From positions 15,315 through 79,314 of the forward strand of contig JBIOUY010000082.1 of the NCBI GenBank assembly GCA_044867445.1: DNA of 64,000 nucleotides, in the 5' to 3' direction. The DNA comes from Gemmatimonadales bacterium. GTDB taxonomy: Bacteria > Gemmatimonadota > Gemmatimonadetes > Gemmatimonadales > GWC2-71-9. Below are positions 1 to 64,000 of this stretch, one piece after another; position 1 is the first letter of the stretch, and each line of letters opens with the position of its first letter. A program made the position numbers and the translations under genes. The notes below the pieces were generated by a model, which saw nothing but the letters and a program-made list of their open reading frames with translations, was not told where the DNA came from and ran no database searches.

Positions 1-680
1 AGAAGGTTCTTGAGTCCGGGACGATTGTTGTGGTACGCGATGGCGCGCGGCTCGAATACGATTCGGCCGCCGGCCGCCCGGACCTCCGCCTGCCAGGCCA
101 GCTCTTCGTGGGCATAGGCCACCGGCTGCTCCTCGGTGAACCCACGGGTGCGGGCGAAAGCCTCCCGGCGAACGCTGAGATTCCCGGGCGGGTGGTTGGG
201 GACCTCGCCGCCCCGCCGACGGGAGTGCACGTGGTACCAGCCGCAGTAGTAGTCGCAGCGAGCCATCGCCGGCAGTCCCGGCGGCAGATCGAGTGACCCT
301 CCGACCACGGCGACGCCGGTCTGGTGCACCGCCAGCAAGCGGTCGAGCCAGCCCGGCGCCGGGCTGCAATCGGCATCGAGGAAGACGATGGGGTCGCCGA
401 GCGCGGTGCGCGCGCCTCGATTGCGGGCCACCGCCGGGTTCCCGCCGCCGGAGGCACCCAGCTCCAAGACCCGAGCCCCCTCGGCGCGAGCGACGGCCAC
501 GGTGTCGTCGGTGGAGCCGTCGTCTACCAGAACAATGTCGAGGTTGATTTCTGCGGGTTGCTGCGATCGTAGCGCGGCAATCAGGCTTCCGATAGATCGG
601 ACCTCGTTGCGGGCTGGAATGACGACTGAAACCGTGCTTCCCGCGCCCGAGTGCGAGTCACTATCGGGCGATGGCGGCAC
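1..680 (-). CDS. Family 2 glycosyltransferase (3' end runs off the window; start uncertain)
   Basis: My translation of the minus strand gives SVVIPARNEVRSIGSLIAAL...LVDDGSTDDT...VFLDADC, a typical GT2 N-terminal fold with DxD. It is not in the ORF track because no stop lies in the window. A candidate GTG start at 680 overlaps the stop of the upstream gene. Confidence 0.6.
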   Translation of the reverse strand, partial: MPPSPDSDSHSGAGSTVSVVIPARNEVRSIGSLIAALRSQQPAEINLDIVLVDDGSTDDTVAVARAEGARVLELGASGGGNPAVARNRGARTALGDPIVFLDADCSPAPGWLDRLLAVHQTGVAVVGGSLDLPPGLPAMARCDYYCGWYHVHSRRRGGEVPNHPPGNLSVRREAFARTRGFTEEQPVAYAHEELAWQAEVRAAGGRIVFEPRAIAYHNNRPGLKNL

Positions 681-1962
681 GGCGGTGCACCTCCTCGTAC
701 AACTCCGCGACGGTGTGGGTGAAACTCCCCCAGCCGAGATGGTCTCGAGCGTAGGATCGCGCCGCGCCGCTCAGACGCGCCGCCTGCCCACGGTCGAGAA
801 GCAGCGTCAGAATGCCATCGGCAATCGCCTCGGTTTGCGGCGCTACCAACAGCGCTCGCTCCTCGGTCAGCACGGTACGGTGAGTCGGGATGTCGGTCGC
901 GACAATGGGACGGCCCGCGGCAAGATAGTCAAACACCTTGAGCGGGAGATTCCCACCGTACGAGCGGGGAGAGACGAGCACGTCGGCCAGCATGAGATAG
1001 GCGGCCATCTCCTGCCGGGGTTGGCGATCGACGACGCGCAGGGCACCCGCCTCCATCAGCGTTCGAGCTGTTTCGCTGGAGGCGAGACCATTGGCCTGAT
1101 CCGCGCCCACGAGAACGAAGGTCGCCTCGGGCACACGCAATCGCACCGCCGGGATCGCGGCGAGCAGCTCGCGCAGTCCCTGATACGCCTCGAAGGTTCC
1201 GCTGTAGAGCACCACGGCAGCTCCGGGCGGGAGCTGCAGTTCCCGCCGCAGCGCATCCACCTGCCTGGGACTCGCCTCTATTGGAGTGCTGGGAAACCGC
1301 CATTCGCGCACCGGTACGCCCGGCGCCAGGCGATGCACCCGCTCGGCCAGACCCGCGCTGCTCACAACCAGGTCGACGCGATTGAGCAGCCAGCGCTCCA
1401 TGTAATGCAGGAAAGCGCGGATTGGGGCGAAACGAAACACCCGACGCTGAATCATCTGCTCGGGAAGGCTGGACTGCATGTCGTAGAGCACCGGCACGCC
1501 GTGAATCCGTCCCAGAACTGCTGCCGGGAACGCGGCTTCCTCCACCGCGTGGATGCAGGTGTATGACTGGAGTCTCAGCCGACCCTGGAGAGCACTGATC
1601 AGAGACACATCGAGCAGCAGCTTGGGAAGGGAGAATCCGACCGGCACGCTCCGGATACCCAGGGGATTCGCCACCCGGAAAATCGATAATCCCGGGATCG
1701 GCACATCTGTCCCGACCGGGAAGGTGAGCAGGTCAACCCTGTAACCCAGTTCTCCCAAGGCTTCCAGAACTTGGCGCAGGGCGATAGGGGTTCCCCGATC
1801 CTCGTAAAAAGGCTCGGGGGCAAGCACCAGGATGCGCCGCTCGGGCAGCCTGGGCACAACGCCGTGGTTGGACTTGGCTTCCCCGCCTGCGGGATCCGCC
1901 GGGCCCACGACGACTGCTCTCGATTGGTCCACGCTGCCGCTGGATCTCACCGGGCTCCCCAA
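661..1962 (-). CDS. Group 1 (GT4-type) glycosyltransferase
   Basis: 433-aa ORF. N-terminal ILVLAPEPFYEDRGTP is followed by a C-terminal GT1 core (LYSGTFEAYQG...ADVLVSPRSYGGNLPLKVFDYLAAGRPIVATD). The true start may lie downstream of 1962. Confidence 0.8.
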   Translation of the reverse strand: MGSPVRSSGSVDQSRAVVVGPADPAGGEAKSNHGVVPRLPERRILVLAPEPFYEDRGTPIALRQVLEALGELGYRVDLLTFPVGTDVPIPGLSIFRVANPLGIRSVPVGFSLPKLLLDVSLISALQGRLRLQSYTCIHAVEEAAFPAAVLGRIHGVPVLYDMQSSLPEQMIQRRVFRFAPIRAFLHYMERWLLNRVDLVVSSAGLAERVHRLAPGVPVREWRFPSTPIEASPRQVDALRRELQLPPGAAVVLYSGTFEAYQGLRELLAAIPAVRLRVPEATFVLVGADQANGLASSETARTLMEAGALRVVDRQPRQEMAAYLMLADVLVSPRSYGGNLPLKVFDYLAAGRPIVATDIPTHRTVLTEERALLVAPQTEAIADGILTLLLDRGQAARLSGAARSYARDHLGWGSFTHTVAELYEEVHRRAAIAR

Positions 1963-2140
1963 AAGAGGTAAGCCGTTACCCGGAACAAACTTAGTTGATT
2001 GTCCGGGATGGCAGACCTGGTCTGGGCGGTACCACGTGACTGGCCGTCAGGGCTTGGGAACGGTTTCGCCGCCCGTCGTAGACTGGGTCTGTCGGGTCTC
2101 AGGAGCAAGAAGCCTGCCCACCAGCTATCGGGGTCCTATG

Positions 2141-3064
2141 TCACCTCGGTGGGCACTGCGCCAGAGAAACTGTGCCGGGATATCCCGCAGCGCTTTCGCT
2201 CGTCAGAACCAAGGTCTGTGGATCCAACCAGGCCACTCCTTCGCCTTGGGCGTCAAGCTTGGCCACGCGGCAAGCCGGATGTCCGCGCTCCGGCGTGAGC
2301 CGACCGTCAGGAGAACGGCGGAAGAGGAAGATGCTCTGGTAAGTTCGCACTGCCACCCGCTGCCCACTGGGAGCAAGCGCGGCGTCGGTGATCAGCATGC
2401 CTCCCAACCATCCGGTCTGGATCGGCAAGCTTCCGAGAGATTGGGCGAGGGCATGGCCCGCCTTCCAGGCGGAGGCAGGAACTCGGTAGAGCCCTACACC
2501 TCGACTGCCGCCCTTGGTGATCAGATAGCAGTCGCCGGCCTGGTCTACGTAAATAGCCTCCACGTCATGCGAACCGTCCGGGTAGCGCACCTCGAGTCGT
2601 TGCGCCGGAGCGGTGGACCTGACTTCGGTGTCCGGCGCGGGCTCAGCCACTCGGTACAGACGAACCGAGGAGCGCCGCTCGTGATTGTCGCCCGTGTCAC
2701 CAATGTAGAGGCAATCGCTGGAGCCGCATCGGGCGATACTGATGGCTTCCCAATCGACATTGGTCGCGCCGGTGACCGTGAATATCCCTCGGTCGCGCCC
2801 CAGGGTGTCGGTGGCGAACAGCCAGGCAGGATTGCCGGAGTCGTTCAGGGTCCAGAGAACACCCGGGTACTTTCGGCTGACCGCGACGCCGGAGCTCTCG
2901 CTCAGCTTCGGGTTTTCGAAGCTGCCGCTCCGGTGTGCATCGCCGGCCGGCACCTCGTTCCAAGCCGACTGTGCGCCCGCGATCTCGCCCCAAAGTTGGA
3001 GCGTCAGCACCAGCAGGTAGCGGATCAGAGGACGGCCGAGGGGCAGAAGTCCGCCAGGACGCAT
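2141..3064 (-). CDS. Secreted hypothetical protein, probably beta-propeller-like
   Basis: ORF 2141..3139. The internal Met (MRPGGLLPLGRPLIRYLLVLTLQLW...AGAQS) looks like a signal peptide. Repeated SG/DTGDN/beta-strand-rich segments follow. No confident family assignment. Confidence 0.45.
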   Translation of the reverse strand: MRPGGLLPLGRPLIRYLLVLTLQLWGEIAGAQSAWNEVPAGDAHRSGSFENPKLSESSGVAVSRKYPGVLWTLNDSGNPAWLFATDTLGRDRGIFTVTGATNVDWEAISIARCGSSDCLYIGDTGDNHERRSSVRLYRVAEPAPDTEVRSTAPAQRLEVRYPDGSHDVEAIYVDQAGDCYLITKGGSRGVGLYRVPASAWKAGHALAQSLGSLPIQTGWLGGMLITDAALAPSGQRVAVRTYQSIFLFRRSPDGRLTPERGHPACRVAKLDAQGEGVAWLDPQTLVLTSESAAGYPGTVSLAQCPPR

Positions 3065-3633
3065 TCCCAACACCGTGGCCGCCGAGCGACGCACACCTGT
3101 CTGCCGTGAAAGATCAGGAGGTGAGACACCAGCGCCCAATCCTCACGGGGAATGAGCTCCATAAGATCCTGCTCGATCTTCACGGGGTCATCGTGCCGGG
3201 TGAGCGCCAGCCGCTTGCTCACTCTGGTGACATGGGTGTCCACCGTAACTCCTTCGTTGATCCCGTAGGCGCTTCCCAGAACGACATTGGCAGTCTTCCG
3301 CCCGACGCCGGGCAGTGCGCGCAGCTGCTCCATGGTGCGGGGCACGGCTCCGCCGTGCTCTGCCACGATTGCCTGGGCCATTCCGATCAGACTCTTGGCC
3401 TTGTTGCGGAAGAAGCCGGTGGATTTGATGATGTCTTCGAGCTCAGACTGTCGAGCCCGAGCCAGCGCCGCCGCATCGGGATATCGAGCAAACAAGACCG
3501 GGGTCACCAGATTCACCCGCGCATCAGTGCACTGCGCCGAGAGAATCGTCGCGCAGAGCAGCTCAAAGGCGTTACTGTGGTGCAGCGCGCAGGCTGCGTC
3601 GGGATAGGTCTGCTTGAGTCGCAGGAGGGTCAT
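3025..3633 (-). CDS. nth: Endonuclease III (DNA glycosylase/AP lyase)
   Basis: FELLCATILSAQCTDARVN and the HhH-GPD segment LPGVGRKTANVVL are present. The C-terminal 4Fe-4S cluster motif is CVARRPRCWECVLADFC. The maximal ORF reaches 3801, but that would overlap polX by about 80 nt. The Met at 3633 (MTLLRLKQTYPDA) is more plausible. Confidence 0.85.
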   Translation of the reverse strand: MTLLRLKQTYPDAACALHHSNAFELLCATILSAQCTDARVNLVTPVLFARYPDAAALARARQSELEDIIKSTGFFRNKAKSLIGMAQAIVAEHGGAVPRTMEQLRALPGVGRKTANVVLGSAYGINEGVTVDTHVTRVSKRLALTRHDDPVKIEQDLMELIPREDWALVSHLLIFHGRQVCVARRPRCWECVLADFCPSAVL

Positions 3634-3719
3634 CGCCGCCCGCTTCGCCGGACCCGCGGGCGGCTTTCTACGTTTGACGGTTTGCCGGACTCTGGTCCTC
3701 GTCGGGCTGTTCGCTTTCC

Positions 3720-5465
3720 TCACCGCGCTCTCCGCCGGGAGACCCGGGTGAGGAACTCCTCCACCGGCCGCGCATTCAGAACGTCCTGAGGACCCAGCCA
3801 TCCCTTGCGTGCCATGGCGATGCCGTAATCGACGTACTGAATGCCAGCCGCGTTATGCGCATCGGCACCGATCGAGATCATGGCGCCCCGATCCCTCGCC
3901 TGTCGCAGCACTCGCCAATCCAGGTCCAACCGGTGGGGATCGGCATTGATCTCCAGGGCGATGCCGGACGCCGCGGCCTTTTCAATCACGGCATCGAGGT
4001 CCAGGCCATAGGGATCGCGAGAGAGAAGCAGCCGTCCGGTCGGATGGCCGATGATGCTGAGATAGGGGTTGTCCATCGCCGCAAGCATCCGTGCGGTCAT
4101 CTCACCCCGGCCCATGTTGAACCGGCTATGAATCGAAGCGATGACGAAGTCGAGCCGCTCCAGGATCTGTTCGTCGTAATCGATCCGGCCGTCCTGCAGA
4201 ATGTCGGCCTCGACACCCTTGAGTACCCGGATCCCTTCGAGACGGGCATTGACTGCGTCGATCTCGTCGGCCTGCCGCAGAAGATCATCGGCCTTGAGGC
4301 CACCAGCATAGGCAGCAGCCTGACTGTGGTCCGTAACACCGACGTACTGATAGCCCGACTCACGTGAGGCTATTGCCAGGTCCTCTATCGACTGGGATCC
4401 GTCGGAGTAGGTGGTATGGCAATGGAGCAGCCCCTTCAGGTCCCCGCAGTCGATCAACCGGGGAAGCTCGTGCTGGTCGGCGGCCTCGATTTCCCCTCGT
4501 CCCTCCCGAAGCTCGGGAGGTATCAGGGAGAGTCCCAGGGCATCGTAGAAGTGAGCCTCATCCGGGGTCGGGACGAATTCGCTGCCGCGCCAGAGGGCCG
4601 CGCCACTGAGCGCGAAACCCTTCCGGGTCGCGTACTCTCCCAGTTGCCGGAGGTGGGCCTCGCTGCCGGTGGCATGGACCAGCACCGCGCCGGCATTTAC
4701 CGGGGTGGTCACCATGATCTGAGCGCTGGAGCCGCCGGCGAACCGCAAGGTCAGCCTGCGTTCGTCCTGGCCGGCGAATTCATGAACTCCCGGCACCGCG
4801 CTGAGCCGTTTGAACAATTCCCCCGGCGCGACCTCGGCGATCAAGACTAGCACCAGGTCTTTGACGACCTCGGTGCGACGCCGCACGTCTCCCGCTATCA
4901 CCGCGCGGGTGACGCCGGGAAGACGGTCCAGCGCTGCTCGGAGCCCCTCGGCCTCTTCGGTCGCGTGGTGCGAGAGGCGATAGGTGCCGGTTTGGCGCAG
5001 GAACGCGATTCCCTTGAGAATGTTTTCGGAGGTCTTCTGTCCGAAGCGAGGCAGCTTGGCCAGCCGGCCATCGACCGCGGCCGCTTCCAGCTCGGGAAGG
5101 GAATCGATGCCGAGCACGTCATGAATCTGGCGGATCTTGGCCACCCCCAGGCCGGAGATGGCCAGCATCTCGACCAGGCCGGGCGGGATCTGTTCCCGCA
5201 GCTCCTCCAGCATGCTCGCCTTGCCGGTGGTGACCAGCTCGGTCACGATCTGAAGTGTGGCTGGACCAACCCCCTTGGCTGCGGCCAACGATCCATCTTC
5301 CAACCCTTCACGCAACTCGTTGGGGAAGCTGCCCAGCGCCCTTGCTGCGGTCCGGAACGCGCGAATGCGAAAGGGATTCTCGCCTTTGAGCTCGAGGAAC
5401 GAGGCGATCTGCTCCAATACCTGAGCAACCGCCTTCTTGTCCATGTAGTCCTTCAGTAGCGTCAT
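3720..5465 (-). CDS. polX: Family X DNA polymerase with C-terminal PHP phosphoesterase domain
   Basis: The N-terminus, LEQIASFLELKGENPFRIRAFRTAARAL, is a PolX 8-kDa/HhH region. The C-terminal PHP domain shows LHCHTTYSDGS...GVTDHS...ASIHS...IGHP. The start at 5465 forms an ATGA overlap with the upstream ORF. Confidence 0.85.
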   Translation of the reverse strand: MTLLKDYMDKKAVAQVLEQIASFLELKGENPFRIRAFRTAARALGSFPNELREGLEDGSLAAAKGVGPATLQIVTELVTTGKASMLEELREQIPPGLVEMLAISGLGVAKIRQIHDVLGIDSLPELEAAAVDGRLAKLPRFGQKTSENILKGIAFLRQTGTYRLSHHATEEAEGLRAALDRLPGVTRAVIAGDVRRRTEVVKDLVLVLIAEVAPGELFKRLSAVPGVHEFAGQDERRLTLRFAGGSSAQIMVTTPVNAGAVLVHATGSEAHLRQLGEYATRKGFALSGAALWRGSEFVPTPDEAHFYDALGLSLIPPELREGRGEIEAADQHELPRLIDCGDLKGLLHCHTTYSDGSQSIEDLAIASRESGYQYVGVTDHSQAAAYAGGLKADDLLRQADEIDAVNARLEGIRVLKGVEADILQDGRIDYDEQILERLDFVIASIHSRFNMGRGEMTARMLAAMDNPYLSIIGHPTGRLLLSRDPYGLDLDAVIEKAAASGIALEINADPHRLDLDWRVLRQARDRGAMISIGADAHNAAGIQYVDYGIAMARKGWLGPQDVLNARPVEEFLTRVSRRRAR

Positions 5466-6133
5466 CCGCGAGCCTGTGTTGCCGCCTCTGCGGCAAGCCC
5501 CTGCGTGCGCCATCCCAACTCGAGCAGCTCGTCGGCGCTAATCAAGGAGTGGAGTCCCGCCTCCGAGCCCCCGGCGAGCACCGAGGCAAAGAGCGAGGTG
5601 CCGTCCGGACGCACCAGTCCCTCCGGGCGGCTACCGAACGACTCCACGACGCTGAAGCCGGCCCGATCCGGTCGCAAACCAAAGATGCCCAGCGTTCTGA
5701 GCTCGGCGCCGTTCGCCGGATACACGAAGCTACCGTCCATGGGTTCCGGCGCCTGACCCTCGATCAGCTCGGCCCAGATCCGGCGTTCCGGGAACTGGGC
5801 GTAGTAAGCACGCGGCACTTCGGAAGAGCCCGGGAGAGCGGGAGCCTCTGACTCCAGCAACCCATCCAGCTGCTCGTCCGAGATTGCCAGGGTCAGCCGA
5901 CCAGAGTCCCAGAGCAGATACGCATGGTGCACCAGGGCGACCAGCTGATCGATGCCCTCCCCGACCCCATCGTCGGGGCGAATCTCCCGGATCAGCGAGA
6001 GGACCTCAGGCAGCATGAGGAAGGCGTCGCGGTCGGTGGGATCGGTGGCGGCCGCGGCCAGGGCGGCGCGAATCTTGGGAAAGCGTTCGTCGGCCAAAGA
6101 ACCGAATACCAGCTCGAACGGGGTGGAGCGCAT
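5462..6133 (-). CDS. Hypothetical protein, translationally coupled to polX
   Basis: 223-aa ORF with coding-like codon bias. Its stop overlaps the polX ATG (ATGA). I recognise no family. Confidence 0.55.
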   Translation of the reverse strand: MRSTPFELVFGSLADERFPKIRAALAAAATDPTDRDAFLMLPEVLSLIREIRPDDGVGEGIDQLVALVHHAYLLWDSGRLTLAISDEQLDGLLESEAPALPGSSEVPRAYYAQFPERRIWAELIEGQAPEPMDGSFVYPANGAELRTLGIFGLRPDRAGFSVVESFGSRPEGLVRPDGTSLFASVLAGGSEAGLHSLISADELLELGWRTQGLAAEAATQARG

Positions 6134-6142
6134 TGGGGAAAT

Positions 6143-6988
6143 CTAGCGGCCCTGAGCTCTCCGGGACGCGGCCTGCGGGAGGAACCCGTTGAGCAGACTG
6201 CTAAACTCTTCCAACGCCTCGATGTAGGGAACGTGGCCGCAGTGGCGCAGCGGGTGGAACTCGGCACCGATCAGCTCGGCAGTGGCCTTTGCTGCCTCGA
6301 TGGGAATAGGATCCGAATCCCCATGAAGCACAATTGCCGGTGTGCCGGCAAGCGACGGCAGGCGGGGTCGCAGATCATAGTCACCGAGGCTGGCCCAGAC
6401 TTCCTGTTGGGTGCGGCCGGTTATCCGGAACGGCGTGAGATCGCGTGCACGGCTCGGGTCGAAAAAGTAGGCTGCGACCGAGAGCTCGAAGATGCGCTGC
6501 TGAAAGGCATCCGGGTCGCGCTCGCGGAGACCGCTTTCTCGCAAGCGCTGCCGCTCGGCTTGAAAGATCGGATCGAGGGTGCGTTGGGAGAAGGTCTGCT
6601 CGAACTGCTCCCGCGCCGCCCGCCAGGTAGGTGCCGGAGAGACCAGGGCGAGCCGGCCGACTCGACCGGGGTGATCCAGCGCGTAGAGCAGCGCAAGCAG
6701 GGCTCCCCAGGAATATCCGGCCAGCGTGAGCCATTCGATGTTCCAGAGACGTCGGAGGGCCTCCAGATCGGCCACCTGCTCTCGCCATCCGACCGGTACC
6801 TCGCGCCCAACGGGCGAGCGGCCACCACCGCGCTGATCGTAGTAAATGAGCTCACGGTCGTGTGCGAGAGCATCGAACCCGGGTAGGAGGTAATCGTGGT
6901 TAGCCCCGGGACCTCCGTGGAGCACGACGGTTGGCGGCCCCTCACCAACCCGCCGCACGTAGAGATCGACACCGCGGATGGAGGGCAT
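6143..6988 (-). CDS. Alpha/beta hydrolase, proline iminopeptidase-like
   Basis: VVLHGGPGANHDYL...YYDQRGGGRS and the nucleophile elbow GYSWGA are present. The C-terminus has GDSDPIP...CGHVPY. Confidence 0.8.
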   Translation of the reverse strand: MPSIRGVDLYVRRVGEGPPTVVLHGGPGANHDYLLPGFDALAHDRELIYYDQRGGGRSPVGREVPVGWREQVADLEALRRLWNIEWLTLAGYSWGALLALLYALDHPGRVGRLALVSPAPTWRAAREQFEQTFSQRTLDPIFQAERQRLRESGLRERDPDAFQQRIFELSVAAYFFDPSRARDLTPFRITGRTQQEVWASLGDYDLRPRLPSLAGTPAIVLHGDSDPIPIEAAKATAELIGAEFHPLRHCGHVPYIEALEEFSSLLNGFLPQAASRRAQGR

Positions 6989-6994
6989 GAGAGA

Positions 6995-7174
6995 AGCTAA
7001 CGGCTAACAGCTAACGGCTAACAGCTAACGGCTGACAGCTAACGGCTGACAGCTAACGGCTGACAATTAGCGGCGACAGTCTCTATCTCGAGCCTTGCGG
7101 ATGCGGACCGACCAGAGGAGATCGACAAAGGGTATCCGTCGCCAGCTGATAGCCGTTAGCTGTTAGCTGCTAGC
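6995..7174. repeat. Tandem heptamer array (12 units of RGCTRAC, 6995..7078) with an inverted partial copy (about 7146..7174)
   Basis: Read directly: AGCTAAC GGCTAAC repeated twice, then AGCTAAC GGCTGAC repeated three times, then AATTAGC GGCGACA. The reverse complement GCCGTTAGCTGTTAGCTGCTAGC lies at 7152..7174. The element fills the intergenic gap between the GAF gene stop and the hydrolase start. Confidence 0.9.
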
Positions 7175-7190
7175 CGCGAGCGCAGCGAGC

Positions 7191-7646
7191 TCACAGCAGC
7201 ACCGCCAGTGCGTCGGCCACCCGCCGAACCTCGGCCGTTTCCGCCGGGGTGAAGGGATCGGGCTCGTCGCTGTCGATGTCGATCTGGCCGAGAATGAGGC
7301 CGCCGCGACGAATCAGCACCACCAGCTCGGAACGGGTCCGGCTGTTGCACGCGATGTAGTTGTCGATGGCGCGCACGTCGGGAACGTTTTGATCCTCTCC
7401 GCTGGAGACCGCTGTGCCGCACACCCCCTGGCCCACCGGGATCCTGGTGTGATCGGTATTCCGGCCGGCGTATCCCTCCAGCAGGAGCTGATCGCCGTGC
7501 AGCATGTAGAGGTAGACCGAGGTGTAGGGCGGGCCGGCCGCACGAATCTTCTCCGCCGCCGTTCGCAACAGTTCCTCCCGCCCTGCCTCCCGCGCAAAGG
7601 CGCCGCGCAACGCGGCGATCACCCGATCGGCATCCAACAGGGCCAT
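7191..7646 (-). CDS. GAF domain protein (free methionine-R-sulfoxide reductase-like)
   Basis: 151-aa single-domain protein. The motifs ...IPVGQGVCGTAV...VPDV...YIACNSRTRSELVVLI...GQIDIDS are typical of the small GAF/fRMsr family. Confidence 0.7.
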   Translation of the reverse strand: MALLDADRVIAALRGAFAREAGREELLRTAAEKIRAAGPPYTSVYLYMLHGDQLLLEGYAGRNTDHTRIPVGQGVCGTAVSSGEDQNVPDVRAIDNYIACNSRTRSELVVLIRRGGLILGQIDIDSDEPDPFTPAETAEVRRVADALAVLL

Positions 7647-7649
7647 GGG

Positions 7650-8957
7650 TCAGCTTCCTCGGATTCCGAGCGTCGCTCGGAGCGTAGTCACCTGGCTGCC
7701 TCGTTTGACCACGATATCTACCGTGTCCCCGGGCTCATGGCTCCGAAGCGCGGCAGTCATCGCCTGCAAGTTGGGAACATCCATGTTGCCGATTCTGGTA
7801 ATGATGTCGTCGCCCCGGAGGCCCGCTTTCTCGGCGGGGCTCCCCGCGCGCACCCCGAGGAGCCGGACACCTCCGGGGCTGTCGGTCATGTCAGGCACGG
7901 TGCCGAGGTAAGCGCCGTAGCCCTGGGCATCGGAGCTGGCTTCGGGACCGGTCGTCGTCGTCGCGCGCATCTGAGTCAAGGGGGTGGTCCGGTTCGCCAG
8001 CGCGGTGACCAGGCCGACCGTGAAATCGGTCACCTGCTTGAATCCATCGAGGTTGATTTTTGCCCAGTCGTCCGTGGTGCGGTGATAGTCCTCGTGCAGA
8101 TCGGTAAAGATGTGCAGCACGGGCCGCCCCGCCGCATAGAATGACGACTGGTCGCTTGGCCCGTAGCCGTCTCCCCGCGCCTTGAGGTCAAAGCCGGCAT
8201 ACCAGTTGAGCGAGTCGAGCAGGGCAGGGAATTCCTTGGCGGTGCGCGACCCGTACACAATCAGTCGCTTATTCCGCAGCCGTCCGACCATGTCAAGGTT
8301 GATCATCGCGATGGTGGTGGCCAACGGATAGATGGGTTGGCGTACGTAATAGGATGAGCCCAACAGCCCCAGCTCCTCGCCGCTGAACCCGATGAACACC
8401 ACCGTCCTGGCCGGAGGCGACGCCTCGAGCCGGGCGGCGATCTGGATCAGCATGGCGGTGCCTGAGGCGTTGTCATCGGCGCCGTTATGCACCCGTCCGG
8501 TACTGTCGGGGTCCAGGCTGCCGAACTCGCCCAGCCCGAGGTGATCGTAGTGGGCGCCAACGATCACCGTCTGATTGCGCAAGACTGGATCGCGCCCGGG
8601 GAGAAGGCCAATCACATTCTTGCCCCGCAATCCCGCGAGGCGCGCGTGCTGCGCCATGGGTGCTTCCTTGGCCACGGCGAAGATCTGAAACCACCCGCCG
8701 GCTGCCGGCTGAAGCCCCACCGCTTGAAACCGCCGCGCCAGGTATGCCGCAGCGCTGTCCGCCCCAGGCGAACCGGTCATTCGGCCAGCCAGGCGGTCGT
8801 CACTGAGGAACTTGATGTCGTCGATCGGCTGGATCGGAGCCGGCGCGGGCACCACCACCGGATGCGGCTGGGTGCCGAAATCCTGGGCCGCGAGACCGGA
8901 CGCGCCGACCGCGGCCCAGAACATGGCCAGTGTAGAGACCCGGGAAGCGGGTGACAT
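7650..8957 (-). CDS. M28 family metallopeptidase with C-terminal PDZ domain
   Basis: Signal peptide, then HYDHLG...GADDNASGTAMLIQIA...FSGEELGLLGS (M28 zinc ligands). The C-terminal region GVRAGSPAEKAGLRGDDIITRIGN is a PDZ domain. Confidence 0.8.
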   Translation of the reverse strand: MSPASRVSTLAMFWAAVGASGLAAQDFGTQPHPVVVPAPAPIQPIDDIKFLSDDRLAGRMTGSPGADSAAAYLARRFQAVGLQPAAGGWFQIFAVAKEAPMAQHARLAGLRGKNVIGLLPGRDPVLRNQTVIVGAHYDHLGLGEFGSLDPDSTGRVHNGADDNASGTAMLIQIAARLEASPPARTVVFIGFSGEELGLLGSSYYVRQPIYPLATTIAMINLDMVGRLRNKRLIVYGSRTAKEFPALLDSLNWYAGFDLKARGDGYGPSDQSSFYAAGRPVLHIFTDLHEDYHRTTDDWAKINLDGFKQVTDFTVGLVTALANRTTPLTQMRATTTTGPEASSDAQGYGAYLGTVPDMTDSPGGVRLLGVRAGSPAEKAGLRGDDIITRIGNMDVPNLQAMTAALRSHEPGDTVDIVVKRGSQVTTLRATLGIRGS

Positions 8958-8975
8958 AGGGAAGAAGAATAGTAC

Positions 8976-10049
8976 TCAGCGAGGTATGAAATCGGTCTCC
9001 GGACCGAGACCCCTGGCAAAGGCCGCGAGCAGCGCCGCGGTCCGGTCCAGGTCTTCGAGGGCCACCATCTCATTGGGGCTGTGCATGTACCGATTGGGAA
9101 CCGACACCAGGGCGGTGGCGATTCCCCGATGGGAGTTGAAGATGGCCTCTGCGTCGGTGCGGGTATCTCGAGCCGCCGCTTCGATAGTGTAGGGAATGCG
9201 CTCGGCCTCGGCGGTCTGAGCCAGCCGCTCGAACACCAGTTCGCTCACCGAGGCACCCCGCGAGATGACCGGACCGCCGCCCAGGCGATAATCGCCGTGC
9301 TTGCGCTTGTCGATGCCGGGGTAGTCCGTAGCGTGAGTTACGTCGATCACGATCGCCACGTCCGGCTCCAGTGCCACCGCCGAGGAACGGGCTCCGCCGC
9401 CGTTGGCTGCGATCTCCTCCCGCGACGTGGCGACCGCGGTGACCGCCGCCGAGGGTCGCCCGGCTTCGGCGGCGAGCAGCCGAAGCGCCTCCAGCACTAC
9501 ATAGGCCCCGATCCGGTTGTCGATGCACCGGCTGACCAGGCGGCCGTTGGGAAACTCCAGGACTCCGGCAGCCAGCACGCCTGGGTCCCCGATGCGGAGC
9601 TGGCCTTCGGCTTCCGCCTTGCTGGCCGCGCCGATGTCGATCCATAGGTCTTCGACCTTGGAGATCTTTTCCCGGTCGTCCTTGTCCATGATGTGAATGG
9701 CTTTCTTTCCCACGACGCCATTCACAGTTCCCGTGCGCCCCAGCAGTCGTACCCGCTGTCCCACGAATACCTGATGATCCCATCCCCCGATGGTATCGAA
9801 GCTGAGGTAGCCGTCGTCATCGATGTGGGTCACCATGACTCCAATTTCGTCGATGTGACCCGCCAGCATGAGGTGGGGCTTGCCGCCGGGATTCAGCGTG
9901 GCGTACGAGTTGCCGCTCACATCGCCCCGCACAGTATCGGCGAATCCTTCGGCGCGAGCGCGCCAGACTCGCGCAGGAGCCGCCTCGAACGAGGAAGGAC
10001 CGGGCGTATCGAGGAGAGACTTGAGGAACGCCAGCGATTCAGGTGTCAT
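8976..10049 (-). CDS. M42 family aminopeptidase (FrvX/YsdC-like)
   Basis: LMLAGHIDEIGVMVTHIDDDGYLSF..IGGWD, DNRIG and NRYMHSPNE motifs. The Met at 10049 is chosen because the maximal ORF would overlap the upstream GNAT gene. Confidence 0.8.
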   Translation of the reverse strand: MTPESLAFLKSLLDTPGPSSFEAAPARVWRARAEGFADTVRGDVSGNSYATLNPGGKPHLMLAGHIDEIGVMVTHIDDDGYLSFDTIGGWDHQVFVGQRVRLLGRTGTVNGVVGKKAIHIMDKDDREKISKVEDLWIDIGAASKAEAEGQLRIGDPGVLAAGVLEFPNGRLVSRCIDNRIGAYVVLEALRLLAAEAGRPSAAVTAVATSREEIAANGGGARSSAVALEPDVAIVIDVTHATDYPGIDKRKHGDYRLGGGPVISRGASVSELVFERLAQTAEAERIPYTIEAAARDTRTDAEAIFNSHRGIATALVSVPNRYMHSPNEMVALEDLDRTAALLAAFARGLGPETDFIPR

Positions 10050-10099
10050 GATGTGCCGGTACAGGGAACGCCAAAGGTTGCGTTGTCCACCCTCGTTGT

Positions 10100-10642
10100 C
10101 TACCCCCGGCGCGGCCACTGGGAGCCTGGTTCCGCAGCACTTTGCCCGGGGGGGAACGAGCTCAGGTCCAGCTCCAGAAATGCCGTACCCGGAATCGGGT
10201 TGGGATAGTAGGGTGCGATGGGGCGAAAGCCCAACTCGGTGTAGAGTCTGCGCGCGGCATACATGGAGGGAAGGGTATCGAGTCGCATCCGCCGATATCC
10301 TGCCGAGCGCGCTTCCTCGATGATGCGGCAGGCCAGCACGCGGGCAAGGCCGTGAGTCCTGAACGCCGGCCGCAGATACAGTCGTTTCATCTCACAGATG
10401 TCTAGCTCCAGCGGTCGCAGGGCCACGCAGCCGGCGGGCTCGCCGTCGAGAGTGGCCAGCAGCAGTCGGCCCTTCGGCGGCGCGTAGTTGCCGGGCAGAT
10501 GGGCAAGCTCTTCCGCGAACCCCTGGAACTCCAGATCGATGCCGAGCGACTCGGCGTATTCGCGGAAGAGCGCCTTCACGATTGCAACGGCATCCTCGTC
10601 CAGGGCCTGGACGACGAGCGGCGTCACCGTCGGCCGGTCCAT
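10100..10642 (-). CDS. GNAT family N-acetyltransferase
   Basis: 180-aa ORF with the acetyl-CoA binding region LYLRPAFRTHGLARVLACRIIEEA...LYTELGF. Confidence 0.75.
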   Translation of the reverse strand: MDRPTVTPLVVQALDEDAVAIVKALFREYAESLGIDLEFQGFAEELAHLPGNYAPPKGRLLLATLDGEPAGCVALRPLELDICEMKRLYLRPAFRTHGLARVLACRIIEEARSAGYRRMRLDTLPSMYAARRLYTELGFRPIAPYYPNPIPGTAFLELDLSSFPPGQSAAEPGSQWPRRG

Positions 10643-11511
10643 CGGGCCAAGCCCGGCATCTCCCGCCCCAGCAGAGCGGCCTGAAGACGTTCCGCGCCTT
10701 CCACTACTCGTGGCCCAGGGCGGGACGTGTACGCGTTCCCGTCCACAATCCAGACCGGGTGGTCCGCCAGCACCCGCAAGGCGGCGGGGTGCTGCAGTTC
10801 GTCGAGTTCCCTATGGGCACGTTCAACCCCAAACCCGCATAAGGCGATGACCACGACATCGGGGTGGAGGCGAAGGAGGTCCTCCCATTCCCGCCGGCTC
10901 GAATGGCTGCCCGGCTGCGCTCCCAGGTCCTCTGCCCCAGCAGCCGCCACCTGCTCCGGCACCCAGTGCCCTGCCAGGTAGAGCGGCTCCAGCCACTCGA
11001 CACACACGACTCGGCGCCGAGCCGGCGGCTGGGTGGCCTGGAGACTTGCCAACCGGCCCTCGAGCTGGTCGATGAGCTGCTCGGCCAGAGGCCGCCGGTC
11101 CAGCGCGATCCCGACGGAGCGAATGTCCTCCCACACGCCGGCCAGAGTCCTGGCATTCAAGGAGAGGACTCGCGGAGCTGGAGACAACACGCTGGAGAGG
11201 CGATGGACCTCACCATCGGACACTGCGCAGACCTCGCAGAGCCCCTGGGTCACGATGAGCTCCGGGGCGAGTCGCCGGAGCTCAGCGGTGTCGATAGCGA
11301 TCACCGGGCGGCCCGCCTCGCGTAGGGCGCGGACCTGGGCGTCGATCGCCGCTCCCGGTCGGGTGCTGTCGACCGGTGTCGCGGTCACCCGGGGCAGATG
11401 CCTGACGCTGTCGGGGAAGTCGCACTCGTGAGAGATCCCGACCAGCTGATCCTCGGCACCGAGCGCGGCCACAATCTCCGTCGCTGCCGGAAGCAGCGTC
11501 ACTACCCGCAT
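10624..11511 (-). CDS. BtuF/FecB-type (cluster A) periplasmic-binding-fold protein
   Basis: MRVVTLLPAATEIVAALGAEDQLVGISHECDFP is typical of cobalamin/iron-chelate binding proteins. No obvious signal peptide, and no partner permease or ATPase in the window. Confidence 0.6.
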   Translation of the reverse strand: MRVVTLLPAATEIVAALGAEDQLVGISHECDFPDSVRHLPRVTATPVDSTRPGAAIDAQVRALREAGRPVIAIDTAELRRLAPELIVTQGLCEVCAVSDGEVHRLSSVLSPAPRVLSLNARTLAGVWEDIRSVGIALDRRPLAEQLIDQLEGRLASLQATQPPARRRVVCVEWLEPLYLAGHWVPEQVAAAGAEDLGAQPGSHSSRREWEDLLRLHPDVVVIALCGFGVERAHRELDELQHPAALRVLADHPVWIVDGNAYTSRPGPRVVEGAERLQAALLGREMPGLARWTGRR

Positions 11512-11524
11512 GCTGGGCGCCTTC

Positions 11525-13720
11525 CTAACGGCTCGCCACTCGGTGGAGGATAGCGGCGAGCGCGGCGAACACCCCGAAGGCCACGAGGTCGTTGTTCGCG
11601 ACCCACCCTAGCGCGGTCTGGAGTCCCGCCTTGTAGGCCAAATAGTCGGCTGCCGGTATTTGGGCGGCGTCCGCCGGGCCCACCAAGGCTGCCGCGACGC
11701 CGGCGATGGTGATGCCGGCCAGCGCGCCTCCTGCGATGAGCCCGCTGGAGAAGAGCACCCCTGACCCTGACTCCACCTCGGCGATCGAGCGCTGCCCGCC
11801 CTTGAACCGGCGTTCCACCAGCCAGCGCACGACCCCGCCGGCGAACATCGCCGATGAGGTCGAGATCGGGAGGTACACTCCCACCGCGATCGGAAGCGAC
11901 TGCAGCCCCATCAGCTCGATCGAGATGGTCAGAAAGACCCCGAGCAGCACCAGCCCCCAGGGAAGCTTCTGGGTGAGAATGCCGTCGGTGACTAGAGCCA
12001 TGATCGTGGCCTTGGGAGAGTCGAGCTTGGTGATCGGCCTGCCGTTGAGCTCGCGGATGCGGCCGCCGATTCCCGGGTCCACCAGGTAGGCCACCTCATG
12101 CGTGGTCGGGTCGAGGAGATACTTGCCCGGCAGGATGCCCTGAGTGGGGAGATTTACTCTCACTACTTCGTACTCCCGCCCGTCCCGCATCACCTTTTCT
12201 CCCAGCGTCGTCACTGAGCGCTCAGCGGTGCCGGGCGCGGCTGCCTCGAGCGTGACACCGGGATGCCGTTCGGGGATGATGTTGGTATAGCTGTTGTTCA
12301 GCAGGGTGAGGGTCCAGCCGATTGCGAGTGCGGACGTGACCGCTCCCACCATGATGGCGATCTGCTGCCGCTTGGGGGTGGCGCCCACCAGGAACCCGGT
12401 CTTGAGATCCTGGCTGGTGGCGCCCGCGTTGCCTGCAGCCACGGCGATCACCCCGGCGATCGAGATCGCGCCGACCCGATGATCGACCCCGGTCCATCCG
12501 ATCAGCAGGAAGATGGACGTGGTCCCGATGAGCGCGGCGATGGTCATGCCGGAGATCGGGTTGGCGCTCACTCCGATTTCGCCGGTGATTCGGGATGAGA
12601 CCACGACGAAGAAGAATCCGAAGATCACGATCAGGACTGCTCCCAGCAGATTGACCGAGAGCTGAGGCAGGACCGTAAGGATCAGCGCCAGCGCAATCGC
12701 GCCGATGATGGTTACCCAGATCGGAAGGTCGACATCGGTTCGGAGCCGGGTGGCTGTCTCGCCCAGACTGCCCCGCAGGTCTTGAAAGCCGGATCGGAAG
12801 GCCGACAAGATGGTAGGAAGCGCCCGGATCAGCGCGATGATCCCGGCGGAGGCCACCGCACCGGCCCCGATATAGAAGACGAAATTGGCCCGGACCTCGC
12901 CCGGACTCATATCCGCAATGAGCTTGGTCTCGGCGAAGATCGGCGCCTTGAGCCCGGAGCCGAACAGCTTGATGGCGGGAATGAGCACCAGGTACGCGAG
13001 CGAGCCGCCAGCGAAAAGATAGCCTGCGATTCGGGGCCCGATGATGTAGCCGACGCCGAGCAGCTCGGGCGACACTTCAGTCGAGATGGACGCGCCGGTG
13101 TAGGCCTTCGAGACCCAACCAGGATACTCCTTCCACACTTTGAGGCCGGCCATCAGAAACTTGTAGGCGAAGGCCAGCCCGAAAGCCTGAAATAGCCGCC
13201 GCGCCTCGAGCCCCCCTTTCTCACCCGCCACCAGCACCTCGGCACAGGCGGTCCCCTCCGGATAGGTGAGGCGGCCGTGTTCCTTCACGATCAGCGCGCG
13301 ACGGAGCGGGATCATGAGTAGGACGCCCATCAGTCCGCCGACGACGGCCACCACTGCCACCTTTCCCACGCTCAGGTCGTAGCCCATGAGCAGAATCGCG
13401 GGAAGGGTGAACACGATGCCCGCGGCGATCGACTCCCCGGCCGATCCGGTTGTTTGCACCACGTTGTTCTCCAGGATCGTGGAGTGACCCAGCGTCCGGA
13501 AGAAGGCCACCGAGAGCACCGCGATTGGGATCGACGCGGAAACGGTGAGGCCGATCTTGAGTGCCAGATACACACTCGAGGCTGCGAACACGATTCCGAG
13601 TACGGCTCCGAGAACCAGCGCCCGCGTGGTGAGCTCGGCAGGTGCCTTGGTCGCCGAAACGAAGGGTTGGAACGCCGGCGCGGCTGCGCTCGACTTAACC
13701 GCCTGAAGAGTCGCCATCAT
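11525..13720 (-). CDS. OPT family oligopeptide transporter
   Basis: Polytopic membrane protein. LVLGAVLGIVFAASSVYLALKIGLTVSASIPIAV is followed by a central soluble insertion and many more TM segments. The Met at 13720 (MMATLQ) is preferred over the ORF maximum at 13837. Confidence 0.85.
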   Translation of the reverse strand: MMATLQAVKSSAAAPAFQPFVSATKAPAELTTRALVLGAVLGIVFAASSVYLALKIGLTVSASIPIAVLSVAFFRTLGHSTILENNVVQTTGSAGESIAAGIVFTLPAILLMGYDLSVGKVAVVAVVGGLMGVLLMIPLRRALIVKEHGRLTYPEGTACAEVLVAGEKGGLEARRLFQAFGLAFAYKFLMAGLKVWKEYPGWVSKAYTGASISTEVSPELLGVGYIIGPRIAGYLFAGGSLAYLVLIPAIKLFGSGLKAPIFAETKLIADMSPGEVRANFVFYIGAGAVASAGIIALIRALPTILSAFRSGFQDLRGSLGETATRLRTDVDLPIWVTIIGAIALALILTVLPQLSVNLLGAVLIVIFGFFFVVVSSRITGEIGVSANPISGMTIAALIGTTSIFLLIGWTGVDHRVGAISIAGVIAVAAGNAGATSQDLKTGFLVGATPKRQQIAIMVGAVTSALAIGWTLTLLNNSYTNIIPERHPGVTLEAAAPGTAERSVTTLGEKVMRDGREYEVVRVNLPTQGILPGKYLLDPTTHEVAYLVDPGIGGRIRELNGRPITKLDSPKATIMALVTDGILTQKLPWGLVLLGVFLTISIELMGLQSLPIAVGVYLPISTSSAMFAGGVVRWLVERRFKGGQRSIAEVESGSGVLFSSGLIAGGALAGITIAGVAAALVGPADAAQIPAADYLAYKAGLQTALGWVANNDLVAFGVFAALAAILHRVASR

Positions 13721-14010
13721 TGGTCCTGAAGAAGGGGAGTCGCGGCTGGATCGAACGGTGCAAGGTAGAGCCTTGCCGGAATCTCGTCTAGCGAGGTCGC
13801 CTCGGGGGAGCCCCGCGCTTGCGCCCTCTCCAGGCACGAGCCAAGTTGGGCCCCGACAACTCGGAGACTCGGGTCATGAGCACTCGGCTCGCCGGGTGCC
13901 CGGCGAGCCGTATCGCTTTCTCTCTCTGCCCGGCCGGTCAACCGTTGTGCCGGGCAGAACCAACAGCCGCCTCTCGTCGTTGTTGAGCAGCACACTCCGT
14001 CAGGGTAGAG

Positions 14011-14661
14011 ATGCCTCGTCGCCCGCTATCCCCCGAGCCGCATGCCGGACCGCCTCCTGAGAGCCGCCCGGCGGGCTCCGGCCTGGCACTGCATGGAGAG
14101 GCCTCGCTGCGGCGTCGCCTTCTGGCGCGGGACGAACAAGCCCTCGTCGAGCTCATCGAGCTCGCGAGCCCTTGGATGCTGGGTTTGGTCCAGTCAATCC
14201 TCAGCGATAACGATGAGGCCGAGGAGGTCGTACTGGAGGCGTTCTCCGCCGCCTGGAATGCGGTGGGAAGCCTGGGAAACGAGCACGAGACTCTGCTGCC
14301 CTGGCTCTTCCGTATCGCCCGGAATCGAGCCATCGATCGTCTCCGCCGGCGCAAGCGTTGGCGCCTGAAGCTGGCGCGGGCCGAGGCAATGGGCGCTTTG
14401 GAAGCAACCCGCGTCGCTCCGCCGGAGGTCAACGAGGCGGCCCAGCCCGGCTGGCACGTGCACCAGTCGGTTCATGCGGCGCTCGCGGGGCTTCCTCCCG
14501 AACAGGGGGAGACGGTTCGGCTGGCCTACTTCCATGGCCTGACCCATTCGGAGATTGCTCAGCGGCTGGGCATTCCCATGGGCACCGTCAAGACCCGTCT
14601 CAGGCTGGCGTTCGATAAGCTGAGAGTGGCACTCGCCCCGATCAAGGACTGGGTACTATGA
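14011..14661 (+). CDS. ECF-type RNA polymerase sigma-70 factor
   Basis: Region 2 is WLFRIARNRAIDRLRRR. Region 4 is FHGLTHSEIAQRLGIPMGTVKTRLRLA. Confidence 0.85.
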   Translation: MPRRPLSPEPHAGPPPESRPAGSGLALHGEASLRRRLLARDEQALVELIELASPWMLGLVQSILSDNDEAEEVVLEAFSAAWNAVGSLGNEHETLLPWLFRIARNRAIDRLRRRKRWRLKLARAEAMGALEATRVAPPEVNEAAQPGWHVHQSVHAALAGLPPEQGETVRLAYFHGLTHSEIAQRLGIPMGTVKTRLRLAFDKLRVALAPIKDWVL

Positions 14662-15383
14662 AGGCCCACGACTGGTATGTCGAGAACCGTTCGGCATTCG
14701 TCGCGCGCAGCCTGGAGCGTGCCGAGGAGCGAACCTTCATCGATCACCTGGTGCGCTGTGAGGAATGCACCCGCGAAGTGGCCCGCCTGGAGCGGGACCT
14801 GGCTTGGCTCCCGATGGGGGTGCCCCCGGTCGCTCCGGCACCCGGGCTATCAAGAAAAATGGCCGGCCGAATCCTGGACCGGCCGTCACCCTGGCGGTAC
14901 GCCATCCCCTACGGACTTGCCGCAGCTATGGGCCTGATTGCGGTTGGCGTCGGTGCACGCGGACGAGCTGAGCGCGCCAGACTGGGGGAACAGCTCGGGG
15001 TTCAGGAGCAGCGACTGGAGGCATTGCAGGATACGCTCTCGATCGTGCAGCGAGCCCAGCAAATCCTGCAGGCCAAGATCTCCATGAACGGGCACGAGGG
15101 CGGACTGGTCATCTTTCAGGAGCCCGTCTCCCATCGCTGGTATGTCGTAGTCCACGGCCTGCCCCCGGCCCCGTCAGGGAATGTCTATCAGTTCTGGTTC
15201 ATCACGACCTCGGGCATGGTGCGCTCGGTGGAGGTTCGGGGAGATCCCGAGCGCCCAGCGGTCATGACCTTGGGGATGCCTCCGGCAGCGGCCCCGGTGA
15301 TGGGAGCGGCCCTCACGGTGGAACCGGTGGTGAACCGATCCACCGAGCCGCGTGGCCCGATGCTGGCGCACGTGACGTTTTAG
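14658..15383 (+). CDS. Anti-sigma factor (zf-HC2 N-terminus, RskA-like C-terminus)
   Basis: Overlaps the sigma gene stop (ATGA). Contains HLVRCEECTREV, one TM segment, and C-terminal YQFWFIT...ALTVEP. Confidence 0.75.
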   Translation: MKAHDWYVENRSAFVARSLERAEERTFIDHLVRCEECTREVARLERDLAWLPMGVPPVAPAPGLSRKMAGRILDRPSPWRYAIPYGLAAAMGLIAVGVGARGRAERARLGEQLGVQEQRLEALQDTLSIVQRAQQILQAKISMNGHEGGLVIFQEPVSHRWYVVVHGLPPAPSGNVYQFWFITTSGMVRSVEVRGDPERPAVMTLGMPPAAAPVMGAALTVEPVVNRSTEPRGPMLAHVTF

Positions 15384-15415
15384 CAAATGTCTCATCAGCC
15401 CGAGGCCAAAAAGGA

Positions 15416-15440
15416 AACGGCCCAGCAATCGGCTGGGCCG
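15416..15440 (-). terminator. Hairpin between convergent genes, likely the dacB terminator
   Basis: ACGGCCCAGC-aatcg-GCTGGGCCGT is a 10-bp perfect stem. On the minus strand it is followed by TTTCCTTTTTGG. Confidence 0.5.
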
Positions 15441-15463
15441 TTCTGGCACTCGAGACGCCAGAA

Positions 15464-17077
15464 TTAACGCCTGGATACCGAGTCAGCCGGGGCGACCACC
15501 GGGTCGGTGGAGACCACCACTGAGTCCACCGGGTCCACCACGGAATCGGCCGCCAACGAGTCAGGCCACCAGGTCGGCTGGGCCTCGTCCTCGCCGCCCA
15601 GCTGCACCGGTGTGAGCGGTACGGTGTCGGCGGGGATGATCATTCCGTTGGCCCCGAGCTCGCGGAACAGCTTCCACTGGGCCTGTCGAGCTGCCCAGGG
15701 CCGGGGGCCATTGTACATCAGCGCCACCAGCAACACACCCTCAGGCCGGCCCAGGTACCCCACGACGGTCGACACCCGGCCAAGCGTGCCGGTCTTGGCC
15801 CGAACTACTCCCTCTCCGGGGAATCCGGAGTTGAGGCGTCGTAGAGTGCCGGTTCCGTTGGCGGGCAGGAGCTGTGGGAAGTTGTGGCCAGCGGCAGTGG
15901 CTGGGAACTTTGCCAGGTAGGTCACGAAGGCGGCCGGCGTCACCCGATCGTCATACGACAATCCGCTGCCATCCACTAGGTAAACCCCGGACCCGCCTCC
16001 GATCACCTGCCGAACATGGTCGGTGAGCCGGGCCGCGCCACCGTTCGGACCGGCCGCCCACTGCAGCAGAAGCTCTGCCCCAAGATTGAGGCTCCGCCGG
16101 TTGATCTCGCTGGCCAACGAGTCCAGTGGCGGCGAGGCAACTTCGGCTAGCACTCGCAGGCCACCTTGGGGCGGGGGGCCCATGAAGGGTGACGGGTTCC
16201 AGACTATACCGGCGCGGCTCAGTGACGTCGCCCAGACTGCGTTGAGGACCGCCTTGGGATCGGAGCTCACCGCGCTCAGCCTGCGGGCCGTAGCGCGAAC
16301 CCCGATCTTGCCGCTGACGATCCAACCTCCCCCCACCCGATTCCGCAAGATGAGCCGGGCCCGTCGTCCCGAGCCGGTCGTCGCGGTCACTGTGACCATC
16401 GGGCCAATTCCGTCCGGTGCAGCATCGACCAGTCGAGCCCGCTGCCCGACCCGTTTACCCGGCTGGATGGTGACCCAGATGACGTTTTCGTGGAGCGTGA
16501 TGGATCCGACGAGCGGGGCGAAGATGCGCCCATGATGTCGCGAGGACCAGACTGCGGGGTAGATGGCTTCGGCCGGCCCATCGGCGCTTTGGACCTGCAG
16601 GGGACCGGTCAGCCGTCTCACCCCCGAGGCGGCGAGCTGCAAAGAGAGATCGTACAGGGTTGGACCGGAGCCCTCGGCCCGTTCCAGCGAAGGGTCGCCA
16701 TTGAGTTCCAGCGCCCAGCTCCCGATCCACTCTCCCGTCGTCGGATCCAGCGAGCCTACCCCCACTACTCTGGTGGGCCGCCGTGCCGAGCTGCCGAGCA
16801 CGCTTCGGGCAAAGCCCGTGGTGAAGAGCTTGACTGTCGAGGCCGGCATCAGTGGCCGGTCGGGATTGGCGCTCCAGAGTAGCCGTCCGGTTGGATCGGC
16901 GATTGCGATACCCCACTCGCCGGGAGCCTTTCGCTCGGCGGTTCGATACCATGAGGCCATCCGCCCCTCGAGCCACTGAGGGTCGGTCTGGGCCCGCAGT
17001 GAGGCGGCCGAGAGGGTGAGATAGGCCGCGAGGCTCCAACACAGAGCGTTGCGGCTCCGACACGGCGAAGCTGACAC
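15464..17077 (-). CDS. dacB: D-alanyl-D-alanine carboxypeptidase/endopeptidase (PBP4, S13 family)
   Basis: Signal peptide, the SxxK motif (PASTVKLFT), DGSGLS, and KTGTL near the C-terminus. Confidence 0.8.
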   Translation of the reverse strand: MSASPCRSRNALCWSLAAYLTLSAASLRAQTDPQWLEGRMASWYRTAERKAPGEWGIAIADPTGRLLWSANPDRPLMPASTVKLFTTGFARSVLGSSARRPTRVVGVGSLDPTTGEWIGSWALELNGDPSLERAEGSGPTLYDLSLQLAASGVRRLTGPLQVQSADGPAEAIYPAVWSSRHHGRIFAPLVGSITLHENVIWVTIQPGKRVGQRARLVDAAPDGIGPMVTVTATTGSGRRARLILRNRVGGGWIVSGKIGVRATARRLSAVSSDPKAVLNAVWATSLSRAGIVWNPSPFMGPPPQGGLRVLAEVASPPLDSLASEINRRSLNLGAELLLQWAAGPNGGAARLTDHVRQVIGGGSGVYLVDGSGLSYDDRVTPAAFVTYLAKFPATAAGHNFPQLLPANGTGTLRRLNSGFPGEGVVRAKTGTLGRVSTVVGYLGRPEGVLLVALMYNGPRPWAARQAQWKLFRELGANGMIIPADTVPLTPVQLGGEDEAQPTWWPDSLAADSVVDPVDSVVVSTDPVVAPADSVSRR

Positions 17078-17280
17078 GAACGTTTGTCCCAGTGCGGTTC
17101 AGGCCTCTCGCGAGCTGCGGAAGCCGGGTGTGATTGTCCTTGGTCGGGCGGTGATAGTGAAGCTGAACGTAAGGCCCACCAGCGAGTTGGCAGTGGTGCG
17201 GACAACTTTGCCGGTCCCTGGTGGCGGTCGAGAAATAGAGCAATTCTCGGGCCTTATTCGGTTCGAGGGTTTGAGGCCGG

Positions 17281-18444
17281 TCACTTCAGCATCGCCTTAG
17301 CGATGGTCTGCAGCTGCATGTTGCTGGTCCCTTCGTAGATGGTTCCGATCTTGGCATCGCGATAATACTTCTCGGCCGGGTACTCCTTCGAGTAGCCGTA
17401 CCCGCCGAAGAGCTCGAGGCAGCTGGAGGTGGTCCGGTCAGCCACCTGCGAGCTGAAGAGCTTGGCCATCGCGGCCTGTTGCTGAAAGCTCTGTCCCGCG
17501 TCCTTCAATCTGGCCGCGTTATACACCATGAGACGCGCCGCCTCCAGGTCCGTCGCCATTTGGGCCAGCTGAAACTGAACCCCTTGGAATTCGGCGATGG
17601 ACTTGCCGAACTGACGTCGCTCCTTCACGTACGCGGTTGCCGCTTCCAGGGCTCCCCGCGCGACCCCGATCATCTGAGCCCCGATTCCAATACGGCCTTC
17701 GTTGAGCGTCTCGATCGCGATCTTGTAACCCTGCCCGACTGGGCCGAGCACGTTGCGATCGGGAACCACACACTGCTCGAGAATCAGCTCGGTCGTGCTC
17801 GAGGCCCGGATTCCCAACTTGTTCTCTTTCTTGCCCACGGAGAACCCAGGGAAGTCCCGCTCCACGACGAAACCGGTGATCCCCTTATATCCTTTCGAGG
17901 GGTCAACGTTGGCGAAGACGATGAAGATCCCGGCTTCCGCACCATTGGTGATCCAGAACTTCCGTCCGGTGAGCTCCCAGTTGCTTCCCTTGCGTTCGGC
18001 TCGGGTGGCGAGCGCAAAGGCGTCGCTCCCACTCTCCGGCTCTGAGAGCGCAAAAGCGCCCAGCAGGTCGGTGGTGAGACGGGGGAAATAACGGCTGTGC
18101 TGCTCCGGCGTGCCCCAGCGAAGCAGCGCGTTGTTCACCAGGGTGTTATGCACGTCCACGTAAATCGCGGCAGAAGCATCGACCCGGGCCAGCTCCTCGA
18201 TGGCCAGGACCGCCATGAAAATGCTCCCGCCTGCACCTCCGAATTGCTCCGGGATCTCGATTCCCATCAACCCCAGCTCGAAGAGTTTCGGGATGAGATC
18301 GCCCCGAAACTGGGCGGCCTCATCCATCGCTCGCACATGAGGCCGCACTTCCGTTTCCGCGAATTCTCGTACCGCGTCGCGGAACAGGGTCTCCTCCTCG
18401 GATAGGACCGTGAGCGGAGGCGTGGCGGTCGAAAGATCGGACAT
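17281..18444 (-). CDS. Acyl-CoA dehydrogenase (short/branched-chain type)
   Basis: Full-length ACAD pattern: FALSEPESGSDA, WITNG, and the C-terminal YEGTSNMQLQTIAK. Confidence 0.9.
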   Translation of the reverse strand: MSDLSTATPPLTVLSEEETLFRDAVREFAETEVRPHVRAMDEAAQFRGDLIPKLFELGLMGIEIPEQFGGAGGSIFMAVLAIEELARVDASAAIYVDVHNTLVNNALLRWGTPEQHSRYFPRLTTDLLGAFALSEPESGSDAFALATRAERKGSNWELTGRKFWITNGAEAGIFIVFANVDPSKGYKGITGFVVERDFPGFSVGKKENKLGIRASSTTELILEQCVVPDRNVLGPVGQGYKIAIETLNEGRIGIGAQMIGVARGALEAATAYVKERRQFGKSIAEFQGVQFQLAQMATDLEAARLMVYNAARLKDAGQSFQQQAAMAKLFSSQVADRTTSSCLELFGGYGYSKEYPAEKYYRDAKIGTIYEGTSNMQLQTIAKAMLK

Positions 18445-18545
18445 AGAGACAGCCTGAGTTGAGGGAACAGGGAATCCGCGGGGAAGATACGGACCAGCGG
18501 GGACACCTTCAACGGCGAGGAGGTTACCTTCCCTACCACCCGACC

Positions 18546-19412
18546 ATGTCCATTACCTCCCGTGCTCCGGCTGGCTCCGTGCTAGAACGTCTCCGGGCTG
18601 AGACTCCTCTCGCCGCGGTGGAGCTCCGGCCACCGCGCACCGGCCTTTCCTCGGCCCAAAGCATGGAGGTCTGGATCGATATGTATCACTCGATTCAGCG
18701 ACTGGCCCGCCGGGACACGGTCATCTTTCTGACCGACAACGCGGTCGGTCGATCGGAAGAGGAGAACCTGGCCCATCTGACCGCCAACCTGGCGGGCGAT
18801 GTCGATCCGGCTCGGATCGTGCCCTTCCTGACGTCCAAGCACAGCCTGGAGTACTGTCTCATGCACGCAGCGCGGACCGCGTCGCATGGCTTCGAGGCAC
18901 TCACCGTATTGGGTGGCGACCATACCGTCGGCCCACCGCGTTGTGTTCCTCACGCGCGCGAGCTCCGTCAGCTCATCCGCCGACGGGTTCCCCGCCTCAA
19001 CCTCGGCGGTTGGGCCAATCCGCATCGCGATCCGGTAGAGCAGGTGGACTTCCTGCTCGACGACCAGTTCGAGGCCGAGTTCTACCTGACCCAAGTGGTC
19101 TCCCACCACAGCGTGGCTGCGGTCGACCGGTTTCTCACCGAGGCCAGACGCCGGGGCGTCACCCAACCGGGCGTGTTTGGGGTGTTCCTCTATCGCAGCG
19201 CCAACCCCGCCACTCTCGCCCGGCTGGCCGACTTCTTCCCGGTACCCGCGGCCGAAATTACCCGGGAATTCCAGGCGGGACTGACGCCGGAGGAAATCTG
19301 CGCCAAGTCCGTCCGCATGTTGCGGGAGGTGGGCGCGGACAAGGTCTATCTCAGCAACCTGGGATTCCAGCGGGTGGAAGCGCAGTACCGGAAGATCGTT
19401 GAACTGCTGTGA
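18546..19412 (+). CDS. Methylenetetrahydrofolate reductase-like protein (stand-alone, short form)
   Basis: VELRPPR...FLTDNAVG...LTVLGGD...YLTQVV resembles the MTHFR TIM barrel. The ATG at 18546 (MSITS) is chosen over the upstream alternative start of the ORF. Confidence 0.6.
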   Translation: MSITSRAPAGSVLERLRAETPLAAVELRPPRTGLSSAQSMEVWIDMYHSIQRLARRDTVIFLTDNAVGRSEEENLAHLTANLAGDVDPARIVPFLTSKHSLEYCLMHAARTASHGFEALTVLGGDHTVGPPRCVPHARELRQLIRRRVPRLNLGGWANPHRDPVEQVDFLLDDQFEAEFYLTQVVSHHSVAAVDRFLTEARRRGVTQPGVFGVFLYRSANPATLARLADFFPVPAAEITREFQAGLTPEEICAKSVRMLREVGADKVYLSNLGFQRVEAQYRKIVELL

Positions 19413-19484
19413 GGTAACAGGTGAGACGTGAGAGGTGAGAGGTGAACCGCAGCACCTGTCACCTGTCACCTCTTACCTCTCACC
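19413..19484. repeat. Heptamer-repeat hairpin spanning stop codon to stop codon of two convergent genes
   Basis: Left arm: GGTAACA GGTGAGA CGTGAGA GGTGAGA GGTG. Right arm: CACCTGT CACCTGT CACCTCT TACCTCT CACC. I paired 32 positions by hand and found 5 mismatches and 1 G-U pair. The loop is 8 nt (19445..19452). Confidence 0.85.
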
Positions 19485-21336
19485 TTCCAGTTTTTACCGT
19501 CTTCACTCCCGCCAGCAGCTCCAGCGCCACGCCAATCCTGCCGCCGGGGGCGCTCACTTGCACCCCCTGCACGATGTCTTTCACCGATTCGATCATCTCT
19601 GCAGCGATGGCCGCCCCTTCGGCCCGTGCCGCGGCGCTCCCATGCTCCTGCGCCCTGCGCATCCGCTCGACCAGCACCTCCGGCACCTCTACGCCGGGCA
19701 CCTCGTTGGCCAAGAACTCAGCGTTTCTCAGCGAGGTTAGCGGCCAGATACCGGCAATGATGGGGACCCGAGTCCGGATCCGCTCGATCACTCGCTCCAG
19801 CTGCTCGGGGTCGAACACCGGCTGGGTGACCGCGAAGTCCGCGCCGGCCTCAACCTTCCAGGTGAACCGTTCCAGCTCGCGATCGAGATCATGCGATCCC
19901 TGGTTAAGCGCCACGCCCACGACGTAACGCGTCGGCTCTCCGATGGTGTTGCCGCCCGGATCCAGTCCCTGGTTCAGCCGGTGAATCAGGTTGGTGAGGC
20001 CGATGCTATCGATGTCGAAGACCGCTGTGGAATCGGGGTACGGCCCCATGGCCGGTGGGTCGCCGGTCACGATCAGCACGTTGCGCAACCCGCCCGCGGC
20101 AGCGCCCAGCAGGTCGCTCAGCATGCCGGCCATGTTGCGGTCCCGGCAGGTGTAATGGAAAACCGTCTCCAGCCCCACCTCTCGCTGCACGATCAGCGCG
20201 GCTGGGAGAACCCCCATGCGACTCTGGGCCCGAGCACTGTCGAGCACGTTCACCGCATCCACGCCGGCATCCTTCAACGCGCGGCACTGCTCCACCATCG
20301 CGTCCGGTTTCCAGCCCTTGGGTGGGAGAATCTCGACCGCCGTCACCAGCTCTCCCGTGACCAGCTTCCGGCCTAATCCAGAGCGGTGCTCGAGGGGAAC
20401 GGCTTCGACCCGACTGGGAGCGTTCTGCTCCACGAAGGACGCAGTCACCGCGGCGAGCCGCGGCTGCAGGCTGGCGACGTAGTCCCGGATCTTGCGGATG
20501 TGCTCCGGCGTGGTTCCACAGCAGCCGCCCACGAATCGAGCCCCCGCCTGGATCATCCGCCGGGCGTACTGCGCCATATAGTCGGGGCTGGCCAGGTAAA
20601 TCCGGCGGTCATCAACCGCGCGGGGGAGGCCGGCGTTGGGCTGGGCCGAAAGCGGGCGCTCGGTCAGCTCCACCATGCGCTCGATCGCATCCAGCATCGC
20701 GGCCGGCCCGACCGAGCAATTGAGCCCCACGACGTCGGCGCCCAGCTCGGTGAGCCTGGTCGCGATGGTCTCGACGCCGGTGCCGTAGCTGGTGTTGCCA
20801 TCCTGCCCCACGGTCATCTGCGCGATCACGGGGAACTCGGCCAAGCCCCTCACCGCGCGGAATGCGGCCTCCAGCTCGTTCAGGTCGCTGAAGGTCTCCA
20901 GGATGAAGCCATCTACCCCTCCCTCCAGCAGCCCGCGTGCCTGCCGGGTGAAGAGCGCAATGGCCTCCTCTCGTGCGGTGGGCCCCCAGGGCTCCAGCCG
21001 GATGCCCAATGGGCCGATCGCGCCAACCACGAAGGCCCGGCCATTGGCGGCGCGCCGGGCGATCGCGACCGACGCGCGATTGATCTCCTCGGTCTGTTCC
21101 TCCAAGCCATAGCTCGAAAGCTTGACCGGGTTGGCGCCGAAGGTGTTGGTCTCGACGATCTCCGCGCCGGCTTGGACGTAGGCTTCGTGCACCTCCTGCA
21201 CCAGCGCCGGCTGGGTCACGTTGAGCTCGTCGTAGCAGACGTTGACGAACACGCCCCGGCTGTAGAGCATGGTGCCCATCGCCCCGTCGAGGACGTGGAC
21301 CCGGCCGTCGGTGATGAGATCTCTGAGGGTGGACAT
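19480..21336 (-). CDS. Bifunctional homocysteine S-methyltransferase / 5,10-methylenetetrahydrofolate reductase (YitJ-like)
   Basis: The N-terminal Hcy-binding domain shows [11 protein letters not shown]...ETNTFGAN...[11 protein letters not shown]. The C-terminal half is MTHFR-like. The Met at 21336 (MSTLRD) is preferred. Confidence 0.85.
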   Translation of the reverse strand: MSTLRDLITDGRVHVLDGAMGTMLYSRGVFVNVCYDELNVTQPALVQEVHEAYVQAGAEIVETNTFGANPVKLSSYGLEEQTEEINRASVAIARRAANGRAFVVGAIGPLGIRLEPWGPTAREEAIALFTRQARGLLEGGVDGFILETFSDLNELEAAFRAVRGLAEFPVIAQMTVGQDGNTSYGTGVETIATRLTELGADVVGLNCSVGPAAMLDAIERMVELTERPLSAQPNAGLPRAVDDRRIYLASPDYMAQYARRMIQAGARFVGGCCGTTPEHIRKIRDYVASLQPRLAAVTASFVEQNAPSRVEAVPLEHRSGLGRKLVTGELVTAVEILPPKGWKPDAMVEQCRALKDAGVDAVNVLDSARAQSRMGVLPAALIVQREVGLETVFHYTCRDRNMAGMLSDLLGAAAGGLRNVLIVTGDPPAMGPYPDSTAVFDIDSIGLTNLIHRLNQGLDPGGNTIGEPTRYVVGVALNQGSHDLDRELERFTWKVEAGADFAVTQPVFDPEQLERVIERIRTRVPIIAGIWPLTSLRNAEFLANEVPGVEVPEVLVERMRRAQEHGSAAARAEGAAIAAEMIESVKDIVQGVQVSAPGGRIGVALELLAGVKTVKTGR

Positions 21337-21340
21337 GGCC

Positions 21341-21492
21341 TTAATGGCGGGAAGGACGGTAAAGACGGTAAGGTCGGAAAAGACGGAAGACCAGGGAATC
21401 CTCATCCCGAGCGCAGCGAGAGATCGTTGACGAGGATGAGAAGCCACCCTCGCAGCGCCTTGCGGCCCTTTCCGTCCTTACCGCCATTATCG
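21341..21492. repeat. 9-nt tandem repeats plus inverted copy, filling the metH / hmt-MTHFR intergenic gap
   Basis: Left arm: TAATGGCGGG AAGGACGGTA AAGACGGTA AGGTCGGAA AAGACGGAA. Right arm: CCTTTCCGTCCTTACCGCCATTATCG (21468..21493), complementary to the start of the left arm. An inner hairpin pairs CCTCATCC with GGATGAG. Confidence 0.7.
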
Positions 21493-21494
21493 TC

Positions 21495-24400
21495 CTAGCG
21501 GTCATAGTTCAGATTCGGCGCCAGCCAGCGTTCCGCTGTGGCGAGGTCCATGCCCTTGCGTCGAGCGTAGTCCTCGACCTGGTCGCGGTCGATCTTGCCG
21601 ATGCCGAAGTACTCCGCCTGCGGGTGCCAGAAGTAGTACCCACTCACCGATGCCGTGGGCAGCATCGCGAAACTCTCGGTCAGCGTGATCCCCGCGGTCG
21701 ACTCTGCAGCCAGCAGATCGAACAAGATCCGCTTTTCGGTGTGGTCGGGGCAGGCGGGATAGCCCGGCGCCGGCCGAATCCCCTGATACTCCTCTCGGAT
21801 CAACTCCTGATTGTTTAAGCGCTCGTCCTGGGCGTAGCCCCAGAATTCCGTCCGGACCCGCTCGTGCAGTCGCTCGGCGAAGGCCTCGGCCAACCGGTCA
21901 GCCAGTGCTTTGGCGAGGATGGCGCTGTAGTCGTCGTGCTGCGCTTCGAAGTCAGCAACCAGCTGTTCCAGGCCCACTCCCGCGGTGACCGCAAAGGCAC
22001 CCACATAGTCCGCAAGGCCCGACTCCCTCGGCGCGACGTAATCGGCCAGCGCGAGATTGGGCCGGCCTGGGGGCTTCAGCATCTGCTGCCGCAGCGTGTG
22101 AATCACCGCCCGCGAGTCGCTGCGCCGGTCGTCGGTGTAGAGCTCGATATCATCACCCGCCGCATTTGCTGGGAAGAAGCCCAACACGCCCCGGGCCCGG
22201 AGCAGCCGCTCGCGTACGATCCGATCGAGCAATCCCTGGGCGTCGCGGAATAGATTGCTCGCCGCCGAACCCACCTTTGGATCTTTCAGGATGGCAGGAT
22301 AGTGCCCGGCCAGCTCCCAGGTCTGGAAAAAAGGAGTCCAGTCGATTCGGTCGACCAACTCCGCCAGGGGATAGTCGTCGAGGGCGCGAATGCCCTGGAA
22401 ACACGGCCGCGGCGGCTCCGTGGCCAACCAATCGATCGCAAGACGGTTCCCGCGAGCCTCGGCCAGCGTGGCTCGGCGGTCCTGCGGCCGCCGGTCGGCG
22501 CGGTGCTCCCGGATCGCCTGATACTCGGCCCGGACCTCACCCACGAACGGATCGCGAAGCGAGTCGCTCAGGAGATTGCCCGCGACTCCCACCGCGCGAG
22601 AAGCATCCAGCACGTGCACCGTGGGAGCGGTGTAATTGGGCTCGATCTTCACCGCGGTATGCACTCGAGACGTGGTCGCGCCTCCGATCAGGAGCGGGAC
22701 CTGGAAGCCCTCCCGCTGGAGCTCGCTGGCGACAAACGACATCTCCTCCAACGAAGGGGTGATGAGTCCGCTCAAGCCGATCAGATCGACGGCCTCTCGC
22801 TTCGCCGTCTCCAGGATCCGGGCGCAGGGAACCATCACTCCCAGATCGATCACATCGTAGTTGTTACACTGGAGCACGACACCGACGATGTTCTTCCCGA
22901 TATCGTGTACGTCGCCTTTGACGGTGGCGAGCAGGACGCGACCCTTGGATCGCGTATTCACGTCCTTCTCCGCCTCGATGTAGGGCACCAGGTGGGCGAC
23001 GGCCTTTTTCATGACCCTGGCACTCTTCACCACCTGCGGCAGGAACATCTTCCCCGCACCAAAGAGATCGCCGACGACATTCATGCCGGCCATGAGCGGT
23101 CCCTCGATCACGTGGATCGGGCGCTCTGCCTGGCGGCGGGCTTCTTCGGTGTCCTCTACGATGTAGTCGGCGATGCCCTCGACCAGTGCATGGGCGAGCC
23201 GCTCGGCGACGGGCGCGGCGCGCCACGCGAGATCGGGGACCAGGGTGGCCGCCTGACCCTTCACGGAATCGGCGATCTCGAGCAAGCGGTCGGTGGCCTC
23301 CGCCCGGCGATTCAGGACCAGGTCCTCGACTCGTTCGAGCAGCTCCGGTGGTATGTCGCTATAGATCGGCAGCTGGCCGGCATTCACGATTCCCATGTCC
23401 ATCCCCGCGGCGATGGCATGGTAGAGAAAGACCGAGTGGATGGCTTCGCGCACCGGATCGTTGCCGCGGAAGGCGAAGGAGACGTTGCTCACGCCGCCGC
23501 TGATCCGCACGTGCGGCAGCGCTGCCTTGATCCGGCGGGTGGCCTCGATGTAGTTCACCGCGTAGTCGCCGTGCTCCTCGATCCCGGTCCCGATCGCAAA
23601 AATGTTCGGATCGAAGATGATGTCTTCCGGCGGGAAGCCCACCTGCTGGGTGAGAATCCGGTACGACCGAGCGCAGATGTCGACCTTGCGTGCGACGGTG
23701 TCGGCCTGACCCTGCTCGTCAAACGCCATCACGATCACCGCGGCTCCGTATCGCCGCACCAGGGTCGCCTGGCGGACAAAAGTCTCCTCGCCTTCCTTGA
23801 GGCTGATGGAGTTCACCACCCCTTTGCCCTGGAGGCACTTGAGTCCCGCCTCAATAACCGACCACTTGGAGGAGTCCACTACCACGGGGACCCGGCTGAT
23901 GTCGGGCTCCGCAGCGAGCAGCTTGAGGAATGTCACCATGGTCTCTTGGGAATCGATCATCGCCTCATCCATGTTGACATCCAGCATCTGCGCGCCGTTT
24001 TCCACCTGCTGGCGGGCGATCTCCAGTCCCGCCTCGTAGTCTTGGGCCAGAATGAGGCGGGCGAATTTGCGAGAGCCGGTCACGTTGGTTCGCTCGCCGA
24101 CATTGACGAAGATGCTCTCCGGCCCGATGGTCAGCGGCTCGAGTCCGCTCAGCCGGCACTTGGGCTCGATCGTCGGGCGGACCCGCGGCGGCACTCCTCG
24201 CACCGCGTCGGCGATCGCCCGGATATGGGCTGGAGTAGTGCCGCAGCAACCTCCCACCAAATTGACCAGGCCGTGCTCGGCAAACTCCTTGAGGACCCCG
24301 GCCATATACTCGGGGCCCTCGTCATATTGTCCGAACTCGTTCGGAAGCCCGGCATTGGGATGGGTGCTCACAAATACCGGGGCGACCCGGGAGAGCTCCT

Positions 24401-25244
24401 GGACGTACTGCCGCAGCGCCTTGGCCCCCAACGCGCAGTTGAGTCCCACGCTGAGCGGACGGCCATGAGCTACCGAATTCCAGAACGCCTCGGTGGTTTG
24501 GCCCGACAGGGTCCGGCCGCTCGCGTCGGTAATGGTACCGGAGATCATCACGGGGACACGAACGCCCGTAGCCTCGAACAGCGCATCAATAGCGAAGAGC
24601 GCCGCCTTGGCGTTCAGGGTATCGAAAATCGTCTCCACCAAAAGGAGGTCAGCGCCTCCATCCAGCAACCCGCGGGCGGCCTCTCCATAAGTCTCGACCA
24701 GATCGTCGAACCGGACGTTGCGGAATCCAGGGTCATTGACGTCAGGTGAGATCGAGGCGGTCCGGTTGGTCGGTCCGAGGACGCCGGCCACGAAGCGAGG
24801 TGCCTCCCCGTCACGCCGCTCGAATTGATCTGCGACCTCCCGGGCGAGCCGGGCCGAGGCGTGGTTTAGCTCGTAGACCAGGTCCCCCATCCCGTAATCG
24901 GCCAGCGACACCGCCGTCGAGTTGAAGGAGTTGGTCTCGATGATGTCGGCCCCCGCGTCCAGGTACGCGGCGTGGATGGCGCTGATCACGCCTGGCTGCG
25001 TCAGGGACAGCAGATCGTTGTGTCCCCTGAGGTCCCGGTGCCACTGGGCGAAGCGCTCGCCCCGGTAATCCCGTTCCTCCAGCCGATAGCTCTGGATCAT
25101 GGTCCCCATCGCTCCGTCCAGCACCAGAATGCGTCGGGCGAGGAGAGGCTCCAATTCCGCCAGCCGATCCTCCCGGCTGCGCTGGGTTGTGAGGGTGTCG
25201 ACGGCAGGGGGTTGATAGGTGAGCACGGGCGCTCCGGAAATCAA
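21495..25244 (-). CDS. metH: Cobalamin-dependent methionine synthase
   Basis: 1249-aa ORF with all modules. These are the Hcy domain ([11 protein letters not shown]), the pterin-binding domain, the B12-binding motif [10 protein letters not shown] and the C-terminal AdoMet activation domain. The ORF maximum starts at a TTG (25244); a GTG at 25226 is an alternative. Confidence 0.95.
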
Positions 25245-25274
25245 AAAGCCCCAGGAGCCGAAACGCCTCTGGGG
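25243..25274 (-). terminator. Intrinsic-terminator-like hairpin abutting the metH start
   Basis: The minus strand reads CCCCAGAGGCGTTTCGGCTCCTGGGG followed by CTTTTTG. It lies 60 nt downstream of the DUF167 stop and immediately 5' of the metH start candidates. Confidence 0.6.
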
Positions 25275-25335
25275 ACGCGTTTTAGCTGTTGATTAACGTG
25301 GCCGCAAGCAGCGCAAATCGCCACGAACTCAGTTG

Positions 25336-25659
25336 TTAGCAATGAGAAAGGTAATCGACCGATGGCTCGGAGCAAGAGCCACCCAGCCCCAGCCGCCGGG
25401 CCGCCTCCTCCGGTCCTATGCCGGAGACGGCCACAATCTTTGACCGACTGGTCTCTCCGGCGATCACCTGCACGGCTGAACGAGGAACCGAGAGCAGGTC
25501 GGCGAGCAGGCGAATCAGCGCCTGGTTGGCTGCGCCGTCGACTGGCGGTGCGCTGAGCCGCACGCGGAGCGCGTCGCCCAGGATGCCGGCAAGCTCGGTC
25601 CGCGATGCCCTGGGCTGGACCCGGAGCCGGAGCTGGATGGTGGTGGAATCGACCGGCAG
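25336..25659 (-). CDS. DUF167 (YggU-like) protein, start uncertain
   Basis: The frame reads LRLRVQPRASRTELAGILGDALRVRLSAPPVDGAANQALIRLLADLL, the DUF167 signature. The ORF track starts at an internal GTG (25563). No ATG/GTG/TTG lies further upstream in frame, so a CTG at 25659 is only a guess. Confidence 0.5.
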   Translation of the reverse strand: MPVDSTTIQLRLRVQPRASRTELAGILGDALRVRLSAPPVDGAANQALIRLLADLLSVPRSAVQVIAGETSRSKIVAVSGIGPEEAARRLGLGGSCSEPSVDYLSHC

Positions 25660-25671
25660 GATGGGAGACTG

Positions 25672-25810
25672 GTTAGGAGTCGTTGGTCCTTGGTCCTTAG
25701 TCGTTGGTCATTTGTATTCCGTCGCTCGTCTTCGATCCTGGGTCCTTGGTCTGCGCCCGCGGGACACCGCTGTTCCGGACCAAAGACCAATGACCAACGA
25801 CTAAAGACCG
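25672..25810. repeat. 7-nt tandem repeats plus inverted copy between yggT and the DUF167 gene
   Basis: Left arm: GGTTAGG AGTCGTT GGTCCTT GGTCCTT AGTCGTT GGTCATT. Positions 25692..25714 are complementary to 25788..25810 (CCAATGACCAACGACTAAAGACC) with 2 mismatches. An inner GGTCCTTGGTC / GGACCAAAGACC pair also exists. Confidence 0.7.
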
Positions 25811-25817
25811 GATCTCC

Positions 25818-26393
25818 TCAAATCATCCCCATCACGAATCCCCTCACCACCCAGAGCACCAGCCAGGCGATCATGGGACTGAAATCGAGCATCCCGAATG
25901 GAGGGAGGATTCGGCGAATAGGATCGATCAGCCAGTCGGTGAGAACCATGACCGGGCGCATCCAGCGGCGGTACGGCGACACGCCCAGCCACGAGGCCAC
26001 CACCCGAATGAAGATGGCGGCCATGAGCACAGTGAAGACCCCACTCAAGACGAATCTCAGCCAGGCACGGGGACCAGCGTAGGCGAGCGCGGCCATCGTG
26101 GCCGTCATGCCGATGAGCCAGTGCACCAGGCTCAGCAGTAGGAGACCAGCGACAATGACCAGACCGAGCAGCCAGAGGGAAGCGTCCTGGGGGCTGCCGC
26201 CCGCGCGGATGACCCGCCGCTCCAGCGGCAGGAGGACGGGCTCACTAATACGGCGGGTGAACCTGGGCCAGGCACCAAAAGGATTGATCCGGCGGGTGCG
26301 CACCGCCCAGTAGGTCGCCGCGACAATCGAGGCATAACCCAGGGCGAGGATGACCAAAGCGCGGGCCACATAGTCGAGCGCGAGGAGAACCAT
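25818..26393 (-). CDS. yggT: YggT family membrane protein (two YGGT repeats)
   Basis: 191 aa with four TM segments. The PIRRILPPFGMLDFSPMIAWLVL motif is typical of YggT/Ycf19. Confidence 0.75.
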   Translation of the reverse strand: MVLLALDYVARALVILALGYASIVAATYWAVRTRRINPFGAWPRFTRRISEPVLLPLERRVIRAGGSPQDASLWLLGLVIVAGLLLLSLVHWLIGMTATMAALAYAGPRAWLRFVLSGVFTVLMAAIFIRVVASWLGVSPYRRWMRPVMVLTDWLIDPIRRILPPFGMLDFSPMIAWLVLWVVRGFVMGMI

Positions 26394-26402
26394 CGGTCCC
26401 GC

Positions 26403-26858
26403 TCAACGACCAGCGTCGGACTGCCCGACCCGGATCGGGCGCTGAACCCCCGACCGGTTGGTACACATGACGGTGAAGCGCCCGCCGTTGAGCGAGGCCT
26501 CCTCCAGAATGTGACTGTCCCCGCGGCAGGAGGCGATCTCGCGGCCACTCAGTTTCCGGTATGACACAGTGATCAGCGGCTCTCGTTCCAGGCTGACGAG
26601 GTAGCGAGCGGTGTTGGGGGTCAGGCTATCCACACCCATTTGCCGGAGGGAGGTGGCGGGCCGGCCGCGGTGGGAGCCACGATAGTCCATCGCTCGATCC
26701 ACCAGCTCGAGGATCTCACGGCCCAGGAGCTCCGCGTCGCGCTGCTCGGGGGACAGTTGAGACTCCTCCACCGCTGGGGCCGGACGAGTGTTGTCCTTGT
26801 TTGCACACCCCGTCGACACCAGGGAGACCAAGGCGATCGCGAGGGTGAGGCGGCTCAT
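26403..26858 (-). CDS. Putative lipoprotein
   Basis: The internal Met gives MSRLTLAIALVSLVSTGC, a lipobox. Its ATG overlaps the desaturase stop (ATGA). Confidence 0.6.
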   Translation of the reverse strand: MSRLTLAIALVSLVSTGCANKDNTRPAPAVEESQLSPEQRDAELLGREILELVDRAMDYRGSHRGRPATSLRQMGVDSLTPNTARYLVSLEREPLITVSYRKLSGREIASCRGDSHILEEASLNGGRFTVMCTNRSGVQRPIRVGQSDAGR

Positions 26859-27832
26859 TCCATCGCGAATTCGCGGTTGAACACGACCTCGAAGCTGAAG
26901 GTCTTGGATCGACTCCGAGTCTCCATGTGCTCCGCGATTCGCTTCAGTCGCGCGGGAATCCCCATGATCTTTTCCTGTGCCTTGCGCCCGAGCTCGTTGA
27001 GTCCCTGGAGGCTTTCGATCTTCCAATAGCGGATCTGCTCCTGCACGATCCGCAGGTAGTCTCTGGGGCCGTAGATGCCGGCCCGCCGGATCACGTCCGC
27101 CAACTCCTTGAACCCGGGCATGGTGACGCCGGGCATGTCGATGGCGGGCAAAATAAACGATGCCGAATGGAGGGCCTGATCGGGATCCCGCTTGAGAATT
27201 TCTTCGAAGACTGAGCGATAGAACGCGTAGTGCCTGGCCTCATCTTTGGCCACGTGGCTCAGCACTTCCGCCAGCCGGGGCTCATACTCGGCGACAATGC
27301 GTCCGGTCTCGGCGTGGGAGAACTGGGTCGCCCGCTCCTGGACGGTGGTGTACGCGAACACCCGGTAGGGATCGCGGTCCCATTCGGGATGAAAGCCGCG
27401 CCGGAGATATTCAAACTGCATTTCCTCGATCTTGCGCTGGTCGAACAGGCGGGTATCCCGGGCATAGTCGTGCAGCACCTGTCCATGCCTGTCCTCTTCG
27501 GCAGTCCAGAGGTTGTTCCACAGTCGCCAATAGCTCTCGTCGCCCAGGTAGACCGCGAGGAGCCGGTGAAAGTGAGGCAAGCCCTCTTCGGTCAACATAT
27601 TCAGAGCCAGTGCGGCGCGGATCGGATCGGGGATGCCTTCTGCTTGCGCCCGCAGCCGGCCGACGAATTCGTCGGCGCAGGCATCCGGGCCCGCTTGAAG
27701 CAGGTCGGCGGGATACCAGAGCTCCCGCTTCCGTTCGTGTGCCTCCATCAACTCCCGGACTCGGCCTTCCAGATCCTGCAACACTTCGATCTTGGAGGCG
27801 ATCTCGTTGGTGGATTGGCTGGGGATGTCCAT
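26855..27832 (-). CDS. Soluble acyl-ACP desaturase (di-iron, PF03405-type)
   Basis: Two carboxylate/His di-iron motifs: WTAEEDRHG and AKDEARHYAFY. Also LTEEGLPHFH. Confidence 0.85.
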   Translation of the reverse strand: MDIPSQSTNEIASKIEVLQDLEGRVRELMEAHERKRELWYPADLLQAGPDACADEFVGRLRAQAEGIPDPIRAALALNMLTEEGLPHFHRLLAVYLGDESYWRLWNNLWTAEEDRHGQVLHDYARDTRLFDQRKIEEMQFEYLRRGFHPEWDRDPYRVFAYTTVQERATQFSHAETGRIVAEYEPRLAEVLSHVAKDEARHYAFYRSVFEEILKRDPDQALHSASFILPAIDMPGVTMPGFKELADVIRRAGIYGPRDYLRIVQEQIRYWKIESLQGLNELGRKAQEKIMGIPARLKRIAEHMETRSRSKTFSFEVVFNREFAME

Positions 27833-27947
27833 TCAGTCCCTTGGGATACGGTGGGGCTAGAACGCGAGACCGGACCAGCCACGTAAACTAACGTGACAGG
27901 TCCGGTCAATGCCAACCGCGAGATGTCCGAACCACTGCCCTTCGGGG

Positions 27948-28391
27948 CTAGCGCGGCTCGTTCGAGAGCTGCTTCTCCATGAGGGACCAGGAGCGCCGGC
28001 CCACGTAGTTCTGCCGGTGGAAGATCCGACGCCAGCCCAGGGCGGCCAACAGACCCTCGGAGCGCTCGTCGTCAGTCCAGAATTCGGCCAGGTGGGCCCC
28101 AGACTCCGCGGCTCGGTGCTCGAACGCGGCGAGGAGCCGATGGGCGTGGCCCCGGTGCCGCTCCTGAGGCAGAATCACCACATTCACCAGCTGGGCAACT
28201 CCACCCCGGAGCCAGTACCTGAGCCCCCCGATCCAGTCTCCAATCTCATTGCTGAGTACCAGATAGCGCTCGTCGATAGCTCCGGACGTGCCCAGGGACC
28301 CGGAGGCATCCTCCTCCTGCTCCAGGATCTCGGAATACCAGGCCGCAAAGTCCTCGTCCTGTTCCATTTCCCGAATCGTGAGCTCGCTCAT
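27948..28391 (-). CDS. GNAT family N-acetyltransferase
   Basis: 147-aa ORF. ...VNVVILPQERHRGHAHRLLAAFEHRAAESGA... has the Q/RxxGxG/A-like acetyl-CoA loop. Confidence 0.65.
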   Translation of the reverse strand: MSELTIREMEQDEDFAAWYSEILEQEEDASGSLGTSGAIDERYLVLSNEIGDWIGGLRYWLRGGVAQLVNVVILPQERHRGHAHRLLAAFEHRAAESGAHLAEFWTDDERSEGLLAALGWRRIFHRQNYVGRRSWSLMEKQLSNEPR

Positions 28392-28598
28392 CTGGTTGGC
28401 CGCCTTCCCGAAGGGGACTCCCTCCGTTTTTTCCTTATAGCAACACTAATGCCAACCCCTCTGTTCCCTCAGTGAAGATGGTCACGCCGCCGCTATGCTA
28501 AGCGGCCCAGCTCCTCATCGAGTATCGGTCCTCTCTGTGCGACAGATAAACGCGCCAGGTGTCCTTTGCTGGGGCCGAAGTGAAGCGTACCTTGAGTC

Positions 28599-29051
28599 AT
28601 GTCTAATCCGACGGAAGTGACCCGCCCGGTTGTCGTTCGGTGTGTCTTCTGCGACACTGCTAATCGAGTGGATCTGGCAAAACTCGCGGCCGGTCCCAAA
28701 TGTGGCAACTGCAGTCGGCCGATCCGGCTGGATCGGCCGCTCAAAGTCAGCGACGCCAGCTTCGAGCAGACCATCAACGGATCCAGTGTTCCAGTCCTGG
28801 TGGACTTCTATGCCGACTGGTGTGGCCCCTGCCGGGTGATGGCTCCCACCCTCGACGACTTCGCCATGCGGCGGGCCGGCGAGGTCCTGGTCCTCAAGCT
28901 GGACACCGACGCCAACCAGTCGACCGCTGGGCGTTTCGGCATCCGGGGCATTCCGACGCTGATCGCGTTTCACAATGGGCAGGAGCGAGGCCGTCACGTG
29001 GGCGTGTCCGACTTGAGGGTCCTCGAGCGGCTCACGGCCCTGTCCGCTTAG
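28599..29051 (+). CDS. trxC: Thioredoxin 2 (zinc-finger thioredoxin)
   Basis: The N-terminal zinc finger has CVFC...CGNC, followed by FYADWCGPC and GIRGIPTLI. Confidence 0.9.
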   Translation: MSNPTEVTRPVVVRCVFCDTANRVDLAKLAAGPKCGNCSRPIRLDRPLKVSDASFEQTINGSSVPVLVDFYADWCGPCRVMAPTLDDFAMRRAGEVLVLKLDTDANQSTAGRFGIRGIPTLIAFHNGQERGRHVGVSDLRVLERLTALSA

Positions 29052-30391
29052 CGAAGTCCTGTTGCTGCCCCGACCCCGATTGCCAGGGCGCCCAAGCCCA
29101 TCAGAATAGCGAAGAGCGGCAAGGCAAATCTTAGCCACTCTTCATAGCGCACCCCCGCCGCAGCCAGCATCGCCATCAGAGCGCCGTTCGTCGGTGTGAG
29201 GAGATCACACAGGCCGGCACCGTACTGGTACGCCAGTACCGTCACCTGACGGGAGAGCCCGATCAGATCGGACAGCGGGACGAGGAGCGGAAGAGTGAGC
29301 ACGGCGTGGCCGCTGGTACTGGGGACCGGGACGTGGACGGCAACGTGCGCCAGCATCATGCCCACCGCGGAGAGCCCTGCCGGCAACCCGGCGATGGGCG
29401 AGAACAGCCCGTTCACCAGCGTGTCCACGATCTTGCCCTCATTCAGGACCACGTAAATGGCCCTGGCGAAGCCGATCAGAAGTGAGGCGTAGGCCATCGA
29501 CCGGAACCCATCGACGAACGCCTCTGCCGTCCCATCCGGCCCGAGCCGGCCGAGAATCCCCGCCAACACGCCCACGGCAAAGAACATCGCGGAGAGCTGG
29601 TCGAACTCCCAGTCGAGATGCTGGGCGCCATAGACGTAGAGTCCAAGCGCCAGGAAGATCGAGCCCAGAATCGTGAGATCCTGCCACCGGAATCGAGCGG
29701 GTGCCAGGCTCCCGGCCGGTGCGGGCGGAGTGCGAGTTCGGTTGGCGTAGCGCGACGTACCCCAGATCCAGATGATCACGGCCGGGACCAGGAATGCGAG
29801 CCGGAAGCTTGCCCCGGAGGCGGGTGGCAGCTGCGCCACTCGTTGGGCAATGAGCACCTGGAAGGGGTCAACCGGACTGAATGAGGCGCCGACCGCGGCT
29901 GTCCCGAGGCTCATCGCCACTACTGCCAGGGGACTGAAGCCGAGGTGGCGGGAGAGCAGCAGGAGCGCTGGAACGAACGCGATGAGCTCCTCCTGGGTTT
30001 GCATCAGGATGCCGCCCAGGCTGAACACAATGCCGGCGATCGGTATCACGAGAGTCCTGCGATTGGCCAACCGGGCGACCAGCCACTCCACTACCCGGCC
30101 GAGAGTTCCCACGCGCTCGACCACGGCGAAGGCGGCGCCAACCAGAAAGACCAGTGCGATCACCGAGGCGGCTTCGGCGAAGCCTTTGGGAATCGCGATG
30201 AGCGCACCGAAAGGGCTGACCGGCGTCGCCGTGACCTCGGCATAGGTGCCACTGACCACGACGCTTCGACCGGTTGCTGGATCATCCCGGCGCTGGAATT
30301 CGCCCGCCGGCACCACGTACGTGAGCGCCGCCGCAAGAAGGATGCAGCCGACCAGGAGGGTCAGTGTATGGGGAAAGCGGAACCGGGGCAT
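29048..30391 (-). CDS. YfcC/DcuC-like anion or amino-acid transporter
   Basis: 447-aa polytopic protein. The N-terminus MPRFRFPHTLTLLVGCILLAAALTYVVPAGEFQR is characteristic of YfcC family proteins. Confidence 0.7.
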   Translation of the reverse strand: MPRFRFPHTLTLLVGCILLAAALTYVVPAGEFQRRDDPATGRSVVVSGTYAEVTATPVSPFGALIAIPKGFAEAASVIALVFLVGAAFAVVERVGTLGRVVEWLVARLANRRTLVIPIAGIVFSLGGILMQTQEELIAFVPALLLLSRHLGFSPLAVVAMSLGTAAVGASFSPVDPFQVLIAQRVAQLPPASGASFRLAFLVPAVIIWIWGTSRYANRTRTPPAPAGSLAPARFRWQDLTILGSIFLALGLYVYGAQHLDWEFDQLSAMFFAVGVLAGILGRLGPDGTAEAFVDGFRSMAYASLLIGFARAIYVVLNEGKIVDTLVNGLFSPIAGLPAGLSAVGMMLAHVAVHVPVPSTSGHAVLTLPLLVPLSDLIGLSRQVTVLAYQYGAGLCDLLTPTNGALMAMLAAAGVRYEEWLRFALPLFAILMGLGALAIGVGAATGLR

Positions 30392-30400
30392 GGCCGGCCC

Positions 30401-30673
30401 TTACAGGGTCCGGCAGCGTTGCAAGACGGGTCGCGTATTGGCACAGGCAATCCGGTCGTCCATGGACGCGGTGACCGGCCCGCAGGCGGCCGTACGCGCC
30501 TCGCGGTCGGCGTCGGCGCTATCCGCCGCCGACGCGGTCCCCGTGCTCCTGGCTCCCCGGAAATCCACCGTTGCCGTGCACTCCACCCGCTGCGAGGCCA
30601 GGGTGGTCCAGAGGAGAAGTCCCACGAACCCCAGCACGGCGATCAGGGTCAAGGCTCGGGCACGTGCAGTCAT
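30401..30673 (-). CDS. Small membrane-anchored hypothetical protein
   Basis: The internal Met gives MTARARALTLIAVLGFVGLLLWTTL plus a Cys-containing tail. No family recognised. Confidence 0.35.
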   Translation of the reverse strand: MTARARALTLIAVLGFVGLLLWTTLASQRVECTATVDFRGARSTGTASAADSADADREARTAACGPVTASMDDRIACANTRPVLQRCRTL

Positions 30674-30754
30674 GGTGCAGGGAACCTCATCCCGGCGGCG
30701 GCTGTTGAGCAGGAAGCCCGCGGCAAGATCCGGCCGGGAGCTACCCACGGAGGA

Positions 30755-30982
30755 ATGAAGCGAATGGAGTGTTCAGAGGTCGTGCGCCGACTCTGGGAAT
30801 ATCTGGATGATGAGCTGAGTCCGGAAGAGGCCATAGCGATCGGCGCTCACCTCGGCGATTGCCGATGTTGCCGGCCCGCATATCAGTGCGATCGTGCGTT
30901 CCTGGAGCGACTGGCCCATTGTCGGCTCGCGAGGGTTTCGGCGCCGGCATCCCTGGTCGCTCGTCTTGGCCGCGTTCTCTGA
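30755..30982 (+). CDS. Zinc-binding anti-sigma factor (ZAS, RsrA-like), 75 aa
   Basis: The ATG at 30755 is preceded by GGAGGA. The sequence is MKRMECSEVVRRLWEYLDDEL...HLGDCRCC (HxxxCxxC). It sits at the end of a long spurious ORF (29945..30982). Confidence 0.65.
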   Translation: MKRMECSEVVRRLWEYLDDELSPEEAIAIGAHLGDCRCCRPAYQCDRAFLERLAHCRLARVSAPASLVARLGRVL

Positions 30983-31192
30983 CGATATCGTTGAGCAGGT
31001 TCTTGCAGATACCGGTTATCGTTGGAACAAGAGAAGCTTGGCCCCCTCCCGCTGAGCCCGTCGTCACTGCGTACAAATAGGCCCGCCTAGCACTTACATC
31101 CCGACGTTACAATCCGGTCCGCCTTTTGCGCCTCGGCCGGTCCGCCGGTTATCGCGCCTCTCCCAGGCCGAGCCGCCGACCGAGGGAATGGC

Positions 31193-31573
31193 GTGAGAAT
31201 CTTGATCGTCGAGGATTCGCCGCTGGTCCGGAAGATGTACGGATTGGTCTTCTCGCCCCGTGAGCACGAGCTCACCACGGCGGAAGACGGGCGCAAGGGC
31301 CTCGAAGCACTCACCGCATCGTCCCAGCGGTACGACTTGATCCTGCTCGATCTGCGGATGCCGGACATGGACGGCGTCGAGTTCATCCGCGCCGTCAAGC
31401 GAACCTCGCTGTTCGCCAGCATCCCCATCGTACTCACGACGGTTGAAACGGACACGTCTGACCTGCTGCTGCAAGCCAAGGCCGCCGGCGTAGCGGCGGT
31501 CGTCAAGAAGCCCTGGAAGCCACGGCAACTCAGGAAAGTGGTGCAATCCGTCCTTCATGGCCCGAGCGTGTGA
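31193..31573 (+). CDS. cheY: Single-domain response regulator (CheY-like)
   Basis: ILIVEDS...LILLDLRMPDMDG...KKP. GTG start preceded by GAGGGA. Confidence 0.85.
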   Translation: MRILIVEDSPLVRKMYGLVFSPREHELTTAEDGRKGLEALTASSQRYDLILLDLRMPDMDGVEFIRAVKRTSLFASIPIVLTTVETDTSDLLLQAKAAGVAAVVKKPWKPRQLRKVVQSVLHGPSV

Positions 31574-31574
31574 G

Positions 31575-31976
31575 ATGCCGAACTCATTCCTGGTCGTCGA
31601 TGACTCGATGCTGCATCACCAGATGTACAAGGTGGTCTTTTCCCGGGGCACTCTCGCCGGGAGTACCCTCTACCACGCGACCAATGGCCGGGAAGGATAC
31701 GCGCTCCTCGCCGAGCATCCCGAGCTGACTCTGGTCCTGTTGGATCTGAACATGCCCGAGATGAACGGGCTCGAGCTGCTGACTCGACGGGGGGCGGAGC
31801 AGCTGCACCTGCACATTCCCGTCGTGCTGGTCACCACCGAGGCCACTCCAGAGGATGAGGCCCGCGGACGGGCAGCCGGCGCGTGGGATTACCTCCGCAA
31901 GCCGTTCCAGCCGGCCGATGTCGAACGGCTCGTGGCCCGGGCACTCGCCGAGGCCGCCGTCTCCACCGCTAAATGA
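31575..31976 (+). CDS. cheY: Second single-domain response regulator (CheY-like)
   Basis: FLVVDDS...LVLLDLNMPEMNG...LRKPF. The ATG at 31575 lies immediately after the first cheY stop. Confidence 0.8.
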   Translation: MPNSFLVVDDSMLHHQMYKVVFSRGTLAGSTLYHATNGREGYALLAEHPELTLVLLDLNMPEMNGLELLTRRGAEQLHLHIPVVLVTTEATPEDEARGRAAGAWDYLRKPFQPADVERLVARALAEAAVSTAK

Positions 31977-33634
31977 CCGCCGAGGACAACGCCTTCAGGG
32001 CGTTACTCGACGACTACATCGTCGAGTGCCTCCCCCTGTCCGAGCGCATCGCCGACCACTTCGTCGAGCTGGAGCGTTGCTGGCGTGCTGGCGAGCCGGC
32101 GGATGAGCTGCTGCCTGCCGTGAAAGGCACGCTCCACACGGTCAAGGGCAACTCGGCCATGATGGGGCTGACGCCGATGCAGGAGGTGGCGCACGCCCTG
32201 GAAGACGTGTGTGCTCTGCTCACCCGTGAGCCCAAGGCCAGAGGAGAGACCTCCGCTTCGCTTTTGGTCGAAGGTGGTGGGCTCCTGGTGGACCTGGTGC
32301 GGACGGCCGCAGGCGGACAGGGGACCGAGGCCGCAGCCGCGTTCGGTCAGCGGGTCCGCGGATATCTCGCCCAGGCCGGGCGCAACGGTTCCGCGGTGGC
32401 GGAGCCGGCCGAGCGGCGCAAGGGAGACCGGCGCGGCTCTTCCCGCGAGGACGGGCCCGAGGCGGCGAGAAACGTGGTCCGGGTCGACTTCCGCCAGCTC
32501 GACACCCTGCTGGAGGTGTTGGGCGAGGGAATGATCGAGCATTCGGCGGTGAATGAGGCCTATCGCCGGCTCCTGCGCCGGGTCGGTGCAGTGGAAGAAT
32601 TGAGCGATCTGGATCGCGCGGTCGTAGCGCTAGAGAAGACGATGAAGCGGATGGAGGCCGTGGTCATGGGGACCCGCCTGCTCCCGATTTCCACCGTCTT
32701 CGGTCGCTTTCCCCGGTTAGTTCGGGACCTCGCCCATACCGCCGAGAAGCGGGTGCGGCTGGTTACGGCGGGCGGCGAGACGCCGATGGATAAGGCCATT
32801 CTCGACCGACTGAGCGAGCCGCTGATCCATCTCCTGACTAATGCCGTGGTTCATGGACTGGAATTGCCCGAGGATCGAGCCCGAAGCGGCAAGCCAACCG
32901 AGGGCGTCATCGAGCTACGGGCGGCCTCGCAGTCCGGACGGGTCGTCATCACCCTGGCGGATGATGGGCGGGGCTTGGATGAAGCCAAGATTCAGGCCAA
33001 GGCGGAAGCACTGGGACTCGAGATCGCGGGCCCGGAGTCGGGGCAGCGTCATGCGGTGATTTTCGCGCCGGGCTTCTCCACCGCTGAGCAAGTCTCCACG
33101 CTGGCGGGCCGGGGCGTTGGGCTGGATGTTGTCGCCCGGTCGATCCACGGGCTGGGGGGAACCATCGAGGTAGTGAGCCGGCCGGGACAGGGACTCAGCT
33201 TCACCCTGAGCCTCCCGCTCACCCTTGCCATCGTGCGCTCGCTGATCATCGAGGTGGACCGGGAGCGGTTCGCCGTTCCGATCTCACACGTGGCCGAGAC
33301 AGTCCGCGCCGAGGCCGACACGATTCACGAGATCAACCGCAAGGGCGTGACACTGTGGCGTGGCGACCTGATCCATGTCGCCGACGGCGGCGAGCTCCTG
33401 GGCACCTCCGAACGAGCCCAGTCTCCCCGGCGGTTCTACATCGTCATCAGCTCCGGTGCCAAGCGCCGCGGGCTCATGGTCGACCGTCTGGTGGGACATC
33501 AGGACGTCGTGGTGAAGGGGCTGGATCCGTCGCTGGGACGTCCCGACGTCGTGTCCGGCATCACGATCCTGGGCGACGGACGGGTGGCCTGCATTCTCGA
33601 CGCGGTACGGATTCTGGACCAGAAGGTCGCATGA
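31973..33634 (+). CDS. cheA: Chemotaxis histidine kinase CheA (P1-P3-P4-P5, no recognisable P2)
   Basis: Hpt motif GTLHTVKGNSAMMG. The HATPase N/G boxes are HLLTNAVVHG and DDGRGLD...GRGVGLDVV. There is a C-terminal CheW-like domain. ATGA overlap with the preceding cheY. Confidence 0.9.
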   Translation: MTAEDNAFRALLDDYIVECLPLSERIADHFVELERCWRAGEPADELLPAVKGTLHTVKGNSAMMGLTPMQEVAHALEDVCALLTREPKARGETSASLLVEGGGLLVDLVRTAAGGQGTEAAAAFGQRVRGYLAQAGRNGSAVAEPAERRKGDRRGSSREDGPEAARNVVRVDFRQLDTLLEVLGEGMIEHSAVNEAYRRLLRRVGAVEELSDLDRAVVALEKTMKRMEAVVMGTRLLPISTVFGRFPRLVRDLAHTAEKRVRLVTAGGETPMDKAILDRLSEPLIHLLTNAVVHGLELPEDRARSGKPTEGVIELRAASQSGRVVITLADDGRGLDEAKIQAKAEALGLEIAGPESGQRHAVIFAPGFSTAEQVSTLAGRGVGLDVVARSIHGLGGTIEVVSRPGQGLSFTLSLPLTLAIVRSLIIEVDRERFAVPISHVAETVRAEADTIHEINRKGVTLWRGDLIHVADGGELLGTSERAQSPRRFYIVISSGAKRRGLMVDRLVGHQDVVVKGLDPSLGRPDVVSGITILGDGRVACILDAVRILDQKVA

Positions 33635-34137
33635 ACCGCGACGATCTCTTGCGGTTCGCTGATGCGGTCCAGGAGGACGCCGCTCCAGCATCCAGCACGG
33701 TCGTGCCCGGCCCCGAGCTGCATCTGGTGACCTTCGCCCTCGATCGGGAGGAGTACGGGATCCGGGTCGATCAGGTGCGCGAGATCATCCGGGTCGGCGA
33801 GATCACCCGGGTCCCGCAGGCACCTGCGCACGTGCGTGGGGTTGCCAACCTGCGGGGACGGATTCTCGCGGTAGTCGAGGTTCGTACCCGGCTCGGCCTC
33901 ACTGCCGCCGTGCTCACTCCGCGCTCGCGGATCATCGTGGTGGAGATCCAGGGGCGGGTATTGGGAATCCTGGTGGACGCCGTTCTGCAGGTGGTCAAGG
34001 TACCGGTCGAAACCGTCACCGCTGCCCCGGATGAGGTCCTCTCACCTCAGACCGACTACATCAGCGGCGTGGCTCGCTGGAACTCGCGACTGATCATTCT
34101 CCTGGACGTGGAAAAGGTTCTGCTGTTGAACGACTAG
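33631..34137 (+). CDS. cheW: Chemotaxis coupling protein CheW
   Basis: [21 protein letters not shown]...[15 protein letters not shown]. The ATG overlaps the cheA stop. Confidence 0.9.
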
Positions 34138-34189
34138 TCGCGGCTCCGTCGCGGCTCTTGCACTGGCTCACGCAACCACGGGTACCGAC

Positions 34190-35686
34190 ATGTCAGGCCG
34201 TCTCGAGCAGATCATCAAAGACTGGACGATTCGCAGAAAGATCCTCACCGGCTTCGGTGGGGTCCTGCTGCTGACCGCGGCTTTGGGCTGGCTCGCCCTG
34301 CGCAGCCTCGACCGGATGAACACCACGGCCGCTCGGATCATCCAAGGCCAGCTCCCGGCCACGGCCGCAGACCAGCTCTTCCTCGACTCGCGGGTCACCC
34401 TCCTGGCGACATTGGCGGTGACGGTCGCGATGGGCCTGGTCACCGCTCTGGTGCTGGCGCGGCTGATCGCCGATCCGCTGACCAACCTGGGTATTCTCGC
34501 CGAACAGGTCTCGAAGGGCGATCTCACCGCCGACATCAAGAGCCAGTCACGGGACGAGATCGGGTGGCTGGAGCACTCCATGCGTCAGATGGTGAAGAAT
34601 CTCCGGCAGATCGTCAGCCAGATCACGGTATCCTCGCGTACCCTGGCGACCTCGGCAGAAGAGATCTCCGCTTCCTCCAGCCAGATGTCCAAGGGCGCCG
34701 AGATCCAGTCGAGCTCGACCGAAGAGACCTCCTCGACCATGGTTGAAATGGCGTCGCAGATGCAGCATCTCGCCAAGGGAGCCGAAGCGCTCGCGGCGAA
34801 CGTCGACCAGACTTCGGCGTCGATTCAGCAGATGACTGCAACGCTCCAGCAGACGGCCCAGAATGGGGAAGTGCTGCTCCGGGCCGTGGAAGAGGCGACC
34901 AGCACGCTCGCGACCATGATCGAGAACGTCGGTGGCATTGCCGCCCGGGTGCACATGGTGGACCAGGTGAGTCAGCAGTCGGTCACCGACGCCAAGCATC
35001 ATGGCGAGCGGCTGCAGGAGTCGATCAACTCCATCGGCGAGCGTTCCGACGAAATCGGCAAGATCGTGAAAGTCATCGAGGGCATCGCCGACCAGACCAA
35101 CCTTCTGGCCTTGAACGCGGCGATCGAGGCAGCTCGCGCGGGTGACGCGGGCAAGGGCTTCGCCGTGGTGGCCGACGAGGTGCGCCGCCTGGCCGAACGC
35201 TCGGTGCAGGCGACCCAGGAGATCGGAGAAGTGATCGAGACGGTGCAGAAGGACACCAGGCGAGCCATCTCGCTCATGGAACACGTCCTGGCCGGCATCG
35301 TCGAGTCCATCGGCAAGACCTCGGCCCTGGTGGCGGAGGCTGCCCATTCGGCCGACTCCCAGGCATCCGATGCCCGCACGGTGAAGGACACCGTGGCCCA
35401 GATGGCCACCCTGACCCGCCAGATCGCCGGCTCGATCAGGGAAAACGCTTGCGGCGCCGAGGAAATCAGCCAGGCCGCCCAGAAGATGAACCAGCTCACC
35501 CATCAGATGTCCGAGGCAGTGGGAGAGCAGAAGCGGGGTGGGGAGATGGTGGTCAAGGCGGTCGAATCGATCGCGCTCATCTCGCGCCAGAACCTGGCCG
35601 CGGTGGAACAGATGAGCGCGGCCGCCAAGAGCCTCGCCGGCGAGTCGGAGTCGCTCCAGCAGCGCGTAGAGCTGTTTCGAATCTGA
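34190..35686 (+). CDS. Methyl-accepting chemotaxis protein (2 TM, very short periplasmic loop, HAMP)
   Basis: Highly conserved signalling hairpin [40 protein letters not shown]. The two TM segments are separated by only about 35 residues. Confidence 0.9.
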
Positions 35687-35717
35687 CGGGCGTGATCCGA
35701 GCCCTGGAGGAAAAGCC

Positions 35718-37748
35718 ATGTCGGTCCCAACTGCTCGCCCGTCGGTCACTCATCGCCTGGCCGCTCTCAACGCGCTGCCGGAGACTCCGGCGAGGGAAGA
35801 GGCCATCCTCGCGGCCTTGGAGGACGAGGCTCCCGCGGTCCGCGAGCGGGCCATCCGGTTAGCCACCAGGTATCTCGAGCCCGCCGTGCTCGGCGAGCTG
35901 GTGGCGGACGAGGCGAACGCCGTCCGGCGGAACGCCGCCATCGCCGCGCTGGAGCGCCAGGGGCCGTACGCGTTGCAGCATCTGCAGGTGATGCTGCGCC
36001 AGGAGAACACCGACGTCGTCATGTTTGCGCTGCAGGTCCTCGCCCGGATCGGCGACCCGGCGGCCGCGCCGGCAGTGGTCCCTCTGGTCAACCATCCCGA
36101 TCTCAACGTCGCGCAGTCGGCTGTCGAGGCGCTGGGTCAACTTCGCAACCGCGAGGCGGTCCCCACGTTGCTGGGCTTGCTCGAGCGGGAGCTCTGGCTC
36201 CAGCTCGCCGCGATTGATGCCTTGGGCGCGATGGGCGATCCTCGCGCGGTGGGGCCCCTGGTGGCGCTGGTTCCCGACTCGGTCGTTGCCGAGCCCGCGG
36301 TCCAGGCGCTGCAGCGACTGGCGGCGCCCGAGTCGCTGGAGCCGCTGCTCGCCCGGCTGCCCCTCATCGCGGAGCGCACGTTGCGCGACTCGCTGCTCCT
36401 TGCGATCGGGGTGGTCATCGGTCTCCATCCCGATCCGGGGCCGATCGCCGTCGGGTGCCGGGGAGAGCTGATGGATGATGGCCCGAGTGGGCTACGTGCT
36501 TACCTGGCGCAGCTGCTCCGAGCGCACTGCACCACCGGATATGGCGGTGGCCTGGTGGGTGCCGACGGACGAGATGAAGCCGGCCTGCTTCGGGCGGCGG
36601 CGGCGCTGGTGGTGGTGGCTCGGCTGGACCAGCTGTACCCCCTGGTGCTGGCCCGGATCGCAGAGGCAGAAGGCACCGAGTGGGCCGAAGCGCTCTTTCG
36701 GCAGCATCCCGAGGGCCTGCGCAAGGCGTTGGACGGATTACTGACGAGCGACGATCCCCGGGTTCGTCGGGGCGCGCTCCTCAGCGCGTCGCTCGAGACC
36801 GGTGACATTGGCCTGGTGCTGCCGCATCTCAGCGATCCGCAGCCCGGCGTAAGGGCGGCGGCCTGCCGGGCGTTGGGCCACATCGGCGCGGCGGAGTCGG
36901 CACCGCTGCTGGTGGAAAGGCTTCGGGGAGGGGAGCCGATCGAGCAGGCAGCCGCGGCACAGGCGCTCGCGATGCTGCCGGGCTCAGCGCTCCAAGAGCT
37001 GGAAAGCTGCCTGCTTCCGAGCGCGAGCGAGGCAATCAAGGTCCGCGCGCTCGAGGTACTGGGGAATCTTCCTACCGAGATCTTCGAGAGTCAGATCCTG
37101 GAGCTCACCCGAGCCAACTCGGCCACGCTGCGCCGCGCGGCGCTCCGTGCCGTTGCGCAGCTGCCAGGTTCCCGGGCCGAGGTGGCGCTGATTAGAGCGT
37201 TGGCCGATCGCAACCAGCCGGTGCAACTCGAGGCGCTGGAGCTCCTGGTCCGACGGGGCGGAGCCCAGGCGGTCACCACCTTAGTGGCACTCCTCGGCGC
37301 CGGCGACTCGCTGCGCTATCACGTCATCCGGGCGCTGGGGCACCTGCAGGCGCAGGAGGCCACGGGCAAGCTGCTCGCGCTCTATGAGGAGTGCGGCCCT
37401 CACGAGCGGTTGGAGATCCTGTGGGCCCTCATCCGTATCGCGCCCCCCGAGTTGCGGGAGTTCCTGCAAGCCCGATTGGCCGGGCCGGAGACCGAGGTCC
37501 GGCGGGTGGCAGCCTACGGTATCGCGGAGCATGCCGGCTACGATCAACTGCCTCAGCTGATCGCGTTGGCGGCCGATCCCGACTGGAACATTCGAAATGA
37601 AGCGGCGCGCGGCTTGGGTCGCCTCGGAGCCGCGGAGATCCAGCCGACGCTGCTCACTCTGGTGCGCGATGTGGAGCCGATCGTCGCACGCACGGCGCGA
37701 AAGGCACTCGATCAGCTGCCTGGGGGCGCGTCTCGGGTTTCGGGATGA
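35718..37748 (+). CDS. HEAT-repeat (PBS-lyase-type) protein
   Basis: 676 aa made of repeating units of about 30 residues, of the form ...VRxxAxxALGxIGdpxAvpxLvxxL.. (e.g. AIDALGAMGDPRAVGPLVAL, ACRALGHIGAAESAPLLVERL). Confidence 0.8.
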   Translation: MSVPTARPSVTHRLAALNALPETPAREEAILAALEDEAPAVRERAIRLATRYLEPAVLGELVADEANAVRRNAAIAALERQGPYALQHLQVMLRQENTDVVMFALQVLARIGDPAAAPAVVPLVNHPDLNVAQSAVEALGQLRNREAVPTLLGLLERELWLQLAAIDALGAMGDPRAVGPLVALVPDSVVAEPAVQALQRLAAPESLEPLLARLPLIAERTLRDSLLLAIGVVIGLHPDPGPIAVGCRGELMDDGPSGLRAYLAQLLRAHCTTGYGGGLVGADGRDEAGLLRAAAALVVVARLDQLYPLVLARIAEAEGTEWAEALFRQHPEGLRKALDGLLTSDDPRVRRGALLSASLETGDIGLVLPHLSDPQPGVRAAACRALGHIGAAESAPLLVERLRGGEPIEQAAAAQALAMLPGSALQELESCLLPSASEAIKVRALEVLGNLPTEIFESQILELTRANSATLRRAALRAVAQLPGSRAEVALIRALADRNQPVQLEALELLVRRGGAQAVTTLVALLGAGDSLRYHVIRALGHLQAQEATGKLLALYEECGPHERLEILWALIRIAPPELREFLQARLAGPETEVRRVAAYGIAEHAGYDQLPQLIALAADPDWNIRNEAARGLGRLGAAEIQPTLLTLVRDVEPIVARTARKALDQLPGGASRVSG

Positions 37749-38578
37749 TGCAGGTCGACGCAGCCGAGTGGAAGCTCCTGACCGATCTGATCCAGGAACG
37801 CTTCGGGCTGACCTTCGACGGAGTACGGGGCAAGATTCTGGAGTCCCGGCTGCGCCCACGCCTGCGGGAACTACATCTGCATTCTACCCGCGACTACTAC
37901 CACTACCTGTGCTTCCATCCCGACCGTGAGGCCGAGTTCGCCCGGCTCCCGCCCCTGATCACCAACAACGAGACCTACTTCTTCCGAGAGCCGAATCAGT
38001 TCGACATTCTGGTCCGGCACGTGGTACCCGAGAAGCGACAGGCTCTCAAGACCCGGCCCTTCCGGGTGCTCTCAGCGGGGTGTTCTTCGGGAGAGGAAGC
38101 CTACTCCGCCGTCATTGCGTTTCAAAACGCGGGATTGGAGTTGGCGGGCGTGCGGTGGGAGGTGGACGCCTGCGACCTGAACCCGCACCGGATTGCCCAG
38201 GCTCGGTCGGCCACCTACGACATGACATCGCTCCGTGCCTGCGACGAGGAGACCCGCCGGCGCTACTTCACGGAGACCGGCGGCCGGTTCCAGCTGCGGG
38301 AGCGGCATCGGAAAGGGGTGCGGTTCTTCGCGACCAACCTGGCTTCCCCCAGTGGCACGCTCGGTTGGGGGAGATACGATGCCATCCTCTGCCGCAACAT
38401 GCTCATCTATTTCAGTGAGGAAGCGTTCGACGGTCTGATCGGACTCTTCGCCCGCTCGCTCTGTCCCGGCGGCTACCTTCTCCTGGGCCACTCCGAATCG
38501 CTGTTGGATCGACCCGGTCCCTTCGAGCCGGTCTCGTTCGGCAATGGCGTGGTGTACCGGAAAGCCTTACCCGACTGA
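37745..38578 (+). CDS. cheR: Chemotaxis protein methyltransferase CheR
   Basis: TNNETYFFREPNQF, RVLSAGCSSGEE, ILCRNMLIYF. ATGA overlap with the HEAT gene. Confidence 0.9.
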   Translation: MMQVDAAEWKLLTDLIQERFGLTFDGVRGKILESRLRPRLRELHLHSTRDYYHYLCFHPDREAEFARLPPLITNNETYFFREPNQFDILVRHVVPEKRQALKTRPFRVLSAGCSSGEEAYSAVIAFQNAGLELAGVRWEVDACDLNPHRIAQARSATYDMTSLRACDEETRRRYFTETGGRFQLRERHRKGVRFFATNLASPSGTLGWGRYDAILCRNMLIYFSEEAFDGLIGLFARSLCPGGYLLLGHSESLLDRPGPFEPVSFGNGVVYRKALPD

Positions 38579-39627
38579 TGGTCCGTATCTTCGTGGTCGA
38601 CGACTCCGCGTTCGTGCGACGCGCCGTGAGCCGGATTCTCGAGGGCCAGCCCGGCATCAGGGTGGTCGGCGAGGCCGCCACCGGTCTCGAGGCCCTGGAA
38701 CGGATTCCACGGCTCGACCCGGAGCTGGTGACGTTGGATCTGGCCATGCCCGGGATGGATGGTCTCCAAGTTTTGCGGGCCCTGCTCCGATGGAAGCCGC
38801 GGCTCAAAGTGCTGATGCTCTCCGCCCATACCAGCGAGGGAGCCGAGGCCACCATCGACGCGCTCGCTGCCGGAGCGGTTGATTTCATCGATAAGTCCCG
38901 ATTCAACCTGATGGATCTGGAGGGGCTTCGGCGGGAGGTCCTGGACAAGGTCCAGGCGTGTCATCCCACCAGCGCCGTGGCGGCGCCCCGTCCAGGACCG
39001 TCCTCCAGCTCCCGATTCGATCCCGCGGTGCTGCAAGGCTGTGAGCTGTGCGTGGTGGGTGCCTCTACCGGAGGGCCGGCGGCCCTGCAGCGGATCCTCG
39101 AGCGAATTGCGCCCGATTTTCCATTGCCGATGCTACTTGTGCAGCACATGCCGGTGGGATTCACCAGGCCTTTCGCCGAACGGCTCGATGCCCTGAGTCC
39201 GCTCCATGTGGCGGAAGCGGTGGAAGGCGAACGGCTGCTCCCGGGCCAGGTGCGAATCGCTCCCGCCGGCTCACACCTGCGGCTGACCTCAGCGCTCGCG
39301 GTGGTCCTCTCAGCCGAGCCTGGAGATGCCAAGCACGTTCCCAGCATCGATATCACCATGAAATCGGCTGCCCGCGCCCGGCCCGGTCGGACATTCGGCA
39401 TTCTTCTCACCGGGATGGGCGACGATGGCGCGGATGGGATGGCCACGATACGAGCGACCGGCGGACTGACCATCGCCGAAAGCGAAGAGTCCTGCGTGGT
39501 CTACGGCATGCCCCGAGCCGCGCAGGCCCGCGGCGGCGCTACCTGGATGCTGCCCCTGCCCGAGATCGTGGGTGCGCTCGAGCGATTTACAGGAGAGTTC
39601 CCCGCAACACGAGCAATGCCACGCTGA
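38578..39627 (+). CDS. cheB: Chemotaxis response regulator protein-glutamate methylesterase CheB
   Basis: The receiver domain shows VVDDS...TLDLAMPGMDG. The methylesterase domain shows GASTGGPAAL, QHMP, TGMGDDGA. Confidence 0.9.
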   Translation: MVRIFVVDDSAFVRRAVSRILEGQPGIRVVGEAATGLEALERIPRLDPELVTLDLAMPGMDGLQVLRALLRWKPRLKVLMLSAHTSEGAEATIDALAAGAVDFIDKSRFNLMDLEGLRREVLDKVQACHPTSAVAAPRPGPSSSSRFDPAVLQGCELCVVGASTGGPAALQRILERIAPDFPLPMLLVQHMPVGFTRPFAERLDALSPLHVAEAVEGERLLPGQVRIAPAGSHLRLTSALAVVLSAEPGDAKHVPSIDITMKSAARARPGRTFGILLTGMGDDGADGMATIRATGGLTIAESEESCVVYGMPRAAQARGGATWMLPLPEIVGALERFTGEFPATRAMPR

Positions 39628-40993
39628 AGTAGATCACCAGGCCGGTGACGTCCACGAGGGTGGCGACAAATGGGGCCGAGGCGCTCGCCGGATCGAACCC
39701 GACCCGCCGGAGAACAAAGGGCAGCATCGATCCAGCCAGCGAGCCGAAAAGCACCACACCCACGAGGGCCAGCGCGACGGTCTGGGCGACCAGAAAATAA
39801 TGGGAGCCGTAGTTGTACCAGCCGAATCCCTGCCAGAGCAGAATCCGTAACAGGCCAATGGTGCCGAGAATGGCGCCCAGCGTCATTCCAGCCGGGAGCT
39901 CCCGTAGAGCCACCCGCCACCAGTCGCGCAGCTGCACTTCCTGCAAGGCCATTGCTCGGATGATCAGCGAAGTGGCCTGCGACCCCGAGTTTCCCCCGGA
40001 GCTGATGATCAGCGGGATGAAAAGTGCGAGCACCACGGCACGGCTGATCTCGTTCTCGAAATAGCCCATGGCCGCCGCCGTCAACATCTCCCCGAGGAAG
40101 AGGGCACAGAGCCAGCCGGCCCGCTTCCGCACCATGGCCCGAAAGCCGATCTGCATGTAGGGCTCGTCGACCGCGGCCATGCCGCCGAACTTCTGGACGT
40201 CCTCAGTGGTCTCACTGATCAGCGCGTCGATCACGTCGTCCACGGTTACGATTCCGAGCACGTGCCACGCCTCGTCGACCACCGGAATAGCGAGCAGGTT
40301 GTACTTGGAGATGAGCCGGGCGACGTCTTCCCGGTCAGTAAGCGGCCTCACGACCACCGGCCGGCGGCCATCGCCGAGGGCGGCCACGCGATGTGCCGGA
40401 TTGGCTTGCATGACCTCCCGAAGCGACACCACCGTCTCCAGCCGCTGGTCCCTCGGGTTTAGGACGTAGATGGCGTAGACCGTCTCCTTGACATTGCCGA
40501 CCTCGCTGATATGCCGCTTCACCTGCTCCACCGTCCAGGTGGCAGGTACCCCAACGAACTCGGTGGTCATGATGCCACCGGCGCTGGTGGGCGGGTAGCT
40601 GAGGAGGAGACGGAGGACGTCTCGAGTCGGCGCATCGAGGAGATGGAACAGCCGGATCCGGTCGGTCTCTTCGAGCTCGCGATAGAGCTCCACCTTCTGG
40701 TCCGAGGACATCGCCTCGATCAGCGGAACGGCGACCTTCTCGTCCAGCCGGCCAAAGATCTCGCCCCGGCGGTCGAGCTCGGGCTCGTCGAGCAGCTGGA
40801 CCGCCAGGTGGAACGGCAGCGCGCCGACCACCCGGGCCGCGGCCTCGACGGGAAGCTGATTGAGCGCGTCGGCGATGTCGGCGGGGCGGAGGTTCTCACA
40901 CGCGGCGAGGAGGTCTTCCTCGTCGCCGGCCAGAAGGTACAGCAGCTCCGGGGAAGGTGGGCCAGGTAGCGTGGTCATTGGGCCTCCGGTCAC
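39587..40993 (-). CDS. mgtE: Magnesium transporter MgtE
   Basis: An N-domain and two CBS repeats are followed by the TM domain with IPLIISSGGNSGSQA and PFVATLVDVTGLVIYF. The 3' end overlaps the cheB 3' end by about 41 nt (convergent). Confidence 0.9.
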   Translation of the reverse strand: MTGGPMTTLPGPPSPELLYLLAGDEEDLLAACENLRPADIADALNQLPVEAAARVVGALPFHLAVQLLDEPELDRRGEIFGRLDEKVAVPLIEAMSSDQKVELYRELEETDRIRLFHLLDAPTRDVLRLLLSYPPTSAGGIMTTEFVGVPATWTVEQVKRHISEVGNVKETVYAIYVLNPRDQRLETVVSLREVMQANPAHRVAALGDGRRPVVVRPLTDREDVARLISKYNLLAIPVVDEAWHVLGIVTVDDVIDALISETTEDVQKFGGMAAVDEPYMQIGFRAMVRKRAGWLCALFLGEMLTAAAMGYFENEISRAVVLALFIPLIISSGGNSGSQATSLIIRAMALQEVQLRDWWRVALRELPAGMTLGAILGTIGLLRILLWQGFGWYNYGSHYFLVAQTVALALVGVVLFGSLAGSMLPFVLRRVGFDPASASAPFVATLVDVTGLVIYFSVALLVLRGTLL

Positions 40994-41316
40994 GTGACGC
41001 TACGGACCGACTCCTCGATCCATTGAAGGTACGCCGGGTCCCCATCCAGAATCGGGACCGCAATGATCTCCGCCACCTGATACGGGTGCAGCTCCCGGAG
41101 CCGCGCGCGGAGATCAGGGAGTCGAGAGACCGTCGTCTTGATATGGCAATACCATTCGGATGCGCTCTCGACTTCGCCCTGCCAGCGGTAAGTGCTGGCG
41201 ATGGGCCCCTGTACCTGCACGCAAGCCGCGAGCCGCTCCTCGACCAGCCGCTGGGCAACCTCCTCGGCCAGCGCCTGGTCGGGGAGGGTCGTGGTTACCT
41301 GGCAGCACGGGGTCAC
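40990..41316 (-). CDS. cutA: Divalent-cation tolerance protein CutA
   Basis: LAACVQVQGPIASTYRWQGEVESASEW...KTT...HPYQVAEII. GTG start at 41316. The stop overlaps the mgtE GTG (GTGA). The 309-aa ORF in the track is an artefactual upstream extension. Confidence 0.8.
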   Translation of the reverse strand: MTPCCQVTTTLPDQALAEEVAQRLVEERLAACVQVQGPIASTYRWQGEVESASEWYCHIKTTVSRLPDLRARLRELHPYQVAEIIAVPILDGDPAYLQWIEESVRSVT

Positions 41317-41354
41317 GTTTCCAAACCTCGGCTGCCGGCTATATTCGGGGAGCC

Positions 41355-41753
41355 CTACCGCGCCGGCGGCGTGAGGGCAGCAGGAAGTCCGGGGGTGTCG
41401 CTGCCCCTCTTGCCGTCGTCCACCGGATTCACCGCTTCGCGCCATCCGCTCTTGAAGCGTATCGTCAGTCGATTTCCGAGGGGGTCGGGTATAATGTCGG
41501 CCACGTCGGGCAAGGTCTTTGCGTAGCTCACCGCGGCCTGCGCCTGTTTGGCAAACGCGTCTGGCGTGTTCCCCTGGTAGGCCTTGCCGAATTCTCGCGC
41601 GATGGCAACCGCCTCTGCCTGCTCCCGCCCGTAGCGGGCAAACTGGTCGGGCGGAGTAAGCCCCCGTTGGGAGCTGAGACGGGAGTAGTAGTCGTAAGAC
41701 CGGCAGGATGCGAGCGGCAACAGCAGCAACAGAAAACCGAAGCGACCGATCAT
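41355..41753 (-). CDS. Putative lipoprotein
   Basis: MIGRFGFLLLLLPLASC is a lipobox. 132 aa, no family recognised. Confidence 0.55.
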   Translation of the reverse strand: MIGRFGFLLLLLPLASCRSYDYYSRLSSQRGLTPPDQFARYGREQAEAVAIAREFGKAYQGNTPDAFAKQAQAAVSYAKTLPDVADIIPDPLGNRLTIRFKSGWREAVNPVDDGKRGSDTPGLPAALTPPAR

Positions 41754-41852
41754 CTGGCCCTCTGAGCCCTGGAATGTGGGGAGTTACCTCGCCCGAAGGT
41801 AACCAGTCCCGGGCAATTTGCCCACGTCCCTGAACCTGTAAGGAAAGACTCG

Positions 41853-42638
41853 ATGCACCCACGGGAATCCGCGCGAGCGCCGCGGGCCATCCTGCCCATC
41901 TTGCTGCTCGCCATGCCACTGGCCGCCGGTCTCCCGGTGCGACTCGAGTGCCAACAACAGCAACAGGCGCCGGTCGTCAAGTCGGATGAGGGGTCGGCCA
42001 TCAAGTGGTGGCATGGCGTGATCGCCGCGGGGGGCGTGTCAGCGCTCATGCTGCTGGATCGTCCAGTGCAGCACTTTGCCCAGCACAATAGCGGTCCCGG
42101 CGCCGATCACGTGGCGTCCGTCTTCCGGCACTTCGGGCAGCCGGAAGTCTACGGGACGATCACCGCGGGCCTCCTCGCTACCGGTCTCGCGACCCACAAG
42201 CCCGGCATCACTCGGGCCGGTGGCCGTCTGATGACCACGATGCTGATAGCTGGAGTTACCTCATCAGTAGGTAAGTTCGCATTTGGTCGCCCCCGCCCGG
42301 ACCAGAGCCTCGACCTCGATGGCTTCGTTCCGTTCTCCGGCCAGGCTGCTATGCCATCGGGACACACCACTATGGCCTTCGCGCTGGCCACCTCGCTGGC
42401 CGATGAGATACATCGGCCTTGGGCCACCGTGGGTCTCTACACCGTGGCGACCGGCGTGGCCTGGTCCCGAATCAACGACAATCGCCACTGGTTGAGTGAC
42501 GTCGCTGCTGGCGCATTGGTGGGCATCACCTCGGCCAAATTGGCCTCCGGTCGCTGGCGCATCTTTAACCTCCGCCCACCCTCAGTGCTGGCTGCTCCCA
42601 GCGGCGGCATGGGCCTGGGCTGGAGCGCGGAGTTCTAG
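41853..42638 (+). CDS. PAP2 family phosphatase
   Basis: The three acid-phosphatase motifs are KFAFGRPRP, PSGH and SRINDNRHWLSDV. Confidence 0.8.
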   Translation: MHPRESARAPRAILPILLLAMPLAAGLPVRLECQQQQQAPVVKSDEGSAIKWWHGVIAAGGVSALMLLDRPVQHFAQHNSGPGADHVASVFRHFGQPEVYGTITAGLLATGLATHKPGITRAGGRLMTTMLIAGVTSSVGKFAFGRPRPDQSLDLDGFVPFSGQAAMPSGHTTMAFALATSLADEIHRPWATVGLYTVATGVAWSRINDNRHWLSDVAAGALVGITSAKLASGRWRIFNLRPPSVLAAPSGGMGLGWSAEF

Positions 42639-42668
42639 GCTCTCGCTTGCTCCTCGTCTCCCAAGGCT

Positions 42669-42766
42669 CCCCTTCGGTAGAGCGACTCGAGAAGAGCGAT
42701 AGGCATCACGTTGCACATCGCTTCGGATCCGCGTAGGTTGGGGGTTGCATTCCCCGACCGAAGGGG
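42669..42766 (+). promoter_or_regulatory. Structured 5' leader with long-range stem sequestering the Shine-Dalgarno of the porin gene (candidate riboswitch or other cis-regulatory RNA)
   Basis: CCCCTTCGGT (42669..42678) is perfectly complementary to ACCGAAGGGG (42757..42766). The latter contains the only SD-like sequence, 6 nt before the ATG at 42772. The enclosed 78 nt contain at least three local hairpins: GAGCGAT/ATCGCTT, CGGATCCG, and GGGG-UUGCAUU-CCCC. Confidence 0.4.
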
Positions 42767-42771
42767 TCGTC

Positions 42772-43749
42772 ATGCATGTGCCTCTCTGGCTGGCTCTCCT
42801 GGCGCTCCTTCAGTCTCCCCTGCTTTCGGCCCAGGCGCCGCCTCAACAGACGTCGCCCGCTACGGCGCCCACCAGCGGCCCTTCCCCGGTCAAACTCAGT
42901 GGCTATATCCAGGCTCGAGAGGTTTACCAGGCGAACATTGGGCTGACCGGGTCGATCAACCGCGCCCGTCTGGCCGCGAGCGGCAGCATCGTCCAGAAGG
43001 TCACCTGGCGCCTCCAAGGCGAGTTCCGGACCGGCTCCGTCGGGACCGGCAAGGCGAGTGTCTCGCTTCAGGATGCATATCTCCGCTACAACCCGGGCAC
43101 CTGGGCGCTTCAGGCCGGGCAGTTCAAGACGCCCTTCACCCGCGAGTTCATCACCTCTCTAGCGGACCTCGAGACGGCTGACCGTTCGACCGTGGTGGAC
43201 TCGCTCGCTCCCAAACGCGACATCGGGTTGATGGGCGAATACAACTTCGCCAGGGTCGCTAGCGGCTACATCGGGGTGTTCAATGGCGAAGGGCAGAATG
43301 TCACCGGCAATGCCGACTCGACCGTACTCGGGATGGCCCGCGTTGTGGTCCGACCGGTTCCGATGGTCTCGTTGGGCCTGAACGGGGCGCGCTACTTCGG
43401 CGACAGTACCCGGTTTGGTGCCGACGCCAACTATGAAGGAACCCGGCTCACTCTCCGAACCGAGTATGTCGGGCAACATCGAGACGGCGTCTCAGGGCCG
43501 GACGATTGGGGGTGGTACGGCCTCGGGGGCTTCTTCTTGACCGAGGCGCTTCAAGTGGTCGGCAAGTACGAGGAGTTCGGCCGACCGAGCGTCAACGCCC
43601 AGGTGAAAAACCGGGCTTGGACCGCTGGTCTCAACCTCTATCCTGGGAGCCGCAACCTGCGGCTCACGCTGGATTATGTCTCCCGGAAGATCGGCGTCCC
43701 CGGCACTCGAAAAGGGCGAATCCTCGGACAGGTACAGGCGAAGTTCTGA
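42772..43749 (+). CDS. Outer-membrane anion porin (phosphate-selective porin O/P family-like)
   Basis: Signal peptide MHVPLWLALLALLQSPLLSAQA. Then VKLSGYIQAREVY...LQDAYLRY...QAGQFKTPFTREF, with a terminal aromatic residue (F). Confidence 0.65.
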   Translation: MHVPLWLALLALLQSPLLSAQAPPQQTSPATAPTSGPSPVKLSGYIQAREVYQANIGLTGSINRARLAASGSIVQKVTWRLQGEFRTGSVGTGKASVSLQDAYLRYNPGTWALQAGQFKTPFTREFITSLADLETADRSTVVDSLAPKRDIGLMGEYNFARVASGYIGVFNGEGQNVTGNADSTVLGMARVVVRPVPMVSLGLNGARYFGDSTRFGADANYEGTRLTLRTEYVGQHRDGVSGPDDWGWYGLGGFFLTEALQVVGKYEEFGRPSVNAQVKNRAWTAGLNLYPGSRNLRLTLDYVSRKIGVPGTRKGRILGQVQAKF

Positions 43750-43767
43750 GAGGGGGTAGCAAGCCCG

Positions 43768-44613
43768 ATGAGACGTCTCCTCGGCATACTCGCGGCGCTG
43801 CTGTCGGCGCAGCCGTCAGTGACCGAGGCGCAGGCCACCCGCAGCGTCATTCTGGCGACCACGACGAGCACGCAGGACTCTGGGCTGCTCGATTCCCTGG
43901 TCCCCCGCTTCGAACGGCACTGCCACTGCCGAGTTAAGACGATCGCCATCGGGACCGGGCAGTCTCTTGCACTTGGCGCGCGAGGCGAGGCCGATGTCGT
44001 GCTGGTGCACGCCCCCACCCTGGAGGAGAAGTATGTGAAAGAGGGGACGTTCGTGGACCGACGCCTGGTGATGACTAACGATTTCGTGCTGGTCGGGCCC
44101 CCACCCGATCCCACCGGAGTCAAGGGGAGCACGAGCATCGAGGACGCTCTGCGGAAGCTCGCGGGCGGCACGGCCCCCTTCACGTCCCGGGCCGACAACT
44201 CCGGAACCGACATCCTGGAGAAGAATCTCTGGAAGAAGATCCGGGTGCGACCATCGGGTGACCGTTACCTCGAGGTTGGCCAAGGTATGGGCGCCACGCT
44301 CCAGGTCGCCTCGGAGAAGCGGGCCTATACGTTGACCGACCGCGGCACCTACCTCGCACTTCGGGATCGGATCGACTTGGTCATCGTGTTCGAGAAGAGC
44401 CCCGAACTGCTGAACGTCTACCATGTAATGGAGCCCAACCCAGACATCTTTCCCAACCTGAACCAGCAAGCCGGGAAGGCATTCGCCGATTTCATGGTAT
44501 CTCCCGAAGCCCAGAGTCTCATCGGGAAGTTCGGCGTGGCCCGGTTCGGCCAGCCCCTGTTCACCCCCGCTGCCGGGAAGAAGGACTCGGAGCTGGGAGC
44601 CACTGCGAACTGA
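43768..44613 (+). CDS. tupA: Oxyanion ABC transporter substrate-binding protein, TupA (tungstate)-like
   Basis: Signal peptide, then ILATTTSTQDSGLLDSLVP...IGTGQSLALGARGEADVVLVHAP, the TTTS motif I associate with TupA-type binders. Substrate specificity (W versus Mo) is not decidable by eye. Confidence 0.65.
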   Translation: MRRLLGILAALLSAQPSVTEAQATRSVILATTTSTQDSGLLDSLVPRFERHCHCRVKTIAIGTGQSLALGARGEADVVLVHAPTLEEKYVKEGTFVDRRLVMTNDFVLVGPPPDPTGVKGSTSIEDALRKLAGGTAPFTSRADNSGTDILEKNLWKKIRVRPSGDRYLEVGQGMGATLQVASEKRAYTLTDRGTYLALRDRIDLVIVFEKSPELLNVYHVMEPNPDIFPNLNQQAGKAFADFMVSPEAQSLIGKFGVARFGQPLFTPAAGKKDSELGATAN

Positions 44614-44624
44614 ACGGATAGCGA

Positions 44625-45326
44625 ATGGACCTGATCGTCGAAGGATTACGGAAGGCGTTCGGCCTCCTTGCCCGGGGAGATACCGAGGTCATGTCCATCA
44701 TGTGGCTCTCGTTGAGGCTCTCAGGATTGGCAACCCTGATAAGCCTGGTCATCGGGCTCCCGATCGGGGTCTGGCTTGGGCTGGGACGCTTTCCGGGCCG
44801 GAATCTCGTGCTTGGAGTGGTGAACTCCGGGATGGGGCTTCCGCCGATCGTTGTCGGCCTGGTCGTCTCTATCCTGCTCTGGCGCAGGGGGCCACTGGGC
44901 TCCCTGGGGCTGATTTACACCCCGACCGCAATCGTCCTCGGCCAGTTCATTATCGCGGTCCCGGTAGTTGCCGGGCTCACCGCCGCGGCGATGCAGCAGC
45001 TCGATCCACGACTCCTGCTTCAGTTGCGCGGCCTCGGCGCGTCCCGGTCTCAGGCGATCCTCTGGCTACTTCGGGATGCCCGCTTCTCCCTCCTGGCCGC
45101 GGTCATGGCCGGGTTTGGCGCGGTCATATCCGAGGTAGGAGCATCCATGATGGTTGGCGGAAACATCCTGCACTACACTCGCGTGATGACGACGGCCACT
45201 GTGCTGGAAACCGCCAAAGGCAATTTTGACGTGGCGATCGCTCTGAGCACCTTGCTGCTGGGTCTCACCTTCGCGATTACGATGGCGATCACCGCCGTTC
45301 AGCAGCGGGGCATCGCACGCCGATGA
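44625..45326 (+). CDS. tupB: ABC transporter permease (TupB-like)
   Basis: 233 aa with about 5-6 TM segments. An EAA-like loop lies around LRGLGASRSQAILWLL. Confidence 0.7.
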   Translation: MDLIVEGLRKAFGLLARGDTEVMSIMWLSLRLSGLATLISLVIGLPIGVWLGLGRFPGRNLVLGVVNSGMGLPPIVVGLVVSILLWRRGPLGSLGLIYTPTAIVLGQFIIAVPVVAGLTAAAMQQLDPRLLLQLRGLGASRSQAILWLLRDARFSLLAAVMAGFGAVISEVGASMMVGGNILHYTRVMTTATVLETAKGNFDVAIALSTLLLGLTFAITMAITAVQQRGIARR

Positions 45327-46444
45327 CAGCGGTCCTCGAACTGCGGAACGCCGTCGTCCCCTACCATGGCCGCACCGCACTCGATGTGCCTGATCTCGCC
45401 GTCATGCGGGGAGAGCGGCTGGCGATCATGGGCCCCAACGGCTCGGGCAAATCCACCCTCCTTCGGGTCCTGGCCCTGCTCGAGCAGCCGGCGGCCGGGA
45501 GCCTTCGGATAGCGGGCCAGACGCCATCGGGCCGCACCCGGCTCGCGCTTCGACGGCGGATGGCAAGCGTGTTGCAGGCGCCGCTCCTCTGCGATACCAC
45601 TGTCCGGAAAAACGTGGAGCTGGGACTCCGCTTCCGGGGTTTTCCCCGGAGGGAGCGGCAGCAACGAGTTCAGACCTGGCTGGAGCGGCTTGGCATCTCC
45701 GGAGTGGCCGAGCGTTCAGCCCGAACCCTCTCGGGCGGCGAAGCCCAGCGCACCAGCCTCGCCCGAGCCTTCGTGATCGAGCCCGAGGTGCTGTTTCTCG
45801 ACGAGGCATTCGCGGCGCTCGACCCCCCGACTCGGGAGGGGTTGCTGCTCGACATCCAACGCATTCTGCGGGACTCGGGAACGACCACCGTATTCGTCAC
45901 CCACGAGCGCAGCGAGGCGCTTACCATGGGGGATCGGCTGGCCATCATGATGGAAGGCCGTGTGGTGCAGCTCGATCGCCCGGCCCGAGTCTTTCGAGCA
46001 CCGATAAGCGAGGCGGTCGCTCGGCTGGTCGGCATCGAAAATCTTCTGCCTGGTCGGGTTCGGTCGGGTATCGGAGGCGTCTGCGAGGTCGAGGTTGCCG
46101 GACGGAGCTTGTGGGTGAGCGGAGTTGGTCGGGTGGGAGATGGCGGGGTGGTGTGTTTCCGCGGGGAGGATCTGCTGCTGAGCCGGGCGGGGCGGCCCCG
46201 CCCCATGGTAGAAGAAGCCAATCTGCTCATCGGAGTCGTTCGCCGAATTGCCCCATCCGGTGGAGGTCTCCGAGTGTTTGTCGACGCCGGTGTTGAGCTT
46301 CAGGCTGTGCTCACTCCTGCGGCCTTCGAAAGCCTGGGGCTCCGCGAAGGAATGAGTCTGGAGCTGAGCCTGCGCAGGGCATCTTCTCACTTCATTGTCA
46401 CCGGCCGAGCCGAAGAAGGGCACGCTGCGTCCGGCGCTGCCTGA
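45323..46444 (+). CDS. tupC: ABC transporter ATP-binding protein with C-terminal TOBE-like domain (TupC-like)
   Basis: Walker A GPNGSGKST, signature LSGGEAQR, Walker B LFLDEAF. The C-terminal extension of about 130 aa is typical of oxyanion importers. ATGA overlap with the permease. Confidence 0.75.
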   Translation: MTAVLELRNAVVPYHGRTALDVPDLAVMRGERLAIMGPNGSGKSTLLRVLALLEQPAAGSLRIAGQTPSGRTRLALRRRMASVLQAPLLCDTTVRKNVELGLRFRGFPRRERQQRVQTWLERLGISGVAERSARTLSGGEAQRTSLARAFVIEPEVLFLDEAFAALDPPTREGLLLDIQRILRDSGTTTVFVTHERSEALTMGDRLAIMMEGRVVQLDRPARVFRAPISEAVARLVGIENLLPGRVRSGIGGVCEVEVAGRSLWVSGVGRVGDGGVVCFRGEDLLLSRAGRPRPMVEEANLLIGVVRRIAPSGGGLRVFVDAGVELQAVLTPAAFESLGLREGMSLELSLRRASSHFIVTGRAEEGHAASGAA

Positions 46445-46506
46445 ACGGCAGTGAGCCGACTGGCCCGATTATCTTAGAGCCAAGACTCACGACGAACGGT
46501 GGTGCG

Positions 46507-48135
46507 ATGAGCGGTACCTTCAACATTCCACAGCCCCGCAATGAGCCGGTGCTGAGCTACGCCCCGGGATCACCGGAACGCTCGGCCCTCAAGTCGGCCT
46601 TGGTGCAGGTGGGCGCAGAGCAGCCCGATATTCCGGCGGTGGTGGCCGGCCGCGAGATCCGGAGCGGGATAACCCATGACGTGGTGTCCCCTCACTGCCA
46701 CCAGCGGGTCCTTGCCCGGGTGCACCACGCTGATCGGGCTACGATCGGTGCAGCGATCAAAGCCGCAGTCGAAGCCCAGCGCGAATGGGGCCACTGGCGT
46801 TTCGAAGATCGGGCCGCCGTATTCCTCAGGGCGGCGGACCTCCTGGCCACTACCCACCGGCAGTTGCTCAACTCGGCCACCATGCTAGGCCAGAGCAAGA
46901 CCGCGTTCCAGGCGGAGATCGACAGCGCGTGTGAGCTGATCGATTTCCTGCGCTTCAACGTCCATTTCGCGGAGCGGATCTACCACGAGCAGCCCAATTC
47001 CGCACCCGGGATGTGGAACCGGCTCGACCATCGCCCGCTCGAAGGGTTCATCTACGCGATCACGCCGTTCAACTTCACCGCGATTGGCGGTAATCTCCCT
47101 ACCGCGCCGGCGCTGATGGGCAATGCCGTGGTGTGGAAGCCGGCCGCCACCGCGTTGTTGAGCAATTGGCACTTCTTCAAGCTGCTGGAGCAGGCCGGGT
47201 TGCCGCCGGGAGTGATCAACTTCCTTCCCGGGGATTCCATCGAGATCAGCCAGGCGCTCATCGCCGACCGCCACTTGGCCGGGATTCACTTTACCGGCTC
47301 CACCGAGGTATTTCAGAGTATCTGGAAGGCGGTGGCCGGGAACCTGGAGCACTACGCCGCCTATCCTCGCCTGGTGGGCGAGACCGGCGGGAAGGACTTC
47401 ATCCTGGCCCATCCGAGTGCCGACGTCGACGCGCTCGCGGTGGCGATGGTGCGAGGAGCATACGAGTACCAGGGCCAGAAGTGCAGCGCGGCTTCGCGAG
47501 CCTACATCCCGGATAACCTCTGGCCCAAGGTGCGGGAGCGCGCTGTCGCCATGATCCAGGATATCCGGATGGGCGATGTCGCCGACTTCCGCAACTTCAT
47601 GGGCGCTGTCATCGATCGCCGGGCCTTCGACCGGATTCGCAGCGACCTCGAACGGGCCAAGCGCGATTCCGGCGTTCAGGTCGTCGCCGGAGGCGGAACC
47701 GACGACTCGGTGGGCTATTTCGTCCAGCCGACACTACTTAAGGTAGACGATCCCCAGTACCGGCTCATGTGCGAGGAGCTCTTTGGACCGGTGCTCACGG
47801 TTCACGTCTATCCCGCGCAGCGCTGGTCCGAGACCCTGGGTGTGGTCGATCGGACCAGTCCCTACGCTCTCACCGGCGCGGTCTTCTCCCAAGACCGCGC
47901 GGCCCTCGTCGAGGCGGACCGGGCCCTGCGCTATTCGGCGGGCAACTATTACGTGAACGACAAACCCACCGGCGCCGTTGTGGGACAACAGCCGTTCGGA
48001 GGCGCCCGCGCGAGTGGGACCAACGACAAGGCAGGCTCCATTCTGAACCTGTTGCGTTGGGTGTCGCCTCGCAGTGTCAAGGAAACCTTTGCCCCGCCGA
48101 CGGACTATCGATACCCCTTCATGGCAGAAGCCTGA
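46507..48135 (+). CDS. pruA: L-glutamate gamma-semialdehyde (1-pyrroline-5-carboxylate) dehydrogenase
   Basis: 542-aa ALDH family protein with the N-terminus FNIPQPRNEPVLSYAPGSPER. It also has GETGGKDF and YEYQGQKCSAASR (catalytic Cys). Confidence 0.9.
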   Translation: MSGTFNIPQPRNEPVLSYAPGSPERSALKSALVQVGAEQPDIPAVVAGREIRSGITHDVVSPHCHQRVLARVHHADRATIGAAIKAAVEAQREWGHWRFEDRAAVFLRAADLLATTHRQLLNSATMLGQSKTAFQAEIDSACELIDFLRFNVHFAERIYHEQPNSAPGMWNRLDHRPLEGFIYAITPFNFTAIGGNLPTAPALMGNAVVWKPAATALLSNWHFFKLLEQAGLPPGVINFLPGDSIEISQALIADRHLAGIHFTGSTEVFQSIWKAVAGNLEHYAAYPRLVGETGGKDFILAHPSADVDALAVAMVRGAYEYQGQKCSAASRAYIPDNLWPKVRERAVAMIQDIRMGDVADFRNFMGAVIDRRAFDRIRSDLERAKRDSGVQVVAGGGTDDSVGYFVQPTLLKVDDPQYRLMCEELFGPVLTVHVYPAQRWSETLGVVDRTSPYALTGAVFSQDRAALVEADRALRYSAGNYYVNDKPTGAVVGQQPFGGARASGTNDKAGSILNLLRWVSPRSVKETFAPPTDYRYPFMAEA

Positions 48136-48952
48136 CCCCTGGCATCATAGAGGCGAGCGTCGCGGCCTGAGCGCCGCGATTCTCGTCCTCCTCGGTGGAC
48201 TGCTGGCCCCGGTGCAGCTTCGCTATCGGGCGACGCAGCTGGAATGCGCCCGGTTTCACGAGGTGATCGCGGGCAAGGTACAGACCCAGACCGCCGGCCG
48301 ACGGCGGGTTGAGACGCTGGGACGCGACGGCATCTGGACGCTTCGTGCCACCGAGGGCGGAGAGGAGATCGCGTTGGAAGGTTGGTATGACTCGCTCAGC
48401 GTTTGGCGGGCGGCGTCGGATGGCAAGTTGACCGGCGATACGGATGGTCTGATCGGCGGTCGATATCGGGCACGCCTGACCCCGACCGGCGCGATCACCA
48501 TCGCATCCCGGCCGTTCATCCCCGACGAGCTGCGCGAGGTGGCGGATCTCTCGGGTGCTCTGGAAGACCTTCTTCCCGAGCTACCGCCACGCGGGCTTGA
48601 GGCCGGCGAGACCTGGAGTGATAGCGCCGGCCTCGAAATTCGCAGACTGCCCGACAGTGCGGCGGCGGGAGGACCGATCGTGCGGCTGCAGGTGCACGAC
48701 CGGCGTGTGGCCGTGAAGGCTCCTCTGGAGGGCGACACCGCATCCGTTGAGCTGCGCCAGACGACCGAGGAAAGTGGCCAGATCGACTGGGCACCCGCGG
48801 TCGGCCTATTGCGCCGGCAGAGAGAGATCGTGGTCGAGACCGCTATTCCGCCGCGCGGTCCGATACGCCAGCCGGTACGCTCCCGGCTGGAGCAGCACAT
48901 CAGCATTACGCGCCTGTCGCCGGCGGCTGCCCCTCGAGCCCGCTGCCAGTAG
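48074..48952 (+). CDS. Hypothetical protein with N-terminal hydrophobic anchor (start uncertain)
   Basis: The ORF begins with a GTG inside the pruA 3' end. LSAAILVLLGGLLAPV looks like a signal anchor. No family recognised. The 3' end overlaps the convergent ABC-2 permease ORF. Confidence 0.4.
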   Translation: MSRKPLPRRRTIDTPSWQKPDPWHHRGERRGLSAAILVLLGGLLAPVQLRYRATQLECARFHEVIAGKVQTQTAGRRRVETLGRDGIWTLRATEGGEEIALEGWYDSLSVWRAASDGKLTGDTDGLIGGRYRARLTPTGAITIASRPFIPDELREVADLSGALEDLLPELPPRGLEAGETWSDSAGLEIRRLPDSAAAGGPIVRLQVHDRRVAVKAPLEGDTASVELRQTTEESGQIDWAPAVGLLRRQREIVVETAIPPRGPIRQPVRSRLEQHISITRLSPAAAPRARCQ

Positions 48953-49715
48953 GTCCTCTTCCGACAAACCGTTGCTCCGGGTCGAAGAGCAACGCGGTGG
49001 CCAGGAATGCAATCCCGCAGGCCGCGAGAAGCGCTCCCGCATCCTCCCAGATCCCGAATTCTCCCTGCTGCCCCATAGCGTGGCGCATGAGATCCACCGC
49101 ATAGGTTACCGGATTCACCCTTGCGACTGCACGCAAGAGCGGCGGCAGGCCGGCGGTGGGATAGAGCGCTCCGCTCAGGAAGAGCAGCGGAAACAGGACG
49201 ACGTTGATGACGCCAGCGAAGTTCTCTACCGAGCGGAGCCGCGCAGCGACCAAGAGCCCCAGAAGACCGCTGGCAGCAGCCGCGAGAACCAGCGCTACGA
49301 TCGCCTGGAGCATCTGGAGGGCGGTCACCCTCAGGATGAGCGGGGCAAATGCCAGCACGACGCCGCCTTGGAAAAACCCGACCAGGGTGGCGGCCAACGC
49401 TCTGCCGCTGAGCACCGCCGGGACCCCGGCTGGGCTCGCGAGCATGAGTCGCAGCATGCCGAACTCACGGTCGTAGACTGTGGAGATTGCGGTAAGCATT
49501 CCACCGAACAGGGCAGCCATCACGACCATTCCAGGAAAGACGAACTCCTGGTAGGAGAGCCCGCCCTCCAGCCGCGCGATCGCGTTGTATCCAGTGCCGA
49601 CAAGAAGCAGCCATAGGAATGGTCGGGCCAATCCGCCTAGCAGCCGACTGGTCTGCCGAGTGGTCCGCGCCAGGTCGCGGGCAACGATGCCGTGGACCGC
49701 GCTCAGGGCGCCCAT
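48906..49715 (-). CDS. ABC-2 type transporter permease (NodJ/DrrB-like)
   Basis: 269 aa with six TM segments. Typical ABC-2 pattern (...YDREFGMLRLMLASP...NPVTYAVDLMR). The start overlaps the ATPase stop by 13 nt. Confidence 0.8.
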   Translation of the reverse strand: MGALSAVHGIVARDLARTTRQTSRLLGGLARPFLWLLLVGTGYNAIARLEGGLSYQEFVFPGMVVMAALFGGMLTAISTVYDREFGMLRLMLASPAGVPAVLSGRALAATLVGFFQGGVVLAFAPLILRVTALQMLQAIVALVLAAAASGLLGLLVAARLRSVENFAGVINVVLFPLLFLSGALYPTAGLPPLLRAVARVNPVTYAVDLMRHAMGQQGEFGIWEDAGALLAACGIAFLATALLFDPEQRFVGRGPTGSGLEGQPPATGA

Positions 49716-50638
49716 TGGGTACCGTCCTGAGTTCGAGCGAAATAGGCGTCTTCGAGGGTGGCAGGGCGCAGGCTCAAACGGTTTACCCCGGGTGCGGCGC
49801 CGGCCAACTCCACGATTGGCTCACGCTCACCGGTCAGGCCCACCCGGAATCCGCGCTCGGTCTGCAGAATCGTCTTGACGGCGCCCAGTCCGCGCAGCGC
49901 TCGAACCAGGCGCTGTGCTCCCGGGCCTTCGATCTCTGCGACTTCCTCGCCAAATGCCGACCGCAGCAGGTCCGGCGAGTCGTCGCCCACCACACAGCCT
50001 CGGGCCAGGAGAATGACCCGATCCGCCGGCTCGGCCTCGGTGAGATAGTGAGTCGAGAACAGGATCGTAGTGCCGGCCGCGCGACGCGCCTCTGTGAGAA
50101 TGGACCAGATGCGCTCCCGATGCTCCGGGTCGAGCCCGACAGTGGGCTCATCCAGAATCAGGAGATCCGGTTGATGCAGTGTTGCCCGGGCGATATCCAC
50201 CAACCGGCGCCACCCGCCCGAGAGCTGCCGAGCCGGTTGATGAGTCCGCTCGGCCAGGCCAAGACGCTGAATGGCGTCACCCACCGCGGCCCGAGCGAGC
50301 CTGCCGCCCAAACCGGCGAGCCGCGCTGCAAAGAGGAGATTCTCCTCTACCGTGAGAAGCCCGTCTACGGTGGTTTCCTGGAATACCAGGCCCAACCGGC
50401 GACGGACGGCCGTCCGCTCGCGGGTAACATCGTGGCCGAAGATTCTTGCTGTGCCGCGGGTGGGAGAGAGCAGCGTAGCCAGAAGGAGCATTGTGGTGGT
50501 CTTGCCCGCCCCATTGGGACCGAGCAGTCCCATGACAGCGCCGGCGGGAAGGACCAGGGTCAGTGCGTCGAGCGCCCGGAGGCCGCCGTAGTCGCGCCCC
50601 AGTCCTTCGGCCGCGATTGCCGGCGGAGGCTCGCTCAC
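49703..50638 (-). CDS. ABC transporter ATP-binding protein (DrrA/NodI-like exporter ATPase)
   Basis: Walker A GPNGAGKTT, signature LSGGWRR, Walker B LLILDEPT. I chose the GTG at 50638 because it forms a GTGA overlap with the pqqE stop. The 362-aa track ORF extends into pqqE. Confidence 0.85.
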   Translation of the reverse strand: MSEPPPAIAAEGLGRDYGGLRALDALTLVLPAGAVMGLLGPNGAGKTTTMLLLATLLSPTRGTARIFGHDVTRERTAVRRRLGLVFQETTVDGLLTVEENLLFAARLAGLGGRLARAAVGDAIQRLGLAERTHQPARQLSGGWRRLVDIARATLHQPDLLILDEPTVGLDPEHRERIWSILTEARRAAGTTILFSTHYLTEAEPADRVILLARGCVVGDDSPDLLRSAFGEEVAEIEGPGAQRLVRALRGLGAVKTILQTERGFRVGLTGEREPIVELAGAAPGVNRLSLRPATLEDAYFARTQDGTQWAP

Positions 50639-51720
50639 ACCCGTTGGGGCTCGAGCACGCGGTAACGGTACTCCGGGAGATTCTCGCGCTCGGCGATGGC
50701 GCTGTCGATCATCCCCCGGTTGGGCGACAAGATGCAGACCGGGTCGGTGTTGGCTGCATCGCCGGTGAGCGCAAACGCCTGACAGCGACAACCACCAAAG
50801 TCGATCGCCTTTCGGGGACAGGTCCGGCAGGGCTCCTTCATCCAGCTATCGCCCCGGAACGCCTGGAACGCCGGCGACTCCTGCCAGATCCACTGGAGCG
50901 AGCGATCGCGAACGTTGTCAAACGAGAGGGTAGTAATCTGGGTGGCTCCGTGACAGGGGAGCACTCGGCCATCGGGGGAGACAACCAGATAGTTCTTGCC
51001 CCAGCCGCCGTAGCACGGCTTGGGATACTGCTCGAAGTAGTCGGGGAGCACGAAGATGATCTGCATCTTACCACGATACCGCTGCATGGCCTCATTGGCG
51101 ACGGCATGGGCCCGCTGTACCTGCTCCCGGGTGGGCATGAGCCACGCGCGGTTCTCCAGGCCCCAGCCGTAGTACTGAGTATTGGCCAACTCGAGCCGGT
51201 CGGCGCCGAGGCTCCCCGCCAGGTCGATGATCTCCTCGATGCGATCGAGGTTGGTGCGATGCAGCACGACGTTGATGGAGAAGGCGAAGCCCAGCTCCTT
51301 GGCGATAGCGGCCGCGGCGCGCTTCTGCTTAACCGAGCTCACTCCGGCGATGCGTTCTGCTACTTCGGAGTCGGCATCCTGGATGGAGATCTGGATGTGC
51401 TCCATGCCGATCTCACGCAAGCGCTCAGCGCGAGTCCGAGTCAGGCCCAGACCCGACGTGACCAGAGTGGTATAGAGCCCCAGGCCATGAGCGTGGGCAG
51501 CGAGCTCCTCGAGATCCTTGCGGACTAGCGGCTCCCCGCCTGAGAGGCCCAGCTGAAGCACGCCCAGCTCGCGTGCCTGAGTGAACACCCGCTTCCAGTC
51601 CCCAGTGGCGAGCTCGCCTTCGGCCCGTACCATCTCCAACGGGTTGGAGCAGTAGGGGCAGTGCAGCGGGCATCGGTGAGTGATCTCCGCCAGCAAGGTC
51701 GTCGGGTGCTCAGACGTCAC
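50635..51720 (-). CDS. pqqE: PQQ biosynthesis radical SAM protein PqqE
   Basis: CPLHCPYCSN radical SAM cluster, the SPASM-type Cys-rich C-terminus (CRTCPRKAIDFGGCRCQA), and overall PqqE-like sequence. Confidence 0.9.
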   Translation of the reverse strand: MTSEHPTTLLAEITHRCPLHCPYCSNPLEMVRAEGELATGDWKRVFTQARELGVLQLGLSGGEPLVRKDLEELAAHAHGLGLYTTLVTSGLGLTRTRAERLREIGMEHIQISIQDADSEVAERIAGVSSVKQKRAAAAIAKELGFAFSINVVLHRTNLDRIEEIIDLAGSLGADRLELANTQYYGWGLENRAWLMPTREQVQRAHAVANEAMQRYRGKMQIIFVLPDYFEQYPKPCYGGWGKNYLVVSPDGRVLPCHGATQITTLSFDNVRDRSLQWIWQESPAFQAFRGDSWMKEPCRTCPRKAIDFGGCRCQAFALTGDAANTDPVCILSPNRGMIDSAIAERENLPEYRYRVLEPQRV

Positions 51721-51979
51721 GAATCAACTCCTTCTCCGCCAGGTCGGCCAAATACTGGGCCACGTCGGCGGCCACATCGGTCTGGTATCGCTCTCCCAGG
51801 ATTGCGGCGATCTCGCCCACGGTGCGTTGGCCGTCCACCAACTCCAGGATGGCCGCGCCGGTATCGTTGAGGAGCACCGCTCCCTCGGGATAGAGCAACA
51901 CCGGGCGCTGCCGAACCGAGTCGAAGCCCAGACGCGCCAGACGCCAAAGCGTGGGTTTCGCGTTCGGGTCGAGCGTCAC
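51710..51979 (-). CDS. pqqD: PQQ biosynthesis peptide chaperone PqqD
   Basis: VLLYPEGAVLLNDTGAAILELVDGQRTVGEI...YLADLAEKELI. The GTG at 51979 forms a GTGA overlap with the pqqC stop. The 3' end overlaps the pqqE start by 11 nt. Confidence 0.8.
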   Translation of the reverse strand: MTLDPNAKPTLWRLARLGFDSVRQRPVLLYPEGAVLLNDTGAAILELVDGQRTVGEIAAILGERYQTDVAADVAQYLADLAEKELIRDV

Positions 51980-52734
51980 TGGTACGCGTGGTGAATCGTA
52001 TCGATCATCGCCCATAACATATCCAGCTTGAAGGCGAGCGCCTCGAACGCCCGCATCTGAGTCTCCACTGTCGTGCAGTGCTGCTGCACGATTGCCAGCC
52101 CCTGGCGCACATCCCGTGGTGCCTGCACCAACCGGCTCCGGAAGTAGTCCAGTCCTTCCGGTGGAATCCAGGGGTAGTGCTTGGGAAATGCCTCGATCCG
52201 CTGCTGGTGGATCTTGGGAGCGAAGAGCTCCGTCAGTGACGAGGCAACCGCCTCCACCCAGGGCCTGGTCTTACAGAAGGTGACGTAGGATTCGCAGATG
52301 AACCGCACTGCCGGCAGCACGTGGCGCTCATCCTCCATTTCCTCTCGCGGCACGCCCAGAGCGACGCCGAGGCGAATCCACAGCTCGATTCCGCCAGTGC
52401 CGGGCGCGGTACCGTCATGGTCCACGATCCGCTGGATCCATTCCCGCCGGACCTCGGGATCGGGACAGTTGGAGAGAATGGCGGCGTCCTTCCGGGGAAC
52501 GACCCGTTGGTACGCCAGCCGATTGGCCACCCATCCCTGAAACTGACGCTGGCTCAGCCGCCCCTCGTACATCAGCCGATGAAACGGATGCTCCACGTAG
52601 TACGACCCGCTGAACGAGCGAAGCGCCTCTTCCAACCCCGTCGCCGTGAGCGGGCGCTCCAACCGGGGAAACGGCGGTTTCGGCGGCGTGGCCAACTGCG
52701 AGGGAGCGAGCGTTGCGGTCATAGCGTCAACCAT
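51976..52734 (-). CDS. pqqC: Pyrroloquinoline-quinone synthase PqqC
   Basis: YYVEHPFHRLMYEGRLSQRQFQGWVANRLAYQ...DHDG...ELWIRLG...FRSRL is a typical PqqC. Confidence 0.9.
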   Translation of the reverse strand: MVDAMTATLAPSQLATPPKPPFPRLERPLTATGLEEALRSFSGSYYVEHPFHRLMYEGRLSQRQFQGWVANRLAYQRVVPRKDAAILSNCPDPEVRREWIQRIVDHDGTAPGTGGIELWIRLGVALGVPREEMEDERHVLPAVRFICESYVTFCKTRPWVEAVASSLTELFAPKIHQQRIEAFPKHYPWIPPEGLDYFRSRLVQAPRDVRQGLAIVQQHCTTVETQMRAFEALAFKLDMLWAMIDTIHHAYQ

Positions 52735-52767
52735 AAAGGACTGGAGTCCAGGACGCAGCAGTCGGCG

Positions 52768-53676
52768 TCACAGGGTGAACCGCGTGCCATCGGCGCCCAC
52801 CTTCATCCCGAGGCGCTCGACAGTGGCGCGCTCCGGCGAGTCCTCGATGAGGATAGGGTTGGTGTTGTTGATGTGGGTATAGACCCGGTCTCGGGCGGGG
52901 AGGCTGGCCAGGCGCTCCAGGCTTCCATCCGGCCCCGAAATGGGCAGATGATCCATCTGCCGAGCGGTTCTCTCCCCAATGCCCAGCGCAATGAGCTCGT
53001 CATCGCTCCAGAACGTACCATCGAACAGCACCAAATCGGCTTCTTCCAAGCGCGTGACCACGTCCCCTTCCAGGGCACCGCAACCGGGAATGAAAGCACA
53101 GACCCCATCGGTGGTCCGGTCTCGGATGCTGAGCCCAATCGTGTGGCCCGGCAGCTCCTCGCTCACGAATCGTGGCGGACCGGCCGGCACTGCAAACGCA
53201 GAGAGCTCCAGCCCACTGTCGCCACCGTCCCGATAGCAGAGGGTCAGGGTCCCCGGGAGCGGCAACTCGGTCACCTTCACTTCGGCGAATGCCTGAGTGA
53301 CCGGCAGGATCCTCGAGTCCTGTTCCAGGGCTTTCCGGACGGCATGAGTGGCACATAGCTGCAAATGCCGGCCCTCCCGCAGCAGCACGATCCCCAACGT
53401 GTGGTCCAGCTCAGCATCGGTCACGGCGATCCCCTCGATGGGCACGTGGCGCATTCCCTCAGGCGCTCGCGCCGAGAGCCAAGACAACTGCCGATGCACA
53501 TCCGGGGAAGCGTTGAGGAGGAACCACCGCTCGCCGTCGACGCTGATCGCGGCTGAGGACTGGGTCCTCGGGATGGCTCGGCGGGGGTCTGCGCGCGCGA
53601 TCCGGCAGGACGGGCACCAGCAGTTCCACTGGGGGAACCCGCCTCCTGCCGCTGTACCTAAGAGAACTACCTGCAC
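52768..53676 (-). CDS. pqqB: PQQ biosynthesis protein PqqB (metallo-beta-lactamase fold)
   Basis: VVLLGTAAGGGFPQWNCWCPSC...TQSSAAISVDGERWFLLNASPD...THINNTNP. GTG start. Confidence 0.9.
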   Translation of the reverse strand: MQVVLLGTAAGGGFPQWNCWCPSCRIARADPRRAIPRTQSSAAISVDGERWFLLNASPDVHRQLSWLSARAPEGMRHVPIEGIAVTDAELDHTLGIVLLREGRHLQLCATHAVRKALEQDSRILPVTQAFAEVKVTELPLPGTLTLCYRDGGDSGLELSAFAVPAGPPRFVSEELPGHTIGLSIRDRTTDGVCAFIPGCGALEGDVVTRLEEADLVLFDGTFWSDDELIALGIGERTARQMDHLPISGPDGSLERLASLPARDRVYTHINNTNPILIEDSPERATVERLGMKVGADGTRFTL

Positions 53677-53687
53677 CCTAAAACACT

Positions 53688-53713
53688 GAGGGGCCCGCTT
53701 TCGCGAGCCCCTC
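53688..53713 (-). terminator. Hairpin between pqqA and pqqB (attenuator or partial terminator)
   Basis: The minus strand reads GAGGGGC-t-CGC-GAAA-GCG-g-GCCCCTC followed by AGTGTTTTAGG and then the pqqB GTG. That is a 7+3 bp stem with a GAAA tetraloop and a short U tract. Confidence 0.5.
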
Positions 53714-53740
53714 GAGTTAGTTGCTCGTCCTTAAAGCGTC

Positions 53741-53815
53741 GCGACGTAGGCGGTCACTTCCATGGTGACGGCCACGACCTCGGCCTCGGGCTTCGTCCAC
53801 TTCATAAGTCTAGCC
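53741..53815 (-). CDS. pqqA: PQQ precursor peptide PqqA (24 aa; absent from the ORF track)
   Basis: The minus strand reads ATG AAG TGG ACG AAG CCC GAG GCC GAG GTC GTG GCC GTC ACC ATG GAA GTG ACC GCC TAC GTC GCG ACG CTT TAA. This translates to MKWTKPEAEVVAVTMEVTAYVATL. It carries the conserved W-x-K-P and the E-x-x-x-Y cross-link pair. GGGAGG lies 9 nt upstream. Confidence 0.85.
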
Positions 53816-53859
53816 TCCCGGGATTGAGTGGTGGGCCGACTCGGCCCTGATTCACACGA

Positions 53860-53875
53860 TGGGTGAGATCACCCA
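53860..53875. promoter_or_regulatory. 16-bp palindrome TGGGTGA-GA-TCACCCA (site C), in the pqqA 5' UTR
   Basis: Perfect inverted half-sites read directly. It lies between the predicted sigma-54 promoter and the pqqA start codon. Confidence 0.6.
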
Positions 53876-53911
53876 GCCGGATCGCTGTAAGACCCGACAA
53901 CGCCCTCCATC

Positions 53912-53928
53912 ATGCAGGGGCCGTGCCG
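53912..53928 (-). promoter_or_regulatory. Sigma-54 (-24/-12) promoter candidate for pqqA
   Basis: The minus strand reads TTCGGCACGGCCCCTGCAT, i.e. GGCACG-N4-CTGCA, against the consensus TGGCACG-N4-TTGCW. The GG (53927/53926) and GC (53915/53914) have correct GG-N10-GC spacing. It lies about 100 nt upstream of the pqqA ATG. Confidence 0.6.
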
Positions 53929-53968
53929 AACATGAGACAATCCAGTATCATCATCATAAGTAATTGCC

Positions 53969-53981
53969 AATCAATAAGTTC
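53969..53981 (+). promoter_or_regulatory. AT-rich IHF-like site between the UAS and the -24/-12 promoter
   Basis: AATCAATAAGTTC against the IHF core WATCAA-N4-TTR shows one mismatch. It is embedded in the most AT-rich stretch of the window (about 53940..53995). Confidence 0.3.
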
Positions 53982-54017
53982 GAAGATACTCGCGGGAATG
54001 GCCTGGTCTTCGTGGGA

Positions 54018-54051
54018 TGGGTGATCTCACCCAAGTGGGTCATATCACCCA
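54018..54051. promoter_or_regulatory. Two adjacent copies of the same 16-bp palindrome (sites A and B), candidate enhancer (UAS)
   Basis: Site A is TGGGTGATCTCACCCA (54018..54033). Site B is TGGGTCATATCACCCA (54036..54051), with one half-site mismatch. Their centres lie roughly 100 and 115 bp upstream of the -24 GG. Confidence 0.6.
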
Positions 54052-54058
54052 GCGAAGC

Positions 54059-55477
54059 TCACGCCTGGATGCCGTACTTCTTCAGCCGATAGCGAAGCGT
54101 GTCACGCGAGATCCCGAGCCGCTGGGCCGCCCGGGTCTGGTTGCCCTCCGACTCCTGCAGCGCCCGCTCGATCATGATGCGTTCCCATTGCTCGAGATCG
54201 GTGCCGGGAGGAGGGAAAGGGGTACCGGTGGGTGCCTTGGGGTAACCCGCGGCGCCGTCACGGGCGGATGGGGCTGCTTCCAAGGCGGCCGAAGCTTGGG
54301 GGATGTCGAGCGCGAGGTGCTCCAGGTCGAGGCTTGGCCCTCTGCTCCAGAGCACCGCTCGTTCAATGACGTGGCTCAACTCGCGCACGTTGCCGGGCCA
54401 GGGATACGCTAACAGTGATTGGCGGGCCTGCGCATCGATCCGGCGGACGTCGCGGCCGTATTTGGAGCTGAATCGGGCCAGAAACAGCTCGGCGAGCTTG
54501 AGCACGTCCTCCCCCCGCTCCCGCAATGGAGGGAGCCGAAGGAGAATGACGGCGAGCCTGAAATAGAGATCCCGGCGAAACCGCTCCCGCTGAGCCGCGC
54601 GCTCGAGGTCTCGATTGGTAGCAGCCAGAATCCGCACGTCGATCCGCCGATCGCGAAGACCGCCCACTCGCCGGGTAGTGCGGTCCTCCACCGCCTTCAG
54701 GAGCTTGCCCTGGAGCGAAAGCTCCAGGTCACCTACCTCATCCAGGAATAGGAACCCGCCCTCCGCCGCCTCGAACAGTCCGAGCTTGGATTCCTTGGCA
54801 TCGGTGAAGGCCCCCCGCTCGTAACCGAAGAGTTCGGCCTCCATGAGGGTGGCCGGGAGGGCAGTACAGTTCACCTCGATAAACGGCTTGCTGGCCCGAT
54901 GGCTCGCGGCGTGAATGCTTCGCGCGACTAATCCCTTGCCGGTCCCGGTCTCGCCGGTGATCAGCACCGGGGGCGTCTCCGGCAGGGCCGCGATCTGCCG
55001 AATCTGCTCCAGGACGGCGCGCATCGGGGGTGACTCCCCGATGATACCCGTGATCGGAGCGCCACCCGCGGCCCGCTGACGGTAATAAGAGAGCTCCTGT
55101 TTGAGCTGCGAGGTCTCGCGGGCGCGGTCGGCGAGCAGTCGCAGCTCTTCCAGATCAACCGGCTTCTTCAGGTAATCGAACGCGCCCAGCTTCACCGCCT
55201 CGACCGCACCCTCGATGGTTCCGAACGCGGTCATGACGATCACCGGAATGCTGGGATCAATCTCCCGGATCCGTCGCAGCAGGTCGATGCCGGTGAGGGT
55301 GCCGGGGAGCCGGACATCGGTAAACACCACGTCGGGACTGATCCGGCCCAGGAGCTCGAGCGCTTGATCGACGTCGGTGGCCACCTCGGTCTCGTAGCCA
55401 TACTCCGCCAGGAAGGCCTTCATCGCCCGCGCGAGAGTCCGTTCGTCCTCGACCAGCAAGATGGTAGCGCCGCTCAT
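54059..55477 (-). CDS. NtrC-family sigma-54-dependent response regulator (REC-AAA+-HTH)
   Basis: The receiver shows ILLVEDE...FTDVRLPG. The AAA+ domain shows GETGTGKG, GAFTDA, FLFLDEVG. The C-terminal Fis-type HTH is NQTRAAQRLGISRDTLRYRLKKYG. The ATG at 55477 overlaps the kinase stop (ATGA). Confidence 0.9.
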   Translation of the reverse strand: MSGATILLVEDERTLARAMKAFLAEYGYETEVATDVDQALELLGRISPDVVFTDVRLPGTLTGIDLLRRIREIDPSIPVIVMTAFGTIEGAVEAVKLGAFDYLKKPVDLEELRLLADRARETSQLKQELSYYRQRAAGGAPITGIIGESPPMRAVLEQIRQIAALPETPPVLITGETGTGKGLVARSIHAASHRASKPFIEVNCTALPATLMEAELFGYERGAFTDAKESKLGLFEAAEGGFLFLDEVGDLELSLQGKLLKAVEDRTTRRVGGLRDRRIDVRILAATNRDLERAAQRERFRRDLYFRLAVILLRLPPLRERGEDVLKLAELFLARFSSKYGRDVRRIDAQARQSLLAYPWPGNVRELSHVIERAVLWSRGPSLDLEHLALDIPQASAALEAAPSARDGAAGYPKAPTGTPFPPPGTDLEQWERIMIERALQESEGNQTRAAQRLGISRDTLRYRLKKYGIQA

Positions 55478-56955
55478 AGCGCCGCTCCGGCGGCCGGGAG
55501 CCGGACCCTGACGGTGGTGCCCTCGGCTACCCGGCTCTCGATTTCCAGTCGTCCGCCGTTTTGCTCGATGTAGCGCTTGGCGATGGCCAGCCCCAGTCCA
55601 GTGCCCTCTGCCCGGGTGGTGAAGAAGGGCTCGCACACCGAGGCGATCGCCTGCGCCGGAATCCCCCCGCCGGTGTCGTTGACAGCGACGGTCACTTCCC
55701 CGGGTCCGGAGGCGCCGTTCTCAGCATGCGCCTCTATCGAGAGCTTGCCGCCTTGGGACATGGCATCCAGGGCATTCGACACTACTTCCACCAGCGCCTG
55801 CTCCAATTGCACGGGGTCTACTCGCACCGGGGGAAGATCCGGGGGAACGCTGACCCGAAGCTCCACGCCCCGCTCCCGAATCGGCGCCGCGAATGTCGGG
55901 AGCATCTCGTCGATCAGGTGCGCCACACTCTCCGGCATGGGATGAAATGGTGCCGGCCGGCTGAAGCTGAGAAGGTGATTGATGCGCCGATCGAGCCGGT
56001 CGACCTCCCCGACGATGGCGTCGAGGTGCTCCCGGGCAGAGGGAGATTCCGGATGCCGCCGGACCAGCTGGGCCGCGGCTCGCAGGCTGGCGAGTGGGTT
56101 GCGCAGACCGTGGGCCACGGCTGCCGACATCTCCCCGATCGAGGCCAGCTTCTCGGACTGGACCAGCTGGGCTTGAGTCCGCTCGAGCTGCGCGATATTC
56201 GCTTTCAGATTCTCGGTCATCCGGCCAAAGGCGCGCGCCAGATCACCGATCTCGTCCTGAGAGGTCGCCTTCACCGGATGGTCCAGGTCGCCGGAACCCA
56301 CCACCGCCATCGCCTGGGTGAGCTCCTGAATCGGGCGGGCGAGGCCCCGCGCGATGAGCCCGGAGACCAGGAGTCCCGCCGCCAACGCAATGAGCATGAT
56401 GCCCAGGAGCACGCGGCCTTCCGAGCTCAGAATTTCCTCCAGTCGGGCGTAGGCCCCTTTCACGCTCGACTCCCGGGCGCGGCGATAGATCTCGCGATTC
56501 ATCTGAGTGAGGAGTGGGAGCAGGCGGGCTTTCAACTCGCGCTGAGCCATACGATAGGCGACTTCGCGTTGCCCGGCGTCATACAAGGCGAACACACTGT
56601 CCGAGACCGATACGATCTGCTGCTGAATCCGCGCGACGCCGTTAGCCAACTCCATTTCGTCGGGGCGGAGCTCCGCCCGCCAACGCTGCTGCCAGTAGTC
56701 CACCACCTCGCCGGTCAGACGAAATTCTTTCCGGGCATCGGGGTCCAGGCCGCTCAGGTAGCGCCAGATCACCTCGCTCTGATTGAACATGGCGGTCTCG
56801 AGCTCCGCATAGGTGCGGGTTCGGGCCATGCTCTCACCCAACGCCTGCAGCGCCCGGTGCTCGAGCGCGTTGCTGCGGATGGCCTCGGCGCCGACCAGCA
56901 GCGCCGGGAGGGCCATCAAGGAGAAGCCGAGCAGGAGCTTGCGCTGGAAGGTCAC
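55474..56955 (-). CDS. Sensor histidine kinase (2 TM, HAMP, HisKA, HATPase_c)
   Basis: H-box EMSAAVAHGLRNPLASL, N-box VVSNALDAM, G-boxes NDTGGGIP and GTGLGLAIAK. The GTG at 56955 forms a GTGA overlap with the upstream EBP stop. Confidence 0.85.
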   Translation of the reverse strand: MTFQRKLLLGFSLMALPALLVGAEAIRSNALEHRALQALGESMARTRTYAELETAMFNQSEVIWRYLSGLDPDARKEFRLTGEVVDYWQQRWRAELRPDEMELANGVARIQQQIVSVSDSVFALYDAGQREVAYRMAQRELKARLLPLLTQMNREIYRRARESSVKGAYARLEEILSSEGRVLLGIMLIALAAGLLVSGLIARGLARPIQELTQAMAVVGSGDLDHPVKATSQDEIGDLARAFGRMTENLKANIAQLERTQAQLVQSEKLASIGEMSAAVAHGLRNPLASLRAAAQLVRRHPESPSAREHLDAIVGEVDRLDRRINHLLSFSRPAPFHPMPESVAHLIDEMLPTFAAPIRERGVELRVSVPPDLPPVRVDPVQLEQALVEVVSNALDAMSQGGKLSIEAHAENGASGPGEVTVAVNDTGGGIPAQAIASVCEPFFTTRAEGTGLGLAIAKRYIEQNGGRLEIESRVAEGTTVRVRLPAAGAAL

Positions 56956-58292
56956 GAAAGGTCCGGGCCGGCACTTCCCAGCCCGGCTTCGCGCCACCAC
57001 CGGTAGAACGTCGCCCGGCCGATGCCGAGCGCGCGGGCCGCGGCAGTGCGATTGCCTCCATGGGAAGACAGCGCGCGAAGCAGAGCGGTTCGCCGGTCCT
57101 CTTTTGCCGGTGCGTAGGCTGGGTGGGAGATCGTGGCTCCTTGCAGGAGGGTCTCGACCGCGAGGTGGCTCAGCTCGATGGTGGGAATCATATCAGGCGA
57201 ACTGGAGGAGACCCTTGCCGAGGCCTGGCGAAGCACAACCTCCAGTTGCCGTACATTGCCGGGCCAGTCACTGGCCTGAAGCGCGGCCAAGGCCTGGTCG
57301 GTCAGCGTGGTGCCCGGAGGGGCGTACCGGGAGAGGAAGTGGTCGGCCAGGAGCGGAATGTCCCCGCGGCGGTCGCGCAGAGCCGGAATCGCGATCCGGA
57401 CCACCCGGAGCCGGCGGTACAGGTCCTGGCGGAACCGGCCCTGGGCCACCTCCTGCTCCAGCGGCGAGGCGGAGGCGGCGATGACGCGAACATCAACCAT
57501 TCGGGATCGGGGATCGCCCCGGCGTTCGATTTCCCCGCCTTGGAGCAGATGCAGCAATCTGGCCTGAACCGCCAAGGGGATCCGGTTGACCGCCTCGAGA
57601 AAGAGGGTGCCGGAATGAGCCAGCTCGACGCGTCCGATCCGGGTACCGGACGTTGATGTGGTACCCCGCACCTCGCCGAAGAGCTCGGCTTCAAGGGCGG
57701 TCGGCGGTACAGCAGCGCAGTCTACCGCAATGAGTGGCCGCTCGGCGCGCTGACTCCGGGCATGAAGCAGCTGCGCCACGACCTCTTTGCCGACGCCAGA
57801 CTCGCCCTCGATAACAACCGGAGCATCACTCGGCGCGACCGCGTCGATGAGCTCGTACATCGCCTCCATGGCGGGATCCGAGCCCACCAGGCTGCCGTAG
57901 CCGGGTCGTCCGCCGGGGCCGGTCCCCTGCCGGCAGAGTACTCCGGCGTCACGAATGACCACCAGCACGCCAACTGCTCCCACCGCGTCGGTCCAAGGGC
58001 GCGCGCTCACCTCGGCGGTACGGAGGTTCCCCTGAGCACAGAGCACGTCGGCGAGGGCGCGGATGGGTCGGCCGGTCGAGCGGACGTCCCAGAGCAGATC
58101 GGCCACGGCGGGCTCGAGCCGGAGGACCTCCCGCCAGGGGAGCGAACGCCCTTCGGCTGGGGCCAGCCCGGTCACCCGGCTGGCTGCGGGATTATGGAGG
58201 AGCACTCGGCCCGAGGCGTCGATCCCGATCGCCCCGTCGTCAGTAGAGGCGAGCCAGGCCTCGAACATGCCGGCGTCGACCGTGTCGGTCAT
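56952..58292 (-). CDS. PAS-domain enhancer-binding-protein homologue with degenerate GAFTGA and Walker B
   Basis: N-terminal PAS domain (IGIDASGRVLLHNPAASRVTG). The AAA+ domain has an intact Walker A (GESGVGKE). GTTSTS stands where GAFTGA is expected, and LFLEAV where LFLDEI is expected. C-terminal HTH: NRTAAARALGIGRATFYRW. The Met at 58292 is preferred. Confidence 0.8.
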   Translation of the reverse strand: MTDTVDAGMFEAWLASTDDGAIGIDASGRVLLHNPAASRVTGLAPAEGRSLPWREVLRLEPAVADLLWDVRSTGRPIRALADVLCAQGNLRTAEVSARPWTDAVGAVGVLVVIRDAGVLCRQGTGPGGRPGYGSLVGSDPAMEAMYELIDAVAPSDAPVVIEGESGVGKEVVAQLLHARSQRAERPLIAVDCAAVPPTALEAELFGEVRGTTSTSGTRIGRVELAHSGTLFLEAVNRIPLAVQARLLHLLQGGEIERRGDPRSRMVDVRVIAASASPLEQEVAQGRFRQDLYRRLRVVRIAIPALRDRRGDIPLLADHFLSRYAPPGTTLTDQALAALQASDWPGNVRQLEVVLRQASARVSSSSPDMIPTIELSHLAVETLLQGATISHPAYAPAKEDRRTALLRALSSHGGNRTAAARALGIGRATFYRWWREAGLGSAGPDLS

Positions 58293-58331
58293 CCCGATTC
58301 TCTGGTACGGAGGAGGTCTCTGCTGAATATG

Positions 58332-58495
58332 AGGCGGAAAGGCGGTAGGGCGGTAGGGCGGTAAGGCACTAAGGCGGTAGAGAAGGCGAAAAACGGGGCG
58401 GGCGCGGCGGAAAAAGGCAATCTCCATCCTTCCGCTTTTTCTTCCGCCCTCTTTCCGCCTTCTGATCCGCCTTTAACGCCGCCTAATGCGCCGCC
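58332..58495. repeat. 8-nt tandem repeats (GGCGGTAG-type) plus a pyrimidine-rich inverted counterpart
   Basis: Left arm: GGCGGAAA GGCGGTAG GGCGGTAG GGCGGTAA GGCACTAA GGCGGTAG AGAAGGCG. Right arm: CCTTCCGC TTTTTCTT CCGCCCTC TTTCCGCC TTCTGATC CGCCTTTA ACGCCGCC. The right arm runs into the last codons of the MFS gene. Arm complementarity is looser than in the other elements. Confidence 0.6.
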
Positions 58496-60072
58496 CCCGC
58501 CCCCGCCCGAGAACGCCCGTGACGGAAGAAGAGCAGCAGCGGTAGGGCCAGGGTGAAGGTGATGCCCATGGTCAGAAACACCTTTTCGAAAGCGACCATG
58601 GAGGCCTGCTGGCGGAGCACGCCCTCGAGCGCCCCGTATGCCCGGTTCTGCGCCTCGGCCAGGGTGCCGCCTTCGCTCAGCATGCGGCGGGTCACCTGCT
58701 CGAGCCAGACCCGGGTGGATGGCTCCGCCATCGAAAGGTGGGGAACGAGCGCCTGCCTGCCTTGCTCGGTGAAGCGGGTGAGCAGGGTGGCGGTGATGGC
58801 GATGCCGAAGCTGCCACCGAGCTGACGAGCCAGGTTGAAGAGGCCAGTGCCTTGGGCCATCTGGTCAGGCCGGAGGTCAGCCACGGACGCACCGGTGAGG
58901 GGCACAAAGATGAACCCCAGGCCGACGCCGCGCAGAATCATGGGCCAGAAGAGGTCGTGCATCCCGATCTGCAGGGTGAAGTGGTAGTGCAGCCACATCG
59001 ACCACAGGAACAGCAGGACGCCGATCGGAATCAGGACCCGAGCATCGAAGCGCTGCCCCATGCGGCCCATCAGGGCCATGGTAAAGGCGCTGGCGATCGC
59101 TCCGGGCAGGATCACGCGCCCGGTGTCCCACGCGGCGTATCCCAGGAGGTTCTGCAAGAACACCGGCAGGGCGAACACGCTGGCGTAGAGGGCGAAGCCC
59201 AGCACACCCGCGAAGGTCACCCCGGCCGCGAGCTGCCGGTTCTTGAGGATCCGCAAGTTCACGATGGGGTTGGGCGTCCGCAGCTCGTGCCATACGAACA
59301 GCACCAGGCCGATACCAGCGAGAATGGACTCCACCACAATCTCACGGGCCTCGAACCAATCTTTGGACTCACCCCGTTCGAGCAGGATCTGAAGCGATCC
59401 AATCCCGAGGATCAGCAGACCCAGACCGACCCAGTCTACTCCGGAGCTGCGACTGACAGCATGCTCCGGCTCTGGCACCGAACGCCAGGTCATGATCCCG
59501 GCGAGGATGCCCAACGGCAGATTGATGTAGAAGATCCAGGGCCAGGAGTAGTTGTCGGTGATCCATCCGCCGAGCGTCGGGCCCAGCGTGGGTCCTACCA
59601 TGACGCCCATTCCGAAGATCGCCATCGCCTTGCCCCGTTCCCGGAGGGGGAAGACGTCGAACAGGATGGCCTGGGCGGTACTGATCAGCGCTCCGCCGCC
59701 GATGCCCTGAATCACTCGCCAGAGGACCAGGCTCTCGAGCGAGCGAGCGCTGCCGCAGAAGAAGGAGGCCAGGGTGAAGAGCGCGATGGATGCGGTGTAG
59801 TAGTTCCTTCGCCCAAACCGCTCCGACAACCAGCTGGTGAGTGGAAGCACGATCACGTTGGCCACGATATAGCCCGTGCTCACCCAGGCGATCTCGTCCA
59901 GCGTCGCGCCGAGATTTCCCATCATGTGCGGGATCGCGACGTTGACGATGCTGGTGTCCACCAGCTCGAGCACGCTCGCCAGCGTAACCGCGAAGGCGAT
60001 CAGGTAGCGTGAGCGATAGACCTGCTCCCGGCTGAGCGGCTGCGGCCGGATGGGAAGTGCCAGAGTAGCCAT
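58483..60072 (-). CDS. emrB: MFS drug efflux transporter, DHA2 (EmrB/QacA) family, 14 TM
   Basis: LDTSIVNVAIPHM, GWITDNYSWPWIFYINLP, 529 aa. Confidence 0.9.
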   Translation of the reverse strand: MATLALPIRPQPLSREQVYRSRYLIAFAVTLASVLELVDTSIVNVAIPHMMGNLGATLDEIAWVSTGYIVANVIVLPLTSWLSERFGRRNYYTASIALFTLASFFCGSARSLESLVLWRVIQGIGGGALISTAQAILFDVFPLRERGKAMAIFGMGVMVGPTLGPTLGGWITDNYSWPWIFYINLPLGILAGIMTWRSVPEPEHAVSRSSGVDWVGLGLLILGIGSLQILLERGESKDWFEAREIVVESILAGIGLVLFVWHELRTPNPIVNLRILKNRQLAAGVTFAGVLGFALYASVFALPVFLQNLLGYAAWDTGRVILPGAIASAFTMALMGRMGQRFDARVLIPIGVLLFLWSMWLHYHFTLQIGMHDLFWPMILRGVGLGFIFVPLTGASVADLRPDQMAQGTGLFNLARQLGGSFGIAITATLLTRFTEQGRQALVPHLSMAEPSTRVWLEQVTRRMLSEGGTLAEAQNRAYGALEGVLRQQASMVAFEKVFLTMGITFTLALPLLLFFRHGRSRAGAGAAH

Positions 60073-60084
60073 GACGACCTCGAC

Positions 60085-61176
60085 TCACCCGGTCGTGATG
60101 GTCACTTCGACCGACATTCCCGGCCGCAGCGGAGCGGATGGGTCGGTGTTCGGGTCCACCGCGATCCGTACCGGCACCCGCTGAACGACTTTGGTGAAGT
60201 TGCCGGTCGCGTTATCCGGCGGCAGCAAGGCGAACCGCGCGCCTGTGGCCGGGCTGAGACTCTCCACCTTGCCGTGGAAGACCTGCCCCGGATAGGCATC
60301 CACGGTAAACTCCACCCAGTCGCCGACCGCGACGTGAGCGAGCTGGGTCTCCTTGAGGTTGGCGGTCACCCAAACCTTCTTCTCCGGTACGATCGACAGC
60401 AGGTTCTGCCCCACCTGCACCAGCGCACCGGGCTCGGCGCTGCGCTTGGCGATCAAGCCATCGGTCGGCGCCACGATGACAGCGTAGCTCAGCTGGAGCC
60501 GGGCATTGTCTACGGCCGCCTGGGCCGCGGCCAGACGGGCGTCGGCTCCCCGCACCGCGGCCCCGGAAGCGGACACCTGGCTCCCGGCAGCGGCGGCCTG
60601 CTTGCGAGCGGCCTGCAGGTTTGCCCCCGCGGCGTCGTAGGCCGCCTGGGCCTCATCGAGCTGTTGGGCTGAAATGATCTTGGAGGCGGCGAGGCCGCGG
60701 TAGCGCCCGAGGTCCGATGCCGCCTTGCGGTAGCTGGCTTCAGCCGCCGCAATGGCTGCTTCGGCCGATGCGGCCTGAGCCCGCGTGGCATCGAGCTGGG
60801 CCGCCGCCTGCCCCGCGCGACCCCGCGACGTCACCGCGCTTTGGGCGTCACGTAAGTCCGCCTCCGCCTGCAGCAGCCGCACCTCGAAGTCTCGCCGATC
60901 GAGGACGACCAGCGTGTCTCCCGCCTTCACGTGCTGGTTGTCGTCCACCAACACTCGCTCGATGAAGCCGGAGACCCTGGGAGAGATGGTCGTGATATGG
61001 CCATCGACCTGTGCGTTGCCGGTGGTCACGTGATGTCGGCTGTAGATGTAGCGACGAACTCCCCACACGGCCAACGTCAGCACGAGCAGGCCGAGAATGA
61101 GAAGAGGGAGGCGCTTGGTCCAGCTCTTGGCCTGGGGTGCTGCAGTTGCCGGAACATCCAGTGCGATGTCGGTCAT
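60085..61176 (-). CDS. emrA: HlyD/EmrA-type membrane fusion protein
   Basis: N-terminal TM segment, then TTGNAQVDGHITTISPRVSGFI, a long Ala/Gln coiled coil, and the C-terminal FTKVVQRVPVRI. Confidence 0.9.
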   Translation of the reverse strand: MTDIALDVPATAAPQAKSWTKRLPLLILGLLVLTLAVWGVRRYIYSRHHVTTGNAQVDGHITTISPRVSGFIERVLVDDNQHVKAGDTLVVLDRRDFEVRLLQAEADLRDAQSAVTSRGRAGQAAAQLDATRAQAASAEAAIAAAEASYRKAASDLGRYRGLAASKIISAQQLDEAQAAYDAAGANLQAARKQAAAAGSQVSASGAAVRGADARLAAAQAAVDNARLQLSYAVIVAPTDGLIAKRSAEPGALVQVGQNLLSIVPEKKVWVTANLKETQLAHVAVGDWVEFTVDAYPGQVFHGKVESLSPATGARFALLPPDNATGNFTKVVQRVPVRIAVDPNTDPSAPLRPGMSVEVTITTG

Positions 61177-61201
61177 TTCAGTCTCTTTGCGTCGATGGCG
61201 T

Positions 61202-62512
61202 TCACTGCAATTGGTCGATCACACCGAGCGCCCGATAGGCGCTCACGCGTGCGGTACCATAGTTGACTCGGGCCTGAATCAAGGCGTCGCGGGCCGAGAT
61301 CACGGACCCTTGGGCGTTCGTAGTCTCCACGCTCCCGGCCACACCCGCACGGAAGCGTTCCTGGGCCAGACTCAGCTCCTGCTCGGAGAGTCGAAGGCGC
61401 TGGCCGGCGATCGCGACCTGCTGCTGCGCGGAGGCGAGGTCGAGCACCGCCTGCCGAGCCTCAGTCTCGACTTGATTGACCAGATCGTGCTCCCGGAGCT
61501 GCTGCACCTCGAGCTTGACCGCCTGCTCTGTCACTCGGCTCTGCCGGCGGAAGCCGTCCAGGATCGGCACACTCAACAGCAGCTGCACGTTATAGCTGTC
61601 ATCGAGCGCACCGGTCCTCTGTCCGCTCTCCTGGTAGGCGCCGTTGACCGATAAGCTGGGGAGGTACTCGTATCGGATGGCGCTTAGGTTGCGCCGAGCG
61701 GCGGTGGTACGCGCGCGCTCGGCTGCGAGCTCGGCCCGGTGCTGCCGGGCGAAGTCCGCGGCCGAATCGGGCCGGAGCGGAAGGTTCATTGGGCCCAGCC
61801 CGAGGGAGTCGGCGAGCTCGATTCGGGTGCCGGACGGAAGATCCAAGGTCCGCAGCAAATCGAGCCGGGCGCGATCAACTCCGTTGCGGGCGACCTCCAA
61901 TTGCGTCTGCACCGACGCGAAGCTCACCTCGCTCCGGGTCGCGTCGATCGCGGGGCTCACGCCGGCGGCAACCAGCTGGCGGGCCTGGGCCAGCAGCTCG
62001 GCAGCAATGGTGCTGTCCGCCTCGCGAGCCCGCACGGTCTCCTGGGCGCTCAACAGCTGGAGGTAGGCAAGCCCGGCGGTGGCTCCGGCGACTTCTCCCG
62101 ATGCCTGCGCGTCGAGGCCCGACGCTATCGCGGTGTCGCGCCCGGCACGCAACCGCGCAATCAGGCTTGCGTCGAAGACCGTTTGAGTCGCTCGCAGCTG
62201 AAATCGCCACACACTGAAGGGGTCGGTCACCCCGCTCGCGATCGGAATCCCGAACTCATCCAGATTGACCGTCTGCGGGGTGACGGACGCGTTCCCGCTG
62301 ATGTTCGGCAGCAGATCGGCTCGGCGCTCCCCTACCCGAGCGTTGGCCGCACGCACGTTGAGCCGAGCCACGGCGGCATCCACGCCCTGCCGGCGACCCA
62401 GCGAGATGGCTTGAATCAAGCTCAGGGGTCCGGACGGAAGAATCGGCTGCTGCGCGAAAGCGGGTGCCGGAGAGACACTCAGGAGAACGAGCAGGAACAG
62501 AGCGCAACGCAT
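61202..62512 (-). CDS. TolC-family outer membrane efflux protein
   Basis: Signal peptide, two repeats of the OEP pattern, 436 aa. Confidence 0.85.
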   Translation of the reverse strand: MRCALFLLVLLSVSPAPAFAQQPILPSGPLSLIQAISLGRRQGVDAAVARLNVRAANARVGERRADLLPNISGNASVTPQTVNLDEFGIPIASGVTDPFSVWRFQLRATQTVFDASLIARLRAGRDTAIASGLDAQASGEVAGATAGLAYLQLLSAQETVRAREADSTIAAELLAQARQLVAAGVSPAIDATRSEVSFASVQTQLEVARNGVDRARLDLLRTLDLPSGTRIELADSLGLGPMNLPLRPDSAADFARQHRAELAAERARTTAARRNLSAIRYEYLPSLSVNGAYQESGQRTGALDDSYNVQLLLSVPILDGFRRQSRVTEQAVKLEVQQLREHDLVNQVETEARQAVLDLASAQQQVAIAGQRLRLSEQELSLAQERFRAGVAGSVETTNAQGSVISARDALIQARVNYGTARVSAYRALGVIDQLQ

Positions 62513-62524
62513 TGGTCGATGGCC

Positions 62525-63184
62525 TCAATTCCGGTCCGTGGGAGGCTCAAGCACCCCGTGGAGGTAGAGATCGATCATGCCCTGGAGCGCCTGCTCATCG
62601 GTCAGCGCGGCAGGGTCGAGACGATGGAAGAAGCACTGCACCTGGGCGGTGTGAACCAGCAGCGAGGGGAGTCCCCGGGCGGCGAAACCGCGCGAGGCGG
62701 CGCGAAATTCCCCCGTGGCTACCCCACGCTCGAGCACATCGGCGACGATGCGACGGGCCCGGAGGATGACCTCATCGAAGTAGAACTGCGCCAACTCGGG
62801 GAAACTCCCCAGCTCGGCCTGGACCAATCGAGTGATCCGAGCCATCCGCTCGTTGCGGAGCCCACGGTAAAGCCGGGTGATCAACTCGATCAGCAGATCA
62901 CGGCAACTCCCCTGGTGGGTGCGGACCAACTCCTCACATTCAGCCAGCGCGGCCACGACCTTGGCGCGCACCATCTCGCGGAAGAGCGATTCCTTGGAAT
63001 CGAAGTAGAGATAGACCGTGCCTTTACTGACGCCGGCGAGCCGGGCGACATCGTCCAGCTTGGTGCGAGCAAATCCACATTCACCGAACACGGTTTGCGC
63101 CGCGTCGAGGATCTCCTCTGGTCGGGCGTCGGGGCGGCGTTGCCAGCGAGGCGAGGTGAGGTCTGAGGGAGTGCGATCCACCAA
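62525..63184 (-). CDS. TetR family transcriptional regulator
   Basis: The N-terminal HTH is FGECGFARTKLDDVARLAGVSKGTVYLYFDSKESLF. Confidence 0.9.
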   Translation of the reverse strand: MVDRTPSDLTSPRWQRRPDARPEEILDAAQTVFGECGFARTKLDDVARLAGVSKGTVYLYFDSKESLFREMVRAKVVAALAECEELVRTHQGSCRDLLIELITRLYRGLRNERMARITRLVQAELGSFPELAQFYFDEVILRARRIVADVLERGVATGEFRAASRGFAARGLPSLLVHTAQVQCFFHRLDPAALTDEQALQGMIDLYLHGVLEPPTDRN

Positions 63185-63206
63185 TCGGGCGTCCTTGAAA
63201 TAAATA

Positions 63207-63220
63207 ACTGACCAGTCAGT
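63207..63220. promoter_or_regulatory. Palindrome ACTGAC-CA-GTCAGT, candidate TetR operator
   Basis: Perfect 6+2+6 inverted repeat, 23 nt upstream of the tetR start, in an AT-richer promoter region. Confidence 0.45.
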
Positions 63221-63424
63221 AAGATACGATGTGAGGGTTTTCCGTCAAGCCCGCAGAGAATGGGCCTAACTTCGAGTTGTAAGTGATTTTACGGTAATTG
63301 CTTAGATCACTGGTGCGAGCCCTGCGCGGTCTCACCCGGCCAACCCCAGTCACCGAGGCCAGCTTTCTCTTGCTCCAGTACGCGGAAGTTCCTAGTTTGC
63401 ATCAACCTACCCGGAGGCCAGCCG

Positions 63425-64000
63425 ATGTCGGATGCATTCCTCAGCTCCGACGACTTCGACGAACAAGCCCATCACCTCTACAACGAAGGACGCTATGATG
63501 AAGCCCTGAGCATACTTAAAGAGGGAATTGCCCTCTATCCCCACGCGGTTGAACTCCATATCGGAAGAGCCTACGCCCACCTAGCCCGCGAGGAATTCGC
63601 CTGGGCTCGCCGCAGCTTTGAGCAGGCACTCTCACTCGACCCAGACCATGAGGATGGCCTCGCCGGGTTGGGCGAAACCGTGCTCAAAGTGGGCGACAGA
63701 GCCGCGGCGCTCCGCGCGTTCGAGCGCATCCTTCAGCTCGGATTTCAGGATGACCACGAGCTCATGCTTCAGGTCGGCCGGGCGCTTTTCCGTGAAGGTT
63801 TGATTGCGCCCGCGCACCGGTTCTTCGACCTGGCCGCCTCGGCGCACCCCGAGTCGCCCGACGCAGCCGCCTGCCTGGGCTACGCGGCGCATCGATTGGG
63901 CAACGATGCCGGCGCGTTTTACTGGCTGCGACGGGCGCTGGAGATCGACGCCAACTACACCGAGGCGCGGATCTACCTGGCGAATCTGCTGTATGATCGC
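63425..64000 (+). CDS. TPR-repeat protein (5' part; continues beyond the window)
   Basis: The ATG at 63425 is preceded by GGAGG. My translation is MSDAFLSSDDFDEQAHHLYNEGRYDEALSILKEGIALYP...FEQALSLDPDHEDGL..., showing repeated 34-aa TPR units. It is not in the ORF track because it has no stop in the window. Confidence 0.75.
   Translation, partial: MSDAFLSSDDFDEQAHHLYNEGRYDEALSILKEGIALYPHAVELHIGRAYAHLAREEFAWARRSFEQALSLDPDHEDGLAGLGETVLKVGDRAAALRAFERILQLGFQDDHELMLQVGRALFREGLIAPAHRFFDLAASAHPESPDAAACLGYAAHRLGNDAGAFYWLRRALEIDANYTEARIYLANLLYDR

What the first reader, a model, noticed from the sequence alone, without database searches (positions are those of the whole stretch)
48906..53815. The pqqABCDE operon continues without a break into an ABC-2 exporter pair, a candidate PQQ export system
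The order on the minus strand is pqqA, pqqB, pqqC, pqqD, pqqE, ABC ATPase, ABC-2 permease. The junctions are:
- pqqC/pqqD: GTGA overlap.
- pqqD/pqqE: 11-nt overlap.
- pqqE/ATPase: GTGA overlap (50635-50638).
- ATPase/permease: 13-nt overlap.

The two transporter genes are therefore almost certainly co-translated with the biosynthetic genes. They belong to the DrrAB/NodIJ-like exporter class: Walker A GPNGAGKTT, signature LSGGWRR, and a six-TM ABC-2 permease.

PQQ is made in the cytoplasm but used by periplasmic quinoproteins. To my knowledge the route across the inner membrane is unresolved, so a dedicated exporter encoded in the operon is an attractive hypothesis. No pqqF/G-type protease is seen in the window.
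Basis: partly seen in the sequence, partly recalled or inferred. Interest (0 to 1): 0.65.

Follow-up and report, generated by a model that had tools for sequence, protein, structure and literature searches.

The report
PQQ operon with built-in ABC exporter
A Gemmatimonadales PQQ cofactor operon runs straight into a two-gene ABC export pump, and the same fusion recurs in three bacterial phyla including culturable Methylophaga, which makes the pump a strong and testable candidate for the unknown route that carries PQQ out of the cytoplasm.

Summary
On the minus strand, pqqA-B-C-D-E runs into an ABC ATPase (50638-49703) and an ABC-2 permease (49715-48906). The stop/start overlaps are 4, 11, 4 and 13 nt, and no terminator lies inside the array.

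The linkage is not unique to this genome. Among 165 homologous transporter loci from genomes and metagenomes, four permease clades carry pqqE immediately upstream in every informative case (55 of 55). Those clades are two deep Gemmatimonadota clades, one Actinomycetota-labelled clade, and Gammaproteobacteria (Methylophaga, Porticoccaceae). Their flanking genes and regulators are otherwise unrelated. None of the 69 informative loci outside these clades has pqqE adjacent.

The pair fits neither curated neighbouring family:
- It scores below the cut-offs of both DrrAB and PedBC/LutEF, the lanthanide importer.
- It lacks the PedA1 binding protein (0 of 68 loci, against 44 of 79 PedBC loci).
- The permease model has the type V exporter fold.

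Literature searches found no described PQQ exporter and no report of this linkage.

The best reading is a dedicated inner-membrane PQQ exporter, made together with the biosynthetic enzymes (about 0.6). The substrate and the direction of transport are inferred, not shown. Classical PQQ producers lack this pump, so it cannot be the universal route.

The parts
55474..57000 (-). Sensor histidine kinase (HAMP-HisKA-HATPase_c), first gene of the two-component pair upstream of pqqA. The start codon is uncertain.
   Evidence: Pfam match. The gene is syntenic in clade A and clade B loci.
54059..55477 (-). Sigma-54-dependent response regulator (receiver, AAA+ sigma-54 activator and Fis-type HTH domains). 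Its ATG overlaps the kinase stop codon as ATGA.
   Evidence: Pfam and NCBIfam matches. The overlap is read from the sequence.
54019..54050 (.). Two adjacent palindromes, GGGTGAnnTCACCC, that are candidate binding sites for the sigma-54 activator.
   Evidence: One search found only three matches in the 64-kb window, all in this intergenic region, against 0.19 expected by chance. Matches also occur upstream of pqqA in related loci.
53914..53928 (-). Sigma-54-type -24/-12 promoter element, CGGCAC-N5-CTGC.
   Evidence: Sequence read. A YGGCAC-N5-CTGC element sits at the same distance upstream of pqqB in most clade A and clade B loci. It is a consensus match only.
53861..53874 (.). Third copy of the GGGTGAnnTCACCC palindrome, downstream of the putative promoter and upstream of pqqA.
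53731..53805 (-). pqqA precursor peptide (24 aa, E-x3-Y motif).
   Evidence: TIGR02107 and PF08042 both score above their cut-offs. Near-identical peptides occur in relatives.
53688..53713 (-). Hairpin of 11 base pairs followed by a T-rich tail, directly after pqqA. It is a candidate partial terminator or stabiliser that would raise pqqA transcript levels relative to the downstream genes.
52768..53676 (-). pqqB.
   Evidence: TIGR02108 scores 352 bits against a cut-off of 245.
51976..52734 (-). pqqC.
   Evidence: TIGR02111 scores 312 bits against a cut-off of 240.
51710..51979 (-). pqqD (GTG start, overlapping the pqqC stop codon as GTGA).
   Evidence: TIGR03859 scores 79 bits against a cut-off of 46. 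The overlap is read from the sequence.
50635..51720 (-). pqqE, the radical SAM/SPASM enzyme.
   Evidence: TIGR02109 scores 530 bits against a cut-off of 381.
49703..50638 (-). ABC ATPase (311 aa) with all catalytic motifs intact and a DrrA/NodI-type C-terminal domain. Its GTG start overlaps the pqqE stop codon as GTGA.
   Evidence: PF00005 match. drrA scores 231 bits and PQQ_ABC_ATP scores 216 bits, both below their cut-offs. The closest solved nucleotide-binding domains are from ABCA transporters.
48906..49715 (-). ABC-2 permease (269 aa, about six transmembrane helices) with the type V exporter fold. Its start overlaps the ATPase stop codon by 13 nt.
   Evidence: PF01061 scores 108 bits. PedC scores 153 bits and drrB scores 150 bits, both below their cut-offs. 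The AF2 model has pLDDT 83. Its best Foldseek matches are ABCH, KpsM, ABCG5/8, ABCG25, Wzm and TarG.

Best explanation
The two genes encode a homodimer-of-heterodimers ABC-2 (type V) exporter that belongs to the PQQ biosynthetic operon.

**Proposed mechanism**
1. A sigma-54 promoter upstream of pqqA, controlled by the adjacent histidine kinase and NtrC-type activator, drives one transcript covering pqqA-B-C-D-E, the ATPase and the permease.
2. A hairpin after pqqA sets the ratio of precursor peptide to enzymes.
3. Overlapping stop and start codons couple translation of the transporter to that of PqqE.
4. The transporter uses ATP to move finished PQQ from the cytoplasm, where PqqC makes it, across the inner membrane. 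PQQ is a planar tricarboxylate quinone that cannot diffuse through a membrane. Periplasmic or extracytoplasmic quinoprotein dehydrogenases then take it up.

**Shown computationally**
- The gene structure and the conserved coupling between genes.
- Intact ATPase motifs.
- The exporter fold of the permease.
- The absence of a binding protein.
- The strict, cross-phylum association with pqqE.

**Inferred**
- The direction of transport.
- PQQ as the substrate.
For: **Operon structure**
- The array is unbroken, with overlaps of 4, 11, 4 and 13 nt and no terminator between pqqE and the transporter genes.
- The junction overlap is conserved: 4 nt in 40 of 44 clade A/B loci, 4-11 nt in most clade D loci, and a 3-20 nt gap in clade C.

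**Linkage across lineages**
- Of 165 loci carrying homologous permeases, all 55 informative loci in clades A-D have pqqE directly upstream of the ATPase gene. None of the 69 informative loci in the other clades does.
- Clades A, B and C each have 100% bootstrap support in a concatenated ATPase+permease NJ tree.
- The taxa are Gemmatimonadales, a second Gemmatimonadota clade at 44% permease identity, an Actinomycetota-labelled MAG clade, and Methylophaga/Piscirickettsiaceae/Porticoccaceae.

**Independent contexts**
- In Gemmatimonadota the flanks are a sigma-54 two-component system.
- In Methylophaga they are LuxR-type regulators and a methanol/ethanol-family PQQ dehydrogenase (721 bits on TIGR03075).
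- In clade C they are three PQQ dehydrogenases.
- In L031 pqqB has moved, yet the pair still follows pqqE.

**Exporter architecture**
- The PF01061 permease has a type V fold matching KpsM, Wzm, TarG and ABCG/ABCH exporters.
- The nucleotide-binding domain is closest to ABCA transporters.
- A PedA1-type binding protein occurs in 0 of 68 clade A-D loci and nowhere in the 64-kb window, against 44 of 79 PedBC loci.

**An unfilled need**
- Recent papers state that PQQ is made in the cytoplasm and transported to the periplasm, but name no transporter.
- Full-text searches for a PQQ exporter, export or efflux returned nothing relevant.

**From established knowledge**
- DrrAB exports planar quinone drugs.
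- CcmAB is an ABC-2 system that serves delivery of a periplasmic cofactor (heme).
Against: - There is no experimental evidence for the substrate or for the direction of transport.
- From my own knowledge, not tested here: classical PQQ producers (Klebsiella, Pseudomonas, Acinetobacter, Gluconobacter, Methylorubrum) have no such pair in their pqq operons. E. coli carrying foreign pqq genes still makes holo-glucose dehydrogenase and releases PQQ. A dedicated exporter is therefore not universally needed, and other routes exist.
- The pair is as close to PedBC/LutEF as it is to DrrAB. PedBC/LutEF is assigned to lanthanide import.
- The pqq-linked clades are not resolved as one monophyletic group. 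The deep splits have 67-79% NJ bootstrap support.
- Only three permease positions distinguish clades A-D from both neighbouring families.
- A sister group, clade E, has the pair without pqq genes on contigs of about 9-12 kb.
- The survey started from the transporter. The fraction of all pqq operons that carry it was not measured.
Confidence: 0.6

Rival explanations
1. The pair is a PedBC/LutEF-like system that works on metals, either lanthanide or calcium supply for PQQ dehydrogenases or a lanthanide chelator. It would be co-expressed with PQQ synthesis because quinoproteins need both cofactors.
For: - The permease's best NCBIfam hit is PedC (153 bits), and the ATPase scores 216 bits on PQQ_ABC_ATP.
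- PedA1A2BC/LutAEF are needed for lanthanide-dependent growth.
- Some genuine PedBC pairs lie 0.3-7 kb from pqq genes: 9 loci scored as 'NEAR'.
- In the NJ tree clade A sits next to the PedBC clade, with 67% support.
Against: - Both scores are well below the curated cut-offs of 241 and 302. Real members score 320-453 bits.
- The PedBC clade has 100% bootstrap support and excludes all pqq-adjacent loci.
- The defining binding protein PedA1 is absent from all 68 clade A-D loci and from the window. PedA2 is present in only one of them.
- In clades A, C and D the ATPase keeps a DrrA/NodI-type C-terminal domain that PedB lacks.
Confidence: 0.1
2. The pump exports something other than PQQ that arises from the pathway. 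Candidates are the leftover PqqA peptide fragments or a reactive intermediate. It could also act as self-protection, keeping redox-active PQQ low in the cytoplasm rather than supplying the periplasm.
For: - From established knowledge, ABC-2 pumps in RiPP clusters often export peptides or confer immunity.
- The pathway starts from a ribosomal peptide and releases fragments.
- The strict linkage to pqqE fits any pathway-derived substrate equally well.
Against: - Cytoplasmic peptidases normally recycle short peptides, and no peptidase domain or C39 module is attached to the transporter.
- Loci in clades C and D are surrounded by PQQ-dependent dehydrogenases that need the finished cofactor outside the cytoplasm.
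- A detoxifying PQQ efflux pump would in practice be the same thing as a PQQ exporter.
Confidence: 0.15
3. The pair is a generic DrrAB-like drug or lipid efflux pump that became fixed next to pqqE by chance or by operon hitch-hiking, with no functional tie to PQQ.
For: - The best ATPase hit is drrA (231 bits).
- The closest non-pqq relatives, clades F and G, are DrrAB-like pairs in Actinomycetota and other phyla with no pqq genes nearby.
Against: - Adjacency holds in 55 of 55 loci across four clades whose permeases share only about 35-45% identity, with different flanks, regulators and phyla.
- The translational coupling is conserved.
- The pair persists after a local rearrangement in L031.
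- This pattern is not expected without selection for co-expression.
Confidence: 0.05

Closest known systems
DrrAB daunorubicin/doxorubicin exporter family (TIGR01188/TIGR01247) and NodIJ
   Same: - Two-gene ABC-2 architecture with the ATPase gene first and the permease gene second.
- The ATPase carries a C-terminal domain; the NodI model aligns to residues 8-303.
- The permease has six transmembrane helices.
- No binding protein is encoded.
- The pair is embedded in a biosynthetic cluster whose product it would export.
- The DrrAB substrate is a planar quinone.
   Different: - Scores fall below the curated cut-offs (231 against 312, and 150 against 223).
- It forms separate clades in the tree.
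- Its context is PQQ cofactor biosynthesis, not a polyketide antibiotic cluster.
PedA1A2BC / LutAEF lanthanide ABC transporter (TIGR03861, 03863, 03864, 03866)
   Same: - It belongs to the same ABC-2 superfamily and is the nearest curated permease model.
- It is also genomically tied to PQQ-dependent dehydrogenase systems and sometimes lies near pqq genes.
   Different: - PedBC works with a periplasmic binding protein and a beta-propeller protein, and is assigned to import. Neither partner is present here.
- Scores are below the cut-offs.
- The ATPase here is longer.
- PedBC pairs are never fused directly behind pqqE: 0 of about 56 informative loci.
CcmAB (heme handling ABC-2 system of cytochrome c maturation)
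   Same: It is an ABC-2 type transporter dedicated to supplying a redox cofactor to periplasmic enzymes. Some clade D permeases carry weak precomputed CcmB (PF03379) hits.
   Different: The window's proteins have no significant similarity to CcmA or CcmB beyond the superfamily level; ccmA scores 105 bits against a cut-off of 132. There is no CcmC/D/E-type partner, and the cofactor is different.
PqqU (YncD) TonB-dependent PQQ importer
   Same: It is the only PQQ transporter characterised so far, and it is common in Gemmatimonadota.
   Different: It is an outer-membrane importer of exogenous PQQ and is unrelated in sequence, fold, membrane and direction. It does not address how PQQ leaves the cytoplasm.

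Membership tests
ABC-2 / type V ABC exporter superfamily | Permease matches the Pfam ABC2_membrane model above the gathering score. | tested here: met
   PF01061 scores 108.1 bits against 26.9, and PF12698 scores 65.6 bits against 31.6.
ABC-2 / type V ABC exporter superfamily | ATPase carries a complete set of ABC motifs. | tested here: met
   PF00005 scores 112 bits. Walker A GPNGAGKTT, Q-loop, LSGGWRR, Walker B LLILDEPT, D-loop and H-loop were all read from the translation.
ABC-2 / type V ABC exporter superfamily | Type V transmembrane fold. | tested here: met
   The AF2 model has pLDDT 83 and pTM 0.83. The top 50 Foldseek matches in the PDB are all type V transporters, including ABCH-9C, KpsM, ABCG5/8, ABCG25, Wzm, TarG, ABCG2 and NosY, with TM-scores of 0.52-0.67.
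ABC-2 / type V ABC exporter superfamily | No dedicated substrate-binding protein (the exporter configuration). | tested here: met
   No binding-protein gene is present in the operon. tblastn with PedA1 finds nothing in the window or in 68 clade A-D loci. The PBP_like_2 gene at 43768-44613 belongs to a separate plus-strand importer.
DrrAB subfamily (TIGR01188 / TIGR01247) | Score at or above the curated cut-off for both subunits. | tested here: not met
   The ATPase scores 230.8 bits against 312.45. The permease scores 149.8 bits against 223.05.
DrrAB subfamily (TIGR01188 / TIGR01247) | Placement inside the DrrAB-like clade in a phylogeny. | tested here: not met
   Clade G (DrrB-like, 206-218 bits) is separate, with 99% bootstrap support. 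The window lies in clade A, which has 100% support.
PedBC / LutEF lanthanide transporter (TIGR03864 / TIGR03861) | Score at or above the curated cut-off for both subunits. | tested here: not met
   The ATPase scores 216.2 bits against 302.25. The permease scores 153.1 bits against 241.35. True members score 320 and 408-453 bits.
PedBC / LutEF lanthanide transporter (TIGR03864 / TIGR03861) | Adjacent PedA1 binding protein (TIGR03863) and PedA2 beta-propeller protein (TIGR03866). | tested here: not met
   Both were verified in the reference locus L068. PedA1 occurs in 0 of 68 clade A-D loci, and PedA2 in 1 of 68. Neither is in the window. In PedBC loci the counts are 44 of 79 and 53 of 79.
PedBC / LutEF lanthanide transporter (TIGR03864 / TIGR03861) | Role in lanthanide-dependent growth. 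| not testable with these tools
   This requires genetics or physiology.
PQQ biosynthesis operon (pqqABCDE) | All five core genes match their equivalog models above cut-off, in the canonical order. | tested here: met
   TIGR02107, 02108, 02111, 03859 and 02109 all score above their cut-offs. The gene order is A-B-C-D-E.
PQQ biosynthesis operon (pqqABCDE) | Accessory PqqF/G-type M16 peptidase. | tested here: not met
   tblastn with an M16 peptidase from L002 found no hit in the window. Some relatives do have an M16 gene a few kb upstream. This gene is accessory, so its absence does not exclude membership.
Dedicated PQQ exporter (proposed, no curated family) | Transports PQQ out of the cytoplasm. 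| not testable with these tools
   The only support is genomic association and architecture.

The most novel reading that the evidence does not exclude
These pumps are an old, previously unrecognised family of dedicated cofactor exporters that form the missing inner-membrane step of PQQ biogenesis. The PedBC/LutEF lanthanide importers of proteobacterial quinoprotein clusters descend from this family, having acquired a binding protein and reversed direction. The basis for this reading is the tree: the pqq-fused clades form the backbone between the DrrAB-like exporters and the PedBC clade.
Probability: 0.2. Interest if true: 0.85.

Novelty: new variant of a known kind. Interest (0 to 1): 0.72.

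Why it matters
PQQ is made in the cytoplasm but used outside it. As far as the searched literature shows, the transporter that takes it across the cytoplasmic membrane has never been identified. PqqB was once proposed for this role and has since been reassigned to biosynthesis.

A conserved, translationally coupled ABC exporter inside pqq operons of three phyla, including culturable methylotrophs (Methylophaga), turns that gap into a direct knockout-and-rescue experiment.

If confirmed, it would:
- complete the PQQ pathway in these lineages;
- offer a handle for improving industrial PQQ secretion;
- explain how soil Gemmatimonadota and Actinomycetota supply their many quinoproteins;
- clarify the origin of the lanthanide transporter family.

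Tried and rejected
**Searches and scans that failed or came back empty**
- The genome scan with a 21-sequence permease alignment failed because it had no conserved stretch. It was repeated successfully with five sequences.
- Five full-text searches for a known PQQ exporter or for this linkage found none.
- The 2012 survey of pqq operons (Shen et al.) is not held in the library, so I could not check whether it mentions transporters.
- The last protein search, on clade C, returned no organism names. The Actinomycetota assignment therefore rests on one MAG title.

**Analyses that were weak or inconclusive**
- Membership in DrrAB and in PedBC was tested and rejected on curated scores, partner genes and tree position.
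- I looked for residues shared by all pqq-linked clades and absent from both neighbouring families. Only L74, H212 and E247 in the permease and G37 in the ATPase qualified, which is too few to argue for a common binding site.
- Monophyly of the pqq-linked clades was not supported. ABCD was never recovered as a group, and the deep nodes have 67-79% support. I therefore make no claim of a single origin.

**Ideas considered and dropped**
- That the nearby TetR-OEP-MFP-MFS genes form a trans-envelope partner of the pump. They are not conserved across relatives.
- That the sigma-54 kinase/regulator pair is specifically tied to the pump because clade E also has one. The 31-46% identity is what unrelated NtrC-family pairs show.

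Full report
**1. The observation**

The window is 63-69% G+C. Homologue names and MAG titles place it in Gemmatimonadales. On the minus strand the ORF list and the sequence show seven genes in a row:
- pqqA, 53805-53731
- pqqB, 53676-52768
- pqqC, 52734-51976
- pqqD, 51979-51710
- pqqE, 51720-50635
- an ABC ATPase, 50638-49703
- an ABC-2 permease, 49715-48906

All five Pqq proteins pass the curated NCBIfam equivalog cut-offs. The two transporter proteins match PF00005 and PF01061.

- GTGA at pqqC/pqqD
- 11 nt at pqqD/pqqE
- GTGA at pqqE/ATPase (50638-50635)
- 13 nt at ATPase/permease

The one caveat is that pqqD could instead start at an upstream ATG. The ATPase has a full motif set: GPNGAGKTT, Q-loop, LSGGWRR, LLILDEPT, D-loop and H-loop. 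The only terminator-like hairpin in the pqqA-pqqB intergenic region lies right after pqqA (53713-53688), and no site lies between pqqE and the transporter genes.

**2. Regulation and surroundings**

Upstream on the same strand lie a histidine kinase and a sigma-54-dependent response regulator. Three features mark the 250-nt gap before pqqA:
- A -24/-12 element, CGGCAC-N5-CTGC, at 53928-53914.
- Three copies of the palindrome GGGTGAnnTCACCC. These are the only three in 64 kb, against 0.19 expected.
- The same promoter element at the same distance in most loci of both Gemmatimonadota clades.

Downstream, a convergent membrane-anchored hypothetical gene (48074-48952) overlaps the permease 3' end, so the operon ends with the permease. 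tblastn found no M16 peptidase and no methanol-dehydrogenase-type quinoprotein in the window. Pfam scans of the large ORFs found none either.

**3. Is the linkage conserved?**

The permease has more than 1,100 close homologues, and the top 120 are all 71-91% identical. The contexts I read have the same operon. That group also shares flanking synteny, so I looked further out.

I ran two scans:
- A genome scan with a permease alignment, which gave 80 species-level loci.
- A metagenome scan seeded with the most distant pqq-linked permease, which gave another 80.

I then ran tblastn with the window's proteins and built trees from the results. The loci fall into well-supported clades.

| Clade | Identity | Loci | pqqE directly upstream | Too short to tell | No pqqE adjacent |
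|---|---|---|---|---|---|
| A | Window's Gemmatimonadales group | 23 | 22 | 1 | 0 |
| B | Second Gemmatimonadota group, 44% permease identity | 26 | 22 | 4 | 0 |
| C | Group containing an Actinomycetota-labelled MAG | 7 | 4 | 3 | 0 |
| D | Gammaproteobacteria | 8 | 7 | 1 | 0 |
| E-H | All other clades | 101 | 0 | 23 | 69, plus 9 with pqq genes elsewhere in the flank |

Source names identify clade D as Methylophaga, Piscirickettsiaceae and Porticoccaceae.

The flanks differ completely between clades:
- Clades A and B have sigma-54 two-component genes.
- Methylophaga has a methanol/ethanol-family PQQ dehydrogenase and LuxR-type regulators.
- Clade C has three PQQ dehydrogenases and a cupredoxin.

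In L031 pqqB has moved upstream of the regulators, but the pump still follows pqqE. The pqqE/ATPase junction overlaps by 4 nt in 40 of 44 clade A/B loci and by 4-11 nt in most clade D loci. In clade C there is a gap of 3-20 nt.

**4. What kind of transporter is it?**

On NCBIfam the pair falls between two curated families and passes neither:

| Subunit | Model | Score (bits) | Cut-off (bits) |
|---|---|---|---|
| ATPase | drrA | 231 | 312 |
| ATPase | PQQ_ABC_ATP (PedB) | 216 | 302 |
| Permease | PedC | 153 | 241 |
| Permease | drrB | 150 | 223 |

The pqq-linked permeases of clades B, C and D behave the same way. By contrast, the proteobacterial hits at 34-40% identity are genuine PedC/PedB members, scoring 320-453 bits. 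The actinobacterial hits without pqq are DrrB-like.

In a concatenated NJ tree with 100 bootstraps, support was as follows:
- PedBC clade: 100%.
- DrrAB-like clade: 99%.
- The pqq-linked clades lie between these two without resolved monophyly; the deep splits have 67-79% support.

The permease model (pLDDT 83) matches only type V transporters: ABCH-9C, KpsM, ABCG5/8, ABCG25, Wzm, TarG, ABCG2 and NosY. The nucleotide-binding domain is closest to ABCA transporters.

The PedBC family works with the binding protein PedA1 and the propeller protein PedA2, which I verified in a Bradyrhizobium locus. Published work assigns it to lanthanide uptake. Their distribution across the loci is shown below.

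| Partner | PedBC loci | Clade A-D loci | Window (64 kb) |
|---|---|---|---|
| PedA1 | 44 of 79 | 0 of 68 | none |
| PedA2 | 53 of 79 | 1 of 68 | none |

The ATPase in clades A, C and D also keeps a DrrA/NodI-type C-terminal domain (about 308-311 aa). PedB is about 240-250 aa. The architecture is therefore that of an exporter.

**5. Most likely function**

A transporter that is welded to the last biosynthetic gene, conserved across phyla, built as an exporter, and surrounded in several lineages by enzymes that need the product outside the cytoplasm is most simply the exporter of that product.

PQQ is a tri-anionic planar quinone that needs a carrier. Recent papers still say only that it is 'transported to the periplasm'. 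No paper in the searchable library names an exporter. I put this reading at about 0.6.

The rivals are:
- A PedBC-like metal function, about 0.1. The absence of the defining partners and the sub-threshold scores count against it.
- Export of pathway by-products, or self-protection, about 0.15. This is hard to separate from PQQ efflux.
- A hitch-hiking drug pump, about 0.05. The conservation pattern contradicts it.

**6. Limits**

- Nothing here shows the substrate or the direction of transport.
- From general knowledge, the classical proteobacterial pqq operons lack this pair, and E. coli carrying foreign pqq genes still delivers PQQ to its periplasm. This cannot be the universal route, and non-specific routes exist.
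- The survey started from the transporter, so the share of pqq operons that carry it is unknown.
- The Actinomycetota assignment of clade C rests on one MAG label.
- The trees are distance-based.

**7. Novelty and verdict**

The components are ordinary: a pqq operon and an ABC-2 pump. What appears to be undescribed is a distinct, uncurated ABC-2 subfamily fused behind pqqE in Gemmatimonadota, an Actinomycetota-labelled lineage and Methylophaga. It bears directly on an open question and is testable in cultured methylotrophs. I rate it a new variant of a known kind, with interest 0.72.

Noticed in passing
window 53861-54050 and 53914-53928: The pqqA upstream region holds a sigma-54 -24/-12 element and three GGGTGAnnTCACCC palindromes. 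These are the only three in the window. One of them lies downstream of the predicted promoter. The promoter element is conserved in both Gemmatimonadota clades but absent from clades C and D, which lack the sigma-54 regulator.
   Followed up: partly
window 58483-63184 (minus strand); L001 1-2787; L165 11001-12317: TetR, an outer-membrane efflux protein, a membrane-fusion protein and an MFS pump lie co-directionally upstream of the kinase/regulator/pqq array. In L001 the OEP and MFP genes are present without the MFS gene. In Methylophaga an OEP gene lies three genes after the permease. A link to the ABC-2 pump is possible but was not supported, because the arrangement is not conserved (for example in L002).
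   Followed up: partly
window 48074-48952 (+): A convergent 292-aa ORF with one N-terminal hydrophobic segment overlaps the permease 3' end by 47 nt. It has no Pfam or NCBIfam match. It is conserved at 37-55% identity next to the operon in clade A loci.
   Followed up: partly
L023, L026, L027, L031 and other clade B loci: The clade B ATPases are only about 252 aa. The middle of the DrrA-type C-terminal domain is deleted, but the terminal (S/T)LE(D/E)-x-(Y/F)-x-ARTG motif (TLEDAYFARTQ in the window, SLEEVFLARTG in clade B) is kept. This converges on the short PedB-like length.
   Followed up: no
L029 3610-5329; L105; L110: A small gammaproteobacterial sister group to clade D (D+E has 100% bootstrap support) carries the same ATPase/permease pair without pqq genes on 9-12 kb contigs. 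It sits next to a divergently transcribed sigma-54 kinase/regulator pair.
   Followed up: partly
L031 3031-3945: In this Gemmatimonadales MAG pqqB sits upstream of the kinase and regulator genes rather than after pqqA. pqqC-D-E, the ATPase and the permease stay together.
   Followed up: no
L119, L129, L132 (upstream of pqqB): Clade D loci carry two pqqA-like ORFs ending in FEVTMYICNR. This is the proteobacterial PqqA type and differs from the Gemmatimonadota peptide (EVTAYVATL) and the clade C peptide (EVTCYRYHR).
   Followed up: no
L021: A MAG labelled Acidobacteriota carries an operon that falls inside the Gemmatimonadales clade A (69% permease identity, 75% PqqE identity). This could be mis-binning or a recent transfer.
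   Followed up: no
window 42745-46444 (+): A phosphate-type porin is followed by a complete ABC importer: a PBP_like_2 binding protein, a permease with no Pfam hit, and an ATPase. It is unrelated to the pqq operon and is followed by an aldehyde dehydrogenase gene.
   Followed up: no
L002 1-1433 and L003 1-1481: Some clade A relatives have a large double M16 peptidase (PqqF/G-like fold family) and a TPR protein just upstream of the kinase gene. The window has none.
   Followed up: partly
L057 9219-14100; L043; L056: In a few proteobacteria a genuine PedBC pair lies directly upstream of pqqBCDE, which is the opposite order to the window. In L057 no PedA1 gene was seen among the two ORFs checked upstream.
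   Followed up: partly

Follow-up and report, generated by a model that had tools for sequence, protein, structure and literature searches.

PQQ supply limits the periplasmic quinoprotein dehydrogenases of glucose, alcohol, and lanthanide-dependent methanol oxidation. To our knowledge, an understanding of how PQQ synthesis is regulated is limited to a few Proteobacteria, which use LuxR- or OmpR-type activators; in Methylorubrum, MxbDM and other sigma-70-type control are involved. The pqq operon of Pseudomonas is under the control of the LuxR-type regulator AgmR/ErbR (PMC12997753). In Burkholderia/Caballeronia, the PQQ genes of a conserved insect-symbiosis island are accompanied by an EBP gene, that of a "sigma-54-dependent Fis family regulator," and by a histidine kinase gene (PMC9088363). 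That island, which resembles the locus described here in gene content, belongs to a different phylum, contains only a fragment of pqqA, and was presented with no promoter or regulatory claim. In the open-access literature searched, we found no report of sigma-54/RpoN control of a pqq promoter, in agreement with the preliminary description of the present locus, which had not considered such control an established paradigm.

The locus analyzed here shares with the known PQQ systems a pqqA-first operon, a hairpin after pqqA, an associated ABC-2 transporter of the PedB/PedC type, and an expected link between induction and periplasmic quinoprotein activity. In contrast to them, where LuxR- or OmpR-type activators act, it is predicted to be controlled by sigma-54 and an AAA+ EBP; in addition, its regulator genes and pqqA form part of one conserved gene string, and translation of the transporter is coupled to that of pqqE. 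In terms of regulation, it is most similar to the NtrC-type systems NtrB/NtrC-glnAp2, AtoSC, ZraSR, and DctBD and, structurally, to Aquifex NtrC1/NtrC4. The common features are a kinase combined with a receiver-AAA+-Fis-HTH regulator, tandem palindromic (here putative) enhancers approximately 100-130 bp upstream of GG-N10-GC, an apparently helix-face-dependent spacing, and a possible bend site in between. What distinguishes the present locus from these systems is a GAFTDA loop in the regulator, regulator scores below all equivalog cut-offs, an extra site at approximately +35, and the target itself, a cofactor (RiPP-type) biosynthesis operon. EBP sites downstream of a sigma-54 start are known in Vibrio cholerae, where FlrC sites at flaA/flgK function as enhancers, and in Caulobacter, where among the FlbD ftr sites a downstream site represses at fliF. 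The extra site would be of this type, but unlike those of FlrC and FlbD it is combined with two upstream sites, the promoter being flanked on both sides, and one of the two clades lacks it.

We analyzed a stretch of 64 kb (the window) from a Gemmatimonadales soil bacterium, in which transcription of the PQQ operon very probably begins at a sigma-54 promoter under the positive control of a neighboring two-component regulator. The genes described below are all located on the minus strand. The first gene, pqqA (53731-53805), encodes a peptide of 24 aa, MKWTKPEAEVVAVTMEVTAYVATL, with an E-X3-Y motif (EVTAY) and is preceded by a Shine-Dalgarno sequence, GGGAGG (53819-53814); the preliminary description had placed its start at 53815, but the ATG is at 53805. 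The presumed operon body (48906-53676) extends from pqqB to an ABC-2 permease gene, and adjacent genes overlap from pqqC onward. PqqB (52768-53676) was identified by TIGR02108 (351.6 bits vs. a cut-off of 245), and Pfam matches were obtained for PqqC (51976-52734), PqqD (51710-52015), and the radical-SAM/SPASM protein PqqE (50635-51720), completing the pqqABCDE set. The gene for an ABC ATPase (49703-50638) overlaps pqqE and is in turn overlapped by the ABC-2 permease gene (48906-49715). The conserved unit in relatives consists of a kinase gene, a response-regulator EBP gene, pqqABCDE, and the genes for the ABC ATPase and ABC-2 transporter; what lies upstream of the kinase gene varies from locus to locus.

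The candidate activator is encoded upstream of pqqA (54059-55477). This protein of 472 aa has the receiver, sigma-54 AAA+, and Fis-type HTH domains of an NtrC-family two-component response regulator (Pfam PF00072, PF00158 [Sigma54_activat, E = 1.8e-63], PF25601 [AAA_lid], and PF02954 [HTH_8]), and its Walker A and B motifs (GETGTGKG and LFLDEV) and sigma-54 contact loop are intact. The loop reads GAFTDA instead of GAFTGA in all 19 orthologues of the regulator, a variant that is accepted as functional (PMC4641369). The closest solved relatives are activators of the Aquifex NtrC1/NtrC4 type. The protein did not reach the cut-off of any named NCBIfam equivalog, including AtoC, NtrC, ZraR, LuxO, NtrX, GlrR, and the PEP-CTERM regulator; the best score was with AtoC (449.7 bits vs. 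714), and that with NtrC was 401 bits vs. 559. Its start codon overlaps the stop codon of a gene for a membrane HAMP histidine kinase (55474-56955), which has HAMP, HisKA, and HATPase domains and a helical periplasmic sensor. The periplasmic domain gave no Pfam match; homologues of this sensor are called CHASE3 by one source. A further gene (56952-58292) encodes an EBP-like regulator that has a PAS domain and a degenerate AAA+ domain. Of the two EBP-type genes counted upstream of pqqA in the preliminary description, only that of the response regulator encodes a sigma-54 contact loop; the PAS-type protein lacks GAFTGA and the DE residues of Walker B. Because the PAS-type gene is also syntenic in only two loci (the window and L011), we rejected it as a second activator; the protein is probably outside the circuit, and the response regulator is the likely candidate for the activator. 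No rpoN gene was seen among the approximately 40 of the 53 predicted genes of the window that were examined.

On the minus strand, the region upstream of pqqA contains the predicted -24/-12 promoter CGGCACGgcccCTGCA (53928-53913). Its GG (53927-53926) and GC (53915-53914) are spaced exactly as GG-N10-GC, as had been read before, and it lies in the correct orientation 109 nt from the pqqA ATG. Compared with a YTGGCACG-N4-TTGCW-like consensus, it departs at two of the 12 specified positions, and the -12 element reads CTGC, not TTGC. From the usual distance of 11-13 nt between the -12 GC and +1, transcription is predicted to start at approximately 53902 ± 2 (53900-53904). A sigma-70 consensus scan of the intergenic region gave no match. 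Judged within the window alone, the -24/-12 match does not exceed chance expectation, because a sigma-54 consensus scan allowing up to two mismatches gave 11 matches vs. 8.8 expected and the core GGCAC-N6-TGC was found four times vs. 3.95 expected, the remaining three copies being intragenic. The weight of the match thus comes from the comparison with relatives and not from the statistics of the window. We compared 26 distinct Gemmatimonadales loci, 15 of which constitute clade A, clade B being the other pqqA clade. GGCAC-N6-TGC was invariant in the pqqA upstream regions of all 26 loci, although the flanking spacer could not be aligned, and in each 13-kb orthologous locus it was the sole copy in a promoter position. 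The chance rate of this core is approximately 4 per 128 kb of searched strand, i.e., approximately 0.008 per 250-bp region, and its conservation exceeds neutral expectation. From this invariance, we infer that pqqA depends on sigma-54.

Between the response regulator gene and pqqA, the palindrome TGGGTGA-N2-TCACCCA occurs three times, at the positions given in the preliminary description. Putative enhancer site 1 (54036-54051; minus-strand reading, TGGGTGATATGACCCA) has one mismatch to TGGGTGANNTCACCCA and has its center 116.5 bp upstream of the -24 GG (first G), and putative enhancer site 2 (54018-54033; TGGGTGAGATCACCCA), a perfect palindrome, is centered 98.5 bp upstream of GG, 18 bp from site 1 (center to center). 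The third copy, site 3 (53860-53875; TGGGTGATCTCACCCA), is also perfect, and its center lies 59.5 bp downstream of GG, at approximately +35. A search of the 64-kb window allowing up to two mismatches returned only these three matches, compared with 0.18 expected by chance, and none of 100 shuffled windows reached three matches, which bears out the earlier observation by eye that the palindrome is absent elsewhere in the window. In addition, 666 kb of non-orthologous EBP loci contained no copy, and the palindromes of each orthologous locus were confined to the intergenic region upstream of pqqA. The possibility that the palindrome is a dispersed repeat, considered in the preliminary description, was rejected on these grounds for the sequences searched. 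Autoregulation was also rejected, since neither a palindrome nor a -24/-12 core was present upstream of the kinase gene in any locus. Exact tandem pairs of the palindrome were found in 20 metagenome contigs, of which 12 carried part of the response regulator/pqq locus. The other eight showed no such link; six were unrelated tandem direct repeats of 18-19 bp in lower-GC DNA, and the remaining two were L095, with a paralogous EBP gene, and L089, a short contig with the GGCAC-N6-TGC core. We know of no characterized EBP that has TGGGTGA-N2-TCACCCA as its recognition sequence.

The two upstream sites fall within the region approximately 80-150 bp upstream of the promoter, and equivalents were present in the orthologues, which supports the enhancer geometry proposed earlier. 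A counterpart of site 1 was found in 25 of the 26 loci; its half-site includes the TGA stop codon of the response regulator gene in many of them. Its position was bimodal, at either -114.5 to -119.5 or -128.5 to -131.5 from GG with nothing between, and the two classes (approximately -117 and -129), which are approximately 12 bp apart, were both found in both pqqA clades. The best-fitting period of the spacing was approximately 12 bp, not 10.5 bp, and the spacing statistics overstate independence because the loci are related. The distance between sites 1 and 2 was 18-19 bp where site 2 was recognizable, and that from site 2 to the promoter center corresponded to approximately 10 or 11 helical turns. 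In several loci, site 2 was degenerate or undetectable, and a whole clade lacks site 3; neither site 2 nor site 3 is therefore indispensable. The intervening AT-rich spacer (53952-53981) is a possible bend site with two IHF-core-like matches, AATCAATAAGTTC on the plus strand and TGGCAATTACTTA on the minus strand. The IHF-like element noted in the preliminary description does exist in the sequence, AATCAATAAGTTC at 53969-53981 matching WATCAANNNNTTR at 12 of 13 positions, but it is poorly conserved: matches with up to two mismatches recurred at approximately -36 and -48 from GG in roughly half of the orthologues, and none was found in seven of 17. The AT content of the spacer ranged from 0.29 to 0.59 across orthologues. 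The conservation of an IHF site is weakly supported by this comparison, and we find it unconvincing. The intergenic region, which had been described as the most AT-rich of the window, is actually the second; that at approximately 63.2 kb is more AT-rich.

Site 3 was located at +59.5 (±1) from GG in all 15 clade-A loci, a register that was held despite variable hairpin-loop sequence between the promoter and the site, and was missing throughout clade B. Its restriction to one clade and its strict register with the promoter fit a third enhancer dimer and a brake alike; the preliminary description had suggested a repressive or looping layer. Most likely, site 3 would accommodate a third DNA-bound dimer, and three dimers would form one hexamer straddling the promoter; the site may also act as a brake while the regulator is unphosphorylated. 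Alternatively, site 3 could be a negative element, at which the unphosphorylated regulator blocks elongation from the sigma-54 promoter and of transcripts reading through from the kinase and regulator genes, or which forms with sites 1 and 2 a repression loop enclosing the promoter. Such a role is suggested by the position of site 3 within the transcribed leader, just downstream of the expected footprint of the open complex, and by the negative result of a terminator scan between the response regulator gene and pqqA, which means that read-through needs control. A loop is compatible with the distance between sites 2 and 3 (approximately 158-162 or 169-172 bp, i.e., approximately 15 or 16 helical turns), and NtrC and FlbD are known to repress from sites at or beyond the start. 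Clade B, however, lacks site 3 and keeps the rest of the system, which makes a braking role accessory at most; moreover, enhancers downstream of the start can activate, as do the FlrC sites of V. cholerae flaA/flgK and relocated NtrC sites, and three dimer sites match one hexamer. We therefore regard a purely negative role as a serious but doubtful possibility.

The protein bound by the palindromes would be the response regulator, since the pair of kinase and regulator genes adjoins the palindromes and pqqA in every orthologous locus. The palindromes might instead be operators of another factor, either the PAS-type protein, which has a Fis-type HTH and whose gene is part of the string in the window and in L011, or an unlinked regulator, with the response regulator acting from solution or from other sites. 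This is quite improbable, because 15 of 17 loci with retained palindromes lack the PAS-type gene at that position, the PAS-type protein and the response regulator have different recognition helices, and the palindromes are invariably found abutting or overlapping the response regulator gene at its 3' end. Furthermore, the paralogous EBP gene of L095, the product of which is 43% identical and has a similar HTH, has these same palindromes beyond its own stop.

Any palindrome can fold, and the three copies could in principle be RNA hairpins that bind no protein, sites 1 and 2 being a 3' structure or terminator of the response regulator transcript and site 3 a leader hairpin. In the centroid fold, site 3 forms a 6-bp hairpin between two other hairpins, and it adjoins a genuine covarying one, the 5' leader stem-loop GUCGGGUC-N7-GAUCCGGC (53876-53898; approximately +5 to +27), which precedes it. 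The alignment of orthologues separates the two: the stem-loop, which also appears in the centroid fold, had compensatory changes in five of eight pairs, with 91.9% of cells paired and a loop free in sequence but constant in length, whereas site 3 had such changes in none of six pairs. It follows that the sequence of site 3, not its pairing, is constrained, as fits a protein-binding site. The same 12 specified bases also recur at three places, two of them beyond the predicted sigma-54 transcript, and sites 1 and 2 have no U tract and gave no signal in the terminator scan. Together with the fold of the whole leader, which is no better than shuffles (z = -0.44), and the absence of an Rfam match, these results make a role as RNA alone very improbable. 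The z value also led us to reject a riboswitch-like leader, and the leader belongs to no known RNA family, an Rfam scan of 53600-54150 (E ≤ 10) having given only three sub-threshold, irrelevant matches. A second leader hairpin, GGGCC-N5-GGCCC (53833-53847), is restricted to a sub-clade, and pqqA is followed by a GC-rich hairpin with a short U tract (53688-53713), which may be an attenuator or a 3' stabilizer; the hairpin after pqqA is kept in all loci examined, with sequences that differ between the two clades.

Least probable of all is that the -24/-12 match, which is at chance level in the window, is fortuitous and that pqqA is expressed by read-through from the kinase and regulator genes, from which no terminator separates it, or from a sigma-70-type promoter missed by the consensus scan (promoter consensus sequences have not been characterized for Gemmatimonadota). 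Against this, the core stands unchanged, and equally far from the conserved leader, in all 26 loci amid a spacer diverged beyond alignment and co-occurs with an EBP gene and enhancer-like palindromes at the canonical distance.

The reading that best explains the data as a whole, and that we consider probable with some reserve, is that the sigma-54 promoter at 53928-53913 is activated by the response regulator (54059-55477) with the palindromes as its enhancer sites. The core of the preliminary description, a sigma-54 promoter for pqqA with palindromic enhancers and a neighboring EBP, has gained strong support from 26 loci, an invariant core, and the adjacent kinase/regulator pair. According to this model, the membrane kinase (55474-56955) would sense a periplasmic signal and phosphorylate the response regulator, dimers of which would bind TGGGTGA-N2-TCACCCA via the Fis-type helix-turn-helix at the two sites approximately 100-117 bp upstream of -24. 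The dimers would then oligomerize to an AAA+ ring, contact closed Esigma54 by DNA looping, possibly helped by the AT-rich bend, and open the promoter by ATP hydrolysis, so that pqqA, pqqBCDE, and the ABC transporter genes would be transcribed as one operon. The conserved 5' stem-loop and the strong hairpin after pqqA would be expected to yield a short pqqA mRNA that is stable and abundant, while part of the transcription would continue into pqqB-E and the transporter genes. Such a mechanism is textbook; the target, a PQQ operon, is new with respect to the open-access literature searched. A bolder version, which we think rather unlikely, is that the kinase and regulator are a dedicated sensor of periplasmic PQQ demand and that a promoter-straddling three-dimer enhancer co-induces PQQ synthesis and the ABC-2 exporter as the route of PQQ to the periplasm. 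Candidate signals for a sensor of this kind are a quinoprotein substrate, lanthanide or calcium status, and PQQ itself.

If the circuit is as proposed, TGGGTGA-N2-TCACCCA would be a defined DNA motif for an orphan EBP, and the biosynthesis of a cofactor (RiPP) would join the sigma-54 repertoire. The region would also be a compact test case, with three sites in approximately 200 bp, for whether DNA-bound dimers flanking a promoter cooperate in the assembly of an AAA+ ring, and the ABC-2 transporter, presumably transcribed together with the pqq genes, offers a candidate for PQQ export that lends itself to testing. For the Gemmatimonadales, a soil lineage that is abundant but has hardly been studied, the circuit would provide the first cis-regulatory model.

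The 253-bp gap between the stop codon of the NtrC-type response regulator gene (RR; TGA at 54061-54059) and the ATG of pqqA (53805), both on the minus strand, contains an ordered series of elements. Read along the minus strand, it begins with two palindromes of the form TGGGTGA-N2-TCACCCA, site 1 (54051-54036, TGGGTGATATGACCCA) and site 2 (54033-54018, TGGGTGAGATCACCCA), followed by an AT-rich stretch and a -24/-12 element (53928-53913, CGGCACGgcccCTGCA; GG at 53927-53926 and GC at 53915-53914). A stem-loop (53898-53876, GTCGGGTC-N7-GATCCGGC) is directly abutted by a third palindrome, site 3 (53875-53860, TGGGTGATCTCACCCA), and a small hairpin (GGGCC-N5-GGCCC) and a ribosome-binding site (GGGAGG) lead to pqqA, the product of which is MKWTKPEAEVVAVTMEVTAYVATL. 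The gap is AT-rich as noted in the preliminary description, although it ranks second, not first, in the window. A consensus scan detected no sigma-70 promoter in it.

All genes of the locus lie on the minus strand. A TetR-family regulator (62525-63184), a TolC/HlyD/MFS efflux set (58483-62512), a PAS-domain EBP-like protein (56952-58292; EBP, the sigma-54 activator class) and a HAMP histidine kinase (55474-56955) precede the RR (54059-55477), which has a receiver-AAA+-Fis-HTH architecture. Downstream are pqqA (53731-53805), pqqB (52768-53676; TIGR02108, above cut-off), pqqC (51976-52734), pqqD (51710-52015), pqqE (50635-51720), an ABC ATPase (49703-50638) and an ABC-2 permease (48906-49715). 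Overlaps of a few to about 40 bases join PAS/kinase, kinase/RR, pqqC/D, pqqD/E, pqqE/ABC and ABC/permease. The window genes that were examined, about 40 out of 53 predicted, included neither a quinoprotein dehydrogenase nor rpoN. The ABC pair (48906-50638), translationally coupled to pqqE, occupies the same position in the comparison loci L001-L004, L007, L011, L016, L082, L084, L086, L096 and L100 and gives below-cut-off matches to TIGR03864 and TIGR03861 (PedB/PedC-type "PQQ-dependent alcohol dehydrogenase system" transporter). Having no binding protein, it is a candidate PQQ exporter; PQQ export has likewise been proposed for a different ABC transporter (PMC7391723). Between the MFS and PAS genes (58380-58470), GGCGGAA is repeated in runs, which together with the CTACCGCC repeats that come next form a long imperfect hairpin (z = -2.4 versus shuffles).

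A protein-guided genome scan, with a single genome for each species, recovered 19 Gemmatimonadales loci with RR orthologues (68-80% identical), the remaining 61 loci encoding unrelated EBPs (39-46% identity). Seventeen of the 19 loci continue downstream of the RR gene, and 16 of these have pqqA 170-360 bp further on. The order kinase, RR, pqqABCDE, ABC, ABC-2 is kept, the genes upstream of the kinase are different in each locus, and the PAS gene is syntenic only in the window and L011.

Taken within the window alone, the -24/-12 match is unremarkable: the sigma-54 consensus gave 11 matches with up to two mismatches versus 8.8 expected, and the core GGCAC-N6-TGC gave four versus 3.95 expected, the other three being intragenic. 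The best consensus match in the window (45561-45576, TGGCAAGCGTGTTGCA, one mismatch) falls within the coding sequence of an ABC ATPase and probably arose by chance. The conservation of a sigma-54-type element upstream of pqqA was borne out in relatives. When genome-scan and metagenome loci were pooled, the core was present at the same aligned position in all 26 distinct pqqA upstream regions, within spacers so diverged that they could be aligned only through the conserved elements. It is the sole core at a promoter position in each 13-kb locus, and its chance frequency is about 0.008 per upstream region, in statistics that treat related loci as independent.

The palindromes are similarly specific. 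When up to two mismatches were allowed, the pattern TGGGTGANNTCACCCA matched three times in 64 kb, always in the RR-pqqA gap as the preliminary description had seen by eye, against a chance expectation of 0.18 per 64 kb; three matches were reached in 0 of 100 shuffles. The possibility of a dispersed repeat found no support, as no further copies occurred in the window, in the orthologous 13-kb loci beyond the pqqA upstream region, or in 666 kb of non-orthologous EBP loci. The exact tandem pair TGGGTG-N4-CACCCA was present in 20 metagenome contigs, 12 of which carry part of the RR-EBP/pqq locus. L081/L085, L083, L090/L099, L091 and L092 contain tandem direct repeats with 18-19-bp units that include this motif (e.g., TGGGTGTATTCACCCAAT) in lower-GC metagenome DNA; these are unrelated to the pqqA palindromes. 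L090 has extra TTCACCCA copies close by and an iteron-like look. In L089 (1-1170), a 283-aa ORF that lacks similarity to the locus proteins and is methyltransferase-like by eye overlaps the pair at its 3' end, and CGGCACGCCGGCTGCG follows, directed off the contig end. Two readings fit L089: a pqqA locus that has been rearranged, or a second target of the RR.

We next considered which protein would bind the palindromes. For all named EBP families, the RR score fell short of the curated cut-off (best, AtoC, 450 bits versus a cut-off of 714), and its closest solved relatives are Aquifex NtrC1/NtrC4-type activators. Its Walker A and Walker B motifs are intact, and its sigma-54 contact loop is GAFTDA in 19/19 orthologues; the same loop occurs in seven unrelated EBPs among the comparison loci, and a study of Desulfovibrio EBPs counts it with the variants that are expected to remain active (PMC4641369). 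Of the two EBP-type genes originally placed upstream, only the RR retains the contact loop and Walker B: the PAS protein has RGT-TSTSGT where the GAFTGA loop is expected and LFLEAV where the Walker B Asp-Glu would be, its L011 orthologue (about 3020-4340) is equally degenerate, and its recognition helix differs from that of the RR. Judged by sequence, it is an atypical and probably sigma-54-independent regulator. In many orthologues, including L003, L006, L008, L011, L012, L013, L016, L017 and L019, the RR stop codon is the TGA of the first half-site (TGGGTGA) of site 1, so that the RR gene and its putative enhancer are physically interlocked. Furthermore, in L095 (1-1800) a paralogous EBP gene (43% identical product, similar HTH, loop SAFTDA) ends in the same two palindromes, with a GGCAC-N5-TTGAA element (CGGCACGCCAGTTGAA) about 75-90 bp past the pair and, beyond it, a pilin-like gene encoding a prepilin-type N-terminus; the same DNA motif appears to be used by this PilR-like relative. 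The intact RR motifs, the degenerate PAS protein, the stop/site 1 overlap and the L095 palindromes together make the response-regulator EBP lineage the probable palindrome binder.

Measured from the first G of GG, the site 1 centre lies between -114.5 and -119.5 in 14 loci and between -128.5 and -131.5 in 11, with no locus at an intermediate position and one at -70.5; both classes occur in both pqqA clades (A and B, split by the PqqA C-terminal end). This bimodality was reached in 0 of 20,000 simulations under a uniform null (0.0004 with duplicates collapsed) among loci that are related. Because of this relatedness and a best period of about 12 bp, not 10.5 bp, a helical-face constraint is suggested, not proven. 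Site 2 is separated by 18-19 bp from site 1 and by about 10 or 11 turns from the promoter centre. The IHF element of the preliminary description fared less well: about half of the loci have recurrent core-like matches near -36 and -48 relative to GG, but 7 of 17 have none, leaving it weakly supported.

Site 3 lies 59.5 (±1) bp downstream of GG in 15/15 clade A loci (PqqA ending ...AVTMEVTAYVATL), a strict register although the 7-nt loop of the intervening hairpin varies freely in sequence. With transcription starting at about 53902, as the usual -12 to +1 distance would place it, its centre is at about +35. Across 11 aligned leaders, compensatory changes affected 5/8 pairs of the first hairpin (91.9% of cells paired) and 0/6 pairs of site 3, which argues that the hairpin is constrained as structure and site 3 as sequence. 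Its sequence is that of the two sites outside the proposed sigma-54 transcript, an identity expected of a protein-binding site. The whole leader folds no better than shuffled sequence and has no Rfam match. Clade B (PqqA ending ...ELGMEVGAYAGNA) has a shorter leader without site 3; in L006, L007, L009, L010, L084, L088, L093 and L097, a conserved 12-bp palindrome (GTGGTCGACCAC) takes the place of the first hairpin and site 3. It looks like a minimal version of the hairpin, with a different protein site as the alternative.

Of all steps in the proposed mechanism, the part played by site 3 is the least certain. We favor the binding of a third dimer to the DNA there, given that a hexamer consists of three dimers, that the register is strict and that sites 2 and 3 share a helical face. 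Downstream activating sites are known for FlrC of Vibrio cholerae and for relocated NtrC sites. A brake or roadblock is a serious alternative, with FlbD as a precedent for a repressive EBP site.

In the proposed mechanism, a periplasmic signal would act on the kinase, in the sensor region of which Pfam detects no domain. More than 270 homologues were recovered; those with a named source come exclusively from Gemmatimonadales or Gemmatimonadetes, and one source gives some of them the label CHASE3. The kinase would phosphorylate the RR, whose dimers on sites 1 and 2, plus site 3 in clade A, would assemble the AAA+ ring; the ring would reach Esigma54 by looping and open the promoter. The transcript would begin with the stem-loop and carry pqqA. 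A terminator-like GC-rich hairpin with a short U tract (53713-53688) follows pqqA in all 26 loci, with sequences differing between the two clades, and probably serves as an attenuator between pqqA and pqqB or as a stabilizer of the 3' end that gives excess pqqA mRNA. Most transcripts would probably end at, or be stabilized by, this hairpin, the remainder running on into pqqB-E and the ABC-2 transporter.

The mechanism is a textbook bacterial enhancer. In agreement with the earlier view that sigma-54/EBP control of PQQ is not an established paradigm, the open-access literature searched contained no description of pqq genes transcribed from a sigma-54 promoter; two broad sigma-54 regulon surveys do not mention pqq, and Gemmatimonadota are absent from their analysis. 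Whereas control of the Pseudomonas pqq operon is assigned to AgmR, a LuxR-type regulator (PMC12997753), a sigma-54 promoter with an EBP is proposed here. The nearest published hint is a Burkholderia symbiosis island with PQQ genes and a sigma-54-dependent Fis-family regulator, described without a regulatory claim (PMC9088363). What is new here is the pqq target, the lineage, the recognition motif and the arrangement of sites flanking the promoter.
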